Below are positions 1 through 64,000 of a DNA stretch of 64,000 nt, in pieces; position 1 is the first letter of the stretch; the number at the start of each line of letters is the position of its first letter. The stretch lies in assembly GCA_032117235.1 (NCBI GenBank), contig JAULZW010000006.1, positions 2,532 through 66,531 of the forward strand, given 5' to 3'. Both the position numbers and the translations under genes were made by a program. Origin of the DNA: Minisyncoccota bacterium. Lineage in GTDB: Bacteria; Patescibacteriota; Minisyncoccia; SW-4-49-11. The notes beneath the pieces were generated by a model that saw nothing but the letters and a program-made list of their open reading frames with translations, was not told the origin of the DNA and searched no databases.

Positions 1-114
1 TATGATAAAACAGAAGATTTAATAAAAGATATAAATTCAATTAAAGGAGAAAATAATATTATTGTAACTATGGGTGCTGGAGATGTCTGGAAAATTACAA
101 AAGATATGATATAA
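1..114 (+). CDS. 3' end of an upstream gene (partial). The C-terminus ...NNIIVTMGAGDVWKITKDMI resembles a Mur ligase (MurC-like) C-terminus.
   Basis: Open frame runs from the window start to a TAA at 112-114. The 'TMGAGD' C-terminal motif is typical of Mur ligases. The gene is partial, so the call is tentative. Confidence 0.35.
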   Translation, partial: YDKTEDLIKDINSIKGENNIIVTMGAGDVWKITKDMI

Positions 115-147
115 TAAATAAATATTGGCGAATAAAAAGTATATATT

Positions 148-846
148 ATGATAGATCATATTGCAATTATACCAGATGGGAATCGTAGATGGGCTCGAGC
201 AAATGGTAAAAGTTCAGAAGAAGGACATTTGGAAGGATTTGAGAGGACTAGAGAGATTATAGAAAAAGCATTTGATGGTAGGGTTAAAAACATAACTATT
301 TGGGGAGCTTCTTTAGATAATTTAGCCAAAAGATCGGAAACAGAAGTAAAATATTTGTATAAAAATTTTCAAACTTATATCAATGCTTTATTAACTTATA
401 AAAAGATACATAATAAAAAAATTAAAATAAATGTTTTAGGTAAATGGCAAGAATTATTTCCAGAAATTTTACAAAATGTTATTCAAAAAGCTATAGATAG
501 TACTAAAGATTATTCTAATTATACATTGAATTTTTTATTGGGTTACAATGGGGATGAAGAAATGTTACAAGCGATAAAGTCAATTTCAGAACATAAATCA
601 GCTAATCCTAATTTAGAAATTACTCCTGATTTAGTTAAAAAATCTCTATATACCAAAGACTTGCCACCAGTAGACTTATTAATTCGTACAGGCGGAGAAC
701 CTCATAATAGTGTTGGTTTTATGATGTGGGATACTGCGAATTCTCAGTATTATTTTACAGATATTAATTATCCTGATTTTAATACACAGGAATTTGATAA
801 AGCTATTGCAGAATATCATACAAGAGGTAAAAGACAAGGTAAATAA
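148..846 (+). CDS. uppS: Undecaprenyl-diphosphate synthase (cis-prenyltransferase)
   Basis: 232-aa ORF. The N-terminal 'HIAIIPDGNRRWA' signature and 'RTGGE' motifs of the UPP synthase family are present. Confidence 0.9.
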   Translation: MIDHIAIIPDGNRRWARANGKSSEEGHLEGFERTREIIEKAFDGRVKNITIWGASLDNLAKRSETEVKYLYKNFQTYINALLTYKKIHNKKIKINVLGKWQELFPEILQNVIQKAIDSTKDYSNYTLNFLLGYNGDEEMLQAIKSISEHKSANPNLEITPDLVKKSLYTKDLPPVDLLIRTGGEPHNSVGFMMWDTANSQYYFTDINYPDFNTQEFDKAIAEYHTRGKRQGK

Positions 847-853
847 TAGATTT

Positions 854-1924
854 ATGAAAATTATAATAATGGCGGGAGGTACAGGTACAAGATTATGGCC
901 ATTGAGTAGAACTTCCAAACCAAAACAATTTCAACCACTATTTGGAGATGAGACGATGTTACAGATGACAGTAAAGAGATTGTTGACACATTTTACTTTA
1001 GATGATATATATGTCTCTACTAATATACAATATCAATCTGAAGTTTTAGCTGAATTGCCACAGCTACCAAAAAACCATATTATTTTAGAACCAGAAAAAA
1101 GAGATACCGCTCCAGCTAATGGACTATCTGCCATAGCCGTGGGTGCTAAATCAGATGAGGCTATAGCTTTTTTAGCAGCAGATCATTATATTCATAAGCC
1201 TCAAGAGTTGTGTAAAATTCTACAGTTAGCAGATAGTTTTATCCAACAATCTCCAGAATATATTGTCACCATCGGTATTACTCCCACCTCACCTGAGACA
1301 GGTTATGGGTATATCAAGTATAGTCAAGATTCATTAGTTGAAAATCAGGAGAACTCTATTTATGAAGTTGATGCTTTTGTGGAAAAACCAGATTTTCAAA
1401 CTGCTACTAAATATTTGTCCGAGGGCAATTATATTTGGAATTCTGGAATGTTTGTAGTACAAAAACAAATATTATTAGATATGTATCAGGAATATCTACC
1501 AAATACTGCCAAAATTTTGATAGAGTTAGAAAAAAATAATTTACAAAATTTATCTCAGTTATATCAAAAGACGGATTCTATTAGCTTTGACTATGGAATT
1601 ATGGAAAAAGCTCAATATATAGCTGTTATTCCAGCAGATATAGGTTGGAGCGATATAGGCTCTTGGTCTACTCTAAAGGATATGTTACAAACAGATGATG
1701 TGACTGTAACTCATAAAGGTAGCTCACAACACTTTGATATTGATTCGGATCATATATTAGTACACTCACATAATAAAAATAAAGTTATTGCCACAATTGG
1801 AATTCGTGATATAGTAATAGTGGAGACGGAGGATGCTTTGTTAGTTTCACATATAGATAAAGTTCAGGAAGTCAAGAAAATTAATACCCTATTGAAGTTA
1901 GCTAATTTAGAAGATAAGATATAA
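854..1924 (+). CDS. Sugar-phosphate nucleotidyltransferase, mannose-1-phosphate guanylyltransferase-like
   Basis: Starts 'MKIIIMAGGTGTRLWPLSRTSKPKQF', the GXGXRL nucleotidyltransferase motif. The tracked ORF begins at 794 but overlaps uppS, so the internal Met at 854 is the more plausible start. Confidence 0.75.
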   Translation: MKIIIMAGGTGTRLWPLSRTSKPKQFQPLFGDETMLQMTVKRLLTHFTLDDIYVSTNIQYQSEVLAELPQLPKNHIILEPEKRDTAPANGLSAIAVGAKSDEAIAFLAADHYIHKPQELCKILQLADSFIQQSPEYIVTIGITPTSPETGYGYIKYSQDSLVENQENSIYEVDAFVEKPDFQTATKYLSEGNYIWNSGMFVVQKQILLDMYQEYLPNTAKILIELEKNNLQNLSQLYQKTDSISFDYGIMEKAQYIAVIPADIGWSDIGSWSTLKDMLQTDDVTVTHKGSSQHFDIDSDHILVHSHNKNKVIATIGIRDIVIVETEDALLVSHIDKVQEVKKINTLLKLANLEDKI

Positions 1925-1926
1925 AA

Positions 1927-2922
1927 ATGATTAAAAAAATCATATACTGGATATTATTAATACTATTTATAATGGGGGTGGCTGGAGCCATTTATGTTGT
2001 TAATATAGTTAATACTATTGGCTCTCCAGTTTTAATTAAAGAAGACACACTATTTCAGGTTAAAGAAGAGGAAAGTTGGAATGATATAGTTAACAACTTA
2101 AAAGAACAAAATATTATATCTAAAATAGATGGCATATACTTTTATATTAATTTTAGAAAATTAACTCCAAAACCTGCTACATATAATATTAAAACTAATA
2201 TGAACACAGATCAGGTTATAAAAATGATAGCTAGAGGTGTTTTAACTAGGCCAGAAGTCACCATAACAATTCCAGAGGGCTCTGATATATATATAATTGG
2301 AGATATTTTAGAATCGGGACTCAAATTTAGTAGAGCAGATTTTATTAAAGCAACTGAGGACTTTGATACAAAAGAATATGACTTTATAGAAAACAAATCT
2401 CTACAAGGATATTTATACCCAGATACATATCGGTTTTTTGATGATTCTAATGCAGAAGACGTAATTATAAAAATGCTTAATAATTTTCAAAAAAAGGCTT
2501 TACCTAGTTTAAAGTCTATTGATCAATTGTCTCAATATGAAACACTTACTTTAGCTTCTATTGTTGAAAAAGAAGTCTCAAAATCTGATGATAGGAAAAT
2601 AGTCTCTGGTATATTTATAAATAGACTGAGAGATGGAATGAAACTACAAAGCGATGCTACAGTTAATTTTATTACTCAATCTGGGAGGTCGCAGTCTACA
2701 TTAGAAGATTTAAAAATCGATTCTCCTTATAATACTTATAGAGTGACTGGTTTACCGCCAGGGCCAATTACTAATCCAAGTGTAGATTCTATTAAATCAG
2801 TAGTAAATTACACTCCTAATGAATATTATTTTTTCTTGACTTCTAAGGACAATCCTCCTAAAACTATATTTTCTAAGACATTTGAAGAACATATACAAGC
2901 TAAAAAACAGTATCTTCCTTAA
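1927..2922 (+). CDS. mltG: Endolytic murein transglycosylase MltG (YceG family)
   Basis: N-terminal TM helix, and the family motif 'GYLYPDTYRF' followed by 'LASIVEKE'. Confidence 0.85.
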   Translation: MIKKIIYWILLILFIMGVAGAIYVVNIVNTIGSPVLIKEDTLFQVKEEESWNDIVNNLKEQNIISKIDGIYFYINFRKLTPKPATYNIKTNMNTDQVIKMIARGVLTRPEVTITIPEGSDIYIIGDILESGLKFSRADFIKATEDFDTKEYDFIENKSLQGYLYPDTYRFFDDSNAEDVIIKMLNNFQKKALPSLKSIDQLSQYETLTLASIVEKEVSKSDDRKIVSGIFINRLRDGMKLQSDATVNFITQSGRSQSTLEDLKIDSPYNTYRVTGLPPGPITNPSVDSIKSVVNYTPNEYYFFLTSKDNPPKTIFSKTFEEHIQAKKQYLP

Positions 2923-2926
2923 AACT

Positions 2927-3928
2927 ATGACAACTAAAGTTCATCATATAGCGGTTTTGATAGATTGTGATAGAGAAAAGGCAATTCATTGGTTTGAACT
3001 ATTTCGACAAATTCCAATATACCTAAAATCTGAGATACATTTGATTGTATGGAAAGAAGATTTAGCTGATGTGGCTAGATCAATTGTAGATATTGATAAA
3101 GTTCACTTAATGTTACGATCTTTATTTAAGTTCAACGATTATAAATCAATTAATCTTTTAATTCAACAATATAAAATTGAAAAATGTATAGAAATTGGCA
3201 ATATACCTAAATTTGTTAGTTGGAAATTGAAACAGAATAGTATATTAAATATAATCAAAGTATTAGATAAATTTGAACCAGTTGAGCAAATTAATGACTA
3301 TTTCTCAATTTATCCTAGTTATACATCTAAAGTTAATTATAATAAAAAAATTACTTACACTCCATTTCCACAAATTAATTATAAAAATTTTCTTGACTTA
3401 GATACTCAGACAGTATTAGATATCAAGCAAAACATAGGTCTAATAACTTATGACAATCAAATGATAAAAAAATCTTTTGCGTGTGGTTATGCTGGCAATA
3501 TGACTAATGAGTTTATTAAATATGCGGAATACAATCAATGTGAATGGTATGATGTAATTACTAAGGAAGGAAGTTTTGTATTATCAGAAGACTTGTCTAG
3601 TGACTTACCAATAGTATATGAATTGTTAGATTGTTTAGTAGTTAGTGGGGATATAGATACTTTAATACAATATCAAATTCTAAATGCCATAGCCTCAGGT
3701 ACTATAGTAATAGCCCCTAGAGAAGATGCCTACCAAGAGTTACTAGGTAGAGGAGCCCTTTATTATAGTGCTAACTCCGGCAGTGAATTAGAAGCTTGCA
3801 TAGATATTATTCAAAAAAATGAAAATAAAAAAATTGCAATTAGAGAATTAGCATCAGAGCAATTTCAAAGGAAGTATAGTTACCAAGCTATAGCTAATTT
3901 TTGGGGACATATATTAACTAAAATTTAG
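2927..3928 (+). CDS. Hypothetical protein whose C-terminal half resembles a GT-B glycosyltransferase C-domain
   Basis: ORF 2882-3928. The Met at 2927 avoids overlap with mltG. The C-terminal 'ASGTIVIAPREDAYQELLGRGALYY' weakly resembles GT1 C-terminal motifs. Confidence 0.35.
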   Translation: MTTKVHHIAVLIDCDREKAIHWFELFRQIPIYLKSEIHLIVWKEDLADVARSIVDIDKVHLMLRSLFKFNDYKSINLLIQQYKIEKCIEIGNIPKFVSWKLKQNSILNIIKVLDKFEPVEQINDYFSIYPSYTSKVNYNKKITYTPFPQINYKNFLDLDTQTVLDIKQNIGLITYDNQMIKKSFACGYAGNMTNEFIKYAEYNQCEWYDVITKEGSFVLSEDLSSDLPIVYELLDCLVVSGDIDTLIQYQILNAIASGTIVIAPREDAYQELLGRGALYYSANSGSELEACIDIIQKNENKKIAIRELASEQFQRKYSYQAIANFWGHILTKI

Positions 3929-3973
3929 TTTTAGGATTTGACTTAATATTATAAATTTGGCACAATAACATAT

Positions 3974-4990
3974 ATGAAAATTTTAGCAATAGAAACATCT
4001 TGTGATGAAACAGCCTTGGCTTTATTGAATTTAGATATAGAATCTAAAAAATTTAGAGTATTTGATCATATTCTTTATTCACAGATTAATGAACATAGTC
4101 AATATGGAGGAGTAGTCCCAGCCCTTGCTGCTAGACTACATAATAAAAAGCTACCTGTAATGTTACAAGAGTTTATTCATCGTAATGGTAGGGAAATTGA
4201 TATTATTGCAGTCACTGTGGGACCAGGGTTAGAGCCATCTCTATATGTTGGAGTAAATTTAGCTAAACTTTTAGCTGAAACATTAGGAGTTCCACTAATT
4301 CCAGTAAATCATATGCATGGACATATATTCTCAGGGCTTTTAGATGATAATTTAGAAGGCAATATCCCAACAGAATATCCTTTTATTGCCTATATTATAT
4401 CAGGAGGTCATACAGAGCTTGTCTTGGTCAAAGATTATAATGATTATGAAATCATTGGAATTACCCAAGATGATGCAGCTGGGGAGGCTTTTGATAAAGT
4501 AGCTAAAATGCTCAATTTAGCTTATCCGGGAGGGCCCAAAGTTTCCAAATTAGCAGAGATGGGAGATAGTGAAGCTATAAAATTCCCAAGACCAATGTTA
4601 AATTCTGGAGATGGTAAAATGTCTTTTTCAGGACTTAAAACTGCAGTTTTATATCATATTAAAGATAATCCACCTCAAAATGATACAGATATTGCCAATA
4701 TTTGTGCCAGTTTTGAGCAAGCAGTAATAGATGTATTAATAGCAAAATTGAATTGGGCTGTCAATGAATATAATGTCAATCAAGTAATAATAGGTGGGGG
4801 AGTAACAGCTAATATTAAATTAAGACAAGCTTTTGAAGAATATGCTAATCAAAATAATATAAAGCTTTTAATTCCAAATAAAATTTTATCCACAGATAAT
4901 GCTATTATGATCGGAGTAGTAGCCTGTTTAGACATTATACATAATATACAAAATAGACCACAAGAGGTTAATGGTAATTTGGTGGTATAA
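3974..4990 (+). CDS. tsaD: tRNA N6-adenosine threonylcarbamoyltransferase TsaD (Kae1/Gcp)
   Basis: 'MKILAIETSCDETALAL' N-terminus, 'GGGVTAN' motif, His-rich metal site 'HMHGH'. Confidence 0.9.
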   Translation: MKILAIETSCDETALALLNLDIESKKFRVFDHILYSQINEHSQYGGVVPALAARLHNKKLPVMLQEFIHRNGREIDIIAVTVGPGLEPSLYVGVNLAKLLAETLGVPLIPVNHMHGHIFSGLLDDNLEGNIPTEYPFIAYIISGGHTELVLVKDYNDYEIIGITQDDAAGEAFDKVAKMLNLAYPGGPKVSKLAEMGDSEAIKFPRPMLNSGDGKMSFSGLKTAVLYHIKDNPPQNDTDIANICASFEQAVIDVLIAKLNWAVNEYNVNQVIIGGGVTANIKLRQAFEEYANQNNIKLLIPNKILSTDNAIMIGVVACLDIIHNIQNRPQEVNGNLVV

Positions 4991-5031
4991 TAGTCTAATA
5001 CTTTTATATATATATGCTATTATGTTAATAT

Positions 5032-6510
5032 ATGAAAACAGCATTTTTGATTTATCCACATCAACTTTTTGAAGATATTACGAGGCTTAAGTCTAGTGAT
5101 ATAGTATTTCTTATAGAAGATCCACTTTATTTTAGTGAATTTAAATTTCATAAACAAAAGCTAGTTCTACACAGGGCTAGTATGCAGAAGTATAAACAAT
5201 ATTTGGAGCAAAACCAGATTAAGGTAGCGTATCTAGAATTTCATCAATTAGCCAAAACTGAGTCTATAGCTGATATATTACAACAGCATCAAATCCAAAA
5301 AGTAGAGATATATGACTTAGTAGATGATTGGCTATATACAAGATTATCAAAATATCTAAGTTTAGCTTCAATACAATTAAATATTCATAATAGCACAATG
5401 TTTTTGACCTCTGACAGTGAATTTAAAGAGTTTTTTGAGTCAAGGACTGGATCCCGCAAATATTGGATGAATGACTTCTATATATGGCAGAGGAAACGCC
5501 TCAATATTCTGATTGAAGATAATAAACCACAAGGCGGTAGATGGAGTTTTGATACTGAAAATAGGAAAAAATTGCCAAAAGATATAATTATCCCTAATAC
5601 TTTTGAAATTCAAAATAATAGCTATATTAAAGAAGCTAGAGATTATATAGAAAAATATTTCCCAGATAATTTTGGACAAACTGATACATTTTGGTGTCCG
5701 ATAGACTTTCAGGTAGCAAAGTCTCATTTAAAAGAATTTTTACATACCAGGTTAGAATTATTTGGTCCTTATGAAGATGCAATTACCCAACAATCAGCTT
5801 CAGTTTTTCATAGCACAATTTCACCACTACTAAACAATGGCCTGCTTACTCCAGATTATGTAATAAAGGAGACTCTAGAATTTGTAGATATAAATAAAAT
5901 TTCTTTAGCTTCAGTAGAAGGATTTATCCGGCAAATTATAGGCTGGCGAGAATATATTAGAGCTTTGTATGTACTAGAAGGTAGGAAAATTAGAACTAGT
6001 AATTATTTTGTCTCCAACAAATCTATGCCAAAAGCAATGTGGGTAGCCGAGACAGGTATTGAACCAATAGATTATCATATAGAAGTCCTCAAGAAATATG
6101 CCTATACTCATCATATTCCTCGCCTGATGGTTCTGGGAAATTATATGAATTTATGCCATATTGAACCCAATGCAGTATATGAATGGTTTATGGAAATGTA
6201 TATTGATGCTTATGACTGGGTGATGGTGCCCAATGTATATAGTATGACACTTTATGCTGATGGTGGGTTACTTACTACCAAGCCCTATATAGCATCTTCT
6301 AACTATATTCTCAAAATGAGTGATTTTAAAAAAGGGGAGTGGTGCGATACTTTGGATGCGCTTTTTTGGAATTTTGTGGGGCAGAATTTTATAAAATTAC
6401 AAAAAGAAGGGAGACTTGGCTTTATAGGCGTACAATATAGCAAAATGCCAGAGAGTAAAAAAGAAAATTATACTAAAGTAGCTCAAGATTATTTAGATAA
6501 TTTAGTATAA
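5032..6510 (+). CDS. Cryptochrome/photolyase-family protein (COG3046 / FeS-BCP-like, candidate (6-4) photolyase)
   Basis: 492 aa. The N-terminal 'HKQKLVLHRASM' region and the C-terminal 'WxxFWNF' region follow the layout of COG3046 photolyase-related proteins. Confidence 0.55.
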   Translation: MKTAFLIYPHQLFEDITRLKSSDIVFLIEDPLYFSEFKFHKQKLVLHRASMQKYKQYLEQNQIKVAYLEFHQLAKTESIADILQQHQIQKVEIYDLVDDWLYTRLSKYLSLASIQLNIHNSTMFLTSDSEFKEFFESRTGSRKYWMNDFYIWQRKRLNILIEDNKPQGGRWSFDTENRKKLPKDIIIPNTFEIQNNSYIKEARDYIEKYFPDNFGQTDTFWCPIDFQVAKSHLKEFLHTRLELFGPYEDAITQQSASVFHSTISPLLNNGLLTPDYVIKETLEFVDINKISLASVEGFIRQIIGWREYIRALYVLEGRKIRTSNYFVSNKSMPKAMWVAETGIEPIDYHIEVLKKYAYTHHIPRLMVLGNYMNLCHIEPNAVYEWFMEMYIDAYDWVMVPNVYSMTLYADGGLLTTKPYIASSNYILKMSDFKKGEWCDTLDALFWNFVGQNFIKLQKEGRLGFIGVQYSKMPESKKENYTKVAQDYLDNLV

Positions 6511-6526
6511 AAAATAAAATTAAAAC

Positions 6527-7156
6527 TTACCTCATACCTAAATATTTCAAAATTTCTAAAATCAATACCCAACCTCCAGAGATGAGAATAGTAAAATAGA
6601 TTATAGTAATTAGATTAAAGATATGCCCCCAGATTATACTAATTCCATCCTTTTGTAATAATCCAATAGCATAGAATAACAAAGCAATGGCAGGAAAAGT
6701 GTTGCTAAAAGGAATAAATCCAAAAGGTGCCATTAATAAGATAGCTGCTAATATAATAGATAGGCCATTAATAATATGGGCTCCATGCCCAGCGGTAATC
6801 CAAATTGCTCTATGCGGTTTACTTATCTTTTCTAAACGAATAAACCACTTTAATCCAGCTGAAAAAGCTTTTCTCAGAGCCGAGGCAGGCAACTCTCTTC
6901 TTAAGAAGCTTTTTGGTAACCATAAATCCCAACCGAATAAAATACTAACTCCAATCAATAAAATTGTCCCTCCAAAAACTGTACTCACTCCAGGAATTGA
7001 TACAGGAATTAGAAACACTACAGTTAATAAAACTACTAATAATAACATTCCATCTCGACCTAAAATATCTCTAATTTCAGCTAAAGTCAATTTATCCTGA
7101 GGTAACTCAGCAATAATTGTTTCTAATTTTTCTCGAATGGGAATATTTTCTTGCAT
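6527..7156 (-). CDS. ExoD-family membrane protein (exopolysaccharide synthesis ExoD-like)
   Basis: 209 aa. The N-terminal 'LTLAEIRDILGRDGMLLLVVLLTVVFLIPVSIPGVSTVFG...WLPKSFLRREL' matches the ExoD family pattern. Several TM helices follow. Confidence 0.6.
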   Translation of the reverse strand: MQENIPIREKLETIIAELPQDKLTLAEIRDILGRDGMLLLVVLLTVVFLIPVSIPGVSTVFGGTILLIGVSILFGWDLWLPKSFLRRELPASALRKAFSAGLKWFIRLEKISKPHRAIWITAGHGAHIINGLSIILAAILLMAPFGFIPFSNTFPAIALLFYAIGLLQKDGISIIWGHIFNLITIIYFTILISGGWVLILEILKYLGMR

Positions 7157-7231
7157 ATTATAAATAAAAATAATACTTGACTTGCTATCTATCTATTATC
7201 TCATAAAAATAGATTTTTAGTAAGTGTAGAT

Positions 7232-7723
7232 TTATAATTTATCTACAATATTTACCTCTTGCTCTATCACATTATCATCTACTCCAAATGTAAAGCTGGC
7301 TTTGACACCAGACCCTTTTATAACTTCTGGTAGCCACAATATATCATCAGCCCACATTGATTCAAATGGAATACTATCTATCTTAAACCAAGCTGGTTTC
7401 ATCTCCTCACTTTCTTGAGGCTCTCCAAGCCATTCTTCTGTGAAATAAACATGAACTAATTGATTAAAATTAGGATTATGTGGGAAGTAAAACTCTAATT
7501 CAGCAACTTTATCTAAATTTTTAACATCAACCAGAATCTCCTCCTGAGCTTCTCTGACTGTAGCCTCTGTAATACTCTCAATCCCTTGATTGATTTTACC
7601 GCCAACTCCATTCCATCTATTCATACCAAAACCTCTTTTTTTCATAGCCAGACAAATATCACTAATCTCAGAATTATTCTTTTTGATTAAAAATAGTAGG
7701 GTAGAATCTCTAAGTTTTTGCAT
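7232..7723 (-). CDS. NUDIX hydrolase
   Basis: Nudix box 'GGKINQGIESITEATVREAQEEILV' (GX5EX7REUXEEXGU). Confidence 0.75.
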   Translation of the reverse strand: MQKLRDSTLLFLIKKNNSEISDICLAMKKRGFGMNRWNGVGGKINQGIESITEATVREAQEEILVDVKNLDKVAELEFYFPHNPNFNQLVHVYFTEEWLGEPQESEEMKPAWFKIDSIPFESMWADDILWLPEVIKGSGVKASFTFGVDDNVIEQEVNIVDKL

Positions 7724-7816
7724 AAACTTTATATTATAATGTAATTATAACATAACTTTACAAAATAAAATAAAACTATTATAATAAATTTATAATTAAA
7801 GTAAGTAATAAAAAAT

Positions 7817-8305
7817 ATGGATGATCAAAATACAAACCAAAGTTCTGAGCAAAATACAGACAAGCTACAAGAAATATCTCAAATATACCAAGACAAGCCA
7901 ATTACTAATATAGATGGCACAAATAGTGTGTCAGTGGATAAATCACCAATAGACTATTATATTGATGCTTTTCGTAAATATGCTACCTTTAGTGGGCGGG
8001 CAACTAGAGCAGAGTATTGGTGGTTTTATCTAGTGACTATTGCAGTCTCTATCTTGATTGGTATATTAGAGTCAATTCTTAATATCCCATTTAGCTTAAT
8101 ATCAATAATTTACTCCCTAGCATCACTAATTCCTAGTATAGCAATTCAAGTAAGAAGATTACACGATGTAGATAAGAGTGCTTGGTATATGTTATTAAAC
8201 TTTGTAATTATAATCGGTTGGATCTGGTTGCTCATATTACATATTCTAGATAGCACTCCTGGAGTAAATAAATATGGACCTAATCCTAAGGGAATTGGGA
8301 ATTAA
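7817..8305 (+). CDS. DUF805-family membrane protein
   Basis: The signature 'FSGRATRAEYWWFYL' is followed by TM helices. Confidence 0.7.
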   Translation: MDDQNTNQSSEQNTDKLQEISQIYQDKPITNIDGTNSVSVDKSPIDYYIDAFRKYATFSGRATRAEYWWFYLVTIAVSILIGILESILNIPFSLISIIYSLASLIPSIAIQVRRLHDVDKSAWYMLLNFVIIIGWIWLLILHILDSTPGVNKYGPNPKGIGN

Positions 8306-8352
8306 GGAAAAAAATAGCATCCTGATAGTATTGAATAATATTTAAATAAAAT

Positions 8353-8838
8353 ATGAGATATTTATCAGGAGAAGAAGAACAGGAAGCAAAAGACTATATG
8401 CAATACACCTCCGAACTTGCAAAGTCAGCAACTTGTGAGCGGAGTAAATGTGGATCTATCATCCTCGCTAATAATGTCATTATCGGGGAGGGTATTAATA
8501 GTCCAGCTCATAATCAAGAGAATCAAAGACGCTGTACTTATGATAAAGATTCCTATCACCGCAAAGTAACAGATAAAACCTGTTGTATTCATGCTGAGTA
8601 GAGAGCTATTATGGATGCTCTAGCACGGAATTCAGACAAGATAATAGGCTCAAGATTATATTTTATGAGATTAGATGAAGAGGATAATCTCACCCGAGCG
8701 GGAAAGCCATATTGTGCTATTTGTATCAAAATTTCCCTCGATGTGGGGATACAAGAATTTGTCTTATGGCATGAAGATGGAATCTGTGTATATGATACTG
8801 ATGAATATAATCTGTTATCTTATAAGTATAAGGGGTAG
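8353..8838 (+). pseudogene. CMP/dCMP-type zinc deaminase interrupted by one in-frame TAG (8599-8601)
   Basis: ORFs 8353-8601 and 8611-8838 are in the same frame. The translation reads ...TCCIHAE*RAIMDALARN...KPYCAICIK, so the HAE and PCxxC zinc motifs lie on either side of the stop. Confidence 0.6.
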
Positions 8839-8843
8839 TGTTA

Positions 8844-8872
8844 TTGTAGATATAGGGGAAATGGGGTAGAAT
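8844..8872 (+). promoter_or_regulatory. Conserved sigma70-like promoter cassette, copy 1 (TTGTAG-N17-TAGAAT)
   Basis: -35 TTGTAG at 8844-8849, a 17-nt spacer ATATAGGGGAAATGGGG, and -10 TAGAAT at 8867-8872. It lies upstream of the 8903 CDS and is one of three near-identical copies. Confidence 0.5.
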
Positions 8873-8902
8873 GAGATGATAATATAGTCCCAAATAATTA
8901 CT

Positions 8903-9592
8903 ATGGATGATTTTGAACAATATCTAGAATCTCTATCTCAGAATGAAGAGAAGAAAAGTACTTTGAACTCCAGAGAGAAGATTTTAGTCTATTCGGGAGT
9001 TCATCTTAATTGGATGGGAGATTTTTTGGCAAATCCTAATATTAACTATACCAAAAAGCAAATCCCTATAGAGCAGGTGCTTTTTACCGGGACTAGTCCA
9101 GATTGGAATGAAATATTAATTAAACAATGCAAGCGATCGGTTTCACAATTTCAAGAATTAATACAACAGGATACAGCAATCAAAGAGCTCTTTACCCAAA
9201 AAGCATCATTTGAACTTCTTCCTATTCTACTCTATGGTCCAGACGAAGAAGGTTTCTATAGAGTATTTGATGGTATGCATAGATTTGTGGGTGCTATTCT
9301 TGCAAATCACACAATTGTAGAAGCATATATCCCAACTAATGTATCAGACCATCTCCCTATTTGTGAAGCGCATGTGATTTATGATTTAATTCGAGCTTTT
9401 CAACGCCACGCAAAAGATGAAAATGGTAAAAAAGAATTATACTATGCGTTACGCTTATTAGCTCGTACTTATGGAAATGTGATTTATCTCCTAGAGAGTA
9501 GATTTAATATTACATATGTTTCAGATAATGATGTCCAAGAAATTATTACACGGGTAATTCAAGAAGTAAAACATAATCAACTGAAAGCTTAA
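8903..9592 (+). CDS. Hypothetical protein, possibly a ParB/Srx-like fold
   Basis: 229 aa. 'VFDGMHRFVGAIL' resembles the ParB-N/sulfiredoxin GxHR motif. The match is weak. Confidence 0.3.
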   Translation: MDDFEQYLESLSQNEEKKSTLNSREKILVYSGVHLNWMGDFLANPNINYTKKQIPIEQVLFTGTSPDWNEILIKQCKRSVSQFQELIQQDTAIKELFTQKASFELLPILLYGPDEEGFYRVFDGMHRFVGAILANHTIVEAYIPTNVSDHLPICEAHVIYDLIRAFQRHAKDENGKKELYYALRLLARTYGNVIYLLESRFNITYVSDNDVQEIITRVIQEVKHNQLKA

Positions 9593-9600
9593 AAGTGTTA

Positions 9601-9629
9601 TTGTACAGATAGGGGAAATGGGGTAGAAT
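9601..9629 (+). promoter_or_regulatory. Conserved promoter cassette, copy 2 (TTGTAC-N17-TAGAAT)
   Basis: TTGTAC at 9601-9606, spacer AGATAGGGGAAATGGGG, TAGAAT at 9624-9629. The -10 element overlaps the first ATG of the downstream ORF, which suggests a leaderless transcript starting near the ATG at 9637. Confidence 0.5.
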
Positions 9630-9636
9630 GAATATT

Positions 9637-10281
9637 ATGAATAAAAATATTATCATCATTGGATTAGGTCCTAAATTAGGATTTGCTATGGCAAAAAAGT
9701 TTGGGGAGAATGGATTTGTAGTTGGTCTTATTAGTCGTAATGAAATTATGTTAAAGGAGCGGGCTATTTTGTTGCAAGAGCAAGGAATTAGTGTTTTTTA
9801 TCATACAGCTAATGTATATGATAAGGATGAACTTGAGACAGCTATCTCGTTTTTGAAGAATGAAATGGGTATTATAGATGTTTTGTTTTATAATGCTGCA
9901 GGTATGAAAAGGAAAAACCTATTATCTGAAGAAACTGATGATCTCGTGAATGATTTTCGATTAAATGTTGCTCATGTATTTCATTCGGTACAATATCTTT
10001 TGGATGATTTACGACAAACAAAGGGAGCGGTATTATTAACGGGGGGAGGATTTTCGCTCAACCCTAATCATGAATTTGGGTCATTGTCATTGGGTAAGGC
10101 TGGACTAAGAAATTTAGCACTTCAATTGAATGAAGCCTTAAAAGAGGATGATATTTATGTAGGGACGCTCACTATTAATGGGCATATTCAGGTAGAGAGT
10201 AATCTCTATTCACCGTCTATATTAGCTAATATGTTTTGGGAGATGTATATGAGTAGAATAGATACAGAGATAAGATATTAG
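9637..10281 (+). CDS. SDR-like (short-chain dehydrogenase fold) protein
   Basis: N-terminal Rossmann motif 'IIIIGLGPKLGFAMAKKF', then 'YNAAG' and 'GKAGLRNL'. The canonical YxxxK Tyr is not obvious. The alternative start is 9628. Confidence 0.55.
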   Translation: MNKNIIIIGLGPKLGFAMAKKFGENGFVVGLISRNEIMLKERAILLQEQGISVFYHTANVYDKDELETAISFLKNEMGIIDVLFYNAAGMKRKNLLSEETDDLVNDFRLNVAHVFHSVQYLLDDLRQTKGAVLLTGGGFSLNPNHEFGSLSLGKAGLRNLALQLNEALKEDDIYVGTLTINGHIQVESNLYSPSILANMFWEMYMSRIDTEIRY

Positions 10282-10317
10282 GTTTGATATTCTGCTAAAG
10301 TTAATGATTTAGCTATA

Positions 10318-10761
10318 TTAAGTCTCTTTCGTTTTCATAGATAACATAAATAAAAGAATAGATAAAATAATAAACACATAATTCCCTATACCTCCTGGGG
10401 CGACACCTGTGAGGGTAAGGGGTTTGAAAAATCCAAGTATAAGTCTGAGACTATATTCAGTAAAGACAAACAGATACATAAGGGGGATAAGAGCTTTGTA
10501 GCGAATTGTGATGATGAGAAACACTATTCCAAGCAGTAGTTGAGAAATTCCCCATAATCCAAACATAAAAATAACCGTATTAGCACTTTCTACAGAATAG
10601 GTATCGAGTGGAATAGTGGCTATACTTTGTGCTCCACCATCAGGGGCTAATATATGAATTAGACTTCGGACTATAGTTATAAAGATGATAATATAAAAAG
10701 TATAGAGAGCAATAGGATGTCCAGTATAGGTGTTATTTATTTGTTTTGGGAAAATATGCAT
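10318..10761 (-). CDS. Hypothetical polytopic membrane protein
   Basis: 147 aa with about four hydrophobic helices and no recognisable motif. Confidence 0.4.
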   Translation of the reverse strand: MHIFPKQINNTYTGHPIALYTFYIIIFITIVRSLIHILAPDGGAQSIATIPLDTYSVESANTVIFMFGLWGISQLLLGIVFLIITIRYKALIPLMYLFVFTEYSLRLILGFFKPLTLTGVAPGGIGNYVFIILSILLFMLSMKTKET

Positions 10762-11366
10762 ATGCTATTATTTTATCTATATTATATCATAGATGAATAA
10801 AAATGCGGAATAATATGCCTGTCTTATGATTTAATGTAAACTATCAATAATCATAAGTTTGATAGGACTTATTACAGTAAAGAGTCAAATTCTGTATAGA
10901 GACTTTTTATTGTAGAAATAATGTGGTCTTGAGATTTTATTATATCTATATTCTGATTTATTGCATCTGCTATTTATTGGGTAAACCCTGTACCTATAAC
11001 GAATTGAGATACGGACTCTTTATTTGGTTTTTGGCTGAAATATTCCTGAAGTAGTGTATGCCATTTACGAATATCATATTCACTAAGTCCATACTCTATC
11101 TCAGAGGACAATACATCTTGTAAATATTCAATATATGAATATAGTATTTCGTCTTCCAAAAATTTTAATGATTGAGTAATATATGGGGATTCAGGACATA
11201 GTGAATATATCTTATTATCAATAATATATTACTCCCTTACTTTGTCTACAATAGAATGAAATTTTACTCCCGCTAAAAATCTAGTGTTGTCTCACCTATT
11301 TCTAGTTCTCCATTTTTTACATATAATACGTTATATCCATAAGTGATTATGAGTTTTCTTATTTAT

Positions 11367-11570
11367 TTATACTCCAAAACTATACCCCTCCTCAGGTTGC
11401 CAAATATGCCCACATTGCTCACAAAGATGTTTTTTGTGGAGTCTTTTTGACCAATCATCTCTATCAATATGATGCAATCCACATTCAGGGCAATTTATAT
11501 CATTGCGAATAGAGAAGCTCCCAATAATTACTGAATTGCTTGGTTGGGGTTCTTGCTCTTGATTGCTCAT
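11367..11570 (-). CDS. Small zinc-ribbon protein (two CxxC pairs)
   Basis: 67 aa with 'CPECG...HLCEQCGH'. Coding status is uncertain. Confidence 0.35.
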   Translation of the reverse strand: MSNQEQEPQPSNSVIIGSFSIRNDINCPECGLHHIDRDDWSKRLHKKHLCEQCGHIWQPEEGYSFGV

Positions 11571-11615
11571 AATACAATTTACTAAATATTTATTGATTTA
11601 ACTATAACATACTTT

Positions 11616-11817
11616 TGCCCCCCTTCGGAGGGGGTGCCTGAAAGGTAGACTGTAAGTCTGGGAAAGGGGTCGGGAAAACGGGAGTTTTCCCGTGAAGGAA
11701 GGTTGGGAAACCGTGAGGTTTCACAGAAGCAAATCCTATTTGCGACGGGGGCGGATAAAATACAAACTTAAACTCTATCCACCTCCGGCCTGACGGCCAC
11801 CTCCTCCAAAGGAGGAT
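11616..11817. repeat. Full copy (modules A+B) of a GC-rich hairpin-dense element; candidate structured ncRNA or miniature mobile element
   Basis: Consecutive perfect hairpins: CCCCCC-ttcg-GAGGGGG, GGGAAAAC-ggga-GTTTTCCC, GAAACC-gtga-GGTTTC, GCAAAT-cct-ATTTGC, GGATA..TATCC, GGCC-tgac-GGCC and CCTCC-aaa-GGAGG. Module A recurs at 12548-12618 and module B at 38051-38156. Confidence 0.5.
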
Positions 11818-11888
11818 AGTTTTTGTAATAAGCTATGGTCGGTAGTCTAATAATATATAGTAATCTTTTTTGTCTACGATCTCTTCTA

Positions 11889-11917
11889 TTGTACGGATAG
11901 GAGAAATGGGTTAGAAT
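11889..11917 (+). promoter_or_regulatory. Conserved promoter cassette, copy 3 (TTGTAC-N17-TAGAAT)
   Basis: TTGTAC at 11889-11894, spacer GGATAGGAGAAATGGGT, TAGAAT at 11912-11917, upstream of the 11949 CDS. Confidence 0.45.
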
Positions 11918-11948
11918 TAGTTTTATAATATAGCAAAAAACACTTAAT

Positions 11949-12236
11949 ATGGAAGCAATAATAGGAGCTTTAAGCACATTTAATCCACTTATTGCGCTAC
12001 TAATTCTAGTAGCATATATTGTTATAGATGCACTTTATGCAAAGTATACCTTAGATATTGCCAATTATAATGAATATAGAGCTGCTACTGTTGGTTCAAT
12101 TATACACTTTTGTATTGCATTTGGAGTAATTAATTATACTGAAAACTGGCTTTATATTTTCCCCCTTGCTATTGGATCATGGATTGGAACTTTTTTGATG
12201 GTAAAAAGAGAGCGTCTCAAGAAAAAGAAAGAGTAA
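11949..12236 (+). CDS. Small hypothetical membrane protein
   Basis: 95 aa with two or three TM helices and a Lys-rich C-terminus. It is preceded by promoter cassette copy 3. Confidence 0.4.
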   Translation: MEAIIGALSTFNPLIALLILVAYIVIDALYAKYTLDIANYNEYRAATVGSIIHFCIAFGVINYTENWLYIFPLAIGSWIGTFLMVKRERLKKKKE

Positions 12237-12377
12237 CTGTGTATCTCTAGAATTATAGGCTATATATAATGTAAATTATTTATAATTATAAATCTATAAT
12301 CACTTTATACCTTTTGAATAAGAATAAGTTGCAAAATTATGAAAATTTAGGTATACTAAAATAGTTAATTTAATTAT

Positions 12378-12468
12378 GGAGAGATGGCTGAGCTGGTCGA
12401 AAGCACCACACTGCTAACGTGGCATAGGGTAAAACTTATCAAGGGTTCGAATCCCTTTCTCTCCGCCA
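12378..12468 (+). tRNA. tRNA-Ser (anticodon GCT), type II with a long variable arm and an encoded CCA
   Basis: Acceptor GGAGAGA/TCTCTCC, anticodon loop CTGCTAA, variable arm ATAGG..CTTAT, T-arm AGGG-TTCGAAT-CCCT, discriminator G, then CCA. Confidence 0.9.
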
Positions 12469-12496
12469 AAATTAAGAATAGGGATAATATCCCGAC

Positions 12497-12648
12497 CTTT
12501 AATTTATGGGAGTTAGTAAAAAGGGATTCGAATCCAGGGAAGGGGGCGGGAAACGGGAGTTTCCCGTGGAGGATGTATTGAAACCGAGTGGTTTCAAGGA
12601 GCAAATCCCATTTGCGACAGGTTCGTAATCCCTTTCTCTCCGCCAAAA
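12497..12648 (+). repeat. Degenerate tandem copy of tRNA-Ser (pseudo-tRNA) whose middle is occupied by module A of the GC-rich hairpin element. It ends in a near-exact 28-nt repeat of the tRNA-Ser 3' end.
   Basis: The upstream context and 5' segment ('taatttatgggag') echo the true tRNA ('taattatggagag'). 12620-12648 ('ggttcgtaatccctttctctccgccaaaa') repeats the true 3' end with one indel. 12548-12618 is module A. Confidence 0.5.
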
Positions 12649-12681
12649 TATAGAGGATAGGGCTATCAGTTATTTTGTAAG

Positions 12682-13443
12682 ATGAAACTTATATCATTAA
12701 ATACATGGGGTGGTCGAGCAGGGAAGGAAAATCTTCTTGAGTTTTTTAAGGCTTATAAAGATGTAGATATTTTTTGTTTACAGGAAATTTGGGCTGCTCC
12801 ATATGAAAATCTAGAATATGACTCTGTTAGTGGATTTAGTATTGATGATGATTATGCTAAATTTTATATTCAAGAAGTTGTAGATTTGATAACAACTCAT
12901 ACAGCATATTTTAGACCACAATATTCTGATTATTGGGGCCTGATGATATTAATCAAAAAAGATATAAATGTAATTTCAGAGGGGGAGCTTTTCGTCCATA
13001 AAGAAAAGGACTATATTCCTGAAGGAGATATTGGATTACATGCACGAAATATACAATTTGCGACAATTGCAACTCCGAATGGGCACAGGTCTATTATCAA
13101 TTTTCATGGATTATGGAATGGTAAAGGAAAAGGGGATAGCGAAGATAGACTATTACAATCAGATAAAATAATTGAGTTTATACAAACTTTAGCTAATCCA
13201 TATATTATAGCTTGAGATTTTAATCTATTGCCGGATACTCAGAGTATTAAAAAGTTTGAGGACTTGGGACTGAATAATCTCATCAAAGAATATAATATTA
13301 CTTCAACACGTACGAGTTTTTATACTAAGCCCGAAAAATTTGCCGATTATGTGTTTACCGATAAAGATATTACTATAAAAGACTTTAAGGTATTACCTGA
13401 TGAGGTATCTGATCATAGTGCTTTGTATTTGGAATTTGAATAA
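12682..13443 (+). pseudogene. Endonuclease/exonuclease/phosphatase (EEP) family protein interrupted by an in-frame TGA at 13213-13215
   Basis: ORFs 12682-13215 and 13228-13443 share a frame. The sequence reads 'PYIIA*DFNLLPD', so the stop sits where the EEP 'GDFN' Gly is expected. The C-terminus has 'SDHSALY', as in the EEP family. Confidence 0.6.
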
Positions 13444-13494
13444 TTTCAAACTTCTCGATTTTGCAACCAAGATAGATAGGTATATAGTTATTTA

Positions 13495-14118
13495 TTATCT
13501 CACCTCTAAAATTTCCTCCATATCAAATCGGACTTTTGGCCAGCTTTGATGATCATCTTCCGAACTGCGGTAGCCAAGTCCAATTAGGGTGACGGCGGTA
13601 TAATCTTTGAGCCCTAATATCTCGGTTACTTTCGTAGCATCAAACCCTTCCATAGGGGCGGCATCTACTTCAAGTTGAGCGGCTGTTAGTAATAGTATCC
13701 CAAGTGAAATATAGGCTTGTCTACGGCTCCAATCAAAGAATTTTTCAGGTTTAGTTTTATCTACAAATCCTTGTAACATATTGTGATATCCCTCAAGCTC
13801 AGAAATTTCTACTTTTCGTGCTTCAGCTGCTTTGCTAATAATACGATTGACATAAGGAGAATCAAGTGTATTAGGTATAGTAAGTACCAGTAAGGTAGGA
13901 GATGTCTTTATCGAATCTTGCTTGAACCCAGCTTCGAATATTTGATTACGAATTTCTGGGGATTGTATAGAGATATATTTCCATGGTTGAAAATTCATAG
14001 ATGAGGGGGATAGTCGTGCCGCCTCTATAATGGTATGCAATATATCCTCTGAGATAGCAGTAGGTAGGAATTTATCTGTGGCATAGCGCCAATTGAGGGC
14101 TTCTAATATAGATTTCAT
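13495..14118 (-). CDS. Nitroreductase-family NAD(P)H oxidoreductase
   Basis: 207 aa with 'LNWRYATDKF', 'IEAARLSPSSMNFQPW' and 'GLGYRSSEDD', a typical nitroreductase layout. Confidence 0.7.
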   Translation of the reverse strand: MKSILEALNWRYATDKFLPTAISEDILHTIIEAARLSPSSMNFQPWKYISIQSPEIRNQIFEAGFKQDSIKTSPTLLVLTIPNTLDSPYVNRIISKAAEARKVEISELEGYHNMLQGFVDKTKPEKFFDWSRRQAYISLGILLLTAAQLEVDAAPMEGFDATKVTEILGLKDYTAVTLIGLGYRSSEDDHQSWPKVRFDMEEILEVR

Positions 14119-14224
14119 TTTGGTAAATTTAATTATTTCATATTGTTAACAAGTATATTATAGCAAAATATTAAAAAATATGATATAATTTTAATATAAA
14201 GTAAACTCACTTAATCAATAAAAT

Positions 14225-16183
14225 ATGAAACTTATAAATAAAATTAATAGACTAATTGGAGTGGCTTTTGTTTTTTATGTATGTCTGCCTTTTGTAGCTC
14301 AAGCTAATAGCTTAAGCTTTCCTAATGGAATTTTATTAAAATCTACTAATAATCCAAAGGTTTATTATATAGAAAATGGTAAAAAAAGACCAATTGAGTC
14401 ACCCAATATGCTGAAGTCTCAGTTTAGATGGGATGATTTAGTAGTGAGCACTCCTGTAGAATTAGATTCTATACCAATTGGGGAGGAGATGACATATAGA
14501 GATGGGTCTTTATTATCCAACCGTGGAGCAGTATATGTAATTTCAGATGGTGCGCGCAGACCAGTAGAGTCAGCAAATACATTTTTACAAAAAGGCTATA
14601 AATGGAGTAATGTAATAGCAGTTAGTGATGCTGAGTTGGCCCCTCATCCACAAGGAGCTATGTTGGTGGCTAGTGAAAAACATCCAAATGGTAGTTTATT
14701 GGTAAGACCGGGAGGTGAGGTTTATGTGATTAAAAATGGGCAGAGAAGATATATTCCAAGTCCACTTATATTTCAAGCAAGATATCGTTGGGAGTCTCTG
14801 ATTGATGTCTCAGAGTTATATCTGAATACGTATCCACAAGGAGCTAATGAATTTTATCCCGATGGGTTGCTAATATCTAGTGCCACGGGAGTATTTATGA
14901 TGCAGAATAATGTAAGACAGCCTATTACTTCTCCTGCAGTTTTTGAGAGCTATGGCCTTAATTGGGGACAGGTGAGACGGGCTACAGATTTTGAATTATC
15001 TATTATCCCAGAATCTGGAGCTTTTAATAGGGTGAAACAATATGAAGGAGGCTCTATTATTGGAGCTTCTAGTGGTCCTGTATATCGTGTGGCTAATGAT
15101 GGAAGTTTGCAATATATTTCCAGTCCTAAAATTTTTGCAAGTCAAGGATATAGTTGGGATTCCGTACTAAGATTACCAGACAGTGTTGTAGATAAATATA
15201 CAAAAGCAGGAAGAGTTGGATTTGGTAATGGAACTTTAATTTCTTATAATGGAGGAGTTTATTGGATTGAAAATGGATTAAAAAGACCAGTACCAAGTCC
15301 CGCAATATTTAATGCCAGAGGATTTAGATGGAATAATGTAACTGCGGTTTCGGAGGATGAATTTAATGCCAATGCTATGGGGCAGGCTTTATCTGATATC
15401 CAATCTGCTAGTATAGATGGGTATATCATTCCAGCTACTAGCGGTAGAACTGCTCGAGAACAGCACTTAGCTCGAGATTGTAATGAAACAAGTGCTGATC
15501 ATTATGGACGAGCTTTAACTTCAGCTTCAGCACAAAATGGATTATTAACTACTGGAGGAGCCTTTGCTTTAACTTGTCCAGCAGGAAGTCTTAATTCAAG
15601 TTATGCTCCATTTAGTGTTGATGAAGAGAAATATTATATTACTATGCGTTGGAATTATGTAAGATGGTATGAGGCTACTAGTACTTTGACTCAGAATATT
15701 TCTGTTACTTCGGATAGAATTTTACTAACATCAGTAGCTGATTTTCCTAATACTGGTTGGGTTATAATTAATGGAGAGATTATTGCCTATAGTGGAAAGG
15801 ATGGTAATAGTTTAATAGTATCTCAGCGAGGTGTAGATAGTCCAGCTGTGGCAGCAAGTCCACGAGCTCATAATTCAGGAAGTACAGTACAAGAAGTATA
15901 TGAATATAGGTCAGATACTTGGCGCGGTAGAACTCGTACAGCTGAAATTTCAAACACATCTCAATCTAAAAACTGGCATCGGGGAAGAAAAGTTTTAGTA
16001 ACCAATCCATCCAATGGTAGAATGTTGGTAGCATCTATTATGGAATCAGGACCTGCTATATTTACAAATCGTGTGTCCGGGCTGTCTCCAGAAGCTATGT
16101 TAGAATTAGGTATATCTACTGACTCTAATTTAGAGTATGGGTTCTTAATTGATCAATCAATACCAGTTGGACCATTACAATAA
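14225..16183 (+). CDS. Secreted repeat protein (about six copies of a 65-70-aa module) with a C-terminal RlpA-like double-psi beta-barrel domain
   Basis: Signal peptide present. Repeats follow the pattern 'DGSLL...VYxIxNGxKRPIxSPxxFxxxGYxWxxV'. The C-terminal 'KVLVTNPSNGRMLVASIMESGPAIFTNRVSGLSPEAMLELG' resembles an RlpA/DPBB domain. Confidence 0.55.
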   Translation: MKLINKINRLIGVAFVFYVCLPFVAQANSLSFPNGILLKSTNNPKVYYIENGKKRPIESPNMLKSQFRWDDLVVSTPVELDSIPIGEEMTYRDGSLLSNRGAVYVISDGARRPVESANTFLQKGYKWSNVIAVSDAELAPHPQGAMLVASEKHPNGSLLVRPGGEVYVIKNGQRRYIPSPLIFQARYRWESLIDVSELYLNTYPQGANEFYPDGLLISSATGVFMMQNNVRQPITSPAVFESYGLNWGQVRRATDFELSIIPESGAFNRVKQYEGGSIIGASSGPVYRVANDGSLQYISSPKIFASQGYSWDSVLRLPDSVVDKYTKAGRVGFGNGTLISYNGGVYWIENGLKRPVPSPAIFNARGFRWNNVTAVSEDEFNANAMGQALSDIQSASIDGYIIPATSGRTAREQHLARDCNETSADHYGRALTSASAQNGLLTTGGAFALTCPAGSLNSSYAPFSVDEEKYYITMRWNYVRWYEATSTLTQNISVTSDRILLTSVADFPNTGWVIINGEIIAYSGKDGNSLIVSQRGVDSPAVAASPRAHNSGSTVQEVYEYRSDTWRGRTRTAEISNTSQSKNWHRGRKVLVTNPSNGRMLVASIMESGPAIFTNRVSGLSPEAMLELGISTDSNLEYGFLIDQSIPVGPLQ

Positions 16184-17778
16184 TGAGACAAAAAAATATT
16201 TTTTTTATTTGCCTAATAGCATTGTTATTTATAGGGTATAATCCTATAATTAGTTTTGCTAGTACTCCTAATATACAAGCTCGTAATACTTGGGCAACAG
16301 ATAGTGATAATAATTTTACCAATAATATTTGGCCACCTAATGTCAATAATACTTTTCAAGTAAAGCGAATTCTAATTCATGATACAGCCATACCTAGTTT
16401 TAATAGTGATTCTCTAGATTCTAGGCAAATGACGAGATCTATTTTTATTATGCATGCCAGAGATAATGGTTGGGGAGATATTGGGTATAATTATCTTATT
16501 GCTCGGGACGGTACAGTTTATCAGGGAAGAATGGGACAAAATGGAGTAAGAGGTGCTCATCTTTATGTTAATCGAACAGGAGATAATTTTAATTATCAAA
16601 GTGTCGGTATCGCTTTATTAGGTCAATATGGTAGTGGTTATTCAACAGCACCAGAAGCTATGAAACAATCTTTAGCTAAATTATCTGGATGGCTTAGCTC
16701 AGTAAACAGTGTTTCTCCGACTGATTTTGTAAATGAGCCAATTTGGAATTTTTATACCAAGGGATATACCTCTACTTATAACGGATTTAGAGTTTCTGAC
16801 CATGGTGAGATTGAAGCTGGAAATGGAGATACTAATATGGTAGATATGTCTTGGCTTAGAAATAGAGCTCAAGAATGGAAACAATATTATGACAACTCAG
16901 TTTATCGTACAGAAAATGGAAGGATTTATAATATTCAAAACGGTATAAAAACTCCTACAGGTAATATTGGTGGTAAAACTATAATCAATATTAGTTCAAC
17001 AGAAATTAATTTGTTCCCAGATACTACCGATATTAGAACTTTTCCTGACGGATCATTATTAAGAACAGATACTGGAGTTGGATATTTGGAAAATGGAAGT
17101 ATTAGACCTATTATAAATCCAGATATTTTTAATTCTAGATTTAATTGGAAGGATGTAATAGATATTACAAGAGCAGAGTGGAACTCTTATCCATTAGCTT
17201 CAGCTCTAACTTTTAGAGAGGGTATGTTGGTTAGGGAGAGGAGTAATTCAGATGTATATGTAATTAGTAATCAGCAAAGAAGACATATTCCGTCTCCAGT
17301 TACATTTGAGAATTTGGGTTATCAATGGATTAATATAACTACTATTGCAGATGGGACTTTAGATATTTCTCATCCAAAGGGAGTTCCAATGCAATCTAGT
17401 CCATATCCTGATGGAACATTATTGGTGAATAGAGATAATCCTACCGGGATTGAGTTGTTAGAAAATGGTAAAAGAAGACCAATTCCAAGCCCTGAAGTAT
17501 TTGATACTCAATATAATTATAAAGATCTAGTTCGTGTATCGGGAAGTGAATGGAATTCTTATCCACAAGGATCTGCTGTATATTTTCGGGATGGAGTTAT
17601 TCTGAGAGCATCAGGCAGAGGAGAGGTATATATAATGTCTAATGGTAAAAAAAGATATGTCACTTCACCTTTTGTTTTTGAAAGATTAGGATATAAATGG
17701 AATAATATAAAAGTAGTATCTTCAGCTGGTTTGGATAGTGTTCCTTCGGGTAGTCCAATCACAGAAGATATGTTATAA
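16183..17778 (+). CDS. N-acetylmuramoyl-L-alanine amidase (amidase_2 / PGRP domain) fused to the same repeat module
   Basis: Signal peptide present. 'IHDTA...FIMHARDNGWGDIGYNYLIARDGTVYQGR...GAHLYVNRTGDN...SVGIALLGQY' matches the amidase_2/PGRP pattern. It is followed by five or six copies of the 65-70-aa repeat. Confidence 0.7.
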   Translation: MRQKNIFFICLIALLFIGYNPIISFASTPNIQARNTWATDSDNNFTNNIWPPNVNNTFQVKRILIHDTAIPSFNSDSLDSRQMTRSIFIMHARDNGWGDIGYNYLIARDGTVYQGRMGQNGVRGAHLYVNRTGDNFNYQSVGIALLGQYGSGYSTAPEAMKQSLAKLSGWLSSVNSVSPTDFVNEPIWNFYTKGYTSTYNGFRVSDHGEIEAGNGDTNMVDMSWLRNRAQEWKQYYDNSVYRTENGRIYNIQNGIKTPTGNIGGKTIINISSTEINLFPDTTDIRTFPDGSLLRTDTGVGYLENGSIRPIINPDIFNSRFNWKDVIDITRAEWNSYPLASALTFREGMLVRERSNSDVYVISNQQRRHIPSPVTFENLGYQWINITTIADGTLDISHPKGVPMQSSPYPDGTLLVNRDNPTGIELLENGKRRPIPSPEVFDTQYNYKDLVRVSGSEWNSYPQGSAVYFRDGVILRASGRGEVYIMSNGKKRYVTSPFVFERLGYKWNNIKVVSSAGLDSVPSGSPITEDML

Positions 17779-17826
17779 TATTTATCTTGCAAAAAAGTTT
17801 AGTTTATGATATACTTATACTTAAAT

Positions 17827-17900
17827 GCGCGTGTAGCTCAGCTGGTTAGAGCGCTACACTGATAATGTAGAGGTCCCATGTTCAAGTCATGGCATGCGCA
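17827..17900 (+). tRNA. tRNA-Ile (anticodon GAT)
   Basis: GCGCGTG acceptor, D-arm GCTC/GAGC, anticodon loop CTGATAA, T-arm CCATG-TTCAAGT-CATGG. Confidence 0.9.
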
Positions 17901-17920
17901 CACTTTAGATAGAATAAATG

Positions 17921-18757
17921 TTACTTTAATTCTCCAGATCTTAACTTCTTTAGATTGGCTAAGTTTTGTATTAGCGCCCAAACAGTCAGAGGCCCAACAC
18001 CTCCTGGAACTGGAGTGACTTGTCCTTTAAAATCAAAGTTTTTGTGATAAATATCTCCTCTAATTTTATTATTTTCGTCTTTTAGAATACCAACATCAAC
18101 TATAATTTGATTCTCTCTAAATGTAATGTCTTTTAGTATTTTAGAATTTCCAGTAGCGGAGATTATGATATCGGATAAAGTAATTAATTGCTTTAAATTT
18201 TGAGTTTCTTTATGAGCTAAGATTGGTGTGGCTCCAAAGGCAGGCAGTATGGTAGCTAAAGGTTTTCCTACTAGAACGCTATCATTTATTATCAATACGG
18301 TTTTTCCAACTAAATCAATATTATAATAATCAAATAACAGAATAATCCCTTTAGGAGTAGCTGGAATAATAGGAGCTAAATTAGCACTAATTCGGCTTTG
18401 AAATAGTTTGCCTAACCAATAATCAGTGAGCCCATCAGCATCTTTTAAAGGGGTAATTGTATTAAGAATAGTATGCTCTTCTATAAAGGGGGAGAGGGGT
18501 AACTGTACAATAATACCATCAATACCAGTATATTGATTTAATGCTTTGATAGCCTCAACTAAATCTTCTTGAGATATATCTACGGGATATTGGAATAATT
18601 GTAATTTACCTCCTACATCTTTGAGTGCTTGGGACTTTTTTTCAATATAAATTTTAGAGGCCATATCATCACCAACTAGTATCACAGCCAAATTCAAACC
18701 CTGAGGAATAGTAGGTATTATATTTTCAATAATAGGTTTAGCAGATAATAAATTCAT
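17921..18757 (-). CDS. folD: Bifunctional methylene-THF dehydrogenase/cyclohydrolase FolD
   Basis: 278 aa. 'LAVILVGDDMASKIY', 'IIVQLPL' and 'PVPGGVGPLTVWAL' are characteristic FolD motifs. Confidence 0.9.
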   Translation of the reverse strand: MNLLSAKPIIENIIPTIPQGLNLAVILVGDDMASKIYIEKKSQALKDVGGKLQLFQYPVDISQEDLVEAIKALNQYTGIDGIIVQLPLSPFIEEHTILNTITPLKDADGLTDYWLGKLFQSRISANLAPIIPATPKGIILLFDYYNIDLVGKTVLIINDSVLVGKPLATILPAFGATPILAHKETQNLKQLITLSDIIISATGNSKILKDITFRENQIIVDVGILKDENNKIRGDIYHKNFDFKGQVTPVPGGVGPLTVWALIQNLANLKKLRSGELK

Positions 18758-18763
18758 ATTAAA

Positions 18764-19972
18764 TTATAATTTAAATTTACTAATAAATTTAATCACTTCA
18801 GATTTTATTTGATCTAATTGATTAGAACGATCTATATTCTGAGCTACTTGAGCTATAAATTCAGAAATATTTTCCATATCTTGCTCTTTTAATCCCAAGG
18901 TAGTAACAGCTGGAGTCCCCAATCTTATTCCGTTTGGTTTAAAAGGAGAGGCAGTATCAAAAGGTATGGTGTTTTTATTAGTCTCAATATTGACTGAATT
19001 GAGAGCCTTTGACAAAGTATCTCCATCAATACCTTTGTTTCTTAAATCTACCAATATTAGGTGGTTTTCAGTACCTCCAGACACAATATCAAAACCTCTA
19101 TTTTGCAAAGCCTTAGCTAAAGCTTTGGCATTGAGAATTATTTGTTTACAATAATCTGTATATTCTGGTTTAAGGGCATCTTCAAGAGCAATAGCAATTC
19201 CTGCGATATTATTATTATGAGGTCCACCTTGTAGTCCAGGGAATACAGCTTTATCTATTTTTTGAGCTAATTCAGGGGAGTTGGTCATTATTAAAGCGCC
19301 TCTTGGACCCCTTAGAATTTTATGTGTGGTAGTGGTAATTATATCTGCGTCAGGAAATGGATGCGGATGTAATCCAGTAGCTACTAAACCAGAAATATGA
19401 GATATATCAGCCAAATGATAAGCTCCAATACTTTTGGCAATCTCCCCAATTCTTTTAAAATTAATTTGTCTAGGATAGGCTGAGTGCCCTGAGATAATAA
19501 GCTTGGGTTTATGTTCTTGAGCTAACTTTTCAATTTCAGCATAATCTATATACCCTTCCGGAGTAAGTCCATAACTAATAGAATTAAACCATTTACCAGA
19601 AATACTAACTTTATGTCCATGAGTAAGATGTCCTCCTGCTGGGAGCGAAAGTCCCAAAATAGTATTATGTGGCTCAAGTAAAGCAAAATAAACAGCTAAG
19701 TTAGCGGGGCTACCAGAATAAGCCTGAACATTAGCAAATCTTGTACCAAATAAATTTTTGGCGGATTCAATGGCAATTAATTCAATTTGATCTATGAATT
19801 CTTGTCCTTCATAATATCTAGATTGTGGATAACCTTCACTATATTTATTGGTAAGACTAGATCCGAGTGCTGTTAGAATTTCTTGAGAAACATAATTCTC
19901 AGAAGCTATCAGTCTAATTGTATTAGCTTGTCTCTTGGTTTCTTGTTGAATTAAATCTAAAATTTTACTCAT
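18764..19972 (-). CDS. glyA: Serine hydroxymethyltransferase
   Basis: 402 aa. 'LIASENYVS', PLP-site 'TTTTHKILRGPRG'. Confidence 0.95.
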   Translation of the reverse strand: MSKILDLIQQETKRQANTIRLIASENYVSQEILTALGSSLTNKYSEGYPQSRYYEGQEFIDQIELIAIESAKNLFGTRFANVQAYSGSPANLAVYFALLEPHNTILGLSLPAGGHLTHGHKVSISGKWFNSISYGLTPEGYIDYAEIEKLAQEHKPKLIISGHSAYPRQINFKRIGEIAKSIGAYHLADISHISGLVATGLHPHPFPDADIITTTTHKILRGPRGALIMTNSPELAQKIDKAVFPGLQGGPHNNNIAGIAIALEDALKPEYTDYCKQIILNAKALAKALQNRGFDIVSGGTENHLILVDLRNKGIDGDTLSKALNSVNIETNKNTIPFDTASPFKPNGIRLGTPAVTTLGLKEQDMENISEFIAQVAQNIDRSNQLDQIKSEVIKFISKFKL

Positions 19973-20068
19973 TTTATTAGAATTATATATAAAATAATTA
20001 TAGCAAAATATATAATATTATACTAATTATTATGATATAATGGTATATATGATAAATAAATTAAATAG

Positions 20069-21193
20069 ATGAAACCTTTAAGTGGTAGATTATTATATAT
20101 AAATTTAGTTCTTGCTATAATTTGGGATACTATTGGGTTTTTTTTATTTATTTTAGGTTTAATCCCTGGGGCACAACCAATCACAATTACAGCATCTTTA
20201 GTTATTGATGCAACTGCATTTTTTACTGATTTAATATTTTGTATATTATATCAGGGTTATGTCAAAATATATAATGCTAATTTTAAGCTATATCAACTGA
20301 AAAGAATTAGGGAAATGATGAGATTATCCAAGAAAAATAGTGGTACATCTAATAATCCTATAACTAAGAATTTAGCTCGTCAAACTCAAAAAATAAATCA
20401 ATATATGCTGGATAATTTTTCTAATTATATAATAGGTTTTACTGTAAAAAAAATTCAATATTCAATCTTGACATCAGTAGTAGAAATAATTCCTTGGATC
20501 GGTGATTTTTCCCCATCTTGGACTATTAAGGCTAATTTGCATCTAAGAGAGCATCGTAAAATGGCTAGAGAATTAAAAATAAGAAATACAAAATTTGAAA
20601 AATCTTTAGCGAAGTGGCGAGGCTCCTTAAAAATTGGAGGCGTCAGAAAATTTATGTCCCCAAAAAATAAGAATACATCAGTTAAAGAGACAAACTCTAA
20701 TAATATCAGAACATTTAAAAGACGTGTACCAAGTGAGGTGGGACAATCTCCACAGCCAAAAAAAGATATGAATTTAGATGTTAAAAAGTCAGTCGCTAAT
20801 AATATTAGACCATTTAGAAGTCGCTTACCAGTCGAGAATGCTCAACCTGTACAGGCACAAAATAATAATAAATTAGCCAACATACAATCAACAGCTAACA
20901 ATGTTGCTTCTATCAGTAGACAGCTAGTTGGTTCTATACCACAACAGTCTTTAAAGGATGAAGATGATGAATTACAATACAGAAATCAACCTATTAATGA
21001 TATAAAGTCTATAAAAAAACAAGTATTTAGTGATATATCCAAACCCGTATCAGCTAAAAAAGATAATATTTTACCCAATATTAAAAGTGTAAATAATGAA
21101 AAATTAGGCTCTAACAATATTAGACAATTCTCAAGAAGTGCACAGAGTCAAGTAAATAGTGATAAAATACTAGAAACATTAATCAAAAAATAA
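20069..21193 (+). CDS. Hypothetical membrane protein with an internally repetitive C-terminal half
   Basis: N-terminal TM helices. The C-terminal half has four degenerate repeats of 'NNIR(T/P/Q)F(K/R/S)R..P..V'. Confidence 0.4.
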   Translation: MKPLSGRLLYINLVLAIIWDTIGFFLFILGLIPGAQPITITASLVIDATAFFTDLIFCILYQGYVKIYNANFKLYQLKRIREMMRLSKKNSGTSNNPITKNLARQTQKINQYMLDNFSNYIIGFTVKKIQYSILTSVVEIIPWIGDFSPSWTIKANLHLREHRKMARELKIRNTKFEKSLAKWRGSLKIGGVRKFMSPKNKNTSVKETNSNNIRTFKRRVPSEVGQSPQPKKDMNLDVKKSVANNIRPFRSRLPVENAQPVQAQNNNKLANIQSTANNVASISRQLVGSIPQQSLKDEDDELQYRNQPINDIKSIKKQVFSDISKPVSAKKDNILPNIKSVNNEKLGSNNIRQFSRSAQSQVNSDKILETLIKK

Positions 21194-21246
21194 ATACTAT
21201 TCTAAAACTTTAAAATATGATATAATTTACAATATGTATTAAATAT

Positions 21247-22467
21247 ATGAAATATAGAAATATTATTAAAATAATTATCTTAACCATAATTATAGGCTTG
21301 TTGGATACAGGCTCTCTCTTAGCTCAGACTATAGATAATAATGCCACCACTAATTCAACTACTCCCAATTTAATCAGTTCTATTAATAATGATCCCAAGA
21401 CTCAGGAAGAAGCTAATAGGTTAATTGACTCTTTAATTAATAAAAGTTTTGCTGATAGCTATTATACAGATAAATCATCAATAGGTGAGATAAAATTAGT
21501 AATAAAAAATAAATATTTATTCACTAAACAGAAGATAGATTTTTCTACCGTGAACTATCATATAGATAAAAACTTTAAATTTGAGGGAGCGGAATACATT
21601 TGGAAAATTAAAAAAGGAGATAAGATTGTAATGGAGTTGAAAGACATCAATAAATCTAGCTTTTTCTATAATTTTACAGAATCAGGGACTTATCAGATAG
21701 AGGTGAGTGTTAATTCAGCTGGAGTTGTGAAAACAGGTAGCATTAGTATAGATATTTATAATAAATTATCTCTAGATTACAGACCACTTAATCCTGGTAA
21801 AGGAGATATAATTACAACAGCTACAGAATTACCAGTATCCCAATATGCAATAGAATGGAAAGTAGATGGAGAAACCAAAGAGACAAATAACAATAAGATA
21901 ACATTTACAGAAAATAAAGGATATAAACAAAACTATTTTATAGAAGCTATCGCTCGAGATAAGCTGAGTGGATATACTAAATATTATGGTAATACCACTA
22001 TCAATATTCAAGAACCAGAAATAAGAATATCTTTGGTAAATAACAAAAATAATGCTCCAATTGACTTTAATGAAGAAATTAATATTAATGAGCCTATTCA
22101 ACTATTAATCTCTAGTGATGTGTTGAACTCTAGTCAAGATTCAAAATTAGCATATACATATAGAATTAATGACAAATTACAAGATGGTAGTGGAAACTCT
22201 GTAACATTAGATATTGATCCTAATCAATCATATAAAATAGATATAATTTCTAGAGATACTAGTGAAAAAGATGCTAATGCAATAAAATCCTTTATTATCA
22301 ATAAAGATAAAATATCAACTCCAGTAGATGCTAATTTAGCCAAAGTGAGTAGATTAGATTATTTCAAAAATGATAGATATTTGGGAATAGGACTATTATC
22401 CATAATTCTAGTAATGATATTAGTAATGTCTAATCATAGCTCACTGAATAAGAAAATTGAGAAATAG
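21247..22467 (+). CDS. Hypothetical secreted protein with a C-terminal membrane anchor
   Basis: Signal peptide, Asn/Thr-rich, C-terminal TM 'LGIGLLSIILVMILVM'. Confidence 0.4.
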   Translation: MKYRNIIKIIILTIIIGLLDTGSLLAQTIDNNATTNSTTPNLISSINNDPKTQEEANRLIDSLINKSFADSYYTDKSSIGEIKLVIKNKYLFTKQKIDFSTVNYHIDKNFKFEGAEYIWKIKKGDKIVMELKDINKSSFFYNFTESGTYQIEVSVNSAGVVKTGSISIDIYNKLSLDYRPLNPGKGDIITTATELPVSQYAIEWKVDGETKETNNNKITFTENKGYKQNYFIEAIARDKLSGYTKYYGNTTINIQEPEIRISLVNNKNNAPIDFNEEININEPIQLLISSDVLNSSQDSKLAYTYRINDKLQDGSGNSVTLDIDPNQSYKIDIISRDTSEKDANAIKSFIINKDKISTPVDANLAKVSRLDYFKNDRYLGIGLLSIILVMILVMSNHSSLNKKIEK

Positions 22468-22771
22468 TATTGTGGATAACTTAAGTAAGAAGCAAAAATT
22501 TATTATTTTATTAGTTGGAGGTGGGATAATAATTGTAGGTGCATTTATTTGGTCTATGGTCCTTAATTTAAGTCAAATGTCAATTTTAAATCCAGTTCCA
22601 GAATTAAGTTTCCCAAAAGAAATCTCAGAAATAATAGAAAAAAATAATTCTTCATCAGAATTACAAAATATAACTGAAATTTTAGAAAAAGATAAAAATA
22701 AAAGTGTAGATTTAGATGAAAATAATAAGGCTAATACAGAATTAAATTTAGACTCAGATACAAAACAATAA
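22457..22771 (+). CDS. Small hypothetical membrane protein
   Basis: 104 aa with one TM helix. Coding status is uncertain. Confidence 0.3.
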   Translation: MRNSIVDNLSKKQKFIILLVGGGIIIVGAFIWSMVLNLSQMSILNPVPELSFPKEISEIIEKNNSSSELQNITEILEKDKNKSVDLDENNKANTELNLDSDTKQ

Positions 22772-22778
22772 TAGTATA

Positions 22779-23219
22779 TTATTCAGAGATATCCTGAATT
22801 ACAGTTTTTTCCCCATAAGTATCTAAAGTCCAAGCTACCTCTTCTACTCTAGATTGGCTATACTCATTCTTCTCCCGCATATAAGAGGCTTTCTTTTTTT
22901 GAGTAGTAATTTTGATAACTGATCTTGTAATATCAACATCACGAGACCATAAAAATAAAGTCGGTTTTATAATATAAATTATAATATTTGTAAGTAAAAT
23001 ATCAAAGTTCTGGCCATTTATTTTAACAAATGCAAAAGCAAAGGTTGCCCCTATCACAGGTAATATACTAATAAAAAACACTCCTAGATTAGGCTTGAAG
23101 TACCATAAAAATCCACCAATCACGACTCCAATAGCTAAAACAGCAAATTGTCTAATAGTAATAGGTCCAAATATTTTATCTTCAGAATCAACAAATTGAG
23201 GGATATTATATTGTTGCAT
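22779..23219 (-). CDS. PrgI/VirB3-like small membrane protein (tentative)
   Basis: 146 aa. The N-terminal 'KIFGPITIRQFAVLAIGVVIGGFLWY' followed by a second TM helix resembles the PrgI-family 'fGltlrQ' pattern. It is the last gene of the operon. Confidence 0.4.
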   Translation of the reverse strand: MQQYNIPQFVDSEDKIFGPITIRQFAVLAIGVVIGGFLWYFKPNLGVFFISILPVIGATFAFAFVKINGQNFDILLTNIIIYIIKPTLFLWSRDVDITRSVIKITTQKKKASYMREKNEYSQSRVEEVAWTLDTYGEKTVIQDISE

Positions 23220-23225
23220 ATTAGT

Positions 23226-24113
23226 TTATTCAGGTTGCTTTAAATTTACTAAATTTTTAGGAATAGGAGTTGGCTTGGCAGTTAGTACAATTGGAGCTGA
23301 AGACTTAGTCGGAACAGGCATACGAGGCACCGGTTGAGGGCTAAATTGAGGTATATTATTAGCAATACCACTATGAGTAGTGGATTGGGTAGGTTTAGGA
23401 TTTGTATTATTAACTATATGTGTTGGTAAGGGAGTATTAATAGCCTCCTTACGAACAGGCTCAGTATTAACAGCAGGTATATTATTATTATCTAAATCTT
23501 GATAAAGTACAGTAGTATCTGTTTGTAAATAATCATAAAAAGATAATACTTTTCTTAAAGCTTCTTTTTCAGCTGGACTCAAAGTTTGGACTACAGTATC
23601 TCCACTAATAAATTTAGATTTAGCAAAATTATCATTAGAGTTAATCCCAGTAGCTCTATTATAATATTCAATCCAATTAGCAATATTAGGTTTAGCTTGA
23701 GGATTGTCTTGAGATAAATGTAGGGGAACAGTCCCAATTTGCTGATTGTTTTTCTCAACTAAACTCAATAAATCTTTTCGCATCATTTCTTTGATTAACT
23801 CTATTGGATAAATAGAATATTTACTCTCAATTCTGGCTCTAAGATCTCGCTCAGAAGGCCAAATAGGATTCAAAGACTCAATTAGGTTAAAAGATATAAT
23901 GTTAAATAATAATTCGTATTTTAAATTCGGAATAGCCGTCACATAAAGTTGGAAAATAATTTTAGATAATTCGCGATAAGCATCTGGATTGGATGTTTTT
24001 ATATTATTATCAATAAGAGATTTTTCTAATTTTTCAGCAAATTCAAAAGCCCCGAGAACATTGTCATAAGTTATCAGTGATTTGGCTTCTTCTTGTATTT
24101 CAGTGAGTGTCAT
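23226..24113 (-). CDS. Hypothetical protein with a Pro-rich C-terminus
   Basis: 295 aa with no TM helix. The C-terminus is 'PQPVPRMPVPTKSSAPIVLTAKPTPIPKNL'. It lies in the operon with the VirB6-like gene. Confidence 0.4.
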   Translation of the reverse strand: MTLTEIQEEAKSLITYDNVLGAFEFAEKLEKSLIDNNIKTSNPDAYRELSKIIFQLYVTAIPNLKYELLFNIISFNLIESLNPIWPSERDLRARIESKYSIYPIELIKEMMRKDLLSLVEKNNQQIGTVPLHLSQDNPQAKPNIANWIEYYNRATGINSNDNFAKSKFISGDTVVQTLSPAEKEALRKVLSFYDYLQTDTTVLYQDLDNNNIPAVNTEPVRKEAINTPLPTHIVNNTNPKPTQSTTHSGIANNIPQFSPQPVPRMPVPTKSSAPIVLTAKPTPIPKNLVNLKQPE

Positions 24114-24138
24114 GGGGGGATATTTTATTTTTATATTA

Positions 24139-26214
24139 TTAAGGAGATGAAGTTATTCTATTTTTACCACCTAGTCCTTTTAGTGCAGCCTTCAATTTGT
24201 TCTCACCAATTTCTGGCACTGATAATTCTGGGTAAGTGGCACGAGCTACAGCTGGATCTGATTGATATAAAGATAAATAGTTATTTATTTCTTTAATAAT
24301 ATTGGTTCTTATTCCTCCATATTTATTCCATGATTTTGGATCTTCTAAAGTGTCGAGTGAAGATTCATTTGCTATAATCGGAGCAAATTTCTTAATATCA
24401 AAGTTGTCTTCATATATTTCTCTTCCTGATGAATCTGTAACTTTACTTTTTGTATTAAATATAGAGTTATTTTTTGCAACCATATCTCCTGCTCCGACTA
24501 ATCCAGCTTTTGCTGCTTTAGCAGAGGGTGAGTAATTTGTATTTTTTACATCTCGTTCTGCTAATCCAGCGGCAAAATTACCAACCCCCTTATCATTTAA
24601 TATATTAGCCTGACGACTTCTAAAGCTATTTGTTGTTTGAGTACCTATAACTTTACCATTAGCATCTCGGATAAGGTTTCCAGCACTATCTTTTTGCTCA
24701 AAATTATCATTAATGAATGCATCAAGTTGCTTAGCATCAGTATCATAACCATTAGATGGGTCTGAATATTTACTATAATCACCTTGTGTAAATATTTTAT
24801 TCCATCCTTTTAATTCAGATATTCTTGTTGCTAATGCCATGGCAGTGAATTTATCTCCATCATCAAGAGCTTTCTTCATATCTTGAGCTAATTTATCAAC
24901 ATTAAATTCATCTTTGACTTCTGTAGCAGCAGCTCCTTGTAGTGTAGCAGCCATTTTTTTATAGCGTTCATTTCCTTTCTCTTCTAACTTACCTTCATTA
25001 AACAAACGAATTGCTTTTTCTTTCTCAAAATCTTCTAATTGTTGTTTTTTCCCTTCAGCTGAAAACCCTTGAAATCTTCCCACGAATCCAATCCCTTCTT
25101 TTTGTTGTTCTATCAAATCTCTTTTTTTACTTTCATATTTTTGATTGGCATTTTGCAATGCTTTAATTCCAGTTACTCCACCCACAGCTCCAGCTGTATT
25201 AGTGAGCCCACCAGCTAACTTATCAGTATTCTTAATACCACCCTGCACTAATTCTTTTCCCTTACCAAACATTTTTCCAGTACCAACTCCTCCAGCTCCG
25301 ACATAAGCTCCTAGTCCTAATGTGGCAACAGTACCAGCTACTCCCACAGCATTTTTTAGTATAGTAGGAGCAGATTGAGCAGCCTTGGTGGCTGTAGAAT
25401 TGGCCAAGAATAATAATCCTATCACTAAGACATAATTTATTAGATTACCATTATTCATCAAATTATCCCCACCAGTCGTAGCAGTATTAGCAGAAATTCC
25501 AGTGCTCATCAAAGAAAATGCTAAATATAAGAAAAACATTAAAGTTGGCCCAGTAACTAAGGCTTCTTGTAATTGTTTTTTCCAATCATCACTAATAGAT
25601 TTTAGTCCTGGTATTAAAGTAGCCATAAAAGCCAAAGGAGCTAACATTATTACAAACCACAAGGTTACTATCCTCATAGCTAGAATAAGTGCAGTCCATA
25701 ATAGTACAAATACTAAAATAGCAATTACAACAATAGTAAATATATTTAAAATAATATTCTCTGTATTAGATTCTGAACCTGATTCTGCTATTCTGGATGC
25801 AGTTCCAATAATGTTTGCCATATTAGGTCCAAAGGAATTATAAAAAGATATCATTATAATTTGGCTAATATCTATCAAGAATCCTACAATAGCTTTACTG
25901 AAATTTATAAATAAAGCTACAAATATAAAATTAGGCAACATTCTTTTAGCTGTATAATTATCTAAGGATCCAACATTAAGTACAGTTGAGATTGCAATTA
26001 ATAATAAAACTAAAGCAAAGAATAAATTAGAGAAGTTTCTAGTAATTTCCCAGCCAGCATTAACTCCTTCACTAAAGAAATTCTGATAGGACATAACATT
26101 TGTTAATAATGGGACAACAGCATTGTTTAATAACATTAAAAAAAAGTTTTTAAACATACCAACTATGTTTGCCACTAAAAATCCACCTGCTTTATCTAAA
26201 AACCAATTAACCAT
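24139..26214 (-). CDS. VirB6/TrbL-like polytopic membrane protein with a long Gly-rich hydrophilic C-terminal tail
   Basis: 691 aa with 6-7 TM helices. 'VIMLAPLAFMATLIPGLKSISDDWKKQLQEAL' fits the TrbL/VirB6 core pattern (aPl..a..l.p.t....W.kql). The tail runs 'GAGGVGTGKMFGKGKE...'. Confidence 0.5.
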   Translation of the reverse strand: MVNWFLDKAGGFLVANIVGMFKNFFLMLLNNAVVPLLTNVMSYQNFFSEGVNAGWEITRNFSNLFFALVLLLIAISTVLNVGSLDNYTAKRMLPNFIFVALFINFSKAIVGFLIDISQIIMISFYNSFGPNMANIIGTASRIAESGSESNTENIILNIFTIVVIAILVFVLLWTALILAMRIVTLWFVIMLAPLAFMATLIPGLKSISDDWKKQLQEALVTGPTLMFFLYLAFSLMSTGISANTATTGGDNLMNNGNLINYVLVIGLLFLANSTATKAAQSAPTILKNAVGVAGTVATLGLGAYVGAGGVGTGKMFGKGKELVQGGIKNTDKLAGGLTNTAGAVGGVTGIKALQNANQKYESKKRDLIEQQKEGIGFVGRFQGFSAEGKKQQLEDFEKEKAIRLFNEGKLEEKGNERYKKMAATLQGAAATEVKDEFNVDKLAQDMKKALDDGDKFTAMALATRISELKGWNKIFTQGDYSKYSDPSNGYDTDAKQLDAFINDNFEQKDSAGNLIRDANGKVIGTQTTNSFRSRQANILNDKGVGNFAAGLAERDVKNTNYSPSAKAAKAGLVGAGDMVAKNNSIFNTKSKVTDSSGREIYEDNFDIKKFAPIIANESSLDTLEDPKSWNKYGGIRTNIIKEINNYLSLYQSDPAVARATYPELSVPEIGENKLKAALKGLGGKNRITSSP

Positions 26215-26220
26215 AAAATT

Positions 26221-27921
26221 TTAAGGTATTAAACCATTAACAGCTCCACTTACTGCATTGTTTACAGCTCCAGTAGCATTTGTTATGGCTCCACTTACAT
26301 TGCCTATTCCTGGAATTTCCATATTGCCAACTATTCCGTTTAATAATCCAGAAATCTGTTTGTTTAATTCACAAGATAAACCACTAGTTACATTTATTAC
26401 TAATGAATCTTGAAGAGATTTAAAAAATCTATCTGGGTCAGGTATTGCTCCAGTTCCAGTTAATCCGGCTTGCAACTGATTAGCAAATCCTTGTGGATTC
26501 TTCAGAGAATTAATAGGATCAGATTTGGCATTATTAAGTACAGAGGACAAGGTATTATTTACTCCATATAACCCTTGGGTTAGGACTGGTTTTAGTGTGC
26601 CGTCTAGAATATTTTGAGGTATAGCTTCAAAACAATTATCCCCAGAAGCTAAAATAGCTTGATCTATAGTAGCTTCATTAACTTTTTGGGATAGGGAAGA
26701 TATATTAGATCCTGGAGTTTGGATTACTTTAGTAAATGGATTTTTATTATTATCCTGTGTTTTAGAGAAGTATCCATCTCCCATATAGACTACCTCGTCG
26801 TTTAATTGTGTTTCTGCCTTTTTAGATTTTTCATCAGCCATAAAACCAATTGTAGTTGCAATGTCATTAGCATTATTATTTGTTTTAAGTCCTTCAATTA
26901 TACAGTCTAAGGTATCTGCCTCTTCTACTTTGATATTCCCACATTTTTCAGTAAATGTTTCTTTAGGTAATTGACTCTCGGTTGGGTCTTGTAAGTCTTT
27001 AAAATATTCTTCCAACTCCTGATTTTTCTTTAAGGAAAAATTAGCATAATCTCCATAAGTCTCTATAGCATCATTTGACACTACTCCAGTTTCAGGATCT
27101 AGAGCTCCGAATTGTATCCCTAGTTTTCTCAAATCATCTAAGTTTTGAGGCATTAGATTATCATTACTAATTTGAGTTCTTAGAGTATCACTTACTGTAG
27201 CAATAGTTTTAGCCTTTTGCTGTGCTGCCAGAGGAGCATCAACTAATTCCTTTTGTTGATATAGAGCTAAATCATCTACTACAACTACTGGTAATGGAGT
27301 AGGTGAGGTGATATTAACTGGCAAAGGTAAAGGATTGAATAAGTCTACTGGTAGCGGAGCTATCAATCTTCTGGTATCAATTACTTCATTTATATTATTA
27401 TAATTACATTCCTCAAATATTTTTTCTAATCCTATTAAATCATTGAAGTTACCAGTAAATTGTCCGATAGGATCTGCTACTACTCCAGTTAATGTACCAT
27501 CTAATTTAAGTCCAAATGGTGAATTTAAATTCCCTAAAAAATCCCCAGCTAAATTACTAAGATTACTGGTAAAGGAGCCTCCCAATATTCCTCCAGTAAT
27601 AGAATTTGCAAAGTCAGATCCAAGTCCATTTGGTCCAGATCCACAACCAACATCTCCTTTATATGGACTTTCCGGAGCTTCTATAGGCTGTGGTTTTACA
27701 CAGGTATATGTCGCGTTTCCAACTTTATCCTTAGACTCTATTGGTAGTAATCCACGATATTGCTTCTGGCAAACTTCATCTTGGCTACATTTTTTATCCC
27801 CACATGTTTGACCGTATAAATTATCGGCATAAGTTATATTGGGTAAAATAAATATAAATAAAGATAAAAATAATATTTGGAATAATTTTATGTTTATTTT
27901 ATTTTTAATAATATAATTCAT
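26221..27921 (-). CDS. Secreted Cys- and Gly-rich protein (possible VirB5/TrbJ-like or surface adhesin component)
   Basis: 566 aa. Signal peptide, an N-terminal Cys cluster, and Gly-rich segments 'GCGSGPNGLGSDFANSITGGILGG'. It sits immediately upstream of the VirB6-like gene with a 6-nt gap. Confidence 0.4.
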   Translation of the reverse strand: MNYIIKNKINIKLFQILFLSLFIFILPNITYADNLYGQTCGDKKCSQDEVCQKQYRGLLPIESKDKVGNATYTCVKPQPIEAPESPYKGDVGCGSGPNGLGSDFANSITGGILGGSFTSNLSNLAGDFLGNLNSPFGLKLDGTLTGVVADPIGQFTGNFNDLIGLEKIFEECNYNNINEVIDTRRLIAPLPVDLFNPLPLPVNITSPTPLPVVVVDDLALYQQKELVDAPLAAQQKAKTIATVSDTLRTQISNDNLMPQNLDDLRKLGIQFGALDPETGVVSNDAIETYGDYANFSLKKNQELEEYFKDLQDPTESQLPKETFTEKCGNIKVEEADTLDCIIEGLKTNNNANDIATTIGFMADEKSKKAETQLNDEVVYMGDGYFSKTQDNNKNPFTKVIQTPGSNISSLSQKVNEATIDQAILASGDNCFEAIPQNILDGTLKPVLTQGLYGVNNTLSSVLNNAKSDPINSLKNPQGFANQLQAGLTGTGAIPDPDRFFKSLQDSLVINVTSGLSCELNKQISGLLNGIVGNMEIPGIGNVSGAITNATGAVNNAVSGAVNGLIP

Positions 27922-27924
27922 ATA

Positions 27925-28677
27925 TTATGGTTTTTTATAAATAAGATTATATTTTTGTCTAAGTGTTTGTAATTCTTGTTTGATTACTAAGTCTAGTCTT
28001 TGAAGTAAAGATACAGTTAATTTGTTGTTAATGTCTAATTTTAAAGGGTCAGAACTAGCATTTAATAAAATCAATAAAAAGCTATTTTGTACTTGGGCTA
28101 TTCTTATATAAGCCTTATGTAATTGAAGAGCATCTGGAGGAACTTCTATTATGAATAAAGATAAATATAAACTCTTGTTTTTATTAAGTAGGGATTGTAT
28201 ATTTTGAGTTTTTCCACTCAAAGCATCTTCAGACAATTGATTTATATTTGGTTGAATAGAATTCTCTCTGAATACATTGTATAAATTAGTTAGATAATTG
28301 TCAATAGAGTTTTCATTTAATTCTTCAGTTGATAATAAATTTATATTTTTTTCTGGTAATGGAGGTAAATCTATATTATCAATGCCTATGTTTTTGGTAT
28401 TATTTTGGATTTCCTCCACTAATGGCTTATCTGAGATGAGTGAGTTAGTCAATATCTCGGCTCCTATTTTGGTAAAATTAACTTCTTGTTGCTTGCCATC
28501 TTTGGTGGTTTGTAAAATTCTGATTGGAGCAAGTCCTTTATCTATTTCTGATAAATTAGCTGATTGAGACTTGCCAGAGTTTTTTATAATATAAAAAACA
28601 ACAACTAATACTATAACTAATATAATTATAATGCCTATATAAACCAGATTTTGCCTTTTGAAGATAGATTGTAACAT
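27925..28677 (-). CDS. Bitopic membrane protein (VirB8-like topology, unconfirmed)
   Basis: 250 aa with a single N-terminal TM 'LVYIGIIIILVIVLVVVFYII'. It is the first gene of the operon. Confidence 0.35.
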   Translation of the reverse strand: MLQSIFKRQNLVYIGIIIILVIVLVVVFYIIKNSGKSQSANLSEIDKGLAPIRILQTTKDGKQQEVNFTKIGAEILTNSLISDKPLVEEIQNNTKNIGIDNIDLPPLPEKNINLLSTEELNENSIDNYLTNLYNVFRENSIQPNINQLSEDALSGKTQNIQSLLNKNKSLYLSLFIIEVPPDALQLHKAYIRIAQVQNSFLLILLNASSDPLKLDINNKLTVSLLQRLDLVIKQELQTLRQKYNLIYKKP

Positions 28678-28805
28678 TCGATTTATATATATTTTAACCT
28701 ATAAATATTATACTATATTATTGCATTTATAGTCAAACTATCTATTTTGAATTGACAAGCTAAAAATATATGATAATCTAATTAATATAGTATAAAAATA
28801 TAAAT

Positions 28806-29174
28806 ATGATTACAGAAGAATTATTGCTTAGTATATATGCTGTACTTTTACTAGAGGTCGGTTTGTTACTAATGATTTTAATATTAATTGTATTAGATAT
28901 AAAAAATACAGTTGATTCTGTTAGGCAACTTATCAACAAATTTGTAAAGCTAGGTCATATTACGCTAGATACTGCTGAAGAATTTAAGTCAAAACTGACT
29001 TCTTTGTCCGGTATCACCACTATGATTGGTGGGTTGCCTAATATTATATCTATAATACAGGGTTGGAATAACAGGTCTCAGGTTCAGGATAAAACTAAAG
29101 AAGAGACAGAAGTAGATGATTTAGGTGAGGTTTTGTCTAAAGTTGTTCCAAAGAAAAAAAAGCGAATTATATAA
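28806..29174 (+). CDS. Hypothetical small membrane protein
   Basis: 122 aa with one TM helix, divergent from the operon. Confidence 0.35.
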   Translation: MITEELLLSIYAVLLLEVGLLLMILILIVLDIKNTVDSVRQLINKFVKLGHITLDTAEEFKSKLTSLSGITTMIGGLPNIISIIQGWNNRSQVQDKTKEETEVDDLGEVLSKVVPKKKKRII

Positions 29175-29193
29175 TTATTAAGATTACACAAAT

Positions 29194-29502
29194 ATGAGTA
29201 CAAAAAATTTATTCAAAGGATTAATAGCTGGACTTGCAATAGGAGGTTTATTAGGTATATTATTAGCTCCTAAATCAGGAAAGCAAGTGAGACATGATTT
29301 AAAAAAAGCTTATAAATCTACTAGTCAAGATGTGGCTAAAAGAATTAGTAGTATCGAAGACATCAGTAAGTCTCAATATGAGCAAATTGTAGAGGCTGTA
29401 GTAAATGAATATAAAAAATTAGATCCTATTACTAAGGAGCAGATAGATTCTTTAAAGTCGATATTGCAAAACAAGTGGTCTGAAACTGTGGATAAAAAGT
29501 AG
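29194..29502 (+). CDS. YtxH-family protein
   Basis: 'GLIAGLAIGGLLGILLAPKSGKQVRHDLKKA' is the YtxH signature. Confidence 0.55.
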   Translation: MSTKNLFKGLIAGLAIGGLLGILLAPKSGKQVRHDLKKAYKSTSQDVAKRISSIEDISKSQYEQIVEAVVNEYKKLDPITKEQIDSLKSILQNKWSETVDKK

Positions 29503-29571
29503 TAATTAAACTAAATGTTATTAATTGACAAAAGATAATAATAATTATATAATGTTTTATATAATTATTAT

Positions 29572-30195
29572 TTGAATATGGCTTATAATATATTGTATTG
29601 GCTTACCTTTTGGAAGTTTCATACAACTATGCAAATTTTTGTAAGGCAAACAGACATTCAGGGGGTAGAAAAGTTACAAGGAATACAATCTCCATTAATT
29701 CTAGTATCTAATCACAGAGGCAGGTTTGACGGTATTTGGATTTGGTATTATTTTGCTAAAATGAATAGGTCGAATCTTATATATATGAGAATTGTTACAG
29801 GTGAGAGTTTTTTTAGGATTCCAATTATAGGGTGGTATTTAAGACAAATGAAATGTTTTCCAGTTGAGAAGGGAAGAGGGGTTGATATATTAGACCCGAT
29901 GGTAGATGCTCTAAAAAAAGGTCAAATTGTAACTATATTCCCAGAAGGTAAAATGCAAAAAAAGCCTGGACATAAAGGTGATGCCAAAAGAGGGGTTGGA
30001 TATTTAATTTGGAAATCTAAGGTACCAGTTCTTCCAGTTTATATTAACTATATAAAAAGATATAAATATTTACCAATATGGGAAATGACTTTCAAAGTAG
30101 GAGATATTAAGCCATATAGTGTTAAGTCAGAAAATGAATTAAAAACTATCTCTGAGAAGGTGTTAGACTCAGTTTATAAATTAGCCGAAAATTAA
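29572..30195 (+). CDS. Lysophospholipid (1-acyl-glycerol-3-phosphate) acyltransferase, PlsC family
   Basis: 'VSNHRGRFDG' (HX4D) and 'IFPEGK' motifs. Confidence 0.7.
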   Translation: MNMAYNILYWLTFWKFHTTMQIFVRQTDIQGVEKLQGIQSPLILVSNHRGRFDGIWIWYYFAKMNRSNLIYMRIVTGESFFRIPIIGWYLRQMKCFPVEKGRGVDILDPMVDALKKGQIVTIFPEGKMQKKPGHKGDAKRGVGYLIWKSKVPVLPVYINYIKRYKYLPIWEMTFKVGDIKPYSVKSENELKTISEKVLDSVYKLAEN

Positions 30196-30277
30196 ATTTT
30201 TAGTTTTATATATTATATCTATTGGAAAAGATATATAAAATATGATATTATTTAAATCAATAGTATAAGAATAAATT

Positions 30278-31669
30278 ATGAGTATTATAGCTACTACTAA
30301 TCTAGTTGGACAAGAAGTTGATATTGTTGGATGGGTAGATACCAAAAGAGATCATGGCAAAATTGCTTTTATAGATTTGAGAGATAGAACAGCTAAAGTA
30401 CAAGTGGTTTTAGTTCCTGCTAGTCTTGATGAAAAATCAAAAGCTTTAATGTCAGAAATTAGACCAGAATGGGTATTAAAAATTCATGGTTTGGTTAAAT
30501 CTAGACCAGAAAGATTAATAAACCCTGATTTAGCTACTGGAACTATTGAAATAGAAGCTTTGTTGATTGAGGTTTTAAATACTGCGATTACGCCGTTTTT
30601 CCCTTTGGAGCAAGATAAGAATGAAATTAGCGAAGAATTGAGATTACAGTATAGATATTTGGATTTAAGAAGGCCGTCTATGTACAATAATCTTCTTAAA
30701 AGACATAAAGTGAATCAATTTGTGAGAAATTTTTTAGATAAAGAAGGTTTTATTGAAGTTGAAACTCCAATTTTGACTAAATCTACTCCAGAAGGGGCTA
30801 GAGACTTTATTGTACCATCAAGACATCAAGCCGGTAGTTTTTATGCTCTTCCTCAATCTCCACAACAGTATAAGCAATTGCTTATGGCTGGAGGGGTTGA
30901 AAAATATTTCCAAATTGCTAGATGTTTTAGAGATGAAGATACTCGCAAGGATAGACAGCCAGAATTTACTCAGCTTGATATGGAAATGAGTTTTGTTACT
31001 GAAGAAGATGTAATGAGTTTGAATGAAAAGCTTTTAATAGATTTAGTACAAGCTATTTATCCAGAGAAAAAAATTCAATCTATTCCTTTCCCTAGAATTA
31101 GTTATGCTGAGGCTATGGAGAAATATGGTAATGATAGGCCAGATATTAGAGATGATAAAGAGAATGAGAATTTATTAGCCTTTTGTTGGATTGTAGATTT
31201 TCCACAATTTGAAAAAACCGATGAGGGGAATTGGACCTTTTCACATAATCCTTTTTCTGCACCTAAACAAGAATATATGGAAAACTTGTTGGCAAAGCAT
31301 GATATTGATAATATTATTTCCACGCAATATGATATTGTATTAAATGGATTTGAAATTGGAGGTGGAAGTATTCGTAATCATAGACCAGAAGCTCTAAGAA
31401 AAGTTCTAGAAATAATTGGCTATGAGGGAGAAATTATGGATAGTTCTTTTGGACATATTTTAACAGCTCTATCTTCAGGCACTCCTCCTCATGGAGGTAT
31501 TGCTTGGGGACTAGATAGGTTATTAGCAGTATTACAGAATGAATCTAGTATTAGAGAGGTGATTGCTTTTCCAAAAACAGGAGATGCTCACGATCCGATG
31601 ATGCAATCTCCAAGCCCAGTATCAATAGAACAATTGTTAGAGTTAGGAATCGGTGTTAAAAAACAATAG
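30278..31669 (+). CDS. aspS: Aspartate--tRNA ligase (short form without the large insertion domain)
   Basis: 463 aa. Class II motifs 'FQIARCFRDEDTRKDRQPEFTQLDMEMSF' and 'GGGSIRNH' are present, with an N-terminal OB fold. Confidence 0.8.
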   Translation: MSIIATTNLVGQEVDIVGWVDTKRDHGKIAFIDLRDRTAKVQVVLVPASLDEKSKALMSEIRPEWVLKIHGLVKSRPERLINPDLATGTIEIEALLIEVLNTAITPFFPLEQDKNEISEELRLQYRYLDLRRPSMYNNLLKRHKVNQFVRNFLDKEGFIEVETPILTKSTPEGARDFIVPSRHQAGSFYALPQSPQQYKQLLMAGGVEKYFQIARCFRDEDTRKDRQPEFTQLDMEMSFVTEEDVMSLNEKLLIDLVQAIYPEKKIQSIPFPRISYAEAMEKYGNDRPDIRDDKENENLLAFCWIVDFPQFEKTDEGNWTFSHNPFSAPKQEYMENLLAKHDIDNIISTQYDIVLNGFEIGGGSIRNHRPEALRKVLEIIGYEGEIMDSSFGHILTALSSGTPPHGGIAWGLDRLLAVLQNESSIREVIAFPKTGDAHDPMMQSPSPVSIEQLLELGIGVKKQ

Positions 31670-31698
31670 TTGACTATAATAGGTATTATTGGTACAAT
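31670..31698 (+). promoter_or_regulatory. Sigma70-like promoter for tRNA-Pro (TTGACT-N17-TACAAT)
   Basis: -35 TTGACT at 31670-31675 and -10 TACAAT at 31693-31698, about 14 nt upstream of the tRNA start. Confidence 0.45.
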
Positions 31699-31711
31699 GG
31701 TATAACTTATG

Positions 31712-31784
31712 CGGGAAGTGGCGCAATGGCTAGCGCACCTGGTTTGGGACCAGGGGGCTGCAGGTTCGAGTCCTGTCTTCCCGA
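31712..31784 (+). tRNA. tRNA-Pro (anticodon TGG)
   Basis: Acceptor CGGGAAG/CTTCCCG, D-arm GCGC/GCGC, anticodon loop TTTGGGA, T-arm GCAGG-TTCGAGT-CCTGT. Confidence 0.85.
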
Positions 31785-32041
31785 CACTGATTTTATATTA
31801 TATGCAGTATATTAGTTTTTGACTTTATATACAATTTATAATATAATTTATATTGAAATATTAAATACACATCCAATATGAATCCTCAAGATACTGACAC
31901 AGTTACAAAGATAACCATAGAAGACATTAGTTCTCACCAAACAGAACCTGTGGAAGTAACTCATAAAGCAGAAGCAGAGATGAGACCAGAACGAGAAAAC
32001 GCTATCAAAATACCTTTAGACAATGTAAGTAAGAAATAGTT

Positions 32042-32716
32042 ATGTTAACTCAAGAACAAGTCAAGATACTTGTGGAGAATAATTACACTGAAGAGGAAAT
32101 TTATTTAGATTTATTACAAAAAGGATTTAAGGTTAGAGAAATTGAACTAGAACTTAAATTAGCTACTAGAAAAAAATTAGATATACAGTCCAGAGTTATT
32201 ACACTTATTATATTATTCGGTTCAATTTCAATTGGATTAGCAGCAGTTAGCTTTATAGCTTCTGGCTGGGATGTCTTTGGAGATTTTGGAAAAATTGCAA
32301 TCATTTGTTCTAGCTTATTATTATCCTACATAGGAGCGATTTATACTAAATCTATTGGCTTATCAAGAGTATATAACGGATTGTTATTATTAGCTCAGTT
32401 AATATTTGGAGCTGGAATATTTTTGATTGGGGAAATAGTAAATATTAAAATTGCTTTTCAGATTAGCTTTTTGGTTTGGGCAATCGGAGTTGTTTGTGCA
32501 AGTTATCTATTGAAATCAAATATATTGAGATGGTTTATGTTGATTTTAATCCTATTCTCTATATTTGGTATACCTGAATTTTTTTATACTTATGACTGGT
32601 ATAGAATAGATTATAATATATATGCAATTTTGGGACTTATATTATCTTTTGAAATATTTTATTATGTATTTATTAAATTCAAAAATATAGATTATTCTAA
32701 ATATTTATATGATTAA
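32042..32716 (+). CDS. Hypothetical polytopic membrane protein (first of a three-gene membrane set)
   Basis: 224 aa with about six TM helices. Confidence 0.4.
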   Translation: MLTQEQVKILVENNYTEEEIYLDLLQKGFKVREIELELKLATRKKLDIQSRVITLIILFGSISIGLAAVSFIASGWDVFGDFGKIAIICSSLLLSYIGAIYTKSIGLSRVYNGLLLLAQLIFGAGIFLIGEIVNIKIAFQISFLVWAIGVVCASYLLKSNILRWFMLILILFSIFGIPEFFYTYDWYRIDYNIYAILGLILSFEIFYYVFIKFKNIDYSKYLYD

Positions 32717-32721
32717 ATAAT

Positions 32722-33810
32722 ATGGCGATATTTTCAATTTTATTAGTAATTATAATTTTTATAGCTATAATATATACAATTATAGTATTGGTCAGAGGAG
32801 TTAATATTAGAAAAAATTTTGCTGACAACATCTTTCATATAGCAATATCCTATGAAGATTTATTCAGACAATTATTGTTAGTATTTGCTTTTATTGTGGG
32901 TATTACAGCCTTATATGCTGGATTTAATTCATTAGGAATTGAACTTGGTTGGTATTGGTTTTCTACAATTGGAGGAATATTGTTAACTTATACAGGCTAT
33001 AAGCAACATAGTCCTATTACATTTATTATTGGACTATTGATGATAGTAGTAGGAATTACCTTTGGTGGCTATGAAGTAGCATCCAATCATAAAATAGATA
33101 AAGGACTTACCTTTATATCGGCTTTTCTAATTTTCACCTCTTTTTATGGATTATCTATTAGCTTCTTTAATAATATTAGATCAAAGAGGTATTATACAAT
33201 TTTGAATTTATTAGGAATATTAGGCTTAGGGGGAATTACTTTTTTCTTAGGTTCATTTGGTTCAAGAGAAGTTTGGGGATATATTTCCAATAGTCAAGAC
33301 TCGGTAATTTGGAGTAATGTCAAAACAGGGTTGATTTTAGCTGGAGTAATAGGTTTATTTATAATCAGCTATATTAAGTCTATATCATATTTTAGTAAAA
33401 ATTTATATCAACTAGTCCTTACAGGAGTTGGGGTGATAGGTGCTAGTTTAGTTTTAGTATTGCCAAATATATCATTATTATATGACTATAATAATACCTA
33501 TTCCTATACTCAAAATGATTGGGCTCAGAAAAATTTAGAAATATTCCCACATATTATATCGATGAATATTTTATTTTTAATAGGAGTTTTATGGCTTTTG
33601 TATAGTGCTTATAAATTAAAAGAAATTTGGAGATTGAATTTGAGTATTTTAGCTTTATTTATATTTATATTAGTCAGGTATTTTGATTGGGTTGAAAGAA
33701 CAGAATTAGATAGAAGTTTATTTTTCTTAAGTTTAGGGGTTGTATTCTTGACTGCAGGTTGGGTATTAGAAAGATTAAGAAAAAATATATTAGCTAGTAT
33801 AGATAATTAG
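32722..33810 (+). CDS. Hypothetical polytopic membrane protein (second of the set)
   Basis: 362 aa with about ten TM helices. Confidence 0.4.
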   Translation: MAIFSILLVIIIFIAIIYTIIVLVRGVNIRKNFADNIFHIAISYEDLFRQLLLVFAFIVGITALYAGFNSLGIELGWYWFSTIGGILLTYTGYKQHSPITFIIGLLMIVVGITFGGYEVASNHKIDKGLTFISAFLIFTSFYGLSISFFNNIRSKRYYTILNLLGILGLGGITFFLGSFGSREVWGYISNSQDSVIWSNVKTGLILAGVIGLFIISYIKSISYFSKNLYQLVLTGVGVIGASLVLVLPNISLLYDYNNTYSYTQNDWAQKNLEIFPHIISMNILFLIGVLWLLYSAYKLKEIWRLNLSILALFIFILVRYFDWVERTELDRSLFFLSLGVVFLTAGWVLERLRKNILASIDN

Positions 33811-33811
33811 T

Positions 33812-34399
33812 ATGAAAAATAAGAATTTAATTATAATATTTATACTACAACTAGTTATTATATTAGGACTGTTTGCTTATTTTTATAATAGAGACAAAAA
33901 AGACTTTTCAATAGTGTATTTATCAATAGTAAGTTCAGAAAATAATAGTAATAAATTAAAATATGACATCAATGAAATAGATGAATATCTTTTTCAAAAT
34001 AATGGGTATCAGCAGAATGAGTCTGAAATAGATAATAAAGCAAACTTAAATCTAAAAGTAGGGGATACAGTCTATGTGAAATTAGATCAATCTAGTGGCC
34101 GAACAACCTCTATGACTTTAGCTACTAATGATTTTAAATCTATCAACTCTCATACCTATTATGAATATGAGGATATGGAGAAAAAGCCTTTTATTATAGG
34201 TACAATAGTAGAAATTAAAGCAGGAGAGCAACAAGGGGATTCAAATAAATATAGAATAGAATATGGTATAGAAGAAGGTGAGTTTGTGGCAGGTAATCTT
34301 GCAGGAGCAGTAGCTAAAGTTAAAATAAATTCTCAGGGAAAATCCACTTTACTAGAGGTTTATCAGGATAATAAAGTTATTTATAAATCTCTTGAATAA
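33812..34399 (+). CDS. GDYXXLXY-domain-like protein (third of the set)
   Basis: N-terminal TM helix. 'VGDTVYVKL' and 'RIEYGIEEGEFVAG' resemble the GDYXXLXY family 'YGIESYFVxEG' pattern. The gene spacing is tight (start overlaps the previous stop). Confidence 0.4.
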   Translation: MKNKNLIIIFILQLVIILGLFAYFYNRDKKDFSIVYLSIVSSENNSNKLKYDINEIDEYLFQNNGYQQNESEIDNKANLNLKVGDTVYVKLDQSSGRTTSMTLATNDFKSINSHTYYEYEDMEKKPFIIGTIVEIKAGEQQGDSNKYRIEYGIEEGEFVAGNLAGAVAKVKINSQGKSTLLEVYQDNKVIYKSLE

Positions 34400-35582
34400 A
34401 ATCATAAGTTTGCTTGGCAATAGCTTGATATGAAAATTTATTTTTAGCTCTTTGTTGTGCTAACTTTGATAATTTTTCATATTTATTTTTATTAGTATAA
34501 GCTTCTATTAAAGCCTTTCTAATATATTGAATGTTTTTTTCTGGGACTATATACCCAGTATCTCCTACCACTAAAGGTATAGCACCACTATCTGAGCCAA
34601 TCACAGGAGTCCCAGCTGCCATAGACTCTACTAATACTCGTCCAAACTGCTCTTTCCAAATAGGAGTAGTATGTGAGAGTAATAGAGAAATATTGAATAA
34701 TTGAAAATAGGCAGGAATTTCTTCAAAGGGGATAGCATTTTTGAATATGACAATATCATCAAGTTTTAATGTCTGTACCAGTTGTTTGATTTGATTTACA
34801 TATTCTGTATCTCCATTCCCAATAATAATGAGTTTAGTATTATCTTTATTCCAACCCTCAAAAGCATAAATCATATCCTCAATACCTTTTTCTGGTATAA
34901 TTCTCCCAATATAGCCATACACAAAGGTATTATCATCAAGCCCCAAATCTACTCTTATTGACTGTAATTGTGGTGAATTATGAGCAAAGCGATTATAATC
35001 AACGCCAAGTTGGGGAAGTGTCCCTCTTTTCCCTTTAAACCCTAGCCCATCAATACGATTTTCAAAATCTTGCCATACACCAGGAAGTTGAAATATAAGT
35101 CCATCTAGTTTTGAAATAACATATTTTTCAATGAAATGAAAGGATGTATAGCGAAATTTTTGATAGAGAGTTTCTGCCTCTTTTTCCCAAATATGACACA
35201 TATTTTCACAAGAAAGTAATATTAATTTGGTGTGAGGGAAGAATTTTTTTGTAATATAAGTCACTTGAGCAGCAATTTGAGTCCAATATTCCTCTTCCAA
35301 AAGTATAATATCTGGATTAAGAGATTGTAGAGTTGATTTGAGGTTTTTGAATACAAAAAAATTGAGTTTCCCCGTAAAATATCCCGATAATATAATATGG
35401 TGATATTGTTTACCTGTATATTGCTCAGCATATACTTTTTGACCACCACCTTCTAATCCAAATTCCGGTGTAATGAGGGTGATATTGAGATCATGATATT
35501 CTGATAAAGCTTCAACTTTAGCTCTATAGGCAGAATAGACATAGGCATGAGATATAATTACTAAGTTTAATTTATTTTGCAT
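34377..35582 (-). CDS. Glycosyltransferase family 4 (GT-B)
   Basis: 'RIIPEKGIEDMIYAF...LIIIGNGD' and 'ESMAAGTPVIGSDSGAIPLVV' match the GT1/GT4 C-domain. Confidence 0.75.
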   Translation of the reverse strand: MQNKLNLVIISHAYVYSAYRAKVEALSEYHDLNITLITPEFGLEGGGQKVYAEQYTGKQYHHIILSGYFTGKLNFFVFKNLKSTLQSLNPDIILLEEEYWTQIAAQVTYITKKFFPHTKLILLSCENMCHIWEKEAETLYQKFRYTSFHFIEKYVISKLDGLIFQLPGVWQDFENRIDGLGFKGKRGTLPQLGVDYNRFAHNSPQLQSIRVDLGLDDNTFVYGYIGRIIPEKGIEDMIYAFEGWNKDNTKLIIIGNGDTEYVNQIKQLVQTLKLDDIVIFKNAIPFEEIPAYFQLFNISLLLSHTTPIWKEQFGRVLVESMAAGTPVIGSDSGAIPLVVGDTGYIVPEKNIQYIRKALIEAYTNKNKYEKLSKLAQQRAKNKFSYQAIAKQTYDFIQEIYK

Positions 35583-35606
35583 ATTTGCTAATGATAAAGA
35601 ATATAA

Positions 35607-36005
35607 TTATTTCCAATTAAGATAAGTAATAGATAGTTGTAGAGCTGTCGCAATACAAACCCAGATTAGATAAGGAATTTGCATCAAAGCCACCCATTTC
35701 ATAGAAGGCCAAATAGCAAAAATTGCCCAAATAATCGTAGCTAATAATAAAACAATATCTATAGCCCCTAGCAAATTATTTCGAAGCCCAAATTGGAGAG
35801 GACTAAAAGCAATATTAAAGACAATATTCAAAATAAAAGGAAAAGCTACCGTCCAACTAATTTTACCATTTATAGCCTTATAAAATACCGCACTAAAAGA
35901 TATGAAAATCAGAATATACAATACAGACCAAACATTCCCAAACAACCAAGTAGGTGGAGCCCAAGAGGGTTTTATCAATTCCTCATACCAATTAGAAGTA
36001 TTCAT
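35607..36005 (-). CDS. tspO: TspO/MBR family tryptophan-rich membrane protein
   Basis: 'LIKPSWAPPTWLFGNVWSVLYIL' together with Trp-rich TM helices. Confidence 0.8.
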   Translation of the reverse strand: MNTSNWYEELIKPSWAPPTWLFGNVWSVLYILIFISFSAVFYKAINGKISWTVAFPFILNIVFNIAFSPLQFGLRNNLLGAIDIVLLLATIIWAIFAIWPSMKWVALMQIPYLIWVCIATALQLSITYLNWK

Positions 36006-36074
36006 AAGTTATTTTTAGTTTATATTTTTTAGTATAGCATAGTTTGGGGGTAGTACATACTTAATATTACTAAT

Positions 36075-37052
36075 CTAAAATAAACTTGGTACTTTAATTT
36101 TATTATCTAATCTTTTTTCTGCAATTTTAAAATAATCTTGATCAAGTTCATATCCTATAAATTTTCTTTTTAACTCTATACAAGCCACTCCTGTTGACCC
36201 ACTTCCCATAAAAGGGTCTAAAATAATATGTTCATCGAATGTTATTAGTTTTACTAAATGGTGCATCAATTCAATAGGTTTTAGTGTGGGGTGAAAATTA
36301 AAATCTTCTTTATTTTGTCTTACTTTTGGTACTAAAAAAAATTTATCATATCCATCTTTAAATTCATCAGTTCTTATTATATTTGCTGGAACTCTACCTT
36401 TTTCGTGGGGGTTATGTCCTACTTTACCTTCATTTTCAGCATAAGGTAGTCTTGTATTTTCAAAATTTAATGCTCCAGTACCATATTTAATTATATTTTG
36501 AGCAACATTTAAACCTTTTTCTAAGGGCTTTTGTATTAAAATGATTGGTTCATATGCTGGCTTTAATCCTAATCCTGCCCCATTATATCTTTTACCCAAT
36601 TCTGAAATAGGAGATAATTTATGTTTCTCACCTACTTTATAATTATCAGCACCATTTTTTTTATATCCTTGAACATATTTATATCGTCCAACTTTTTTAC
36701 TTTCAATATTAAGTTCTGAATCTATCAACAAGCCAACATTTCTACTTTTTGGCATTCCATTTAAATAAGACCAAAATAATACATCTTTGATTAAAAAGCC
36801 ACTATCTTCTAAATCAACCATTAACCTATGCATTAATCTAACAGAACTAAAAACCAAACCAAAACCACCTGGTTTAATTTTTTTAAAACTATTATTCCAT
36901 ATTTCTTTACTGGGTAAATCTTTATCCCAATAATTATTTTGGTATGAAATACCATAAGGAGGATCAGTTATTATTGAATCAATATAATTATCCTCTATAT
37001 CTTCTAGTAAATATGAGTTTTTATTATAAATTTGAAACATGTTAAACATCAT
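36075..37052 (-). CDS. DNA methyltransferase (beta-class N6-adenine / N4-cytosine; motif IV precedes motif I)
   Basis: 'IITDPPYGISY' (motif IV) is followed near the C-terminus by 'ILDPFMGSGSTGVAC' (motif I). Confidence 0.85.
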   Translation of the reverse strand: MMFNMFQIYNKNSYLLEDIEDNYIDSIITDPPYGISYQNNYWDKDLPSKEIWNNSFKKIKPGGFGLVFSSVRLMHRLMVDLEDSGFLIKDVLFWSYLNGMPKSRNVGLLIDSELNIESKKVGRYKYVQGYKKNGADNYKVGEKHKLSPISELGKRYNGAGLGLKPAYEPIILIQKPLEKGLNVAQNIIKYGTGALNFENTRLPYAENEGKVGHNPHEKGRVPANIIRTDEFKDGYDKFFLVPKVRQNKEDFNFHPTLKPIELMHHLVKLITFDEHIILDPFMGSGSTGVACIELKRKFIGYELDQDYFKIAEKRLDNKIKVPSLF

Positions 37053-37662
37053 TAATGCTCAAAATATCATCTATTGTTAAATATTTTGATATATTTCTTT
37101 TATAATTTATTAATAATTTATATACAAAATCTTTTTTCTTATCTGGTGGAACAATAACATTAAATTTATACTCTTGAATCATTTTTTCTATTCCAATATT
37201 TTGGGTTGAGCGAGTACTTGTATTGGCAACAGCTTTTACTCTTTCCAGTAAATATTTCCCTAAAGCTACATGTTGCCCATATATAATAAATTGTAAATCT
37301 ACAGCTCCTTTCCATACTCCAACAGCTGTAAACAATCTTTTATCACTAAAAGCTATAGCTTTTTCTTCACTTGTATCATTCCATGTTCCACCCAATCTTT
37401 TAGAAAAAACACTACATTGTTTTACCTCAAGAAATTTACCAGTTTTTGAGCTCTTACCGTCAAAGCCATGTTTATTGAAATTTAACAAATCATATCCTAA
37501 ATAATTACCAACAATAGAATCTCTTATTTCATTTATTGTTGTATCAGTATCATAAGACTTAAATTCATTTTGAAATTTAGTTAATTCTTCTAATGCAAGA
37601 ATTCCTTTCGTTCTAAAGGAATATGGGATTGGTCTATAATCACCTTTTTTAAAAATATTCAT
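37042..37662 (-). CDS. Candidate restriction endonuclease (PD-(D/E)xK-like) partner of the methyltransferase
   Basis: It overlaps the MTase start by 11 nt. 'HGFDGKSSKTGKFLEVKQ' gives a D...E-V-K arrangement. The tracked ORF extends to 37716, but that part overlaps a tRNA-derived repeat, so the Met at 37662 is preferred. Confidence 0.45.
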   Translation of the reverse strand: MNIFKKGDYRPIPYSFRTKGILALEELTKFQNEFKSYDTDTTINEIRDSIVGNYLGYDLLNFNKHGFDGKSSKTGKFLEVKQCSVFSKRLGGTWNDTSEEKAIAFSDKRLFTAVGVWKGAVDLQFIIYGQHVALGKYLLERVKAVANTSTRSTQNIGIEKMIQEYKFNVIVPPDKKKDFVYKLLINYKRNISKYLTIDDILSINDV

Positions 37663-37692
37663 AATATTTTTTAGTATACATAAAACAATTTG

Positions 37693-37711
37693 GCGGAAGT
37701 GAGAGGATTCG
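37693..37711 (-). repeat. 19-nt direct repeat of the tRNA-Ser(TGA) 3' end (att-like)
   Basis: 'gcggaagtgagaggattcg' at 37693-37711 matches 37899-37917. The roughly 190-bp interval between the copies has acceptor-like pairing (GAAGTGA...TCACTTCC), like a degraded tRNA copy. Confidence 0.6.
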
Positions 37712-37899
37712 GTCACAAGTAATTTTCCTGACGGAAAATTCTCGCGACCCCGTCTCGCTGTGTTCGCCTTGTGCTTCGCACAAACTCACACTGGGCTGCG
37801 ACTTTCTCATCCCCACGGGAGCAATGCTATTGCTCTCTGTCACTTCTTCAAATATTATTTTTATCTTTTGGCATAAATACCAAAAGATAAAAATATATG

Positions 37900-37986
37900 C
37901 GGAAGTGAGAGGATTCGAACCTCTGGTAGGGGTAAACCTACAACAGTTTTCAAGACTGCCGCCTTCAACCGCTCAGCCACACTTCC
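37900..37986 (-). tRNA. tRNA-Ser (anticodon TGA), type II
   Basis: Minus-strand read: GGAAGTG acceptor, anticodon loop CTTGAAA, long variable arm, T-arm AGAGG-TTCGAAT-CCTCT, discriminator G. Confidence 0.9.
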
Positions 37987-38050
37987 ATTTATAAAATTTA
38001 TTATATCATATTTATGCACTTTTGTACATACTATATATAGAGTCTTAAAA

Positions 38051-38156
38051 TTCCCCTCTTGAGGGGTGTACAGCTTTGCTGGACGGGGTGGATAAAACAT
38101 AAACTAAAACTATATCCACCTCCGGCACTCCGTGCCACCTCCTCCAAAGGAGGACA
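38051..38156. repeat. Partial copy (module B) of the GC-rich hairpin element
   Basis: CCCCTC-tt-GAGGGG, GGATAAAA...TATCC, GGCAC-tcc-GTGCC (compensatory versus GGCC-tgac-GGCC at 11.8 kb) and CCTCC-aaa-GGAGG. It abuts the 5' side of tRNA-Ser(TGA). Confidence 0.45.
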
Positions 38157-38238
38157 ATGTTTTATACTAATTTGTTATTAGATTATTATATTAGATATAA
38201 AGTATGCTATAATATTCATAGAATTTAATATAAAATTT

Positions 38239-38985
38239 ATGGCTGGTATTTGGCGACGCTGGAGAAGATATAAAACAAAATTAAGACAATATGTATCTCA
38301 GCATTATCTAAGAGAAATTGTATATGGTGGTAGTGATGGAATTGTGACTACTTTTGCGGTGGTGGCTGGTTTTACAGGGGCTAATGCTAGTGGTTCAGAT
38401 ATGATTGGTTTGACTATTGGGACAGTGGTTTTGTTTGGTTTAGCTAATCTTTTCTCAGATGCAATGTCTATGGGACTGGGGGATTATATGTCTATTAGAT
38501 CTCAAGAAGATTTATATCAGACTACTTATCAAAAAGAATTAAAGCATTTAGAACATAGTAGTGAATCTTTTAGTAATAGAATTCAGGATAAATTGGTGGA
38601 AAAAGGTTTTAATAAAAATGATGCTAAAGAAATTATGCAATTATTTCATAAAAATCCAAAATTTGGGATTGAGTGGTTAATGCGAGAGTATCATGGTATT
38701 CCTGATCCTGGTGAGACTAGTCCTATTTTTTCAGCTTTATCTACGATTGTCTCTTTCTTGTTTTTTGGGTTTATTCCTTTGATTCCTTTTGTGTTTGGGA
38801 TTACTGATACAACTAAGGCATTTTTATTTTCTATTTCTGGAGTTATTACAGCTTTAATTTTACTTGGGTTAATTAGGTGGAAAGTTGTGGGCTATGGACT
38901 GACAAGAGCTTTAGGTGAGACTTTGCTTTTGGGGGGAGTTTCAGCTACGATTGCTTTTATAATTGGAGCTATAATTGGAGCTTAG
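38239..38985 (+). CDS. VIT1/CCC1-family iron/manganese transporter
   Basis: 'GGSDGIVTTFAVVAGFTGA' and the C-terminal TM cluster ending 'GGVSATIAFIIGAIIG'. Confidence 0.75.
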   Translation: MAGIWRRWRRYKTKLRQYVSQHYLREIVYGGSDGIVTTFAVVAGFTGANASGSDMIGLTIGTVVLFGLANLFSDAMSMGLGDYMSIRSQEDLYQTTYQKELKHLEHSSESFSNRIQDKLVEKGFNKNDAKEIMQLFHKNPKFGIEWLMREYHGIPDPGETSPIFSALSTIVSFLFFGFIPLIPFVFGITDTTKAFLFSISGVITALILLGLIRWKVVGYGLTRALGETLLLGGVSATIAFIIGAIIGA

Positions 38986-39042
38986 ATTGACTAAAAGTTG
39001 TAAAAACGGCATACTATATAAAGAGATAAAATAGTTTACATT

Positions 39043-40137
39043 ATGAGAGTAGCTTTGGTGCATGATTATTTGGTTCAATATGGTGGGGCAGAGCGAGTAT
39101 TGGAGGTTTTCGCTGAAATGTTTCCTGAGGCTCCAATTTATACTTTGATTCACGACCAGTCCCAACTATATGGAGCTTTTAGTAATAAAAAAATTCGTAC
39201 TTCTTTTTTACAAAATTTACCTTTTGCCAAAACTAATCATAGGTTATTTCCTGTCTTGATGCCTTTAGCAGTGGAGGATTTAGATTTGACGGCTTATGAC
39301 TTGGTTATATCTTCTTCTAATAGTTATACTAAGGGTGTAATTACTAGACCAGATGCGATCCATATTTGCTACTGTCATACTCCAATGAGATATGCTTGGG
39401 ATGATTATCATAGGCATTTTCAGGAATTTAATTATGTGGCTGGGATTAGAAATTTATTACCTTTTGCGATGAATTATATTCGTCTTTGGGATAAAATTTC
39501 AGCAGATAGAGTGGATTATTATTTGGCTAATTCTCAAAATGTGGCTCAGAGAATCAATAAGTATTATCGTATGGATGCTGAGGTTTTATACCCTCCAGTT
39601 AATACTGAGGTTGACTTTGATGCTAATTTTAAAGGCGAATATTATCTTATGTTAGGTAGGTTCTTACCTTATAAACACTATGATATTGTGGTGGAGGCTT
39701 TTGTTAGAAATGGGAAAAAGTTACATCTTGTAGGTTCTGGTCCGGATGAGGAAAAATTAAAGAATATTGCTAAAGGGCATGATAATATTAAATTTTTTGG
39801 TAGATTAAGTGATGAAGACTCTCAGAAACAGTTTAGAGGTTGTAAAAGTTTTATCTTTGCTTCCGAAGATGATTTTGGAATTGTACCAGTAGAAGCTATG
39901 GCAGTTGGTAAACCAGTAATTGCTTATGGTCGTGGTGGAGCTCTGGAGACAGTAGAGGATGGTAAAACTGGGATATTCTTTGATGAGCAAAGTCCAGATT
40001 GTATTATAAAGGCAGTTGAGAAATTTGAAAAAATGAAGTTTGACGCAAATTATATTCATAATCACGCTCAAAAGTTTTCTAAAGATGCTTTTAAACATAA
40101 TTTCTATAAATTTTTAGAAAAATATGATATTATGTAA
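39043..40137 (+). CDS. Glycosyltransferase family 4
   Basis: N-terminus 'MRVALVHDYLVQYGGAERV'. C-domain 'FIFASEDDFGIVPVEAMAVGKPVIAYGRGGALE'. Confidence 0.8.
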   Translation: MRVALVHDYLVQYGGAERVLEVFAEMFPEAPIYTLIHDQSQLYGAFSNKKIRTSFLQNLPFAKTNHRLFPVLMPLAVEDLDLTAYDLVISSSNSYTKGVITRPDAIHICYCHTPMRYAWDDYHRHFQEFNYVAGIRNLLPFAMNYIRLWDKISADRVDYYLANSQNVAQRINKYYRMDAEVLYPPVNTEVDFDANFKGEYYLMLGRFLPYKHYDIVVEAFVRNGKKLHLVGSGPDEEKLKNIAKGHDNIKFFGRLSDEDSQKQFRGCKSFIFASEDDFGIVPVEAMAVGKPVIAYGRGGALETVEDGKTGIFFDEQSPDCIIKAVEKFEKMKFDANYIHNHAQKFSKDAFKHNFYKFLEKYDIM

Positions 40138-40157
40138 CATATAATTAATAAACTTTC

Positions 40158-40751
40158 ATGGATATATATAAGACTTTTTTTAAAAAAAACGCACTATTCT
40201 TGAGTATAATAACTATAGTTGGTATTAGTGCTGGTCTTGCAATTACCAGAATATTACCAGCATCTTATGATGTATCTTTAGCTATTAACATTGAAAGAAA
40301 AGTCGAGAATACAGGACAATTTTATACTTATGATGGATATTATGCCATTCAAGCCACTGAATTATTTGGTAAAAGTGTAGCTAGTTGGTTTGTTACACCA
40401 GATTTTGTAGAGGATGTTTTGAAAAATTCAGATAAGTCCAATCTAGATAAATTATCAGTCAAAGACTTTAGGAGAGTATTTACACCAGAGCAAGTTTCAG
40501 CTAATTTGGTTGAAGTTAGATTTGGAGTAGACAGTGTAGATTTAGGAAACACTTTAACAGATTCAATCTCAAGTAGTATTGTTTCATATATGCAAAGTAG
40601 TGATATTAAAGATTATAATATATTCGTTGGAACTCCAGTAACTAGAAAAGTAAATTATAACCCAATTTTATTTTCTCTAGGAGGAGCCTTTTTAGCAATT
40701 GCCATTGGTATTAGTATAGCTGCTAGTAGACAGCATTATTGGAAAAAATGA
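40158..40751 (+). CDS. Small Wzz-like (polysaccharide chain-length-determinant-like) bitopic protein; tentative
   Basis: TM helices at the N- and C-termini flank a soluble domain. It sits between two GT4 genes and ends with the window's only TGA terminator. Confidence 0.35.
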   Translation: MDIYKTFFKKNALFLSIITIVGISAGLAITRILPASYDVSLAINIERKVENTGQFYTYDGYYAIQATELFGKSVASWFVTPDFVEDVLKNSDKSNLDKLSVKDFRRVFTPEQVSANLVEVRFGVDSVDLGNTLTDSISSSIVSYMQSSDIKDYNIFVGTPVTRKVNYNPILFSLGGAFLAIAIGISIAASRQHYWKK

Positions 40752-41860
40752 CAATAGGTATAGATGCTCGCGGTATTACGGATGGATTCAAGGGTGGAGT
40801 GGGTGAATATACACAGCATATAACTCAGGCTCTTCGTCAATATTCAGATTTGCACTTAGAAACTTTATCTACAGGATTAAAACAAAATCCTGGTGTAGGG
40901 GGGATTAAAGACACTTGGGTTAGTTACCCCAATAAAGTATTGAATTTGTCATTAAAATTAGCTTCACAACCCTATATAGATAGTCTATTTAGTAAAGTTC
41001 CTGAAAAAATTTGGATGCCCAATTGGAATATTACCGCAATAAGTCCAGAAACTGAATTGATATTAACAGTACATGATATTGCCTTTCGTATTTTACCCGA
41101 GGTATTCTCTCGGCGAATGCGATTATGGCATCAATATATTGGTATAGAAAAACTTCTCAAAAGAGCTAATACTATTATCGCCGTATCCGAGTCTACTAAA
41201 AGAGATTTAATAGATATATATGATATAAATCCCGAAAAAGTACAAGTTATTTATTCTGGCATTGATCCATTATTTCGCCAAGCAATACAGCAAGATGCAA
41301 TACAAAGAGTAAAAAAACGCTATCAACTCCCTGAACGCTATATATTATATTTAGGGACTATTGAGCCGAGGAAAAATATACAATTATTAATACAAGCCTT
41401 TGAAAACTTAGCCAGCAAGGATACAGATATACGACTCGTAATAGCAGGAGTAAATGGTTGGCTATATCATCAAATACATACTATTATAGACAAATCTCCC
41501 TATCGAGATAGAATACTCAGAATAGGATTTGTGGAAGTAGAAGATAAACCCATTGTATATCATTTGGCACAAATTTTTGTATATCCATCTCTGTATGAAG
41601 GTTTTGGATTTCCACCCCTAGAGGCTATGGCGTCAGGTACTCCGACTATTGTAGCTAATAATTCAGCTTTTCCTGAAATTGTGCTTGATGCGGCGTATAA
41701 AACCTCACCTTATGACGTCTTAGAATTAACTGATATAATGCATAATTTACTCACGGATAGTAATATTCATCAATATTATACAGAGCTTGGACTCAAACGT
41801 AGTCTAGATTTTGACTGGAATAATACGGGTAAACAAGTATATGAAATATTGGGCAGATAA
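40739..41860 (+). CDS. Glycosyltransferase family 4
   Basis: 'LGTIEPRKNIQLL...LVIAGVNGW' and 'YPSLYEGFGFPPLEAMASGTPTIVANNSAFPEIV'. Confidence 0.8.
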   Translation: MEKMTIGIDARGITDGFKGGVGEYTQHITQALRQYSDLHLETLSTGLKQNPGVGGIKDTWVSYPNKVLNLSLKLASQPYIDSLFSKVPEKIWMPNWNITAISPETELILTVHDIAFRILPEVFSRRMRLWHQYIGIEKLLKRANTIIAVSESTKRDLIDIYDINPEKVQVIYSGIDPLFRQAIQQDAIQRVKKRYQLPERYILYLGTIEPRKNIQLLIQAFENLASKDTDIRLVIAGVNGWLYHQIHTIIDKSPYRDRILRIGFVEVEDKPIVYHLAQIFVYPSLYEGFGFPPLEAMASGTPTIVANNSAFPEIVLDAAYKTSPYDVLELTDIMHNLLTDSNIHQYYTELGLKRSLDFDWNNTGKQVYEILGR

Positions 41861-41928
41861 AATGACATATAGTATTGACAAAATTGTAAAAGTGTGATAT
41901 AAGTATATTTGTTCTAAGGCTTTAAACC

Positions 41929-42537
41929 ATGTCCGTTTTAAAAGTTAATGCACAGCCCCACTTCATTGGAGGGTTTGAAGACCTTTCTCTGATGGGAGCA
42001 AGCGGAATATTGAAGGGGGCGATTTCTACTAATGGGACAATCACTCTTAAAGGGGGATTTAATGGTAGATCTCTAATTATTAATCAAACGGTTTCTGAAT
42101 TAGTTCCGGGACTCATAATGGCAGGAGTGAGTTCAGTACTTTTCGTTGTGTCTCCACGAACAAAGTGTGGGTTTGTAAAATCTTTTGAAGTGAATGATGT
42201 TTGGAAACCATCCATTCTTGATCCAGGTTCCGGGGAATCGGATGATCGACCCGAGGAATTTTGCATTAGGGGTGAGGTAATTAGGGTAGGTAGGAATCAT
42301 ATGCGGGGGCGCTATGTTGCTGTCCGCGTATTAAGCATTTATTATGTCTCTGTAGATTTGTTACCCTTATCTATATTTCTGAATGAGGGAGACTTTGTTG
42401 AGATTACAGCCACGCTCTCCCAATATAATCGGCTTCGCGCCAATTCTGTGCGGATATTAAATTCCAGGAATTTTACTAGTAGTTCTCAGAACAGCAGACA
42501 GTACCAACAATATAGGCGTCATAAAGTTAGGCGTTAA
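41929..42537 (+). CDS. Orphan hypothetical protein encoded in an anomalously GC-rich segment
   Basis: 202 aa with an Arg-rich C-terminus 'QYQQYRRHKVRR'. Local GC is visibly higher (about 42-45%) than the flanks. No recognisable motif. Confidence 0.35.
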   Translation: MSVLKVNAQPHFIGGFEDLSLMGASGILKGAISTNGTITLKGGFNGRSLIINQTVSELVPGLIMAGVSSVLFVVSPRTKCGFVKSFEVNDVWKPSILDPGSGESDDRPEEFCIRGEVIRVGRNHMRGRYVAVRVLSIYYVSVDLLPLSIFLNEGDFVEITATLSQYNRLRANSVRILNSRNFTSSSQNSRQYQQYRRHKVRR

Positions 42538-42561
42538 GCCTTCTATAAGTTCCACTTATTC

Positions 42562-42597
42562 GCCCGTACACCCAACAGAGTGACGGGCTTTTTTCTT
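42562..42597 (+). terminator. Rho-independent terminator
   Basis: GCCCGT-(14 nt loop)-ACGGGC followed by TTTTTTCTTT. Confidence 0.6.
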
Positions 42598-42656
42598 TAT
42601 AATTTGACGAAATAGATAATTCAATATAGACTACTAGAGAATTAAATATATATTAT

Positions 42657-44852
42657 ATGTCCAAAGCTCTGATTATTGTAGAGTCTCCCACCAAGGCAAA
42701 AACAATTGGTAAATTTCTGGGAAGAGATTATACGGTTATTTCTTCTATGGGGCATATTCGTGATTTACCAAAATCTAAAATTGGAGTTGATCCAGCTAAG
42801 GATTTTGAAATTACTTATGAAATCCCAGCTAAAGCAAAGAAGACAGTAACTGAACTCAAAAAATTAGCTAAAATGAGCGGGGAGGTAATACTCGCAACTG
42901 ATGAAGACCGAGAAGGAGAAGCTATATCTTGGCATTTGGCACATATTTTGAAATTAAAACCTGAAACAGCCAAAAGAATGGTATTCCATGAAATCACCGA
43001 ATCTGCTATTCAAAAAGCCTTAGCAAATCCTCGCCATATTGATATTAATCTGGTGGATGCTCAGCAAGCCAGGCGAGCTTTGGATCGTTTGGTTGGATAT
43101 AAATTATCCCCATTTTTATGGCAAAAAGTACAGCGAGGTTTATCTGCTGGGCGAGTACAATCTGTGGCTCTTCGCCTCATAGTAGATAGGGAGAGGGAAA
43201 TAGAGGCTTTTCAGAAAGAAGAATATTGGTCTATTGAGGGAGTTTTTTTGAGTGGGGATACTTCTCTTGATATTCCTGCCAATCTTACGCATATTGGAGG
43301 AAAACGGTTAGATAAATTTGCCTATAAGACAGAAAGTGAATCACAAAATTTGGTGGCGGGGCTGCAAGCCTTATCCTATAAGGTTAAATCCATAGAGAAT
43401 AAATCTGTTTCTCGCAATCCCTATCCTCCATTTATTACCTCATCTCTACAACAAGATGGGGCGAGAAGATTATATTTTTCTGCCAAGCAAACTATGATGG
43501 TGGCTCAGCAATTATATGAAGGAGTGTCTCTTGGCGCTAAGGGGCAGACAGGACTTATTACCTATATGAGAACAGATTCTACTAATTTATCTGGGCAGGC
43601 AATTGCAGCGGCAAAAGTACAAATTACCAAACAATTTGGGGAAAGCTATTATCAGGTGAGACAATTCAAAACCAAGGCTAAGAATGCGCAAGAAGCTCAT
43701 GAGGCTATTCGTCCGACAGACCCAAGTCTTACACCGGAAGATGTGAAGCCGTATCTGGATGATAAACAATACAAATTATATAGTCTTATTTGGGGGCGAT
43801 TTATGGCAAGTCAAATGAAGCCCGCTCTATTCGATACTATGAATGTGGCTATTGCTGATACCAAATCGGAGAATTATACATTTACTGCTACCGGGAAATC
43901 GCTAGTCTTTGATGGATTTATGCGAGTATATGATATTAAATCAGAAGATGTATTGCTACCGCGTATCAATCAAGGAGAGACTCTCACAACTCAGGATATT
44001 AGAGGAGAACAGCATTTTACTCAACCTCCAGCTCGCTATAGTGAAAGTAGTTTGGTTAAGGCTCTTGAGACAAATGCAATTGGACGGCCATCTACCTATG
44101 CTTCGATTATATCTACTATTCAGACCAGAGGATATGTAGTCAAAAATGATGATAGACGATTTGCTCCAACTGATATTGGGAAAGTAGTCACTGATATGTT
44201 GGTACAGCATTTCCCTCAAATTGTAGATATTGATTTTACTGCTAAAGTAGAACAGCAATTTGATGAAATCGCAATAGGGAAGGATAGTTATCAAAAAACA
44301 ATGGCAGATTTTTATGTGCCATTTGCTAAAAATTTGAAAGATAAGGAGAAAAGTGTAGAGCGACATCGAGATATTATTGAAAATAGACCTTGCCCCGAAT
44401 GTGGTAATCAGCTTGAAATAAAGCGAAGTAAATTTGGTAAATTCATAGCTTGTACCAATTATCCTGAATGTAAATATACTGAGCAAAGTGATGAGGAAAA
44501 GCAATTGCAGGCAGATTTTGGTGGAGAAAAATGCCCTAATTGTAGCGATGGAATAATGGAGGTGAAATCTGGAAGATTTGGACCATTTTTGGGATGCTCT
44601 AATTATCCCACTTGTAAGACAATTAAGAAAATTGAGCATAAAACTGGGGAAAAATGCCCAGAATGTGGTGTGGGGGATATGGTCTTCAAAAAAGGAAAGC
44701 GTGGGCCATTCAAAGCTTGTAATCGGTATCCAGATTGTAAATATATAGAAGGGGCAAAGAAACAAACAGGTAATTATAGTGCTAAGAGTAAAAAGAAATC
44801 TAGTACTGCCAAAAAATCAGCACCTAAGAAAAAAGTGAGTACTAAGAAATAA
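42657..44852 (+). CDS. topA: DNA topoisomerase I with C-terminal zinc ribbons
   Basis: 'ALIIVESPTKAKTI', the Toprim/topo IA core, and four C-terminal 'CPxCG' zinc ribbons. Confidence 0.95.
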   Translation: MSKALIIVESPTKAKTIGKFLGRDYTVISSMGHIRDLPKSKIGVDPAKDFEITYEIPAKAKKTVTELKKLAKMSGEVILATDEDREGEAISWHLAHILKLKPETAKRMVFHEITESAIQKALANPRHIDINLVDAQQARRALDRLVGYKLSPFLWQKVQRGLSAGRVQSVALRLIVDREREIEAFQKEEYWSIEGVFLSGDTSLDIPANLTHIGGKRLDKFAYKTESESQNLVAGLQALSYKVKSIENKSVSRNPYPPFITSSLQQDGARRLYFSAKQTMMVAQQLYEGVSLGAKGQTGLITYMRTDSTNLSGQAIAAAKVQITKQFGESYYQVRQFKTKAKNAQEAHEAIRPTDPSLTPEDVKPYLDDKQYKLYSLIWGRFMASQMKPALFDTMNVAIADTKSENYTFTATGKSLVFDGFMRVYDIKSEDVLLPRINQGETLTTQDIRGEQHFTQPPARYSESSLVKALETNAIGRPSTYASIISTIQTRGYVVKNDDRRFAPTDIGKVVTDMLVQHFPQIVDIDFTAKVEQQFDEIAIGKDSYQKTMADFYVPFAKNLKDKEKSVERHRDIIENRPCPECGNQLEIKRSKFGKFIACTNYPECKYTEQSDEEKQLQADFGGEKCPNCSDGIMEVKSGRFGPFLGCSNYPTCKTIKKIEHKTGEKCPECGVGDMVFKKGKRGPFKACNRYPDCKYIEGAKKQTGNYSAKSKKKSSTAKKSAPKKKVSTKK

Positions 44853-44910
44853 TGTTAATTGACAAAAAGCTGTAGACTGTGTATAGTGATCTTGTTCACT
44901 GCAAATTTTT

Positions 44911-45141
44911 ATGTCTACGGACACGCAAGTCAAAAAAGTGGAAAATCCTACCTTAGATTATGTGGGATTTTGGGGGCATGCATTTATAGCGATACAAAAT
45001 ATACCAGACAAAGGGTATGTATATAGACAATTTAAGACCACTAAGGAATGGGTTGATGCGTTCTTAACCCAAAAAAGGACAGGAATACCAGATCTAGAAA
45101 CTTGGATAAAGACAATCGTTGCAGAGAATAGGGATAAGTAA
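44911..45141 (+). CDS. Small hypothetical protein
   Basis: 76 aa, followed by a terminator-like hairpin. Confidence 0.35.
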   Translation: MSTDTQVKKVENPTLDYVGFWGHAFIAIQNIPDKGYVYRQFKTTKEWVDAFLTQKRTGIPDLETWIKTIVAENRDK

Positions 45142-45152
45142 AAATTTCAAAA

Positions 45153-45181
45153 GGGGATGTCGTATTGGCATCCCTATTTTA
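45153..45181 (+). terminator. Terminator-like hairpin
   Basis: GGGATG-(9 nt)-CATCCC followed by TATTTTA. Confidence 0.45.
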
Positions 45182-45193
45182 CTTTCTCATATT

Positions 45194-45259
45194 GTGGATA
45201 AATTTATTTGACATGGGATAAAAATATATGTATAATGGTAAAAAGTGGTAAAAAGTGGA
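45194..45259 (+). promoter_or_regulatory. Consensus sigma70 promoter (TTGACA-N17-TATAAT) plus MraZ-box direct repeats
   Basis: -35 TTGACA at 45208-45213 and -10 TATAAT at 45231-45236. Downstream lies TGGTAAAAAGTGGTAAAAAGTGG, three (G)TGG repeats at 10-bp periodicity (45236-45258). Further (G)TGG(G) copies sit at 45194-45197 and 45213-45216. Confidence 0.6.
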
Positions 45260-45275
45260 AATAAATGGTGAATAT

Positions 45276-45707
45276 ATGTTCATAGGAGAATACAGCCATA
45301 ATATTGATGATAAGGGAAGGCTTGCTGTCCCCAAAAAATTTCAAGAAGACTTGAAAGCTGGGCTTGTTGTGACAAAGGGTTTGGATAATTGTCTATGGGT
45401 TTATACTTATGAATCTTGGAGAGAATTAGCTACAAAACTTAGTAAGCTACCTATTAGTAGTACTAATAATAGAGCTTTTAGTCGATTAATGTTAGCGGGA
45501 GCTATGGATGTGTCTTTAGATAAACAGGGGAGGATTGTATTGCCTGATTATCTAAGGAATTATGCTAAGTTAGGTAAAAAAGTTGTGATTACTGGTTTAT
45601 TTGATAGATTAGAAATTTGGGATGAGTCTGAATGGCAGGGTTATAAAGAGAAGACTGAGGCGGAGTCTGCTGAAATAGCGGAGCAGTTAGCAGATTTAGG
45701 AGTATAA
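45276..45707 (+). CDS. mraZ: Transcriptional regulator MraZ
   Basis: 'MFIGEYSHNIDDKGRLAVP' and a second 'DKQGRIVLP' repeat. The tracked ORF starts at 45255, but the conserved N-terminus begins at the Met at 45276. Confidence 0.9.
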   Translation: MFIGEYSHNIDDKGRLAVPKKFQEDLKAGLVVTKGLDNCLWVYTYESWRELATKLSKLPISSTNNRAFSRLMLAGAMDVSLDKQGRIVLPDYLRNYAKLGKKVVITGLFDRLEIWDESEWQGYKEKTEAESAEIAEQLADLGV

Positions 45708-45709
45708 TT

Positions 45710-46609
45710 ATGTCTGATTTAAAACATATTCCAGTTTTAAGAGATGAAGCAATACAAGGGCTTTCTATTCGTGATGATGGTGTTTATGTAGATGCTACTG
45801 TTGGTTTTGGTGGTTACACAGATATGATTTCAGATCAAATTGTGTCTGGAAAAGTTATAGGTATTGATGCTGATAAACAAGCTTTAGCTTTAGTTGAGAA
45901 AAGATTTTATTCTCAAGTTAGTGAAGGAAAGATTATTCTAAAACATAGTAACTTTAGATTTATTGAACAAGTTTTGGCAGAATTGAGAATTAATTCAGTA
46001 GATGGAATTGTTGCTGATTTGGGATTATCCTCTATGGAGCTAGATGATATATCTAGAGGGTTTAGTTTTAAAACTGAGGCTCCACTTGATATGCGCTTTG
46101 ATATCAGTTCTGATGGTATGACGGCTGCAGATGTTGTTAATTCTTATTCTCAGGATAATTTAGCTAATTTATTTCGCGATTTGGGAGACGAACCTTTCTC
46201 CGGTAGAATTGCTAGAGTTATTGTGGAGGCTCGTAAAAAGCAAACCATTTCTACAACTACAGAATTAGTAGGTTTAATTTTATCTATTGTACCATCTAAA
46301 TTTGTAAAAAAAACCATTCATCCAGCAACTAGAGTTTTTCAAGCTTTGAGAATGGAGGTTAATGATGAGATTGGTGCCTTGAACTCTCTTTTGGCCTCTG
46401 CTTTGAATGTGCTTAATGCTTCTGGTAGATTAGTAGTTGTATCTTTCCATTCTGGGGAGGATAGAATTGTAAAAAACACTTTTCGTGAGTGGAAATCTCA
46501 GGGATTTGTAAATATTTTGACTAAAAAGCCTATTACTCCTTCTGAGATAGAATTGAGTACTAACCCAAGATCTAGTTCTGCTAAACTACGTATTATTGAA
46601 AAAATTTAA
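45710..46609 (+). CDS. rsmH: 16S rRNA (cytosine1402-N4)-methyltransferase RsmH (MraW)
   Basis: 'HIPVLRDEAIQGL...VDATVGFGGYT' and 'VSFHSGEDRIVK'. Confidence 0.9.
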   Translation: MSDLKHIPVLRDEAIQGLSIRDDGVYVDATVGFGGYTDMISDQIVSGKVIGIDADKQALALVEKRFYSQVSEGKIILKHSNFRFIEQVLAELRINSVDGIVADLGLSSMELDDISRGFSFKTEAPLDMRFDISSDGMTAADVVNSYSQDNLANLFRDLGDEPFSGRIARVIVEARKKQTISTTTELVGLILSIVPSKFVKKTIHPATRVFQALRMEVNDEIGALNSLLASALNVLNASGRLVVVSFHSGEDRIVKNTFREWKSQGFVNILTKKPITPSEIELSTNPRSSSAKLRIIEKI

Positions 46610-46886
46610 ATATATGAAAATACAACCAATTTATACTTTAATCTCCATAGTGCTTTTATTAGGAGTGGTTTATATTGCTGAGACGAATAACCTTTGGGTT
46701 GTTAGTTATACTTTAGCTGATGAAAAAAAAGAAATGGATGATGTTAAACAATACTATACTCAATTAAACACCCAGATTGCCCAGTATAATTCTATTCGTA
46801 ATGCAATGTCTAATCCTGAAATTATAGCTATGGAAAAATCAGAGTTTATTTATTTAGATCAGAATGGGGCTTTGGTAAAAAAATAA
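46596..46886 (+). CDS. FtsL-like small bitopic cell-division protein
   Basis: 96 aa with a single TM helix. It lies between rsmH and ftsI, the FtsL position in dcw clusters. Confidence 0.45.
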   Translation: MKKFKYMKIQPIYTLISIVLLLGVVYIAETNNLWVVSYTLADEKKEMDDVKQYYTQLNTQIAQYNSIRNAMSNPEIIAMEKSEFIYLDQNGALVKK

Positions 46887-46889
46887 TTT

Positions 46890-48674
46890 ATGTCAGCTAA
46901 GGGATCTCAAAGTAGTAATAAAATAATTAGAAAAAAAGCAAAGGAAAATTGGAGATTCTGGACTTTGATTAGCGGTATAGTTCTTATATTTGGAGTTCTT
47001 ATTGTGAGATTATTTCAAATTCAAATTTTAGAACATGAGAAATATAAAGCTAAGGCTGAAAATAAGCATCAAGGGGAGTTTAAATTATTTGGAGACAGGG
47101 GTAATATATATTTTCAAAATATTAAATCTGGAGATAATTTCCCAGTTGCAATTAATTTAAGTAGTTATGATGTTGGAATAGATTCCAATTTTATTAGTCA
47201 ACACAATGAGTCTAATAAGGTTCAAATTAAAGAAATTATTGAACAGAATTTTCCGGATATAGATAAATCTAAATTAGAAGAAGAACTGAATAAAACTGAT
47301 AGTAAATATTATATTTTTGCTAGAGATGTACCAGAGTCTATTGTTAATCCTATTAAAGATAAAAAGCTTCGAGGCTTGATTTTGGAAAAAAAATCTACAA
47401 GGTATTATCCAGAAAAAAACTTAGGATCTCAAATTATAGGATTTGTATCTAAAAATGATAAAGTTGGGCAGTATGGAATTGAGCAGTATTATGATGAGCA
47501 ATTAAAAGGACAGGATGGATTAGCTAAAGTGGAAGCCAAAGATAGGAGAGGAGTGTGGCTAGCTAACACAGATATACAGAAGCAGGATGCGGTCAATGGG
47601 TCTAATATTGTTTTAACGATTGATCATACTTTACAATTTAAATTAGAGGAAGTTTTAGATGAATTGGCGAAAGAATATAAAACAAAAGTTGTTTTGGGAG
47701 CTATTATGAACCCTAAAACTGGTGATATATTAGCAATGGCCTCTACTCCCAGCTTTGATGCTAATGAGTATAATAATGTTAATGATATTGGGGTATATAA
47801 AAATCCCTTCGTATCCAGTCGTTATGATCAAGGATCTATTTTTAAGCCAATTACAGTTGGAATTGGGCTTGATAAAGGTGTTATTACCCCAAACACCACT
47901 TACGAGGATAAAGGTAAGGAAATAATCAATACCTTTGAAGTATCAAATTGGTCTAATAAGGCTTATGGGATACAAAGTATGAGTTATGCTTTAGAAAACT
48001 CTTTGAATTTAGGTATGATTTTTATTCAGCGTAAATTAGGTAGAGATGCTTTTATGTCAGGAATACTAGATCAATTTCAAATAGGTAATAAAACAGGTAT
48101 TGATTTACCAGGAGAAGTTAATAATGATATTAGTAACTTAACAAAATTAGCTAGAGATGCTAGGGAAATTGACTATGCTAACATATCTTTTGGACAGGGT
48201 ATATCAATTACTCCAATTAGAATGTTAACTTCGTTCAATAGTATTGTTAATGAGGGTAAAATTATGAAGCCAAGAATTGTGAAGTCAATTCAAGCTCCAG
48301 ATGGAAAAACGCAAACTTTTGAGCCAAAAATACAAGGACAATCTATGTCAGCGGAAAGTGCTAAACAATTATCAGAGATGCTAGTAGATGTTGTGGAAAA
48401 AGGATCTGCTAAATCAGCTTCAGTATCTGGTTATAGCATAGGTGGAAAGACTGGTACAGGACAAATTTTAGTTGATGGTAAATATATTAAAGATGGAGGT
48501 CCAACTTATCAGTCCTTTATAGAATTTGCTACTTTAGACAATCCAAAGTATACTTTACTTATATCTCTTGATAGTCCACAGGGATCAAGGTTTGCGGATG
48601 GTTCTGTTGTTCCAAAGGTGAAAGGACTGAATGAGTTTTTATTGAATTACTTTGCTATTCCCCCAGATAAATAA
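46890..48674 (+). CDS. ftsI: Penicillin-binding protein (FtsI/PBP2-type transpeptidase)
   Basis: N-terminal TM helix and the transpeptidase motifs 'SIFKP' (SxxK), 'SNW' and 'GKTGTG' (KTG). Confidence 0.85.
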   Translation: MSAKGSQSSNKIIRKKAKENWRFWTLISGIVLIFGVLIVRLFQIQILEHEKYKAKAENKHQGEFKLFGDRGNIYFQNIKSGDNFPVAINLSSYDVGIDSNFISQHNESNKVQIKEIIEQNFPDIDKSKLEEELNKTDSKYYIFARDVPESIVNPIKDKKLRGLILEKKSTRYYPEKNLGSQIIGFVSKNDKVGQYGIEQYYDEQLKGQDGLAKVEAKDRRGVWLANTDIQKQDAVNGSNIVLTIDHTLQFKLEEVLDELAKEYKTKVVLGAIMNPKTGDILAMASTPSFDANEYNNVNDIGVYKNPFVSSRYDQGSIFKPITVGIGLDKGVITPNTTYEDKGKEIINTFEVSNWSNKAYGIQSMSYALENSLNLGMIFIQRKLGRDAFMSGILDQFQIGNKTGIDLPGEVNNDISNLTKLARDAREIDYANISFGQGISITPIRMLTSFNSIVNEGKIMKPRIVKSIQAPDGKTQTFEPKIQGQSMSAESAKQLSEMLVDVVEKGSAKSASVSGYSIGGKTGTGQILVDGKYIKDGGPTYQSFIEFATLDNPKYTLLISLDSPQGSRFADGSVVPKVKGLNEFLLNYFAIPPDK

Positions 48675-48691
48675 ATCTAATATAGAGTGTT

Positions 48692-49999
48692 ATGAAATTT
48701 CTAATATATCGAATCTTAAAATATGCTAGTAAAAAATTATTAAAAAGATATAATCCTACTATTATAGGTGTAGTTGGTAATGTGGGTAAAACAAGTATGA
48801 GGGCTAATATAGTTTTATTTTTAGAACAATTTAGTCCAGTTGGAACTAATATTGATAATTATAATACCCCTATAGGAATTACCTTATCTTTTATTGATGA
48901 AAAATTTCCTGGAAAAAATATTTTTGCTTGGCTTAGAATTATATTCAAATCTTTATCTAAATCTTGGTTTGGAGATAGTGAGTTTGCACCCATTTGGGTT
49001 TTAGAAATTGGGGTTGATACTCCAGGAGATATGGATGAATTCATAACAGATTTTTTGAAGTTTGATGTAGTTGTATTCGGTTTTATTGGAGAACATCCTG
49101 TTCATTTAGCTCAATTTAAGGATAGAAAACAATTAATTCAAGAAGATGCCAAGATATTAAGGGCCTTGAAATCAGATGGAACTCTTATTATAGATGGGGA
49201 TGATTTCGTATTAAAACCTATTTATCGTAAAAGAGGAAATGTAATTACTTTTGGATTTGGAGATACACATATAAAGGCTTCTGATTTTAAGGTTGCTATT
49301 GAATCTGTTAATTCTGAAGAACAATGGTCTAATTATTATAGTAGTATTGTACCTAAAGGTAAGTTTAAAGTTGAATATAAGGGTAGTAGTATACCATTTC
49401 AGGTAGATTATGTTTTGGGGAAACATCAGGTAAACTCGATCTTGCCATCTATTGCATTGGGGCTAGTAGATGGTATGAATTTAGTTGATATTTCACAACA
49501 AATAAAGAAAATTGTTCCTGTTAGGGGGAGACTCAGATGTCTTGAGGGTATAAAAGATACTTTGTTAATAGATGACACTTATAATGCGGCTCCTGCTGCT
49601 ATGGCTATGGCTTTAGATGCAGTTTCTCGGCTTAATGTAAAGGGAGTTCGCAAAGTAGCGGTTTTAGGTGAAATGAAGGAATTAGGTCCTGATTCACAAG
49701 CTATTCATCAAGATATTGGAGCTTTAGCCGCTGAAATAGTAGATGTATGTGTTTGTGTTGGAGAGGGTGCTAAAGATATTCTATTGGCTTTTCATAAACA
49801 CAATCCTAGTGGTCTATATCATTGGTTCAAAAATTCTGAAGAAGCAGCTTCCAAAATAGTTGACTTTATTACGGCAGATGATATTATTATAGTAAAGGGT
49901 TCACAGTCATCTAGGATGGAAAAAGTTTCTTTAGAGTTATTATCTAATAAAAGATATCGTAAAGAATTATTAACTAGACAATCAGCAGAGTGGCTGTAA
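48692..49999 (+). CDS. murF: UDP-MurNAc-tripeptide--D-alanyl-D-alanine ligase MurF
   Basis: Mur ligase P-loop 'GVVGNVGKTS' and the MurF-type 'DDTYNAAPAAM'. Confidence 0.8.
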   Translation: MKFLIYRILKYASKKLLKRYNPTIIGVVGNVGKTSMRANIVLFLEQFSPVGTNIDNYNTPIGITLSFIDEKFPGKNIFAWLRIIFKSLSKSWFGDSEFAPIWVLEIGVDTPGDMDEFITDFLKFDVVVFGFIGEHPVHLAQFKDRKQLIQEDAKILRALKSDGTLIIDGDDFVLKPIYRKRGNVITFGFGDTHIKASDFKVAIESVNSEEQWSNYYSSIVPKGKFKVEYKGSSIPFQVDYVLGKHQVNSILPSIALGLVDGMNLVDISQQIKKIVPVRGRLRCLEGIKDTLLIDDTYNAAPAAMAMALDAVSRLNVKGVRKVAVLGEMKELGPDSQAIHQDIGALAAEIVDVCVCVGEGAKDILLAFHKHNPSGLYHWFKNSEEAASKIVDFITADDIIIVKGSQSSRMEKVSLELLSNKRYRKELLTRQSAEWL

Positions 50000-50000
50000 A

Positions 50001-50225
50001 TTGAAATATATGAAAAAAACAGAGCAATCATTTAAGCAGATTTTCAGTGAATTAGAGACACTTACTAAAGAATTGGAAAATAATGATGTGATTGAGTTAG
50101 AGAAGGGAGTTCAGTTATTTGAAAAAGGTATGGAGCTCTCTAAAATATGTCGATCAAAACTAAGTATAATGGAGAATAAAATTATAAATATAAAGAATAA
50201 ATATGCTAATAATGAAAAAGATTAA
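50001..50225 (+). CDS. xseB: Exodeoxyribonuclease VII small subunit-like protein
   Basis: 74 aa. 'SFKQIFSELETLTKELENNDV.ELEKGVQLFEKGMELSKICRSKL' aligns with the XseB pattern. Confidence 0.55.
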   Translation: MKYMKKTEQSFKQIFSELETLTKELENNDVIELEKGVQLFEKGMELSKICRSKLSIMENKIINIKNKYANNEKD

Positions 50226-52026
50226 ATATAATTTGCTTTTACTGTCTATAATATTTATATTACCAAATATTGCGTTTGCTGACACAGGTGATAAAATTGT
50301 ATACACTAACTGTGAGATTCAGTCTTATGAGGAACAATTAGCTGATAATTTTTATTTAGTAGATAATGTTGATGCTAACCAAGGTTGTGTTGTTAAGTCT
50401 ATTCCAGATCAAAGAATTCACCTAACTTCTAATGATTCAAATTATGCAGATCAATGGGCATTAAAAAATGTAGGCCAATCTATTCTAGGTCAATCTGGAC
50501 TATCTGGTGTTGATGTTGACTTTACCAATGCCTATCCTAAAATATCTAATATAGCTAAAGGTAATACTAAAATTGCCGTTATTGATACAGGTGTAACTAT
50601 TATACCAGAGCTTTCTGGTCAGATTTTGTCTGGTTATAATTTTATTAATAATTCTAACAATGCTAATGATGATAATGGTCATGGCACATTTATCTCTAGT
50701 ATTATTGCCTCTAAAGTTAATAACTCAATAGGTATTGCTGGGATTAACGATAGAGTCAATATTTTGCCACTAAAAGTTTTAGACTCAGAGGGTAAAGGTT
50801 TTTTGTCAGATTTAATCAAAGCAATTCAGTATTCCATAGATCAAAATGTATCTATTATTAATCTTAGTCTAGCTTCTACTTCATTTGACCCTATTCTTAA
50901 TAATATTATTGAATCGGCTTATCAAAGAGGGGTAATTGTTGTGGCTGCTGCTGGTAATAGTGGTATTAATATTACATCGCCTAATGTTTCCCCTCTAAAT
51001 AATGATGGTAATAAAAATTGGGTTGTTGGTGTTGGTGCAATTGATAATAAAGGTAATAGACCAAATTACTCAAATTATGGGCTAGGGGTAGATGTTGTAG
51101 TGCCGGGAGATAAAATTTTAGGTTATAATAACAATAATGTTTTAGAATATAGGTCTGGAACTTCTATGGCAGCGGCTATAATGACTGGGGTTTTATCAGC
51201 TTGGAGAGATTATTATGGAGAATTAAATACTGACGAGGCTCATAATCTTATTAAAAGCTCAAGTAAGTCTTTAAGATTGATTTCTATGGATAGTGTTATG
51301 ACAAGACGAAATTATCCAAATGGTTCTCTAATAAGAACTTCTAATTCAGGTGTTTATCTTATAAAACAAGGAGTCAAGAGGCCAATTATTGATCCAATTA
51401 TATTCTTGTCCTATTATTATAAATGGCAAGATATTTTAGTGGTGAGCGATGTTAGTTTCAACTCTATTCCTACGGGAGATGCTTTACCTTTAAGAGAAGG
51501 ATTTTTGATTTCTGATAAAGATAAGGTATATGTTATAGAGCAGGGTATGAAAAGACCTATTGCTTCACCAGAAGTGTTTTTAGGGTTAGGATATAAATGG
51601 GGTAATATATCTAGTGCTTCTAATTCAGTATTGGATTTACATCCTACAGGCTCAATTATATCTGATATAAATCAAATCCCAAATGGTAGTGTAGTATTTT
51701 CTGAAGGTACAGGTGCTTATTTAATAGAGAATGGTAAAAAACTACCTTTCTCTACACCATATACTTATCTTTCTAGGTATAGCTGGAGTGATTTAATTAA
51801 GATTAGACTGACTTTGTTAAACTCTTTTCCTACAGCCAATGAAGTGTATCCTCAAGAAGGTTCAATTATTAGAGATGATGGAGCTGTGTATTGGATAGAA
51901 AATAATACTAAGCGTCCATTCGCATCTCCACAGGCTTTCCTTGGGATGGGTTTGTCTTGGGGTAGAGTTATTTATCCTCCTTTGACTGTGTTGAATAGTT
52001 TGTCTAAAGGTGATATTATACAATAA
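50203..52026 (+). CDS. Secreted subtilisin-like serine protease (S8) with C-terminal copies of the shared 65-70-aa repeat
   Basis: Signal peptide. Catalytic triad contexts 'AVIDTGV', 'HGTFISSIIAS' and 'GTSMAAAIMTG'. Four C-terminal repeats follow, like those in 14225-17778. Confidence 0.8.
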   Translation: MLIMKKIKYNLLLLSIIFILPNIAFADTGDKIVYTNCEIQSYEEQLADNFYLVDNVDANQGCVVKSIPDQRIHLTSNDSNYADQWALKNVGQSILGQSGLSGVDVDFTNAYPKISNIAKGNTKIAVIDTGVTIIPELSGQILSGYNFINNSNNANDDNGHGTFISSIIASKVNNSIGIAGINDRVNILPLKVLDSEGKGFLSDLIKAIQYSIDQNVSIINLSLASTSFDPILNNIIESAYQRGVIVVAAAGNSGINITSPNVSPLNNDGNKNWVVGVGAIDNKGNRPNYSNYGLGVDVVVPGDKILGYNNNNVLEYRSGTSMAAAIMTGVLSAWRDYYGELNTDEAHNLIKSSSKSLRLISMDSVMTRRNYPNGSLIRTSNSGVYLIKQGVKRPIIDPIIFLSYYYKWQDILVVSDVSFNSIPTGDALPLREGFLISDKDKVYVIEQGMKRPIASPEVFLGLGYKWGNISSASNSVLDLHPTGSIISDINQIPNGSVVFSEGTGAYLIENGKKLPFSTPYTYLSRYSWSDLIKIRLTLLNSFPTANEVYPQEGSIIRDDGAVYWIENNTKRPFASPQAFLGMGLSWGRVIYPPLTVLNSLSKGDIIQ

Positions 52027-52049
52027 ATATTATTAATAAAATATATACT

Positions 52050-53078
52050 ATGAAAAAAAGAATAGCAATTAATGGTTTTGGAAGAATTGGGCGAACAGTA
52101 TTAAAAATTTCCCTTTTACCTCCATATAATGAGCAGTTAGAAATCGTGGCTGTAAATGATTTAGGAGATGTACAAAATCTAGCTTATTTAGTGAAATATG
52201 ATTCGGTTTACGGTACTATTCCACAAGAAATATCAGTTATAGAAAGGGAAGGAAAGCCATATATTAAAATTGATAGTCAAGAAATTTTAGTTTGTTCTGA
52301 AAAAGATCCATCTAATTTACCTTGGGGTAATTTGGGTATTGATGTTGTAATTGAATCTACTGGTTTTTTTACTAGTACTGAAAAATCTAAAGCTCATATT
52401 GAAGCTGGAGCAAAAAGAGTCGTTATCTCAGCACCTACTAAAGACGAGACTCCAATAGTAACTCCATCATTGAATGAAGACTCTCTTAAAGATGTACTTA
52501 TTAGCTCTAATGCATCTTGTACTACTAATGCTACTAACCCAGTAGCTTCAGTTATTCATGAGGCTCTAGGTATTGAAAAAGCTTTATTATCTACAGTTCA
52601 TGCTTATACTGCTACACAATCTTTAGTAGATGGTATGGCTGATCCAAGTGATTTGAGAAGAGGCAGAGCTGGAGCACAAAATATTATACCCTCTACTACT
52701 GGTGCAGCAAAAGCTGTTAGTAAGGTTATCCCTGATTTAGCTAATAAATTTGATGGAGTGGCAGTTAGGGTTCCCGTAGTAGGGGGGTCTTTAATAGACT
52801 TGACAATGTTAGTTTCAAGAGATACTACAGTTGAGGAAATTAATCAGATTTTGACTAATGCTGCTGAATCTGAAAAATGGAAAGGTATTCTAGGTGTTAC
52901 AAATGCTCCAATTGTGTCAACCGACATATTAAAAACTTCTTATGGTAGTTTAGTGGCCTTAGATTTGACTCAAGTAGTGGATGGAGATTTAATCAAAGTT
53001 ATGGCTTGGTATGATAATGAATGGAGTTATACATCAATGTTGATGAAACACGTTGTCACTGTTCTTAACTTTCTATAA
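52050..53078 (+). CDS. gap: Glyceraldehyde-3-phosphate dehydrogenase
   Basis: 'INGFGRIGR' and the active site 'ASCTTNA'. Confidence 0.95.
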   Translation: MKKRIAINGFGRIGRTVLKISLLPPYNEQLEIVAVNDLGDVQNLAYLVKYDSVYGTIPQEISVIEREGKPYIKIDSQEILVCSEKDPSNLPWGNLGIDVVIESTGFFTSTEKSKAHIEAGAKRVVISAPTKDETPIVTPSLNEDSLKDVLISSNASCTTNATNPVASVIHEALGIEKALLSTVHAYTATQSLVDGMADPSDLRRGRAGAQNIIPSTTGAAKAVSKVIPDLANKFDGVAVRVPVVGGSLIDLTMLVSRDTTVEEINQILTNAAESEKWKGILGVTNAPIVSTDILKTSYGSLVALDLTQVVDGDLIKVMAWYDNEWSYTSMLMKHVVTVLNFL

Positions 53079-53130
53079 AAGTCTTCATATATTATGATAT
53101 AATATATTTATAAATTATAGATTGTTTTAT

Positions 53131-53508
53131 ATGTCTACTATATTTACAAAAATAAGAGAAGGTCTCATTTCAGGATTTATATTCGACGATAATGGTGAAT
53201 TTTTTGTTATTCATACTAATAATCCAATTCAGTTAGGACATTTATTAGTAATTCCGTATAATGAGACAGATTATATTTTTGATTTAGATGATAGTACTTA
53301 TGATAAATTGTGGAAATATGTAAAAAATATATCTATTCGTTTACAACAAGTTACAGGAGCTAAAAAAATTGCAATTAAAGTTGAAGGTATGGAGGTTAAT
53401 CATGTACATATACACTTAATTCCTATTAATAATCCTTCAGATATGTTGGAGCATACCAAGGTTACAGCTCAAGAAATAATAGATTTGCAAAATAGATTCA
53501 AACATTAA
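53131..53508 (+). CDS. HIT-family (histidine triad) protein
   Basis: 'HVHIHLIP' triad. The alternative start is 53122. Confidence 0.7.
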   Translation: MSTIFTKIREGLISGFIFDDNGEFFVIHTNNPIQLGHLLVIPYNETDYIFDLDDSTYDKLWKYVKNISIRLQQVTGAKKIAIKVEGMEVNHVHIHLIPINNPSDMLEHTKVTAQEIIDLQNRFKH

Positions 53509-53511
53509 ATT

Positions 53512-55659
53512 ATGTCTAAAAAAGAGACTATATCTAATACAAAGATTAAAAGTGAAGCCAAGAGAACAATATTAGGGGTTACATTTGTTGCTTTTTCAAT
53601 ACTAAGTTTTTTATCTTTCTTTTCTTCAGCAGGAGTTTTTGGTAACAGTATTAACAATAGCTTTTCTTTTTTATTTGGGTTTGCTAAGTTTATATTGCCA
53701 TTTATATTATTATATATTGGTGTTAAATTATTAGTCAAACCAAAAACAGTTACAAGTTTCTACTATATAAATTTGTTAGCTTTATTAAATTTATTTATAT
53801 TATTTTTAGGTCTGTTACAATTTGTACAATTTGATAATTCTGAACAGTCTTTAGAGAATGCGAAAAATGGTGTCGGAGGAGGTTATATTGGTTATTATAT
53901 AGGAGCATTGATTAAATATGTATTCGGTGAATTTGGTGGTTTTATAGCTATAATAACTGGTATTAGCATCTCTGCTATTATTTTACTTAATAGAGCAATA
54001 CACCTTGATGGTTTGATATCATTGATGAAACCTATATTTTCTAAAGAAACTAAGATAGAGGATGTTCATCAAGATAATAAAGATAATTCCCAAATTAATT
54101 CTAATAGAATTTTCAATCAAGAAGCTAAAGTAGAAGAATTAGGTGATAAGGTAATATCAAATAATAAAGTTATAATCAATAAAATTCCTGAGTGGATGAA
54201 AGAAAATCAGTTTAGTTTGCCCACAGTAGATTTATTAGAAAAGGGAAAACTAGATGATGGTCCTAAAAGTGGAGATACCAAAAAAAGTTCAGAAATTATT
54301 AAGGGTACATTATCTACTTTTGGTATTGAGGTTGAAATGGGTAAAATTGATGTTGGTCCATCTGTTACGCGATTTATGCTTCGGCCATCTAATGGTATAA
54401 AATTATCCAGAATTACTTCATTACAAAATGATTTAGCTCTAGCTATGGCAGCTCAATCAATTAGAATAGAAGCTCCAATTCCAGGAATGTCATATGTCGG
54501 CGTAGAAACTCCTAATGCTAAAAGAGCCACAGTGAGAATGAGAGAAATTATGGAGTCTAAAGAGTTCAATGATAATGAATATCACTTACCACTTGCTTTA
54601 GGTAGAGACGTTATGAATAAAGTTATTGTCTTTCCATTAGAAAAGATGCCACATTTATTAATTGCAGGAGCTACAGGAGCTGGTAAGTCTATGGGACTGA
54701 ATGCTATGATTTTAAGTATGTTATATAAAAACCCACCTTCTAAATTAAAATTTATATTTATTGACCCTAAAAGAGTTGAGTTATCTACATATAATGGTAT
54801 ACCTCATCTTTTAACTCCAGCTATAGTTAGTCCCGAAAAAGCTATGAATGCTCTAAATTGGTGTGTAGGAGAGATGGAAAGACGTTATGAAACTTTAGCA
54901 AAAGCAGGAGCAAGAAATATATTCACATATAATGAAAAGATTATAGATGGAACTTTGAAATCAGAAAATGATCAAGAATTAGAAATTATGCCATTTATTG
55001 TTGTTGTAATAGATGAGCTTGCTGATTTAATGAGTAGTCATAAAAAAGAAGTTGAAGGTTCAATTGTGAGAATAGCTCAGATGGCAAGAGCGGTGGGTAT
55101 ACATCTAATTTTAGCTACGCAAAGACCATCCACAGATGTAATTACGGGTATTATAAAAGCTAATTTACCATCTAGAGTGAGCTTTCAGGTGGCTTCTCAA
55201 ATTGACTCCAGAACTGTACTAGATATGATGGGAGCAGAAAAATTATTAGGTATGGGAGATATGTTGTTTTTAGGTGGTGATTTATCCAAACCTCAGAGAA
55301 TACAAGGTCCTTTTGTTCCGGAGAATGAAGTGAAATCTGTTGTTAAGTGGTTAAAAAGTCAAGGAGAAAACCAATATGACAACTCTATTACGGAGTCAGA
55401 ATCACCTAAACAAATTTATTATGACGGTGGAGTAGATTATGGTAGTGAAGGCACAGACACTTTATTTGAGGAAGCAAAAGACTTAGTGTTACAGAGTGGT
55501 AAGGGTTCAGCATCTCTTTTGCAGAGGAGATTAAAGATAGGGTATGCCAGAGCCGCTAGACTATTAGATGAACTAGAAGCAGCTGGAATTGTTGGGCAGG
55601 CTGAAGGGTCTAAGCCTAGAGATGTATTGATAGAAAAACATAGTATAGATAATGAATAA
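53512..55659 (+). CDS. ftsK: DNA translocase FtsK
   Basis: N-terminal TM helices, Walker A 'GATGAGKS', 'VIDELADLM', and a C-terminal gamma winged-helix domain. Confidence 0.9.
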   Translation: MSKKETISNTKIKSEAKRTILGVTFVAFSILSFLSFFSSAGVFGNSINNSFSFLFGFAKFILPFILLYIGVKLLVKPKTVTSFYYINLLALLNLFILFLGLLQFVQFDNSEQSLENAKNGVGGGYIGYYIGALIKYVFGEFGGFIAIITGISISAIILLNRAIHLDGLISLMKPIFSKETKIEDVHQDNKDNSQINSNRIFNQEAKVEELGDKVISNNKVIINKIPEWMKENQFSLPTVDLLEKGKLDDGPKSGDTKKSSEIIKGTLSTFGIEVEMGKIDVGPSVTRFMLRPSNGIKLSRITSLQNDLALAMAAQSIRIEAPIPGMSYVGVETPNAKRATVRMREIMESKEFNDNEYHLPLALGRDVMNKVIVFPLEKMPHLLIAGATGAGKSMGLNAMILSMLYKNPPSKLKFIFIDPKRVELSTYNGIPHLLTPAIVSPEKAMNALNWCVGEMERRYETLAKAGARNIFTYNEKIIDGTLKSENDQELEIMPFIVVVIDELADLMSSHKKEVEGSIVRIAQMARAVGIHLILATQRPSTDVITGIIKANLPSRVSFQVASQIDSRTVLDMMGAEKLLGMGDMLFLGGDLSKPQRIQGPFVPENEVKSVVKWLKSQGENQYDNSITESESPKQIYYDGGVDYGSEGTDTLFEEAKDLVLQSGKGSASLLQRRLKIGYARAARLLDELEAAGIVGQAEGSKPRDVLIEKHSIDNE

Positions 55660-56281
55660 GCAAAAGATAACTTTAGGATATGTGTTAAGAAAATATAGGT
55701 CAAAGTCTAATTTAGATATAGATAGACTATCCTATAAAATATCAACAGACATTGATTATATTATAGCTTTAGAAAAGGGAAATTATAAAATTTTCACATC
55801 ATTCAATCAAGCCTTGCCAATAATTAGAAAGTTAAGTTATACACTTGGTTTGAAGTATCAAAGTTTAGTAGAGCTGTATAATAAGGAGTATGAGTTTTAT
55901 ATTCACAATAATAACAATAATATAGTTAAATCTAAGACATTTATAAATTATAACTTATTTAAGTTTAGTGGTGGTTTAATAGTAGGAATTGTTATTCTAG
56001 GTTATTTAATGTTACAAGTATATCAAATGACATATAGTCCAATAATTACTCTAGATAATGCTCAACCTTATCAATTTTATGACAAAGAAGAGTATAAATT
56101 AAATGGTAATTTGTCGAGAGCTAGTCAGTTGACATTGAATGGGCAAAAGGTTACAATTAAAGAAGATGGTAATTTTGAAGCTTTGTTAAATTTACAAAAG
56201 GGTGAAAATAGGATTGAGTTATCTGTAAAAAAAGATAATAAATTCGTAAAAACATTACAAAAAACAATTTATAGACAATAA
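55652..56281 (+). CDS. RodZ-like protein (N-terminal HTH, TM helix, extracytoplasmic domain)
   Basis: 'LGYVLRKYRSKSNLDIDRLSYKISTDIDYIIALEKGNY' matches the RodZ HTH_25 pattern. The TM helix is 'FSGGLIVGIVILGYLMLQVY'. Confidence 0.45.
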   Translation: MNKQKITLGYVLRKYRSKSNLDIDRLSYKISTDIDYIIALEKGNYKIFTSFNQALPIIRKLSYTLGLKYQSLVELYNKEYEFYIHNNNNNIVKSKTFINYNLFKFSGGLIVGIVILGYLMLQVYQMTYSPIITLDNAQPYQFYDKEEYKLNGNLSRASQLTLNGQKVTIKEDGNFEALLNLQKGENRIELSVKKDNKFVKTLQKTIYRQ

Positions 56282-56282
56282 T

Positions 56283-57527
56283 ATGGAAATTAAAAATATT
56301 CAAGGTTATGAGATATTAGACTCTAGAGGAAATCCAACCACAGCTTGTTTAGTTGAGTTATTAGATGGTACTCAAGCAAAGGCATATGTGCCATCTGGAG
56401 CATCTACTGGTTCTCATGAAGCAGTAGAATTAAGAGATGTTGACGAAAATCGTTATAATGGTATGGGTGTGCTGATAGCTGTTAATAATATTAATAGTAT
56501 TATTAAACCAGCCTTGATTTCTAAAAATGCTTATGATCAAGAAAATATTGACCAAATTTTAATAGATTTAGATGGTACTCATAATAAATCAAAATTAGGT
56601 TCTAATGCAATCTTAGCAGTTTCATTAGCAGTTGCTAGGGCCTCAGCTATTTCACAGGGAAAAGAGTTATATCAATATATTCAAGATATATTTAAACCTA
56701 ACTCTAATTTATCTAAGCAATTCCCCCAAATTGGATTTAATGTATTGAATGGAGGTAAGCATGCTGACTCTGGGTTAGATGTACAAGAATATATGATTAT
56801 GCCACTTAAAACGAATATTGATGAAAATATCCGTATTGGATCTGAGATATATCATACTTTAAAAAAGATTCTAGCTAAAAATGGACAAATTGTTTCAGTA
56901 GGAGATGAAGGTGGTTTTGCTCCTAGATTAGACAATAATGAAGCGGGCCTTGACTTATTAGTAAAAGCTATTCAAGAGGCGGGATATGTGCCAGGAATAG
57001 ATTGTTCCTTAGCTTTAGATATTGCAGCCACTGAGTTCTTTGATAGTACTTTACAAAAATATACATTTGATAAACAAATTTATTCTGGAATTGAGTTGTC
57101 TGCTATATATCAAAATTGGTTAAATAAATATCCACTAGTTTCAATAGAAGATCCATTTTCTGAAGATGATTATGTGAGCTGGAGTAATTTTCAAAAACTT
57201 AGGGGCAATTCTTTACGTATAGTTGGAGATGATTTATTAGTAACAAATACAGATAGAATTAAAGAAGCAATTGAAAAGAAACTGTGTAATTCAGTATTAA
57301 TTAAACCAAATCAAATAGGAACATTAACTGAAACTTTAAAGGCTATTAATTTGGCTCATCAAAATAATATGACCACTATGATATCTCATCGTAGTGGAGA
57401 TACAATAGATACATTTATATCTGACTTAGCCGTCGGAGTGTCTGCTAGATATATTAAATCTGGAGCCCCAGCTCGAGCTGAGAGAGTAAGTAAATATAAT
57501 AGATTATTAGAAATATATTATTTTTAA
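56283..57527 (+). CDS. eno: Enolase
   Basis: 'SHRSGDTIDTFISDLAVG...IKSGAPARAERVSKYNRLLEI' together with the N-terminal enolase barrel. Confidence 0.9.
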   Translation: MEIKNIQGYEILDSRGNPTTACLVELLDGTQAKAYVPSGASTGSHEAVELRDVDENRYNGMGVLIAVNNINSIIKPALISKNAYDQENIDQILIDLDGTHNKSKLGSNAILAVSLAVARASAISQGKELYQYIQDIFKPNSNLSKQFPQIGFNVLNGGKHADSGLDVQEYMIMPLKTNIDENIRIGSEIYHTLKKILAKNGQIVSVGDEGGFAPRLDNNEAGLDLLVKAIQEAGYVPGIDCSLALDIAATEFFDSTLQKYTFDKQIYSGIELSAIYQNWLNKYPLVSIEDPFSEDDYVSWSNFQKLRGNSLRIVGDDLLVTNTDRIKEAIEKKLCNSVLIKPNQIGTLTETLKAINLAHQNNMTTMISHRSGDTIDTFISDLAVGVSARYIKSGAPARAERVSKYNRLLEIYYF

Positions 57528-57535
57528 TTAAAAAA

Positions 57536-58498
57536 ATGGAAACAAAATATAAGGTTTTAATAGTGGAAGATGATCCATTAATTAGACAAATTTATACTGA
57601 AAGGCTGAGTGCAGATCAAGATATTGATGTTTTTACAGCAGAAGATGGCTTAGATGGGTTAAATAAAATTAAGGAACAAAAATACAATTTAATTTTTTCT
57701 GGTATACAAATGCCAAATAAGACTGGGTTTGAACTATTTCAAGATTTACAAAATGATGTAGAGCTATCTAATATTCCATTTGTTATATTTAGTCATTTAG
57801 GTAGAGTTGAAGATATACAAACAGCAAAAGAATTAGGAATAGATAACTTTATAATTAGGGGTAGTACTACTCCAGATGAAGTAGCAATGACAATCAAACA
57901 TATTATTAGTAAACATAATATGTTTGAGAGTTTAGCTATAAAACAATATAAAATATTAATTGTTGAGGATAATTCTGAGATAAGAGCTACATATAGAGAT
58001 AGATTTGTTCAAAGCCCACAAATTATAGTAGAAGAAGCGATAGATGGACTAGATGGATTGAATAAAATTAAAACAAATAAATATGATTTGGTATTTTCTG
58101 GTATTTATATGCCTAATCAAACAGGGTTTGAACTATTCCAAGAAGTTCAAAATTTGGTAGATAAGAAAGATATTCCTATAGTTTTATTTAGTCATTGGGG
58201 TAGACCCGAGGATATAGAAAGGGCTAAAGAATTAGGTGTAAAATATTTTATTATAAGAGGTCAAAATACTCCTAATGATATTTTTAATCAAATATTATCT
58301 ATTTTAAGTGTTAATGATCAAATGTATAAACTTGTAATTAAAAAAGACTCCTTAGATTACTCTAAATTTGTTGCAAGATTTTATCCAAATTATATTATTG
58401 AAAATTTGGATAATGATGACATTTCAGTTAGAGTTATTTTAAGTGAGAATTCAAAGCCATTTAAATTCTTTATAGAATTAGATGATATAAATAAATAA
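57536..58498 (+). CDS. Tandem double receiver-domain protein in which both phospho-acceptor positions are Gly (pseudo-receiver), with no output domain
   Basis: Two CheY-like repeats: 'KVLIVEDD...NLIFSGIQMP...IPFVIFSH...FIIRG' and 'KILIVEDN...DLVFSGIYMP...IPIVLFSH...FIIRG'. Gly replaces the canonical Asp and Arg replaces the conserved Lys. Confidence 0.65.
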   Translation: METKYKVLIVEDDPLIRQIYTERLSADQDIDVFTAEDGLDGLNKIKEQKYNLIFSGIQMPNKTGFELFQDLQNDVELSNIPFVIFSHLGRVEDIQTAKELGIDNFIIRGSTTPDEVAMTIKHIISKHNMFESLAIKQYKILIVEDNSEIRATYRDRFVQSPQIIVEEAIDGLDGLNKIKTNKYDLVFSGIYMPNQTGFELFQEVQNLVDKKDIPIVLFSHWGRPEDIERAKELGVKYFIIRGQNTPNDIFNQILSILSVNDQMYKLVIKKDSLDYSKFVARFYPNYIIENLDNDDISVRVILSENSKPFKFFIELDDINK

Positions 58499-58509
58499 TA
58501 TTTTTCAAT

Positions 58510-60342
58510 ATGAAAGCAAAATATCAGTGGCATATTAATAAACCTATAACTAAGGATATCTTATCTCAGTATCCAGAATTAAATCCAATTATATTGCAGT
58601 TGTTATGGAATAGAGACATTAACGATGTTAAGGATATTGATAATTTCATCAATTCTGACTATCAAGATCTATTGAACCCTTTTTTAATACTAGATATGAA
58701 AAAAAGTATAGAAAGAATTATTGAAGCTATTAAAAATAAAGAGAAAATAATTATATTTGGAGATTATGATGCTGATGGAGTTACGGGTAGCACAATATTG
58801 TATCAAGCTATTAAAACAACATTTCTAGCATTACATCAACAAGGTAAATTAGATTTAGGAACTACTCTAAATAAAGAGGTATCTAATTTTATAGAAGTAT
58901 ATATTCCAGACAGACATAAAGAGGGATATGGACTAAAAGATAATGGAGTTAATTATATATTAGAATCTCAAGCTAAATTAGTTTTAACCGTAGATTGTGG
59001 AGTTAGAAGCGAAGAAGAAATTAGAGTTATACAGAGTGCAGGAATCGATGTTATTGTTATTGATCATCATTCTGTGCCAGAGGAAATGCCACCAGCTTTT
59101 GGTATTATTGTGCCGAAAAGAAAGGGAGACCCATATCCATTTAAAGATTTATGTGGAGCTGGACTTGCTTTTAAAGTTATTACCGCGCTTTTAACGGAAG
59201 CTAGAACGCAATTAGGTTATGATTTTATACCATTAGGTTATGAAAAGTGGTTATTGGATTTAACAGCAATAGGAACTATTGCCGATATGGTGCCTTTGGT
59301 AGGAGAAAACAGAATTATTGTTAGGTATGGTCTATATGTTCTAGGTAAAACTCGAAATATTGGACTAAAATCCTTAATGGATAATATAGGCATAACTACA
59401 GAGGTAGATGAAATTGATGGTATAGATGCTAATAGTATTAGTGTTTATTCTGTAGGTTTTCAAATAGCTCCACGTATTAATGCGGCTGGTAGAATTGCTC
59501 ATGCCAATCAAGCCTTTAAGTTATTTACTACTGATGATACATCTGAAGCTTTAGAATTAGCTGAAGAACTTCAAAAATTAAATGATAATCGTAAATCTCT
59601 AACTGAAAATATCTTAAACGAAGTAGAAGCTAGAATCTCTAAATATGAGAATATACAAAATCAGGCTCTTATTTTTGAAGGAGACAAAAATTGGTCAATT
59701 GGAGTTTTGGGTATAGTAGCCTCTAGGCTTGCAGAAAAATATTATAGACCAGTAGTCTTGTATCAAGAACAATTACATCATTGTGTGTCATCTGCTCGTA
59801 GTATTCCTGAATTTGATATTTCAAAAACATTACAAAAAATGGAACCTATCTTAATTTCTGGAGGAGGCCATAGTCAAGCCGCTGGATTAACATTTGATAA
59901 TCACAGGAAAGAAGAAATTAAAGACTTCTTTATAGAGCAAATTAGAGAGCAAGTAGACATTAATAATCTCCAACCATATAAACATATAGATATGGAAGTC
60001 AATGCTCAAGATATTGATTGGGAGCTATATGATACTTTTTATAAATTATCTCCATTTGGAATGAATAATTCAGTACCAATATTTTTAGTGAGAAAATTAA
60101 GAATATTAGATATAAAGTTTATAGGAGATGATAAAAAACATATTAAATTAAAAATATCATCAGAATCTCAATTAGGAACTCCATTAATTATAAATGCAAT
60201 TGGATTTAACTTTGGAAATATTATAGATAAAATACATCGTAATGACATTATTGACTTGGTGTTTAAATTAGAAGTGAATGAGTGGAACGGAAACAGAGAA
60301 TTACAATTAAATATTGTAGATATAGCATCTAGTGAAAGTTAA
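58510..60342 (+). CDS. recJ: Single-stranded-DNA-specific exonuclease RecJ
   Basis: DHH motifs 'IIFGDYDADGVTG', 'DHH' ('VIDHHS') and DHHA1 'GGGHSQAAG'. Confidence 0.9.
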   Translation: MKAKYQWHINKPITKDILSQYPELNPIILQLLWNRDINDVKDIDNFINSDYQDLLNPFLILDMKKSIERIIEAIKNKEKIIIFGDYDADGVTGSTILYQAIKTTFLALHQQGKLDLGTTLNKEVSNFIEVYIPDRHKEGYGLKDNGVNYILESQAKLVLTVDCGVRSEEEIRVIQSAGIDVIVIDHHSVPEEMPPAFGIIVPKRKGDPYPFKDLCGAGLAFKVITALLTEARTQLGYDFIPLGYEKWLLDLTAIGTIADMVPLVGENRIIVRYGLYVLGKTRNIGLKSLMDNIGITTEVDEIDGIDANSISVYSVGFQIAPRINAAGRIAHANQAFKLFTTDDTSEALELAEELQKLNDNRKSLTENILNEVEARISKYENIQNQALIFEGDKNWSIGVLGIVASRLAEKYYRPVVLYQEQLHHCVSSARSIPEFDISKTLQKMEPILISGGGHSQAAGLTFDNHRKEEIKDFFIEQIREQVDINNLQPYKHIDMEVNAQDIDWELYDTFYKLSPFGMNNSVPIFLVRKLRILDIKFIGDDKKHIKLKISSESQLGTPLIINAIGFNFGNIIDKIHRNDIIDLVFKLEVNEWNGNRELQLNIVDIASSES

Positions 60343-60385
60343 AATATTTGCTCTTTTATCAAAAAATCTTTATAATGAAAAGTAT

Positions 60386-60713
60386 CCAATAAGAATGGTA
60401 ATCGCGCATATCCATTTTATGGTGAGTGAGGAAAGTCTGGACACCTGTTGCTTAAAAACAATAAATGATAGTGGGTAACACCCATCCTTAAGTTTACTTA
60501 AGCGGGATAAGTATCGCAGAGACAAAACATTTGAGTATAACTCATCTAAGGTGAAAAGAGATAAACCCTATCAGGTGCAAGGCCGTGCTTTTCTTAATTG
60601 AAAAGAGTGCCGCCAAGAAAGTGCTGGTAACAGTACTTCAAGATAAATGATTACCTTAAGTATTATTGCTAGACAATATGCTTAAACAGAATCCAGCTTA
60701 TATTCTTTATTGG
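60386..60713 (+). ncRNA. rnpB: RNase P RNA (bacterial type, reduced size)
   Basis: P4 strands 'GAGGAAAGTCTGGAC' and 'ACAGAATCCAGCTTA'. P1 pairs CCAATAAGAATGG with ATTCTTTATTGG. A TATAAT -10 lies at 60371-60376. Confidence 0.8.
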
Positions 60714-60739
60714 GTACTATATATCACCAATATAATAAT

Positions 60740-62158
60740 ATGAATAGATTTGAGCTATTATTCAGTGCAGTTCGAGTGCCAATAGATTTTATTTTAATCA
60801 TTTTAGCTGGATTTATATCATATCAGATTAGAATTTCTAGCTTTGCAATAGAAGCAAGACCTATTATATATGATCTTAGTAATAGCTGGTATAATGGCTT
60901 TGTTCTAATATTTGCTGTAATAACCATTTTTATTTTAGCTTTATCAGGGATGTATGTTACAAAAAGAACTCGTACTATAGTAATAGAGTTTTATAGAATT
61001 TTAAGCTCAGTTTCAACTACAACTTTAATTATAATTCTATATTATTTCTTTTACTCCAGAGACATATTTTCATCAAGATTTCTAATAATTTCAATTTGGA
61101 CATTATCAATAGGATTTCTTTTATTGGGAAGAGTAAGTTTACATTTAATACAAGATTATATCACCAAAAAATACAAATGGGGTATACATAAAGTAGCCAT
61201 TATAGTCGGTAATAATATAGCGGGCAAATTACTTTTAGACACACTTAATACAAAATCATCGGGATTAGGTTATCAAATCGTAGAAATTCAAAAAGAGCTA
61301 AACTTAAAAAGTTTAAGACATTTAATAATTACCAAACAAATTGACGAAGTAATACTAGCCGACACTAATCTAGAACAAGAACAATTAATCAAAATCAACT
61401 ATCTCTGTGAAGAATATAAAATAGATTTTCAATATGTACCCAATATATTCGATATGTATACCCAAGTAGAAGTCAGAAATCTATCAGGAGTATTATTATT
61501 CAGAGTCAAGAGAACTACTCTGGAAGGATGGGGAAGTATATATAAAAGAATATTTGACATTTTAGTAGCAAGTTTAGCCATAATTATATTATCTCCAATA
61601 TATATATTAACAATCATAGCCATCAAATTAGATTCTCCAGGTCCAATCTTGTATAAAAATCGTAGAGTAGGTGTAGGGAAGAAAATATTCAATGTCTATA
61701 AATTTAGAAGTATGTATCAGGACTTATGTACAGATGAGAGTAATTCCGCCTCAATAGAGTTAGAACAGAAGCTTCTAGCCGAGAAAAACACAAAATCAGG
61801 ACCATTATATAAAATAAAAGACGACCCAAGAGTGACTAGACTAGGAAAATTTATAAGAAAAACTAGTATCGATGAATTACCTCAGTTCTTGAATGTAATA
61901 CAAGGGACAATGAGTCTAGTAGGTCCAAGACCACATCAACCACGAGAAGTAGATAAATATAAGCAACATCATAAAAAGGTATTAACAATTAAACCAGGTA
62001 TTACAGGGATGGCACAAGTCAATGGAAGATCCGATTTAAGTTTTGAGGAAGAGGTGTTATATGACACTTTTTACATAGAAAACTGGAGTATATGGCTAGA
62101 TATAATTATATTACTCAAAACCCCGTGGGCAGTTATAGCACCAAGAAAAGCCGATTAA
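60740..62158 (+). CDS. Exopolysaccharide polyprenyl glycosylphosphotransferase (bacterial sugar transferase, WbaP/CpsE-like)
   Basis: N-terminal TM helices, then the C-terminal 'FDILVASLAIIILSPIYIL...KFRSM...DELPQFLNVIQGTMSLVGPRP'. The Met at 60740 avoids overlap with rnpB. Confidence 0.85.
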   Translation: MNRFELLFSAVRVPIDFILIILAGFISYQIRISSFAIEARPIIYDLSNSWYNGFVLIFAVITIFILALSGMYVTKRTRTIVIEFYRILSSVSTTTLIIILYYFFYSRDIFSSRFLIISIWTLSIGFLLLGRVSLHLIQDYITKKYKWGIHKVAIIVGNNIAGKLLLDTLNTKSSGLGYQIVEIQKELNLKSLRHLIITKQIDEVILADTNLEQEQLIKINYLCEEYKIDFQYVPNIFDMYTQVEVRNLSGVLLFRVKRTTLEGWGSIYKRIFDILVASLAIIILSPIYILTIIAIKLDSPGPILYKNRRVGVGKKIFNVYKFRSMYQDLCTDESNSASIELEQKLLAEKNTKSGPLYKIKDDPRVTRLGKFIRKTSIDELPQFLNVIQGTMSLVGPRPHQPREVDKYKQHHKKVLTIKPGITGMAQVNGRSDLSFEEEVLYDTFYIENWSIWLDIIILLKTPWAVIAPRKAD

Positions 62159-62238
62159 TATAATTATAAAAATTTGCTAAAAATTAATAAATGTGATATA
62201 ATTCAAAATATAAAGTATAAAAAATAAATATAGAATAT

Positions 62239-64000
62239 ATGGGAAGGGCATTTGAATCAAACTTTAGTAGGGAGTATGATGATACGGAGAGAATTTCAGA
62301 GGTTGGTTTTTATAGTTCCGGTATAAAGTTTATAAATAAACAATATAGAAACATAGGCCTAATTTTAGGCATTACAGACGAAACAGATTTAAATAATCTT
62401 AAAAAACAAGCTAAGGATGAAAGAAAATTACCAAATATAAATGAAGAGCCTAATTTAGAGGAAATTAATTTATATAGATTGCATTATAATTTATTGGCAC
62501 TAACACAAGATGAATATAAATTATTATCAATCCACTCTACAGGAATTGAGAGTGGTGTTGAGCAGGTAAGCCTAGAAGAAGAAATTTCTACTCCTGAGGG
62601 AGTGCAAATAAAAGAAAAACAGACAGCAGTAATAGATCCTGAAATACATAATGGAGATGAAGGGGACGAAGTGTTAGATAATATTTTAAATAAATATTTA
62701 CCGGAGGATGAACTTGATAAGCGGGGGGGGGCAACAACTCTTGAGGTCCCAGCTGAACATGATCCTAGGCAAGATGAAAGCGTGTCAACAACTGAAGCAA
62801 ATCCTTCCGAATTAGATTCAGAGACACAAAAACTACTTGATGGATTGCCTGGAGAAGAAGCATTAGCGCAAGAATTAAATGGTTTAGTTGATAGTATTGT
62901 TGAACAAGAAACGGGAGGTAAATTAGCTAGAATAGAGAGTGGAATATATCCTGGTGAAGGAGAATTAGAAACCCTTGATAAGAGTGCAGAAATTGAACAA
63001 GAGAAACAAGAATCTCTTCAAGCTATTGCTACATATCAACAATTTGCCCAAGAGCATCCTTTCCATACCCGAGATCAGGCAAAAAATGAGAGATATCGTG
63101 CATTAGAGAGATCTGCTTGGGAAGCTCTGAATAAACTTGCGCATATTAATGGAGGAGAAATCTTTGCTCTTCCGCAAAATAGAGATATATATTTATCACA
63201 TCCAGAAGCAGAAGTAAAAAATATAAAAGATTATCTAGAATCACAAGGATATGGATTTGATGGAAATGGAAATATTATTACCATTAAACATCATAGTAAA
63301 AATATAGAATTAAATCGACCTTATAGTATCTCAGATTTGATAGATAAACCTCGACCAGCTCATATACTTACAGATATTAATTTAGATGCAGTAGATTCTG
63401 ACTTACATCATACAGGCTATGTATTGCCAGGACTTAATCCACAAACTTCAGACTTTATTGTCAGTACACTCAGTAAAGATGAATTTATAAAGAGAGTTAT
63501 TGTAAATGATCCTGGTATTGAGCAAGTACAAGATCCCGAAGGATCAGAAGAACAATCTGAAATAGTTTTCGAGGAAATAGAAAATGGTCGGTATTTCCCT
63601 ATTGATGAGGCTAAAAAAATAGGAGCTTCTTTAGAAGGAGAAGTTATTACACAAGATGAGCAATTAGAAACTAGCTCAAGAGCACAACTTGATGATTTGA
63701 GAACAGCTTATGCCAGAGCTGAGGAGGCTTGGAATAGAAAAAGAGGAGATGAAGATTTAGAAGAAGCTTTTGAATTAGCAAGAGAAGCTTATAATACAGA
63801 ATTAGAGAGAGTATTAAAATTACAAATAGCAGAAGGACAAGAAGCTAATATCCATAAGATTTTCCAAGACGAGGTTAGTAGACTTAGAGACAGTAGGATA
63901 GGTCAGTCCCAAGAGCTACAAGGTAAATGGGAGAAAAAATTTAATGGGGCTAAAGAAAGATTTTTAGGCTGGGCAACCAAAAACAAAACTCGTTGGATGT
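62239..64000 (+). CDS. Large acidic hypothetical protein (5' part; runs off the window end). It contains a G9 homopolymer.
   Basis: There is no stop from the ATG at 62239 to the window end, giving more than 585 codons. It is absent from the ORF track, presumably because it has no stop. The product is rich in Glu/Asp. Confidence 0.45.
   Translation, partial: MGRAFESNFSREYDDTERISEVGFYSSGIKFINKQYRNIGLILGITDETDLNNLKKQAKDERKLPNINEEPNLEEINLYRLHYNLLALTQDEYKLLSIHSTGIESGVEQVSLEEEISTPEGVQIKEKQTAVIDPEIHNGDEGDEVLDNILNKYLPEDELDKRGGATTLEVPAEHDPRQDESVSTTEANPSELDSETQKLLDGLPGEEALAQELNGLVDSIVEQETGGKLARIESGIYPGEGELETLDKSAEIEQEKQESLQAIATYQQFAQEHPFHTRDQAKNERYRALERSAWEALNKLAHINGGEIFALPQNRDIYLSHPEAEVKNIKDYLESQGYGFDGNGNIITIKHHSKNIELNRPYSISDLIDKPRPAHILTDINLDAVDSDLHHTGYVLPGLNPQTSDFIVSTLSKDEFIKRVIVNDPGIEQVQDPEGSEEQSEIVFEEIENGRYFPIDEAKKIGASLEGEVITQDEQLETSSRAQLDDLRTAYARAEEAWNRKRGDEDLEEAFELAREAYNTELERVLKLQIAEGQEANIHKIFQDEVSRLRDSRIGQSQELQGKWEKKFNGAKERFLGWATKNKTRWM

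Follow-up and report, generated by a model that had tools for sequence, protein, structure and literature searches.

A tandem repeat related to the EccB repeat domain, and a putative cell-wall anchor, on three predicted secreted proteins of a Paceibacteria bacterium

The window analysed here, a stretch of 64,000 nucleotides from the genome of a Paceibacteria (CPR) bacterium, contains three ORFs on the forward strand that share one tandem repeat module: P1 (positions 14225–16183, 652 aa), P2 (16183–17778, 531 aa) and P3 (50203–52026, 607 aa). All three ORFs are present where the original prediction had placed them, and a six-frame HMM scan of the whole window revealed no further carriers of the repeat; the longest ORF of the window does not exceed 731 aa. 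The N-termini of the three proteins are hydrophobic and look like signal peptides, with ends assigned by inspection at AQA/N, SFA/S and AFA/D, respectively. In P1, the putative signal peptide is followed by six repeats, a Cys-containing linker, a beta module of the tail-fibre type and a C-terminal barrel; P2 combines an amidase domain with one degenerate and four full repeats, and P3 a subtilisin domain with four repeats.

The P2 start overlaps the P1 stop by a single base (TAATG). Among ten related loci, P2 is found 3' of P1 in six and is missing in four; the tRNA-Ile(GAT) gene (17827–17901, forward strand) that borders this variable slot is kept in loci with and without P2. The surrounding gene order, nitroreductase-P1-tRNA-folD-glyA, is conserved, as is the S8-gap arrangement at the P3 locus, and an mraZ-rsmH-ftsI-Mur ligase (dcw) cluster is located directly 5' of P3. 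Altogether, we scanned ten ORFs near the two loci, on both flanks of P1/P2 and of P3, namely those for an Exo_endo_phos protein, the nitroreductase, folD, mraZ, rsmH, a PBP, a Mur ligase, gap, a topoisomerase and a glycosyltransferase; the organism encodes a PBP and a Mur ligase of its own. Genes of the type VII secretion system (T7SS), namely EccC, EccD, MycP and WXG100, are absent among these ten ORFs.

An HMM built from the repeat copies confirmed that one module is common to P1, P2 and P3, with E-values of 1e-21 to 1e-27 per copy. The window holds 14 full copies and a degenerate one, in agreement with the four to six copies per protein and about 15 in total that had been predicted, although the repeat period is 59–63 aa (about 60 aa) and not the proposed 65–70 aa. 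The six copies of P1 (14312–15394, forward strand; E 4e-21 to 6e-26 per copy) occupy residues 30–90, 89–148, 151–210, 209–267, 271–330 and 331–390. The four full copies of P2 (17035–17763, forward strand; E about 1e-24 per copy) occupy residues 285–343, 342–404, 406–467 and 466–527 and are preceded by the degenerate copy (16882–17031, forward strand; approximately residues 234–283), which has its middle deleted and produces weak, split HMM matches. Those of P3 (51307–52023, forward strand; E 3e-22 to 3e-27 per copy) correspond to residues 369–429, 428–487, 490–549 and 547–607. Two subtypes, A and B, alternate along the arrays (permutation test on the window copies, p = 0.003), as in the A-B-A-B array of P2, where the first copy is 46 % identical to the third and the second 40 % identical to the fourth, compared with 25 % between the first two. 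Across the family, the mean identity between copies is 35.6 % at lag 1, 44.7 % at lag 2, 35.7 % at lag 3 and 52.7 % at lag 4. Because the subtypes alternate, the true unit is an A-B pair of about 120 aa.

Single repeat copies did not match any Pfam family at E ≤ 10, and in searches with the whole P1, P2 and P3 proteins the repeats remained without a Pfam match at E ≤ 1; in particular, the Pfam HMM search produced no repeat match to LysM, SH3_3, SPOR, PG_binding_1, CW_binding_1/2, SLH, GW or ChW. A profile restricted to the 14 copies of the window retrieved nothing from the PDB or Pfam, EccB included, and searches for homologous proteins with short repeat profiles yielded four fragments from one profile and none from the other. 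The isoelectric points of the arrays range from 7.0 to 8.6; the arrays are merely mildly basic and thus indicate no particular ligand, and strong basic charge as a sign of binding to an anionic polymer was rejected on the same grounds.

The catalytic domains of P2 and P3 were readily recognised, in line with the original prediction. The Amidase_2/PGRP-type domain of P2 (16357–16719, forward strand) matches Pfam PF01510 over residues 59–179 (E 9.9e-13; score 49 bits, cutoff 26 bits), and PGRP and T7 lysozyme are among its PDB profile matches, with E-values down to 3e-10. Of the residues expected in this family, the Zn ligands His, His and Cys or Asp and a catalytic Tyr, the first His lies in the motif IH66DTA and the Tyr in GY102NYLI; the domain probably extends to about residue 230, and H207 and D216, located outside the HMM alignment, were picked by inspection as candidate C-terminal Zn ligands. 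The Peptidase_S8 domain of P3 (50563–51264, forward strand; PF00082, E 4.7e-40, 138 bits) contains the triad D128 (DTG), H160 (HGT) and S321 (GTSMA). Judging from these sequence features, P2 is predicted to be an Amidase_2 of the working type and P3 a working-type subtilisin.

The assignment of P1, which had been described as an RlpA/DPBB-like protein, is less straightforward. We identified about 50 full-length orthologues (43–96 % identity), none with a Pfam domain, and an alignment of 46 of these was needed to obtain an AlphaFold (AF2) model of P1 with a pLDDT of 85.9 and a pTM of 0.62, compared with a pLDDT of 35 in a single-sequence run. According to this model, together with Foldseek and hhalign comparisons, the C-terminal region (15884–16180, forward strand; approximately residues 554–652) is a double-psi beta-barrel, with the order of secondary structure elements b-b-a-b-b-b-a-b and the six-stranded topology of the RlpA/PA4485/expansin-type DPBBs (PF03330). 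Foldseek aligned the P1 model to PA4485 (4avr) with 32 % identity over 63 columns, an rmsd of 2.4 A and a target-normalised TM-score of 0.52, and additionally to a loosenin (9ce9), p97-N, a kiwellin (4x9u) and a designed DPBB (7du6). At the sequence level the signal is faint: the P1 C-terminal profile reached 4avr only with an E-value of 1.6, and neither the full-length nor the C-terminal profiles found a significant relative in the PDB, the top profile matches of P1, Runx2 and integrin beta-4, having been dismissed as noise. Failure of the DPBB assignment in HMM searches had been named beforehand as a refutation, and formally the assignment did fail there, since the DPBB_1, RlpA and 3D models of Pfam and NCBIfam gave no match at E ≤ 10 with P1 or with the C-termini of 26 orthologues. 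What stands of the RlpA/DPBB description is therefore the predicted barrel fold and a weak hhalign match to residues 120–165 of E. coli RlpA (37 % identity over 46 columns, probability 52 %).

Could P1 nevertheless be an active RlpA-type lytic transglycosylase that partners the P2 amidase in attacking denuded glycan strands, so that all three proteins are enzymes, as was initially proposed? The fold with PA4485 as its best match, the identity in the RlpA core, the one-base overlap of the two genes and the amidase-then-RlpA tandem model established in the literature for Pseudomonas would all agree with such an activity, as would the acidic residue E607, which is E or D in the orthologues and lies at the 'DRGP' position. 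The catalytic Asp of P. aeruginosa RlpA is D168, and it is the exchange of this very Asp for Ser that renders E. coli RlpA inactive. In the same hhalign alignment (probability just 52 %), 'RVSGLS' of P1 pairs with 'RVISLS' of E. coli RlpA, and the residue of P1 that falls on the catalytic position is G619, which is invariant in 46 orthologues. Which of the two serines in the E. coli 'ISLS' is the substituted one was presumed from the 'D-L-S' motif of the active enzyme. P1 also lacks a SPOR domain according to Pfam, the barrel forming the very C-terminus of the protein. Given the Gly at the catalytic position, P1 is probably not a lytic transglycosylase and the classic tandem reading has to be downgraded; with the lack of a DPBB_1 match and the absence of P2 from four of the ten related loci also speaking against it, we regard an active P1 as very unlikely. 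The amidase and the subtilisin of the proposed enzyme trio thus hold, whereas the inclusion of P1 overstated the case; the present reading corrects a tempting over-annotation, P1 looking RlpA-like yet being without the catalytic Asp. More probably, P1 is a DPBB protein that binds glycan, either non-catalytic or non-canonical, and shares a transcript with the amidase.

Between the repeats and the barrel, P1 contains a beta module of the phage tail-fibre/baseplate type (15635–15868, forward strand; residues 471–548, with approximate boundaries). PHROGs families of baseplate wedge, virion structural and tail-fibre proteins match residues 486–540 or so with E-values of 1.8e-5 to 3e-3, and the P1 model produced many fold matches to tail fibres and tailspikes in BFVD and the PDB, for which the aligned region within P1 was not given. 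A likeness to PlyCB, the cell-wall-binding subunit of the streptococcal phage lysin PlyC, was considered and not reproduced: the 50 best PDB matches in the Foldseek search with the P1 model did not include PlyCB.

The original prediction could not assign the repeat to a named family. Our results show that the module is distantly related to the repeat domain of EccB, a protein of the mycobacterial type VII secretion system, on three lines of evidence, of which the two sequence-based ones are not fully independent. First, a profile of 92 diverse copies, the only one to reach EccB in the PDB, returned EccB1 or EccB3 as its top five matches (E 5.5e-4 to 0.33), with alignments spanning positions 8–61 of 62. 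Second, EccB1, EccB3 or EccB5 occupied ranks 1–11 in the Foldseek search with the P1 AF2 model (E 1.8e-8 to 5e-6). Third, the Pfam EccB model PF05108 matches 12 of 134 related carriers, some of them above its gathering score, with a best E-value of 8.8e-17, and one copy of the orthologue P0203 (E 8e-6; 25.2 bits against a gathering score of 27 bits), although P1, P2 and P3 themselves show no match to it at E ≤ 1. Each copy is modelled in P1 as b-b-b-a-b-a, and this count of four strands and two helices is the one published for the EccB1 repeats, which measure about 50–57 aa. We found no papers on EccB-like proteins or on EccB in Patescibacteria. Reference entries for EccB, a T7SS core component with repeats R1–R4, are PF05108 and PDB 4KK7, 3X3M, 5CYU, 6SGY and 7NP7.

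The two systems have in common units of about 55–60 residues in which a four-stranded sheet is combined with two helices, an extracytoplasmic location, paired repeats and detectable sequence and fold homology. They differ in architecture: EccB possesses exactly four repeats, R1/R4 and R2/R3, that flank a central core domain, whereas the module described here forms contiguous, coreless tandem arrays of four to six copies, and of up to 17 elsewhere. Furthermore, EccB is held by an N-terminal transmembrane helix and encoded in a T7SS locus, whereas P1, P2 and P3 have just signal-peptide-like N-termini and the module resides on predicted secreted hydrolases with no T7SS genes among the nearby ORFs scanned.

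The module is by no means confined to this organism. It was found in 8,329 protein clusters (at 50 % identity), which span thousands of proteins from uncultured bacteria, and the carriers with names belong nearly all to CPR. In the 134 best-scoring of these clusters, the partner domains were Amidase_2 (23), SpoIID (20), S8 (16), M23 (5), glucosaminidase (3), CHAP (2) and VanY (1), so that peptidoglycan hydrolases dominate the census; SLT, S11, GH18 and SNase are further partners among carriers. A hydrophobic N-terminus is present in 102 of the 132 carriers that start with Met, and the copy number ranges from 3 to 17. Because the module is fused mostly to enzymes that cut the cell wall, it probably represents an undescribed cell-wall anchor. 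The modular wall hydrolases with LysM, SH3b, SPOR, PG_binding_1, CW_binding_1 or CWB2 repeats follow the same logic, a signal peptide and a catalytic domain joined to small repeats whose number varies, and the carriers share with them the partner repertoire of Amidase_2, M23, CHAP, glucosaminidase and SpoIID; the module differs from those repeats in fold and shows no sequence match to them, and its binding is putative.

We consider it most likely that the module retains secreted proteins non-covalently on the wall of the producing cell, and favour this role by a modest degree. We infer that, after Sec export, the module, which is related to the periplasmic repeat of EccB but stands on its own in tandem arrays of A-B pairs and has a small fold of one four-stranded sheet and two helices, would hold its cargo on a wall polymer of the producer, either peptidoglycan or an attached glycopolymer, with avidity arising from the multiple copies. 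The cargo would be the amidase, the subtilisin and the DPBB protein here, and SpoIID, M23, CHAP, glucosaminidase and nucleases elsewhere, and the role would be analogous to that of LysM, SH3b, SPOR and choline-binding repeats in other bacteria. Wall binding is consistent with the hydrolase-dominated census and with homology to a repeat that, in EccB, is periplasmic. In weighing the own-wall anchor, we counted in its favour the organism's own PBP and Mur ligase, the position of P3 beside the dcw cluster, the core synteny and a phage module near tail genes; counted against a wall anchor was that the EccB periplasmic domain may work through protein-protein contacts.

An alternative is that the repeats serve as a protein-protein scaffold or spacer, as in the periplasmic assembly of EccB, with hydrophobic helices that pair into a rigid stalk or oligomer and position the catalytic domains without any binding to a wall polymer. 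According to the EccB1 structure paper, the EccB1 repeats pack together into an elongated rigid body with no known ligand, and peptidoglycan binding is there without experimental support; the A-B periodicity would fit obligate intramolecular pairing, and the pTM of the P1 model suggests some fixed geometry between domains. A pure spacer, however, explains neither the strong bias towards peptidoglycan hydrolases nor the existence of a small stand-alone phage protein of about one pair, and such a wide range of copy numbers is typical of avidity modules. We therefore deem the scaffold unlikely.

The phage protein in question was identified through PHROGs, where the P2 repeats match phrog_9616 of Streptomyces phages (E 1.7e-22): residues 3–111 of the P2 array cover positions 3–110 of this 118-position profile, so that one A-B pair of the module spans the family profile. 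Residues 74–133 of gp46 of Streptomyces phage Stigma also align to the repeat profile (hhalign probability 98.6 %), the first half of gp46 being degenerate. Proteins of this type are stand-alone, about 134 aa long, with no catalytic partner or obvious signal peptide, and their gene sits just downstream of minor tail protein genes. The annotated records all read 'hypothetical protein', and three records carry no annotation. A scan of viral contigs for relatives found none.

These phage relatives bear on the original suggestion that the toolkit acts on a host envelope, that is, that the repeats bind the envelope of the host and that the amidase, the protease and the DPBB protein attack its wall in episymbiosis. 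The adjacency to tail genes, whose products contact a foreign envelope, and the tail-fibre-type module within P1 would suit this proposal, as would the predominance of CPR lineages among named carriers and the fusion of the array to secreted nucleases and proteases, which are suited to scavenging. Several points speak against it: the gene order around P1 and P3 is conserved and of a housekeeping kind, the organism produces peptidoglycan of its own, P3 comes after ftsI and a Mur ligase, sets of amidase, SpoIID and M23 enzymes are needed by any walled cell for division, and the window offers no evidence of an episymbiotic lifestyle. Host targeting thus went unsupported and appears to us quite unlikely, and retention on the cell's own wall remains the preferred reading.

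These findings provide a structural and evolutionary identity for a very large unannotated family, for which Pfam as of 2025 yields only scattered, partial matches to the EccB model and which appears to be a main means of decorating the surface with enzymes in Paceibacteria and other CPR bacteria. In P3, a subtilisin is joined to repeats of the EccB type, and the best NCBIfam match of this protein is mycosin, far under the cutoff. More speculatively, and with rather low confidence, the EccB-type repeat might be a wall-binding module of ancient origin and wide distribution that is chiefly at home not in type VII secretion but in the secreted 'surface-ome' of CPR bacteria, where hydrolases, nucleases and proteases alike would be anchored by it. 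The periplasmic domain of EccB, and perhaps also the pairing of EccB with the subtilisin MycP, would then be derived from such wall-anchored secreted enzymes. If this speculative reading is right, the CPR fusions would supply a clue to function that has long been lacking, namely that EccB ties the T7SS to peptidoglycan. The strong association with peptidoglycan hydrolases offers comparative-genomic support for the EccB periplasmic repeats as candidate wall binders.

The module, a repeat of about 60 residues, is carried in the window by three ORFs on the forward strand: P1 (14225-16183, 652 aa), P2 (16183-17778, 531 aa) and P3 (50203-52026, 607 aa). A repeat HMM was made from seed copies and then rebuilt with all copies. 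With it, six copies were located between aa 30 and 390 of P1, four between aa 285 and 527 of P2 and four between aa 369 and 607 of P3; the individual copies have E-values of 1e-21 to 1e-27, confirming the shared repeat that the original prediction had placed on these three proteins. A further copy with an internal deletion occupies aa ~234-283 of P2, and a six-frame scan of the entire 64 kb detected no additional carriers. Instead of the 65-70 residues estimated originally, the period is 59-63 residues, with the consensus xxxP-DG-sL…VY-I-eNG-KR-I-SP…F…GY-W…V…S…L…P-G, in which G6 is invariant and P31 and W40 are nearly so. All three N-termini consist of a hydrophobic segment followed by an A-x-A-like site (AQA followed by N, SFA by S and AFA by D) and, by inspection, were read as putative signal peptides.

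Judging from the sequences, the true repeat unit is a pair of alternating subtypes, A and B, of about 120 aa. Odd copies carry the pattern 'hP-[DN]-G … S-x-F-x-W' and are one residue shorter than the even copies, which carry 'fR-[DE]-G … LGY-x-W'. Among the window copies, identity is higher within than between these classes (permutation p = 0.003); in the P2 array, for example, the first and third copies are 46% identical and the second and fourth 40%, against 25% for the first and second. The same alternation is seen in 40 contiguous arrays taken from 50%-identity representatives, where mean inter-copy identity at lags 1, 2, 3 and 4 is 35.6, 44.7, 35.7 and 52.7%, respectively.

The module is a relative of the repeat domain of EccB, a mycobacterial type VII secretion system (T7SS) protein with a periplasmic domain (Pfam PF05108). 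Three separate lines of evidence agree on this relationship, the two sequence-based ones being partly interdependent, and the original view that the module could not be assigned to a named family is thus superseded. First, although P1, P2 and P3 themselves produced no PF05108 match in the Pfam search, the profile aligns to one copy of the P1 orthologue P0203 (aa 333-389 with profile positions 182-240; E-value 7.9e-6, 25.2 bits, under the cutoff of 27), extends over several copies in P0245, and gives hits at E ≤ 1e-4 in 12 of the 134 representative carriers, the strongest at 8.8e-17. Second, when A3, a profile of 92 diverse repeat copies, was compared with all PDB sequences, the top five matches were all EccB (4kk7, E-value 5.5e-4; 3x3m, 6.2e-4; 5cyu, 0.02; 6sgy and 6lar, ~0.3); the alignment runs from position 8 to position 61 of the 62-position profile and involves the EccB repeats at both ends, the first as well as the last. 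Third, the AlphaFold prediction called for originally was run on P1, yielding a pLDDT of 35 from the single sequence and of 85.9 (pTM 0.62) with 46 full-length orthologues of 43-96% identity. Every P1 repeat is predicted as β-β-β-α-β-α, and Foldseek PDB ranks 1-11 for the model are periplasmic domains of EccB1, EccB3 and EccB5 (E-values 1.8e-8 to 5e-6, ~400 columns).

P1-P3 share this repeat fold with EccB but are not members of the EccB family: they lack the central EccB core domain, none has a transmembrane helix besides the signal peptide, and no T7SS genes were found among the ten ORFs scanned near their loci. The repeats might alternatively serve, as in the EccB assembly, as a protein-protein stalk or scaffold; given the domains with which the module is combined, we consider such a role unlikely.

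Run exhaustively with HMMER over 1.84 billion cluster representatives, the repeat HMM matched 8,329 proteins at E ≤ 1e-3, 3,812 at ≤ 1e-10 and 750 at ≤ 1e-30, with 3 to 17 matched stretches per protein among the matches listed. The named carriers belong to CPR/Patescibacteria (Parcubacteria, Paceibacteria, Minisyncoccia, Berkelbacteria and Yanofskybacteria) or to the related candidate lineage Wirthbacteria, the weak or odd exceptions being one 'Gammaproteobacteria' MAG and one Aminicenantaceae MAG. A Pfam census of those 134 of the 150 best-scoring representatives that do not exceed 1,100 aa, counted per family with some proteins containing two families, detected Amidase_2 in 23 proteins, SpoIID in 20, Peptidase_S8 in 16, Peptidase_M23 in 5, Glucosaminidase in 3, CHAP and CAP in 2 each and VanY in 1. 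Ig, fn3 and cohesin modules were seen as well. Further carriers contain SLT, Peptidase_S11 and GH18 domains, and 102 of the 132 Met-starting carriers have a hydrophobic N-terminus. This partner spectrum resembles those of LysM, SH3b, SPOR and choline-binding repeats.

In some carriers, a staphylococcal nuclease (SNase) domain stands behind the same six-copy N-terminal array. They include a group of Parcubacteria proteins (P0205-P0222) in which the P1 array is retained at 50-66% identity and SNase replaces the DPBB end of P1. Such proteins would be wall-anchored secreted nucleases, which could suit nucleotide scavenging by CPR bacteria.

P1 had been described as an RlpA/DPBB-like protein, a description that holds for the fold but not for the HMM support and probably not for the enzyme. 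In the AlphaFold model, the strands and helices of the final ~100 residues follow one another as in a double-psi β-barrel, and a second, local group of Foldseek matches comprises PA4485/4avr (32% identity, rmsd 2.4 Å over 63 columns), fungal loosenin, p97-N, kiwellin and a designed DPBB. By the HMM test set beforehand, however, the DPBB assignment fails: neither whole P1, nor its C-terminal 263 aa, nor the C-termini of 26 orthologues matched DPBB, RlpA or 3D models in Pfam or NCBIfam. In an hhalign comparison, aa 591-637 of P1 align with residues 120-165 of E. coli RlpA (37% identity, probability 52%, pairwise E-value 1.5e-4), pairing 'VTNPSNGRMLVASIMESGP' with 'ITNLANGRMIVVRINDRGP' and 'RVSGLS' with 'RVISLS'. 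In this alignment, which is of modest confidence, Gly619, invariant in 46 of 46 orthologues, occupies the position of the RlpA catalytic Asp (D168 in P. aeruginosa RlpA). E. coli RlpA is inactive because Ser stands in place of this Asp; we take the substituted residue of the E. coli enzyme to be the first serine of 'ISLS', by reference to the 'D-L-S' motif of the active enzyme. Residue 607 of P1, conserved as E or D, corresponds to the 'DRGP' Asp, which the inactive E. coli protein keeps as well. PA4485, structurally the closest of the DPBB matches, is likewise a DPBB protein for which no activity has been demonstrated (PMC3539698). The stop codon of P1 overlaps the start of P2 (TAATG), and P1 might be imagined as a genuine lytic transglycosylase cooperating with the P2 amidase; with Gly619 at the catalytic position, this is very unlikely. 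Given that residue and the lack of demonstrated activity in PA4485, P1 is most aptly called a DPBB protein whose activity is probably non-canonical: its fold resembles that of RlpA, but it is probably no RlpA-type enzyme.

A third group of Foldseek matches consists of phage tailspike and baseplate proteins. Because the fold-search output has no query coordinates, the placement of the three groups on P1 is an assignment; the EccB group was placed on the repeat array, the DPBB group on the C-terminal barrel and the phage group on the middle region, because the sequence-level results agree each time. The middle β module (aa ~471-548, window 15635-15868) contains a stretch, aa ~486-540, that matches baseplate-wedge, virion-structural and tail-fibre families of PHROGs (E-values 1.8e-5 to 3e-3), and local matches to the P1 model are numerous among the tail-fibre models of BFVD. 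A small phage tail-type β module lies here within a CPR gene that is chromosomal and syntenic. Two near-invariant cysteines, C419 (15479-15481) and C451 (15575-15577), are located in the linker that joins this module to the repeat array and may be disulfide-bonded after export.

The amidase and subtilisin assignments of P2 and P3 stand. P2 is an Amidase_2 protein (Pfam E-value 9.9e-13, 49 bits versus a cutoff of 26) with PGRPs and T7 lysozyme as PDB relatives and with the motifs IH66DTA and GY102NYLI; H207 and D216, in a region beyond the alignments, are candidate C-terminal metal ligands by inspection. P3 is a Peptidase_S8 subtilisin (Pfam E-value 4.7e-40) with an intact triad, D128, H160 and S321. 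The best NCBIfam match of its S8 domain (50563-51264) is the T7SS mycosin family TIGR03921 (E-value 3.8e-41; 141 bits, far under the 279-bit cutoff), which probably reflects generic S8 similarity. The mycosin MycP is the partner of EccB in T7SS, and the presence of EccB-type repeats on P3 is a curious coincidence.

Paceibacteria MAGs share the conserved gene order nitroreductase, P1, [P2], tRNA-Ile, folD, glyA. P2 occurs in six related loci (L001, L002, L004, L005, L007 and L013) and missing from four (L003, L006, L011 and L014), tRNA-Ile(GAT) being kept in both sets; P2 is accordingly a presence/absence polymorphism (window 16183-17901) between P1 and this conserved tRNA gene. P3 directly follows mraZ, rsmH, ftsI (PBP) and a Mur ligase gene and precedes the gene gap; the S8-repeat gene of a relative likewise lies upstream of gap, close to ftsZ. 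These are core-genome genes, and the organism synthesizes peptidoglycan of its own. The idea that the repeats target the host envelope, set against this context, appears quite improbable.

Elsewhere in the window, a 177-aa ORF at 12682-13215 matches only the first half of the Exo_endo_phos profile (positions 1-117 of 225), and the ~280 nt after it are non-coding; the gene may be truncated or a pseudogene. A mechanical ORF at 12374-12646 (minus strand) overlaps tRNA-Ser(GCT) (12378-12468) and is surely spurious, and RNase P class A RNA (60386-60717, 126 bits) abuts a TTG-start ORF at 60710.

The pair also occurs singly in phages. The P2 array matched phrog_9616, a PHROGs family of unknown function (E-value 1.7e-22), with one A-B pair spanning positions 3-110 of 118, and 19 Streptomyces phage records encode a match aligning to exactly one pair; all annotated ones are 'hypothetical protein', and three records carry no annotation. 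In phage Stigma, gp46 (L026:6965-7369, 134 aa) is encoded just downstream of the genes for minor tail proteins, separated from them by one small hypothetical gene; its second half matches the repeat profile (hhalign probability 98.6%) and its first half is degenerate. Such ~134-aa proteins, which group with phrog_9616, are found in Stigma and 18 other records of these large (~128 kb) phages, whose actinobacterial hosts belong to the same phylum as the mycobacteria whose T7SS EccB structures match in the PDB.

Modular wall hydrolases that carry binding repeats are already known, as is the fold of the EccB repeat. Our literature search turned up no account of the module in free-standing tandem arrays as a major CPR architecture, of the A-B pair organization or of phage single-pair proteins. 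A bolder reading, in which the CPR fusions show what the periplasmic domain of EccB does and where it came from, we consider rather unlikely. The anatomy, EccB-repeat homology, partner bias and synteny are shown here; the binding itself, its ligand and the target cell are inferred. As the best-supported reading, we lean slightly towards the module being a non-covalent wall anchor: proteins bearing it would be exported by Sec and held on the producer's own wall, with the several A-B pairs of each array providing avidity.

Follow-up and report, generated by a model that had tools for sequence, protein, structure and literature searches.

The 64-kb window (the whole stretch of Minisyncoccota DNA analysed here, 64,000 nucleotides long) contains a block of five genes that includes VirB6/TrbL-like and PrgI/VirB3-like members and no ATPase gene, which raises the question of whether this locus specifies an ATPase-free surface apparatus or one part of a known T4SS. 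The five ORFs, g1 to g5, lie on the minus strand in a single tight block and encode proteins of 250, 566, 691, 295 and 146 aa, separated by 3 nt (g1–g2), 6 nt (g2–g3), 25 nt (g3–g4) and 6 nt (g4–g5). The five co-directional genes with gaps of 3–25 nt described in the initial annotation were thus reproduced, as were its protein types: bitopic (g1), secreted and Cys/Gly-rich (g2), polytopic (g3), Pro-rich (g4) and two-TM (g5). From the spacing, we infer that g1–g5 form one operon. The 128-nt intergenic region 5′ of g1 holds a promoter-like site (TTGACT-18-TATAAT, 28707..28736, minus strand, 11/12 match), the top-scoring site of the scanned region; as an operon promoter it is only suggestive, since the 43 promoter-like sites there do not stand out above the shuffle expectation of 38.8.

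The same block was found in synteny in 14 other species-level genomes, with all five ORFs intact in each, and on the basis of this synteny the arrangement is evidently not due to chance. The flanks are identical across the clade, with aspS, an acyltransferase gene and ytxH on one side and shmt and folD on the other, and the position between these housekeeping genes is fixed in the 15 genomes. The GC content of the block (0.317, compared with 0.318 for the window) indicates native composition, and no integrase, relaxase or T4CP was found in the window. Given the identical flanks, the native GC and the lack of these mobility genes nearby, the block is, by all indications, chromosomal and vertically inherited. 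Mean identity within the clade was 78% for g5, 78% for AspRS, 73% for FolD and 62% for the TM core of g3; judged from the sequences, g1–g5 are under strong purifying selection and show no decay. The source names of the clade genomes (Paceibacteria, Parcubacteria, Minisyncoccia) bear out an earlier placement in the Patescibacteria, of the small-genome Paceibacteria/Parcubacteria type.

The clearest family assignment was obtained for g5 (22779..23219, minus strand, 146 aa), which matched Pfam PF12666 at E 2.4e-9 over profile positions 2–79 of 91; its score of 38.0 bits exceeds the cutoff of 27 and places the previously proposed PrgI/VirB3 identity of this protein above Pfam's curated threshold. 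In its predicted architecture, the N-terminus (YNIPQFVDSEDKIFGPITIRQF) is cytoplasmic, and a two-TM hairpin (segments at ~23–43 and ~47–65 by hydropathy) leads to a basic cytoplasmic tail with the conserved motif SR.VEE..W.LDTYG. It has PQF.D.EDKI.GP.T.RQF and all other family-wide motifs in common with the PrgI proteins of VirB4-linked loci. It is neither adjacent to nor fused with VirB4, and a convergent gene follows at a distance of 7 nt; this is a feature of context and not one that defines the family by sequence.

The polytopic protein g3 (24139..26214, minus strand, 691 aa) is best described as an 'extended' VirB6/TrbL-like protein, with a helical TM bundle, a linker and a C-terminal helical domain. 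Hydropathy indicated ~6–7 hydrophobic helices within residues 10–280, so that the protein is polytopic with at least five TM helices, and its predicted structure has the VirB6 fold. What had been read as a long Gly-rich tail is instead a disordered, Gly-rich linker (residues 282–385, 23 Gly in 104 residues) leading to a domain of ~300 aa (390–685) that is confidently folded in the predicted model and is probably cytoplasmic. The segment 'APLAFMATLIPGLKSISDDWKKQL', singled out earlier as fitting the TrbL/VirB6 core, is present and holds P193, P202 and W211, which belong to the nine positions that do not vary among 99 family members. The proposed TrbL HMM and structural comparisons gave a divided outcome: R388 TrwI/VirB6 provided the best natural structural matches by Foldseek, although with weak E-values of 0.03–0.16, and the Pfam TrbL profile (PF04610) scored 16.2 bits, below the curated cutoff of 25.9. 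This profile matched 9 of 32 g3 family members, all below threshold (best E 2e-4). Precomputed matches to PF19590 (TrbL_3) exist for g3 homologues, including the 100%-identical protein P0001 (E ≤1e-5 where marked), and an NCBIfam match to a 'mobilome' membrane protein family also fell below its curated threshold. With regard to gene context, g3 is clustered with PrgI here and with PrgI, TrsD and VirB4 in the loci of its distant homologues. Sub-threshold HMM scores, weak structural E-values and gene context together support a VirB6-like identity for g3.

Between these two genes lies g4 (23226..24113, minus strand, 295 aa), whose product is soluble and presumably cytoplasmic. It lacks TM segments and contains 26 Pro, of which 17 fall within the C-terminal 95 residues. 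Its N-terminal ~210 aa form a conserved helical domain (with W147, Y151, G156 and L178); a variable, Pro-rich tail with an NNIPQF motif follows, and 'NLVNL' is conserved at the C-terminus. A PDB sequence search returned no match for g4. Its family profile matched the gene directly downstream of VirB6 in six distant loci (L028, L029, L019, L006, L005 and L020; E 8e-9 to 1e-6); in those that have PrgI, the matched gene precedes it. Of 40 loci sampled, 19 have a g4-like gene upstream of VirB4. By profile and position, g4 is a conserved, so far unnamed T4SS-associated component of the VirB6–VirB3 interval across distant Patescibacteria.

The first two genes of the block are candidates for an extracytoplasmic part, a role proposed from their position and predicted location. 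The bitopic protein g1 (27925..28677, minus strand, 250 aa) is predicted to have a short N-terminus, one TM segment (13–31) and an extracytoplasmic domain of ~215 aa; it has orthologues in all clade loci, as a conserved accessory component, and matched no Pfam or NCBIfam family. Its family profile gave weak matches (E 4e-4 to 2e-2) to the second gene upstream of VirB6 in L028 and L029, which are VirB4-linked, and in L022, which is cut within its VirB6-like gene. The matched proteins of L028 and L022 carry TSP3 Ca-binding repeats. Bitopic topology is shared with VirB8-like proteins (PrgL/TraM/TcpC), whose C-terminal NTF2-like domain was sought in g1 by sequence only; the g1 profile matched no PDB sequence at E up to 1, VirB8-like chains included. 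The 566-aa g2 (26221..27921, minus strand) has a signal-like N-terminus typical of a secreted protein, 10 Cys and 50 Gly. Four Cys (C40, C45, C51, C74) are invariant and lie in a small domain; in addition, there are Gly-rich segments, a Pro-rich core at ~189–223 that is likewise invariant ('APLPVD.FNPLPLPVN.TSPTPLPVVVVDDLALYQQKE') and a helical domain at ~217–425. An exhaustive search of its profile against 1.84 billion representatives found only 15 clusters, and g2 is, on this evidence, clade-restricted. No Pfam or NCBIfam family was matched and a PDB sequence-profile search was empty. The AF2 model of g2 was poor (pLDDT 50.7, above 70 only for residues 260–410), and with it Foldseek found no PDB match of probability >0.06, and no VirB5, TrwJ included.

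Distant homologues of g3 and g5 occur together in VirB6-x-PrgI-TrsD-VirB4 operons (L019, L023, L025–L029), whose VirB4 was confirmed by the domains P-loop_TraG, AAA_10 and CagE_TrbE_VirB; in L007 and L005, the operon reaches TrsD and then the contig ends. A table in the supplement of PMC12102498 gives the same order for a Paceibacteria genome. A VirB4 profile search gave at least 8,000 matches. In line with the expectation of the initial annotation that VirB3/PrgI is normally followed by VirB4, all 67 VirB4 loci sampled had PrgI, TrsD and VirB4 side by side; this sample is biased to VirB4s close to the query used, and no orphan TrsD-VirB4 half lacking PrgI was found in it. Because of this adjacency, the split seen in our clade is atypical and represents a real clade-level departure. 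The statement that the window has no ATPase gene also held, no ORF of at least 500 aa being VirB4 or VirD4: patescibacterial VirB4 and TrsD HMMs found nothing in its six-frame translation (best E ~0.5), and neither gene was found within ±10 kb in the 14 related genomes, as far as sequence was available. A search of the window for a VirB2-like pilin with the pilin-domain protein of L027 (PF18895), a single-sequence query of limited sensitivity, was likewise empty (best E ~1.2); with the same query, L019, L022 and L023 among the distant loci gave homologues, and L028 and L029 weaker matches. A split locus, and not an ATPase-free apparatus, is the most likely reason why the ATPase is absent locally.

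The surroundings of the block provide additional candidate partners. The convergent gene u374 (20069..21193, plus strand, 374 aa) encodes a possible associated protein, although this is uncertain, with hydrophobic segments, read as two TM, in the N-terminal ~60 residues only and a long basic tail with three NNIR.F motifs. Together with u406 and u104, it is kept beside the operon in every clade locus long enough to include them, and the three have no homologues in canonical VirB4-linked loci. All five occurrences of the pattern [NY]NI[PR].F in the window, where 0.03 would be expected, fall in u374, g4 and g5. The NNI[PR].F peptide common to these proteins is a testable candidate for a docking motif.

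Based on the gene identities, the operons of the homologues, the conserved flanks, ORFs and GC, and the conservation of PrgI, we consider the block to be the membrane half of a known T4SS: g1–g5 are probably the translocon half of a chromosomal, non-conjugative patescibacterial system that works with a VirB4 encoded elsewhere. The system is neither new in kind nor a mobile element; the unusual part is its clade-wide, stable separation from the VirB4 gene. In T4SSs, VirB3/PrgI anchors the VirB4 ATPase to the membrane. Here, g3 would serve as a VirB6-like channel or platform, extended by the linker and the probably cytoplasmic helical domain, g5 as the VirB3/PrgI hairpin, and g4 as a cytoplasmic partner encoded between them, while the bitopic g1 and the secreted, clade-specific g2 would make up an extracytoplasmic part spanning the wall or touching the host. 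In most Patescibacteria, trsD-virB4 and pilin genes come directly after such membrane genes; an old rearrangement in this Paceibacteria-type clade may have cut the operon right after prgI, leaving the five genes to be expressed as an operon of their own, whose products would join a TrsD/VirB4 motor encoded elsewhere in the chromosome. That the module assembles with a distant VirB4 is inferred, as are its membrane topology and its biological role; by analogy with Saccharibacteria, it would support host-dependent growth by moving macromolecules into or out of the host cell. Epibiotic growth of S. epibionticum, the one species tested, requires the T4SS cluster (PMC10633639).

The broken adjacency could also mean that TrsD/VirB4 was lost and that VirB6-g4-PrgI with g2, and perhaps u104, u406 and u374, taken as convergent membrane proteins, form an ATPase-free envelope conduit or attachment device. 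The empty searches of the window and of the neighbourhoods of the 14 relatives would fit this, as would a break that is clade-wide and coincides with the clade-specific genes g2 (15 clusters), u104, u406 and u374, and ~20% of patescibacterial assemblies have no detected VirB4 (2,417 of 3,035 have it; PMC12102498). Such a device nevertheless appears unlikely, given that g5 is conserved like an aminoacyl-tRNA synthetase and keeps all motifs of VirB4-linked PrgI, that absence from ~20–64 kb per genome says little for genomes of 0.6–1.2 Mb, and that VirB4 is the only universal T4SS component (PMC12102498). Similarly improbable is the broader claim of a clade of at least 15 species-level genomes that lacks VirB4/TrsD and runs VirB6-g4-PrgI, g2 and NNI[PR].F partners such as u374 in an ATPase-independent or differently powered manner. 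The only role of VirB3/PrgI known to us is as the membrane partner of VirB4, and we know of no T4SS-derived machine without VirB4; a VirB4-less clade, if true, would be the first, and the indispensability of VirB4 for every such machine would need revising.

Alternatively, a complete canonical T4SS, with a VirB6, PrgI, TrsD, VirB4 and pilins of its own, might be encoded elsewhere, for example near dnaA, with the block as a diverged second membrane module serving the same motor or a specialised substrate or host. Canonical loci do lie beside dnaA/dnaN in other Paceibacteria-type genomes, outside the window (L007, L027; PMC12102498), and many homologues are found away from virB4, 769 of 1,649 for VirB3 and 176 of 480 for VirB6 not being within 20 CDS of it (PMC12102498). 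The genome scan, however, found one g3-type locus per assembly, with peptide patterns that would miss a diverged paralogue; g3, g4 and g5 diverge no faster than their housekeeping neighbours, and the duplication is without direct support, so that we regard this reading as quite doubtful. That the block is what remains of an integrated conjugative element, or is an unrelated transporter misread as a T4SS, is very improbable indeed. The sub-threshold Pfam and NCBIfam matches of g3 and the 'mobilome' label of the latter family would be in its favour; against it, the housekeeping flanks are identical where g3 is only 32–85% identical, the ORFs are intact, mobility genes are absent and no transporter family was matched. 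Both are effectively refuted by the flanks, the GC, the PrgI score and the VirB6 structural match.

The preferred reading, a translocon half paired with a distant VirB4, would make this clade a natural dissection of the machine into 'translocon' and 'motor plus pilin' halves, with the membrane module as a separate transcription unit. The slot directly upstream of VirB6 takes lineage-specific secreted proteins, g2 here and the pilin-domain protein in L027, which are plausible host-range determinants. Patescibacterial T4SSs have been described (PMC10633639, 2023; PMC12102498, 2025). The block resembles these chromosomal systems in having VirB6-like, g4-like and PrgI/VirB3 genes in the same order, on the chromosome of a monoderm, small-genome host and with no relaxase. 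It differs from them in that trsD-virB4 after prgI and the VirB2-like pilin genes are missing locally in the clade, that the gene directly upstream of VirB6 is the clade-restricted g2, and that this locus is not near dnaA.

In the Gram-positive plasmid pCF10, the order prgH-prgI-prgJ corresponds to VirB6, VirB3 and VirB4 equivalents. With this MPF-FATA conjugative T4SS, the block shares the PrgI family, a polytopic VirB6-like protein just upstream, and a monoderm architecture without outer-membrane core components; unlike it, the block is not on a plasmid or ICE, its operon has no relaxase, T4CP, VirB4 or cell-wall hydrolase, and the extra gene g4 is placed between the VirB6-like and PrgI-like genes. 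In comparison with TrwI/VirB6 of plasmid R388, which occurs there with TrwM/VirB3 and TrwK/VirB4 (PDB 7o3v, 8rtd, 8rt9), sequence identity is 11–15%; TrwI has no counterpart to the ~400-aa linker and domain of g3, and a VirB5-like partner was not detected here, the poor g2 model matching no VirB5. The fusion of a VirB6 core to a large hydrophilic C-proximal domain recalls the 'extended VirB6' proteins, for example of Rickettsia, and the separation from VirB4 recalls dispersed T4SS islands such as those of Rickettsia, where the T4SS genes are distributed among several sites of the chromosome (PMC12857230, PMC12102498).

The genes g1 (28677..27925, 250 aa), g2 (27921..26221, 566 aa), g3 (26214..24139, 691 aa), g4 (24113..23226, 295 aa) and g5 (23219..22779, 146 aa) are located on the minus strand and constitute a compact co-directional unit, with spacing of 3, 6, 25 and 6 nt, in agreement with the initial annotation, which described five co-directional genes with gaps of 3-25 nt. 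The upstream boundary of the block is a divergent gene across a 128-nt intergenic region that contains the candidate promoter TTGACT-18-TATAAT, the top-scoring sigma70-like site in the region scanned; downstream, the stop codon of g5 is 7 nt from the end of a convergent gene. By simple sequence analysis, g1 has a single TM segment, g2 combines a signal-like N-terminus with 10 Cys and 50 Gly, g3 is polytopic, g4 is without TM segments and carries 17 of its 26 prolines within the last 95 residues, and g5 has a two-TM hairpin, as these proteins had been described initially.

The g5 protein is a VirB3-like membrane component of a patescibacterial type IV secretion system (T4SS). It scored 38 bits against Pfam PrgI (PF12666), above the cutoff of 27, and we therefore consider it a true VirB3/PrgI, as had been proposed. 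The parallel proposal, that g3 belongs to TrbL/VirB6, found support in several lines of evidence despite a Pfam score below the cutoff. Only 16.2 bits were obtained against the TrbL/VirB6 family (cutoff 25.9), and the NCBIfam match, to the CD3337/EF1877 mobilome membrane family, was weak. TrbL was the sole Pfam family recurring within the g3 family (9 of 32 members), and many homologues of g3, among them P0001 (100% identical), P0073 and P0104, have PF19590 (TrbL_3) in their precomputed annotations. This family was absent from the matches of a local Pfam-A hmmscan of g3 and its homologues, even with E allowed up to 1; apparently, the precomputed and local Pfam copies differ. The AF2 model of g3, built from 99 sequences, contains a confident helical TM bundle (residues ~20-280, pLDDT 80-96). 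The Gly-rich stretch of g3, described initially as a tail, is a disordered linker (282-385) followed by a confidently predicted domain of ~300 aa. When the model was compared by Foldseek with 350,542 PDB chains, TrwI/VirB6 of R388 took the first five places, with probabilities of 0.95-1.0 and a target TM of up to 0.52. In the PDB, VirB6 was detected by fold comparison only; the g3-family profile found no VirB6 among PDB sequences. The g3 segment quoted initially as fitting the VirB6 core holds P193, P202 and W211, three of the nine residues invariant across the g3 family. Since TrbL recurrence, the TrbL_3 annotations, the predicted bundle and the TrwI fold matches converge, g3 is reasonably supported as a VirB6-like membrane component of the patescibacterial T4SS.

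To place the operon among its relatives, the g3 family was collected from a 5.8-billion-sequence database, which gave 105 homologues (E ≤ 0.001); source names, attached to a few of them, read Parcubacteria, Minisyncoccia, Patescibacteria group, "bacterium" or Candidatus Elulimicrobium. Genomic loci were gathered by identical-protein lookup and one scan of GTDB species representatives with peptide patterns from 20 closer sequences, and they split into two classes. The clade of the window comprises 14 other species-level genomes (L001, L002/L015, L008-L014, L016-L018, L030 and L031) with 32-85% identity to the window g3. Every clade locus that is long enough shows the order aspS, acyltransferase, ytxH, d122 (the neighbour on the g1 side), then g1-g2-g3-g4-g5, the convergent u104-u406-u374, shmt and folD. 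The second class, from more distant Patescibacteria, has a VirB6-like gene, one or two further genes, PrgI, a ~225-aa TrsD (TraC N-terminus-like) and a ~630-aa VirB4, confirmed by P-loop_TraG, AAA_10, DUF87 and CagE_TrbE_VirB domains. This order is complete in L019, L023 and L025-L029, and the contig ends at TrsD in L007 and L005; dnaA adjoins L007 and L027. A published Paceibacteria genome has the same order, with VirB6 (531), VirB3 (533), TrsD (534), VirB4 (535) and VirB2 (537) (PMC12102498 supplement). In the canonical loci L005, L006, L019 and L020 (about 250-10000), the VirB6-like gene is preceded, directly or at a distance of one gene, by the gene of a giant protein (2,800-2,965 aa). In L028 an Rce1-like CAAX protease (9682-10362), two genes 3' of VirB4, may be a pilin-processing enzyme. 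Several MAGs with the T4SS module (L008, L014, L021, L023, L024, L028 and L029) are titled Saccharibacteria, Gammaproteobacteria, Ignavibacteria or Bdellovibrionales; the titles of L008 and L014 look wrong, because synteny there is the Paceibacteria-type arrangement of the window.

Among the remaining operon genes, g4 is a conserved partner gene. In its product, a helical domain of ~210 aa at the N-terminus is joined to a variable tail rich in proline, and an NLVNL motif is conserved at the C-terminus. The clade g4 profile matches the gene directly 3' of VirB6 in canonical distant loci (E 8e-9 to 1e-6), which sits 5' of PrgI wherever PrgI is present, and 19 of 40 sampled loci carry a g4-like gene upstream of VirB4; based on these matches, g4 represents a conserved, unnamed, soluble T4SS-associated protein. 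Both g1 and g2 are predicted from sequence features to be extracytoplasmic. The g1 profile gave weak matches (E 4e-4 to 2e-2) to the gene two upstream of VirB6 in L028, L029 and L022, and the predicted location of g1 fits the TSP3 Ca-binding repeats borne by the L028 and L022 counterparts. A VirB8-like identity of g1 received no support, as its profile showed no VirB8-like similarity to solved structures. For g2, 73 close homologues were identified, and an exhaustive search with its profile through 1.84 billion representatives recovered only 15 clusters, confined to the clade of the window. Four N-terminal cysteines and a Pro-rich core are invariant, the AF2 model is poor (pLDDT 50.7), and neither fold search nor sequence search gave a meaningful match; VirB5-like solved structures were unmatched in both, leaving g2 as a VirB5 analogue unsupported. 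In L027 the gene at the position of g2 bears a T4SS_pilin domain; no pilin-like ORF was found in the window.

The absence of an ATPase from the window, as initially reported, was verified by HMMs for VirB4 and TrsD, which gave neither a match nor a pseudogene trace in the six-frame translation, and by the ORFs of at least 500 aa, which encode TopA, a PBP, a subtilase, FtsK, RecJ, an amidase-domain protein, a secreted repeat protein, g2 and g3. The 652-aa ORF at 14225..16183, considered as a divergent VirB4, is the secreted repeat protein and has neither a Walker A motif nor a Pfam match, and the FtsK at 53512..55659, considered as a T4CP, has the complete chromosomal architecture of 4TM, alpha, motor and gamma. 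VirB4 and TrsD were likewise absent within ±10 kb of the operon in the 14 other clade genomes, as far as sequence is available there. Among 80 metagenome VirB4 loci, which are those nearest the query VirB4 and not those nearest the clade of the window, PrgI-TrsD lies directly 5' of VirB4 in all 67 with enough upstream sequence, and no orphan TrsD-VirB4 halves occur. A clade living without VirB4 would be the more radical reading, and we regard it as improbable. All five operon ORFs are intact in 15 genomes; mean clade identity is 78% for g5, equal to AspRS and higher than FolD, and 62% for the g3 TM core; g5 keeps all motifs common to VirB4-linked PrgI, including the cytoplasmic N-terminus and the C-terminal tail. 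Moreover, 2,417 of 3,035 patescibacterial assemblies encode a VirB4, and many homologues of VirB3 and VirB6 have none within 20 CDS (PMC12102498). On this indirect evidence, a VirB4 encoded elsewhere in the genome is favoured. Both the observation and the interpretation of the initial annotation are sound.

The place held by trsD-virB4 in other lineages is filled by u104-u406-u374 (20069-22771, plus strand), which accompany the operon in each clade locus reaching that far and lack homologues in the canonical loci linked to VirB4. The u374 protein has TM-like segments at its N-terminus and a tail that is basic; u406 carries a signal peptide and a C-terminal TM anchor and gives a weak Y_Y_Y/Ig-like match; u104 is bitopic with an acidic tail. 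The 69 ORFs of the window (20,022 aa) contain five copies of the pattern [NY]NI[PR].F, compared with 0.03 expected by shuffling, and all of them fall within three neighbouring genes: YNIPQF at the N-terminus of g5 (22779-23219), NNIPQF in the tail of g4 (23226-24113), and NNIRTF, NNIRPF and NNIRQF in the tail of u374 (20069-21193). The copies are largely kept in orthologues and each lies in a predicted cytoplasmic region; judging from sequence, the peptide may serve as a docking element common to g5, g4 and u374.

The genes of the window are those of an ordinary chromosome: UppS, YceG, TsaD, SHMT, FolD, AspRS, TopA, MraW, PBP, Mur ligase, GAPDH, FtsK, enolase, RecJ, RNase P RNA and four tRNAs. 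The GC content of the operon equals that of the window and its flanking context is constant across the clade; synteny and composition rule out a mobile-element origin of g1-g5. Elsewhere in the window (14225-17778, plus strand), the gene of the secreted 652-aa protein, which contains internal repeats of ~55-60 aa and belongs to no Pfam family, overlaps by its stop codon the start codon of a gene for a 531-aa secreted N-acetylmuramoyl-L-alanine amidase (Amidase_2); the two, also found in L002 and L031, could be a wall-remodelling pair. At 36075-37716 (minus strand), a 325-aa N6/N4 DNA methylase overlaps by 11 nt a 224-aa GTG-start ORF with no Pfam family, possibly a small restriction-modification pair adjoining tRNA-Ser (37899-37986). 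The class A bacterial RNase P RNA (60386-60717, plus strand, 125.9 bits) ends 8 nt inside a TTG-start sugar transferase ORF (60710-62158, plus strand), so translation of the latter probably begins further downstream.

We propose that g1-g5 would be co-transcribed from the promoter-like site 5' of g1, with g3 as the putative membrane platform or channel. Because the loops that follow TM2 and TM4 are basic, as is the linker behind TM6, the positive-inside rule would place both termini of g3 inside the cell, and the linker and helical C-terminal domain would then be cytoplasmic and able to meet the soluble g4. The g5 protein would recruit a VirB4 hexamer encoded elsewhere, and g1 and g2 may carry the structure through the wall to the host cell. 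Proposed roles of patescibacterial T4SS are effector/protein export or uptake of host macromolecules (PMC10633639; PMC11665869; PMC12857230; bioRxiv 10.64898/2026.06.21.733656). Of the systems known, the block comes nearest to the chromosomal patescibacterial T4SS (2023, 2025), derived from Gram-positive MPF-FATA conjugation machinery. The system is thus already known as a kind, and the locus described here is a rearranged member of it, particular in the clade-wide, ancient break in the otherwise tight PrgI-TrsD-VirB4 linkage (±10 kb, 14 relatives), in the clade-specific secreted protein 5' of VirB6, in g4 as a recognised conserved component, and in the NNI[PR].F peptide common to g5, g4 and u374.

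Follow-up and report, generated by a model that had tools for sequence, protein, structure and literature searches.

The 64,000-nt stretch of Minisyncoccota DNA analysed here (the window) probably holds, on its minus strand and next to a tRNA-Ser(TGA) gene, two independent neighbours: a type II restriction-modification (R-M) cassette, and a separate, protein-less element of 187 bp at the T-loop of the tRNA gene. We treat the two as separate because one related locus (L002) has the R-M genes without the insert, and six species have the reverse. The element belongs to a hitherto undescribed family of structured and conserved RNA elements whose cores have no match in Rfam; a full-text literature search returned no description of such an element. 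Judged from sequence comparison, it is most likely a trans-mobilised, RNA-coding mini-element that targets tRNA T-loops.

The tRNA-Ser(TGA) gene occupies positions 37899–37986 of the minus strand (ARAGORN; Rfam RF00005, 57.3 bits), and its 88 nt are 100% identical in L002, L009, L012–L015, and L018. A consensus scan placed a promoter-like site for this gene (TGTACA-17-TATAAT, with TG upstream) at 38000–38028 on the same strand; it agrees at 10 of 12 positions and is a consensus match only. The last 19 nt of the gene (37899–37917, C56 to G73 plus C) form the proximal copy of a direct repeat, and CCA is not encoded in this copy. The distal copy, referred to here as the tail, lies at 37693–37711 on the minus strand; it is followed by CA, reading ...GCCA, and is continuous with the flank in L002. 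On the tRNA strand the repeat reads CGAATCCTCTCACTTCCGC, which spans T-loop C56 to discriminator G73 plus one C. The 19-mer GCGGAAGTGAGAGGATTCG has exactly these two occurrences in the window, against 0 expected from 100 shuffles, and no third copy was found in the window with up to 3 mismatches. The repeat of the tRNA 3' end noted in the preliminary description was thus confirmed: both copies are exact, and the spacer between them is 187 bp (37712–37898).

This spacer is a non-coding insert on the minus strand; together with one 19-nt copy it makes up a 206-bp block that is missing from L001/L002. All of its parts are read on that strand. Immediately 3' of the tRNA, an AT-rich segment (H0, 37863–37888) folds into a hairpin. 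H0 varies between species and is terminator-like in some; the sequence is unrelated in L011, L012, L017, and L019 and identical in L015. The 7-nt segment b (GAAGTGA, 37840–37846) is complementary to TCACTTC, the acceptor 3' strand of the distal copy. Segment b is kept in every Ser-TGA copy, where its pairing is borderline against shuffles (16–65 of 1000); outside the Ser-TGA group it does no better than shuffles, and we rejected it as a family-wide feature. From here the order on the tRNA strand is P2, a short segment a, a core of about 95 nt, and the tail. Hairpin P2 (GAGCAAT-AGC-ATTGCTC, 37819–37835) exhibits compensatory changes between copies, such as GAGTAAT/ATTACTC in L019. A hairpin is found at the P2 position in all groups, with related GCAATAG sequences in the Leu-CAA and Leu-TAA copies. 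Segment a (GGGGAT, 37809–37814) is followed by GA and then an invariant GAA; it is complementary to ATCCTC at the start of the distal tRNA copy. Segment a and the start of the tail pair with one another and close the core in a helix.

The core itself (37712–37806) is supported by a covariance model, RNAalifold, and pair counts. It consists of a P3/P4 domain and a long P5 hairpin, and its 3' end is CTTGTGAC. The covariance model of the family, R1, matched the window copy at 37700–37816 with 133 bits (E 2e-39). The minimum free energy of the window core has a z-score of -4.9, and its GC content is about 0.53 versus 0.32 for the window. Neither at the gathering threshold nor at E up to 10 did the 187-bp interval have a relevant match in Rfam 15; the search returned chance-level microRNA-type matches on the AT-rich hairpin and a permuted tmRNA at 11.7 bits (E 5.6). 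Resemblances to a hammerhead, group II intron domain V, tmRNA, SRP RNA, or 6S RNA were judged by eye and rejected, as the motifs fell in the variable guide region or had no model support.

The family fold comprises 40 pairs, in which 95.6% of the cells are paired; 10 pairs and 43 cells are changed on both sides. None of 500 shuffles was as good, and controls in which the fold was slid along the alignment had 35–48% of cells paired. In helix 1, formed by segment a and the tail, 4 of the 7 pairs changed on both sides, and these changes track the tRNA species. The strand of the RNA is fixed because of invariant G-U pairs. Covariation supports an RNA fold of the core.

Cores of this type (about 95–105 nt) were found 3' of tRNA-Ser(TGA/GCT/CGA), tRNA-Leu(TAA/CAA), tRNA-Gly(TCC), and tRNA-Gln(CTG), and at no fewer than seven different tRNA genes. 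A pattern scan of metagenomes for the core yielded 19 loci; these metagenome loci were fetched with a 24-nt core pattern, which biases the sample to near-identical cores, and the effective sequence number of the covariance model is 0.81. Every core ends in GTGAC, which is followed by a copy of the local tRNA from T-loop C56 onward, and every core is preceded by a 5–8-nt complement of that tRNA copy, contiguous in 13 of the 13 copies tested. At each of the seven tRNA species, segment a and the tail match the local tRNA, which leaves the tRNA gene whole. The repeat always has its left edge between U55 and C56; its exact length is mostly 19–23 nt and extends to 55 nt. The right edge is variable, and the exact duplication spans 10–94 nt. 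For the Gly and Leu-TAA groups the duplicated segment runs through the P2 hairpin, which makes the unit boundaries ambiguous. Among the loci examined, 21 tRNAs had their own 3' end repeated downstream, and 20 of these had a core; the other 23 tRNAs had no such repeat. Element size is uniform, about 150–205 bp. Tandem arrays with a 154-nt period were present in L030 and L044, and one contig (L031 and L044) carried at least three copies, distributed over two tRNA-Leu genes. The copy in the window has each of the properties by which the R1 family is defined, i.e., the model match, a location directly 3' of a tRNA on its strand, the C56 tail, and the preceding complement.

The 3'-end repeat that the preliminary description had noted at a second tRNA-Ser locus was confirmed as well: at tRNA-Ser(GCT) (gene 12378–12468, plus strand), 12450–12477 is repeated at 12627–12654, 28 nt at 93% identity with 23 exact. 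The insert that follows this gene (12469–12654, plus strand) contains a hairpin (12480–12493), a complement a (12520–12535), a core that we call X (12537–12618), and a tail (12620–12645). Core X ends in TTGCGAC. Rfam gave no relevant match for this insert, either at the gathering threshold or at E up to 10. Homology of X to the R1 core was rejected (11.6 bits, E 0.36); the architecture is analogous, and the core is different.

We compared the tRNA-Ser(TGA) locus among related genomes, as the preliminary description had proposed, and the content of the slot differs in every one. The slot between tRNA-Ser(TGA) and TspO is empty in L014, about 0.7 kb long in L012, and 2.7 kb long in L009; in the window and L001/L002 it is occupied by the R-M genes. 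Of 13 related Paceibacteria loci, just the window and one close relative have these genes, and L009–L019 lack them. In L001/L002 the same genes, at 96% amino-acid identity, follow tRNA-Ser immediately, with no repeat and no 187-bp interval; the order in L002 is tRNA, 26 nt, nuclease gene. The window aligns collinearly with L002 (86.5% nucleotide identity) apart from a clean indel, and the blocks on its two sides share the 19 nt. The interval and repeat are present, with no R-M genes, in L011, L012, L015, L017, L018, and L019, where the block is 90–97% identical. The window copy is 96.6% identical to that of L015, including the unconstrained AT-rich hairpin; the flanking genes are 76–87% identical. 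The repeat was missing from 5 of the 13 tRNA-Ser(TGA) loci, so it is not a feature of all tRNA-Ser loci, the possibility that the preliminary description had set against its own reading. The genes downstream of the elements are unrelated to one another; they include the R-M genes, TspO, and an HD-domain gene. In L019, the tail occurs a third time, past an HD-domain gene. For the exact VIT1 protein of the window, one contig was found, and it ends at a repeat 110 nt upstream of VIT1.

Both open reading frames that had been proposed as an R-M pair exist, with the motifs described. The beta-class DNA methyltransferase (36075–37052, minus strand) matches PF01555 with E 1.6e-34 over the full profile (1–221), at residues 24–313 of 325, and the PADLOC model MTase_II with E 2.7e-46. 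DPPY lies near residue 30 and FMGSGST near residue 270; motif IV is thus N-terminal to motif I, with the target-recognition region between them, which is the order that defines the beta class. Among proteins of solved structure, its closest relatives are the N6-adenine enzymes DpnA and CcrM, and it is probably of the N6-adenine type. The methyltransferase gene overlaps by 11 nt the gene of a restriction-endonuclease candidate of the PD-(D/E)xK type (37042–37662, minus strand, 206 aa, PvuII-like predicted fold). The preliminary description had this second reading frame overlapping the repeat; the overlap stems from a GTG at 37716, and the true start is the ATG at 37662, which gives 206 aa as in all 207 homologues. 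The residues D68...E79-V-K81 do not vary in 34 homologues. The candidate had no sequence match in Pfam, NCBIfam, PADLOC, or the PDB (phmmer), and the fold search alone succeeded. Its AlphaFold2 model has a pLDDT of 93, and the top Foldseek match was PvuII, with NhoI, Eco15I-N, DpnI, EcoRV, and HincII also among the best; for PvuII, the Foldseek probability was 1.0 and the target-normalised TM-score 0.56–0.66. On the basis of these models, the two reading frames are a credible candidate type II R-M pair.

The 206-aa reading frame followed by a PF01555 gene was found in L001–L007, in four unrelated neighbourhoods, and the pair spans several phyla. The GC comparison suggested in the preliminary description gave a slight deviation only, 0.27 for the R-M genes versus a mean of 0.319. 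The comparisons support the view that the pair is an ordinary two-gene cassette, acquired horizontally. We also considered TATACTAAAAAATAT, which is found upstream of the nuclease gene and of TspO, as an insertion footprint, and rejected it: it is missing upstream of the cassette in L003, L004, and L007 and resembles local promoter sequence. With its small endonuclease, predicted fold, D...E-x-K triad, adjacent PF01555 gene with motif IV before motif I, and mobile cassette, the pair resembles R-M systems of the PvuII type. It differs from them in that the endonuclease has no detectable sequence similarity to solved endonucleases or to Pfam, NCBIfam, or PADLOC families, and in that the methyltransferase has DPPY and is nearest to DpnA/CcrM, whereas M.PvuII is an N4-cytosine enzyme.

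The 187-bp element has probably entered the tRNA gene within the T-loop, at the junction of U55 and C56. Its precise presence or absence between close relatives, the tandem arrays, the multiple copies on one contig, and the identity with L015 point to an element that is mobile, or was so recently. It would have moved in trans, as it has no enzyme of its own, and its base-pairing segment may help to set the tRNA T-arm as the target. Candidate routes of insertion are a circle that recombines through its tRNA 3' segment, an RNA or reverse-transcribed intermediate, and an RNA-guided recombinase. No protein was common to the neighbourhoods of the different tRNA contexts, and a scan of about 50 reading frames of the window recognised no integrase, transposase, or reverse transcriptase. 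The core of the tRNA-Ser(TGA) insert and the X core both had 0 matches in IMG/VR, and a distant blastn search of the element against GenBank phages also had 0 matches; because these searches were empty, there is no sign of a viral parent. A more specific version, which we put forward tentatively and consider on balance doubtful, is a new kind of mobile element in which a small RNA, through reprogrammable pairing to the T-loop and T-stem of a tRNA gene or transcript, directs insertion between U55 and C56 and supplies a replacement tRNA 3' end. Insertion could be catalysed by the RNA itself, through attack on the T-loop and subsequent copying back into DNA, or carried out by an unlinked host or helper enzyme that the RNA guides.

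Mobility has to be weighed against two observations: presence and absence are equally explained by deletion between direct repeats, and Ser-TGA copies at one chromosomal site in many species also fit vertical inheritance. The element might accordingly be a resident non-coding RNA gene, a companion of the tRNA that is inherited vertically, is co-transcribed with it, and either resembles its T-arm and acceptor 3' half or base-pairs with them; gene conversion would keep the tail, and empty sites would arise by deletion between the copies. Such an RNA might, for example, affect processing, tie up tRNA-binding factors, or serve as a decoy. We consider this unlikely, though far from negligible. The arrangement VIT1 - tRNA-Ser(TGA) - element is the same in at least seven species, the core is very strongly conserved down to its unpaired nucleotides, and between most species H0 is no longer recognisably similar, which is what old orthologues would show. 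Moreover, the complementarity of segment a and the invariant GAA extends to the real tRNA, beginning at U54; in L026 and L031 the fit to the tRNA is better than that to the decayed tail. A companion RNA is harder to reconcile with a near-identical core behind seven tRNA species, with a P2 sequence common to elements at different tRNAs, with the tandem arrays, and with the patchy distribution among close relatives. Against it, too, the H0 shared by the window and L015 is identical despite 13–24% divergence of the flanks.

The remaining explanations start from the repeat. Direct repeats of a tRNA 3' end from the T-loop are the classical footprint of a tyrosine integrase, and the element could be read as the attL and attR of an island or prophage after internal deletion. 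The variable slot beside the tRNA and the third tail copy past the HD-domain gene in L019 fit such a remnant. We nevertheless find it improbable, given the uniform size, the single covarying core with strand-specific G-U pairs at seven tRNA species, the lack of an integrase in any neighbourhood or among the scanned reading frames of the window, and the empty IMG/VR and GenBank phage searches. The collections scanned contained no larger integrase element with the core in its attP region. In the preliminary description the R-M pair itself was the cargo of a defence island at a tRNA hotspot, with the 19-nt repeat as its att site. A mobile R-M pair in a variable slot does stand; the att site does not. 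The R-M genes adjoin the distal copy, were acquired recently, and are slightly low in GC, but they lie (36075–37662) outside the two copies (37693–37711 and 37899–37917) with no third copy past them; L002 and the six species with the repeat separate the two, and in other genomes the cassette has no adjacent tRNA. An R-M island bounded by this repeat is therefore very unlikely. Least credible of all is a decayed duplicate of the tRNA-Ser gene. The acceptor-like pairing reported for the interval is real in that GAAGTGA can form 7 bp with the distal acceptor strand, and the interval has the same 3' end as the tRNA; the degraded tRNA is not, as tRNA models (ARAGORN; Rfam RF00005, E up to 10) found nothing in 37691–37898, the fold is unlike a cloverleaf, and the interior is 90–97% conserved and common to elements at Leu, Gly, and Gln tRNAs.

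A trans-mobilised T-loop element has partial counterparts among known systems. As with tyrosine-integrase islands and prophages (the T-loop sublocation) and non-autonomous CIME-type derivatives, the insertion lies inside a tRNA gene, the 3' part is duplicated, the gene remains intact, and tandem hits occur. In contrast to such islands, the element is 150–205 bp long, has no integrase, combines one core with the 3' ends of seven tRNAs, consists in its core of a covarying structured RNA, and has a complement of the target built in. It resembles the IS110 bridge RNA, the IS1111 seekRNA, and the TnpB/IscB omega RNA, which are structured scaffolds of about 100–180 nt at the end of a mobile element, each joined to a target-identical or target-complementary segment of about 20 nt; the target part varies, and the scaffold is constant. 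Unlike those RNAs, it has no linked recombinase or nuclease gene and no Rfam match, its target duplication is long and variable, and the RNA carries both a target-identical tail and a complement. Pairing of a segment with the 3' part of a tRNA recalls the primer-binding sites of LTR elements, and pairing across the insertion point recalls EBS-IBS interactions of group II introns. However, the element has no reverse transcriptase, LTR, or intron domains, is about 5-fold below the smallest group II introns, and has a complement that covers positions 54/56–63, not the terminal 18 nt. Finally, it is small, non-coding, multicopy, GC-rich and hairpin-rich in an AT-rich genome, and polymorphic for presence, as are MITE and REP repeats. 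It departs from such repeats in its strictly fixed position between U55 and C56 of tRNA genes, the lack of terminal inverted repeats other than segment a and the tail, a duplication of no fixed length, and a conservation that follows RNA-type covariation.

The R-M pair adds a widespread, uncharacterised family of PvuII-fold endonucleases for which there is no Pfam model; this is useful for REBASE-type annotation and is unsurprising. The surprising part is an RNA core that is conserved above the neighbouring proteins and located at one exact nucleotide of seven tRNA genes. If the element is mobile, its targeting would lie in a few base pairs that have been re-set repeatedly in nature, a property of bridge and omega RNAs, here with no protein attached. 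Reduced CPR genomes rarely retain non-essential RNA, and if the element is a resident companion RNA, it would represent a so far unrecognised layer of tRNA biology in this group. Either reading would explain the tRNA-proximal assembly breaks and the att-like appearance of these loci in such genomes.

The window is an AT-rich chromosomal segment (31.8% GC), and its host was judged from the closest genome records and the housekeeping genes to be a Candidatus Paceibacteria/Parcubacteria (CPR) bacterium. The 19-mer GCGGAAGTGAGAGGATTCG occurs exactly twice in the window (37693-37711 and 37899-37917). Chance alone predicts no copy, and allowing up to three mismatches revealed no third one. Read on the tRNA strand, the repeat extends from the T-loop C56 to the discriminator G73 plus one C of tRNA-Ser(TGA) (37899-37986, minus strand). 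These exact copies bear out the preliminary description, which had the 3' end of this tRNA repeated downstream; its second tRNA-Ser locus with a similar repeat was also recovered, at the tRNA-Ser(GCT) gene (12378-12468; 12450-12477 versus 12627-12654).

The methyltransferase ORF of the neighboring restriction-modification (R-M) pair (36075-37052, minus strand) matches PF01555 (N6_N4_Mtase, E 1.6e-34) across the entire profile, and is also matched by the PADLOC type II methyltransferase model. Its motif order, DPPY then FMGSGST, is that of the beta class, and its closest solved relatives, DpnA and CcrM, are both N6-adenine enzymes. The nuclease candidate had no sequence match in Pfam, NCBIfam, PADLOC, or PDB. 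In a Foldseek search, its AlphaFold2 model (pLDDT 93, pTM 0.87) had PvuII as the best PDB match (probability 1.0, target-normalised TM-score 0.56-0.66), followed by NhoI, Eco15I-N, DpnI, EcoRV, and HincII; residues D68, E79, and K81 are invariant across 34 homologues. A GTG-extended form of this ORF, which would overlap the repeat, is unsupported because all 207 database homologues are ~205-209 aa long and begin with M-x-I-F; the protein should instead start at the ATG at 37662 and have 206 aa. Homologues with 58-96% identity are found in Gammaproteobacteria, Bacteroidota, Ignavibacteria, Campylobacterota, and CPR, and the nuclease gene is always followed by a PF01555 gene, in four unrelated neighborhoods. 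The GC content of the R-M genes, proposed earlier as a check, is slightly low (0.27 versus a mean of 0.319, z about -1.4). The pair is credibly predicted to be an ordinary mobile type II R-M cassette, and is a new representative of a known kind of system.

The earlier proposal of a defence island at tRNA-Ser holds insofar as an R-M cassette occupies a variable tRNA-proximal slot; the 19-nt repeat, however, is not its att site. The R-M genes are positioned outside both repeat copies. The related loci L001 and L002 harbor the same cassette (proteins 96% identical; flanks with 86.5% nucleotide identity) without the block: their tRNA ends in ...CACTTCCGCCA, the nuclease ATG follows 26 nt further on, and the window differs from L002 by one clean 206-bp block, composed of 187 bp and one repeat copy. 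Conversely, in ten other Paceibacteria species that share the VIT1 - tRNA-Ser(TGA) arrangement, the R-M genes were found in none (0/10), whereas six (L011, L012, L015, L017, L018, and L019) contain the 187-bp block with 90-97% identity. The content of the slot between tRNA-Ser and TspO varies among relatives: it is empty in L014, where TspO begins 38 nt past the tRNA, measures ~0.7 kb in L012 and 2.7 kb in L009, and holds the R-M genes in the window and L002. In L019, GTGAC with the tRNA-Ser tail occurs a third time (26 nt, 4293-4318), ~760 bp past the element and beyond an HD-domain gene that directly follows the tRNA in L009 and L013, which suggests repeated recombination at tRNA-Ser tails.

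The 187-bp block is GC-rich (~0.53), and a search against Rfam returned no match. A 24-nt pattern conserved among seven Ser-TGA copies was used as a metagenome query and recovered 19 loci, a sample biased by the search pattern and of low effective depth. In these, the ~105-nt core of the block was found directly downstream, on the same strand, of tRNA-Gln(CTG), Ser(CGA), Ser(TGA), Ser(GCT), Leu(TAA), Leu(CAA), and Gly(TCC). Every copy has a core that terminates in ...TGTGAC, after which comes a duplicate of the local tRNA starting exactly at C56 (CGAATCC..., CAAGTCC..., CGAGTCC..., or CAAATCC...). The exact repeat is mostly 19-23 nt and up to ~55 nt long; in L030 and L044, copies are arrayed in tandem with a period of 154 nt. 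Just 5' of the core is a segment 'a', the reverse complement of the start of the tail (GGGACTTG for CAAGTCCC, GGGATTCG for CGAATCCC, GAGGAT for ATCCTC), followed by an invariant GAA; each of the 13 copies examined has 5-8 contiguous complementary nt. A hairpin, P2, lies 5' of 'a'; P2 and a further tail-complementary segment, 'b', may belong to the unit.

Among the 48 tRNA genes in the analysed loci, 44 had at least 250 nt of downstream sequence. A downstream copy of the gene's own 3' end was present in 21 of these and in none of the other 23, and the element core accompanied 20 of the 21; the exception is the Ser-GCT locus of the window. A covariance model of the core (R1) detected 28 copies above 90 bits in the analysed loci; the window has a single copy (37700-37816, 133 bits).

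On the tRNA strand, folding of the 187-bp block is far above that of shuffled sequences (z -4.9). The consensus fold, computed on a 20-sequence alignment, comprises helix P1 (pairing of 'a' with the tail), P3/P4, a long hairpin P5, and a three-way junction. In its 40 pairs, 95.6% of cells are paired; changes on both sides occur in 10 pairs (43 cells), and none of 500 shuffles was as good. When partners were slid by 1-3 columns, pairing dropped to 35-48%. Invariant G-U pairs, which on the opposite strand would become C-A mismatches, identify the tRNA sense strand as the functional one. Judged by this covariation, the element core is a structured RNA. Invariance extends to many of its unpaired positions, suggesting that the RNA has tertiary structure, binds a partner, or is catalytic. 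A tRNA-like minihelix would naturally be processed at its 5' end by RNase P, whose RNA (bacterial class A, 60386-60717, 125.9 bits) is an ordinary feature of the window. The second tandem copy in L030 (6622-6754) is broken in the P4 loop by a 32-nt hairpin, lowering its R1 score to 21.9 bits. In L033 (46-1860), two copies flank a ~1.5 kb GC-rich segment that has long terminal inverted repeats and resembles an insertion sequence or a chimeric assembly.

The tRNA-Ser(GCT) insert (12469-12654) is built in the same way (hairpin, 16-nt complement, core ending in TTGCGAC, and tail) around a different core, 'X'. Directly downstream, a PF03372 endonuclease/exonuclease/phosphatase gene appears to be divided into two adjoining ORFs (12682-13215 and 13228-13443), and may be frameshifted or a pseudogene. 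An X-type core is also located downstream of tRNA-Asp(GTC) in L042 (10780-10930, minus strand), where it ends with a short copy of the tRNA-Asp acceptor 3' strand (ATCCCCGCCA); the X family thus has tRNA tails at more than one tRNA. Elsewhere, at window 11600-11850 and at non-orthologous intergenic sites in close relatives, X is fused to a terminator-like GC-rich module 'Y' (GGTGGATAAAA...TATCCACCTCCGGC...CCTCCTCCAAAGGAGGA plus a T-run). This composite repeat, a 5' hairpin (CCCCCTTCGGAGGGGG-like) followed by X and Y, is variable in internal length, has no match in Rfam, and also occurs at window 38040-38160, L002 1-48 and 4460-4820, L009 5822-5962, L016 26-240, L030 3249-3354, and L013 5694-5885. 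One copy lies between tRNA-Ser(TGA) and VIT1 and lengthens this spacer by ~160 bp relative to L002. L008, the sole public contig with the exact VIT1 protein of the window, stops within module Y (1-110), 110 nt upstream of VIT1; such repeats evidently break short-read assemblies beside tRNA genes.

A 38-nt direct repeat (AGTGTTATTGTA..ATAGGGGAAATGGGGTAGAATGA) upstream of three genes (8837-8874, 9594-9631, and 11882-11919) looks like a shared promoter or leader, and a 399-bp direct repeat flagged by the repeat finder (57643-58278) is not mobile but corresponds to two receiver domains in one response-regulator ORF (57536-58498). A minus-strand cluster (22779-28677) encodes a PrgI-family protein and large proteins without a Pfam match, one of which weakly matches TrbL/VirB6; the cluster possibly specifies a type IV secretion or DNA-uptake apparatus.

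From these sequence comparisons, we lean towards an element mobilised in trans. A companion RNA resident beside its tRNA appears less likely; in its favour, the chromosomal site is identical in many species, and deletion between the repeats could equally produce empty sites. In favour of mobility, a single core is found at seven tRNA species, tandem arrays are known, one contig (L031 and L044) carries at least three copies at two tRNA-Leu genes, and a precise presence/absence difference separates close relatives. The window and L015 copies are also 96.6% identical over 208 nt, including an AT-rich hairpin (H0) that is unrelated in other species, whereas the flanking genes are only 76-87% identical. 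No recurrent protein adjoins the element across neighborhoods, and ~50 window ORFs that were scanned included none recognisable as an integrase, transposase, or reverse transcriptase.

The insertion point of the element is U55|C56, and the duplicated 3' part restores the tRNA. The target-matching complement covaries with the tRNA species, and we infer that it takes part in T-arm recognition; complement and invariant GAA span U54-N63, and therefore cross the insertion point. Three routes are compatible with the data. A small circle of the core and a tRNA 3' segment could integrate by recombination within that segment, which would leave the left edge sharp and make the right edge depend on how long the carried homology is. 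Alternatively, in an RNA or cDNA route, the RNA could be joined to C56 of the pre-tRNA and then copied back into DNA, which would explain duplications reaching into the tRNA trailer. An unlinked RNA-guided recombinase could also act.

Integrase islands differ from the arrangement described here in that the R-M cargo lies outside the repeats, and the element has no integrase and targets many different tRNAs. It has no linked enzyme, unlike bridge RNAs and omega RNAs, and no fixed-length duplication, unlike MITEs. The interval had also been read as a degraded tRNA; it lacks the defining properties of a tRNA pseudogene, and it belongs to no Rfam family. A literature search found no description of such an element. 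The element lacks defining properties of each class considered. The Ser-GCT insert shares its architecture but not its core, and X is found at tRNA-Asp as well; these genomes therefore contain two or more families of small structured elements, with two of them tied to tRNA ends.
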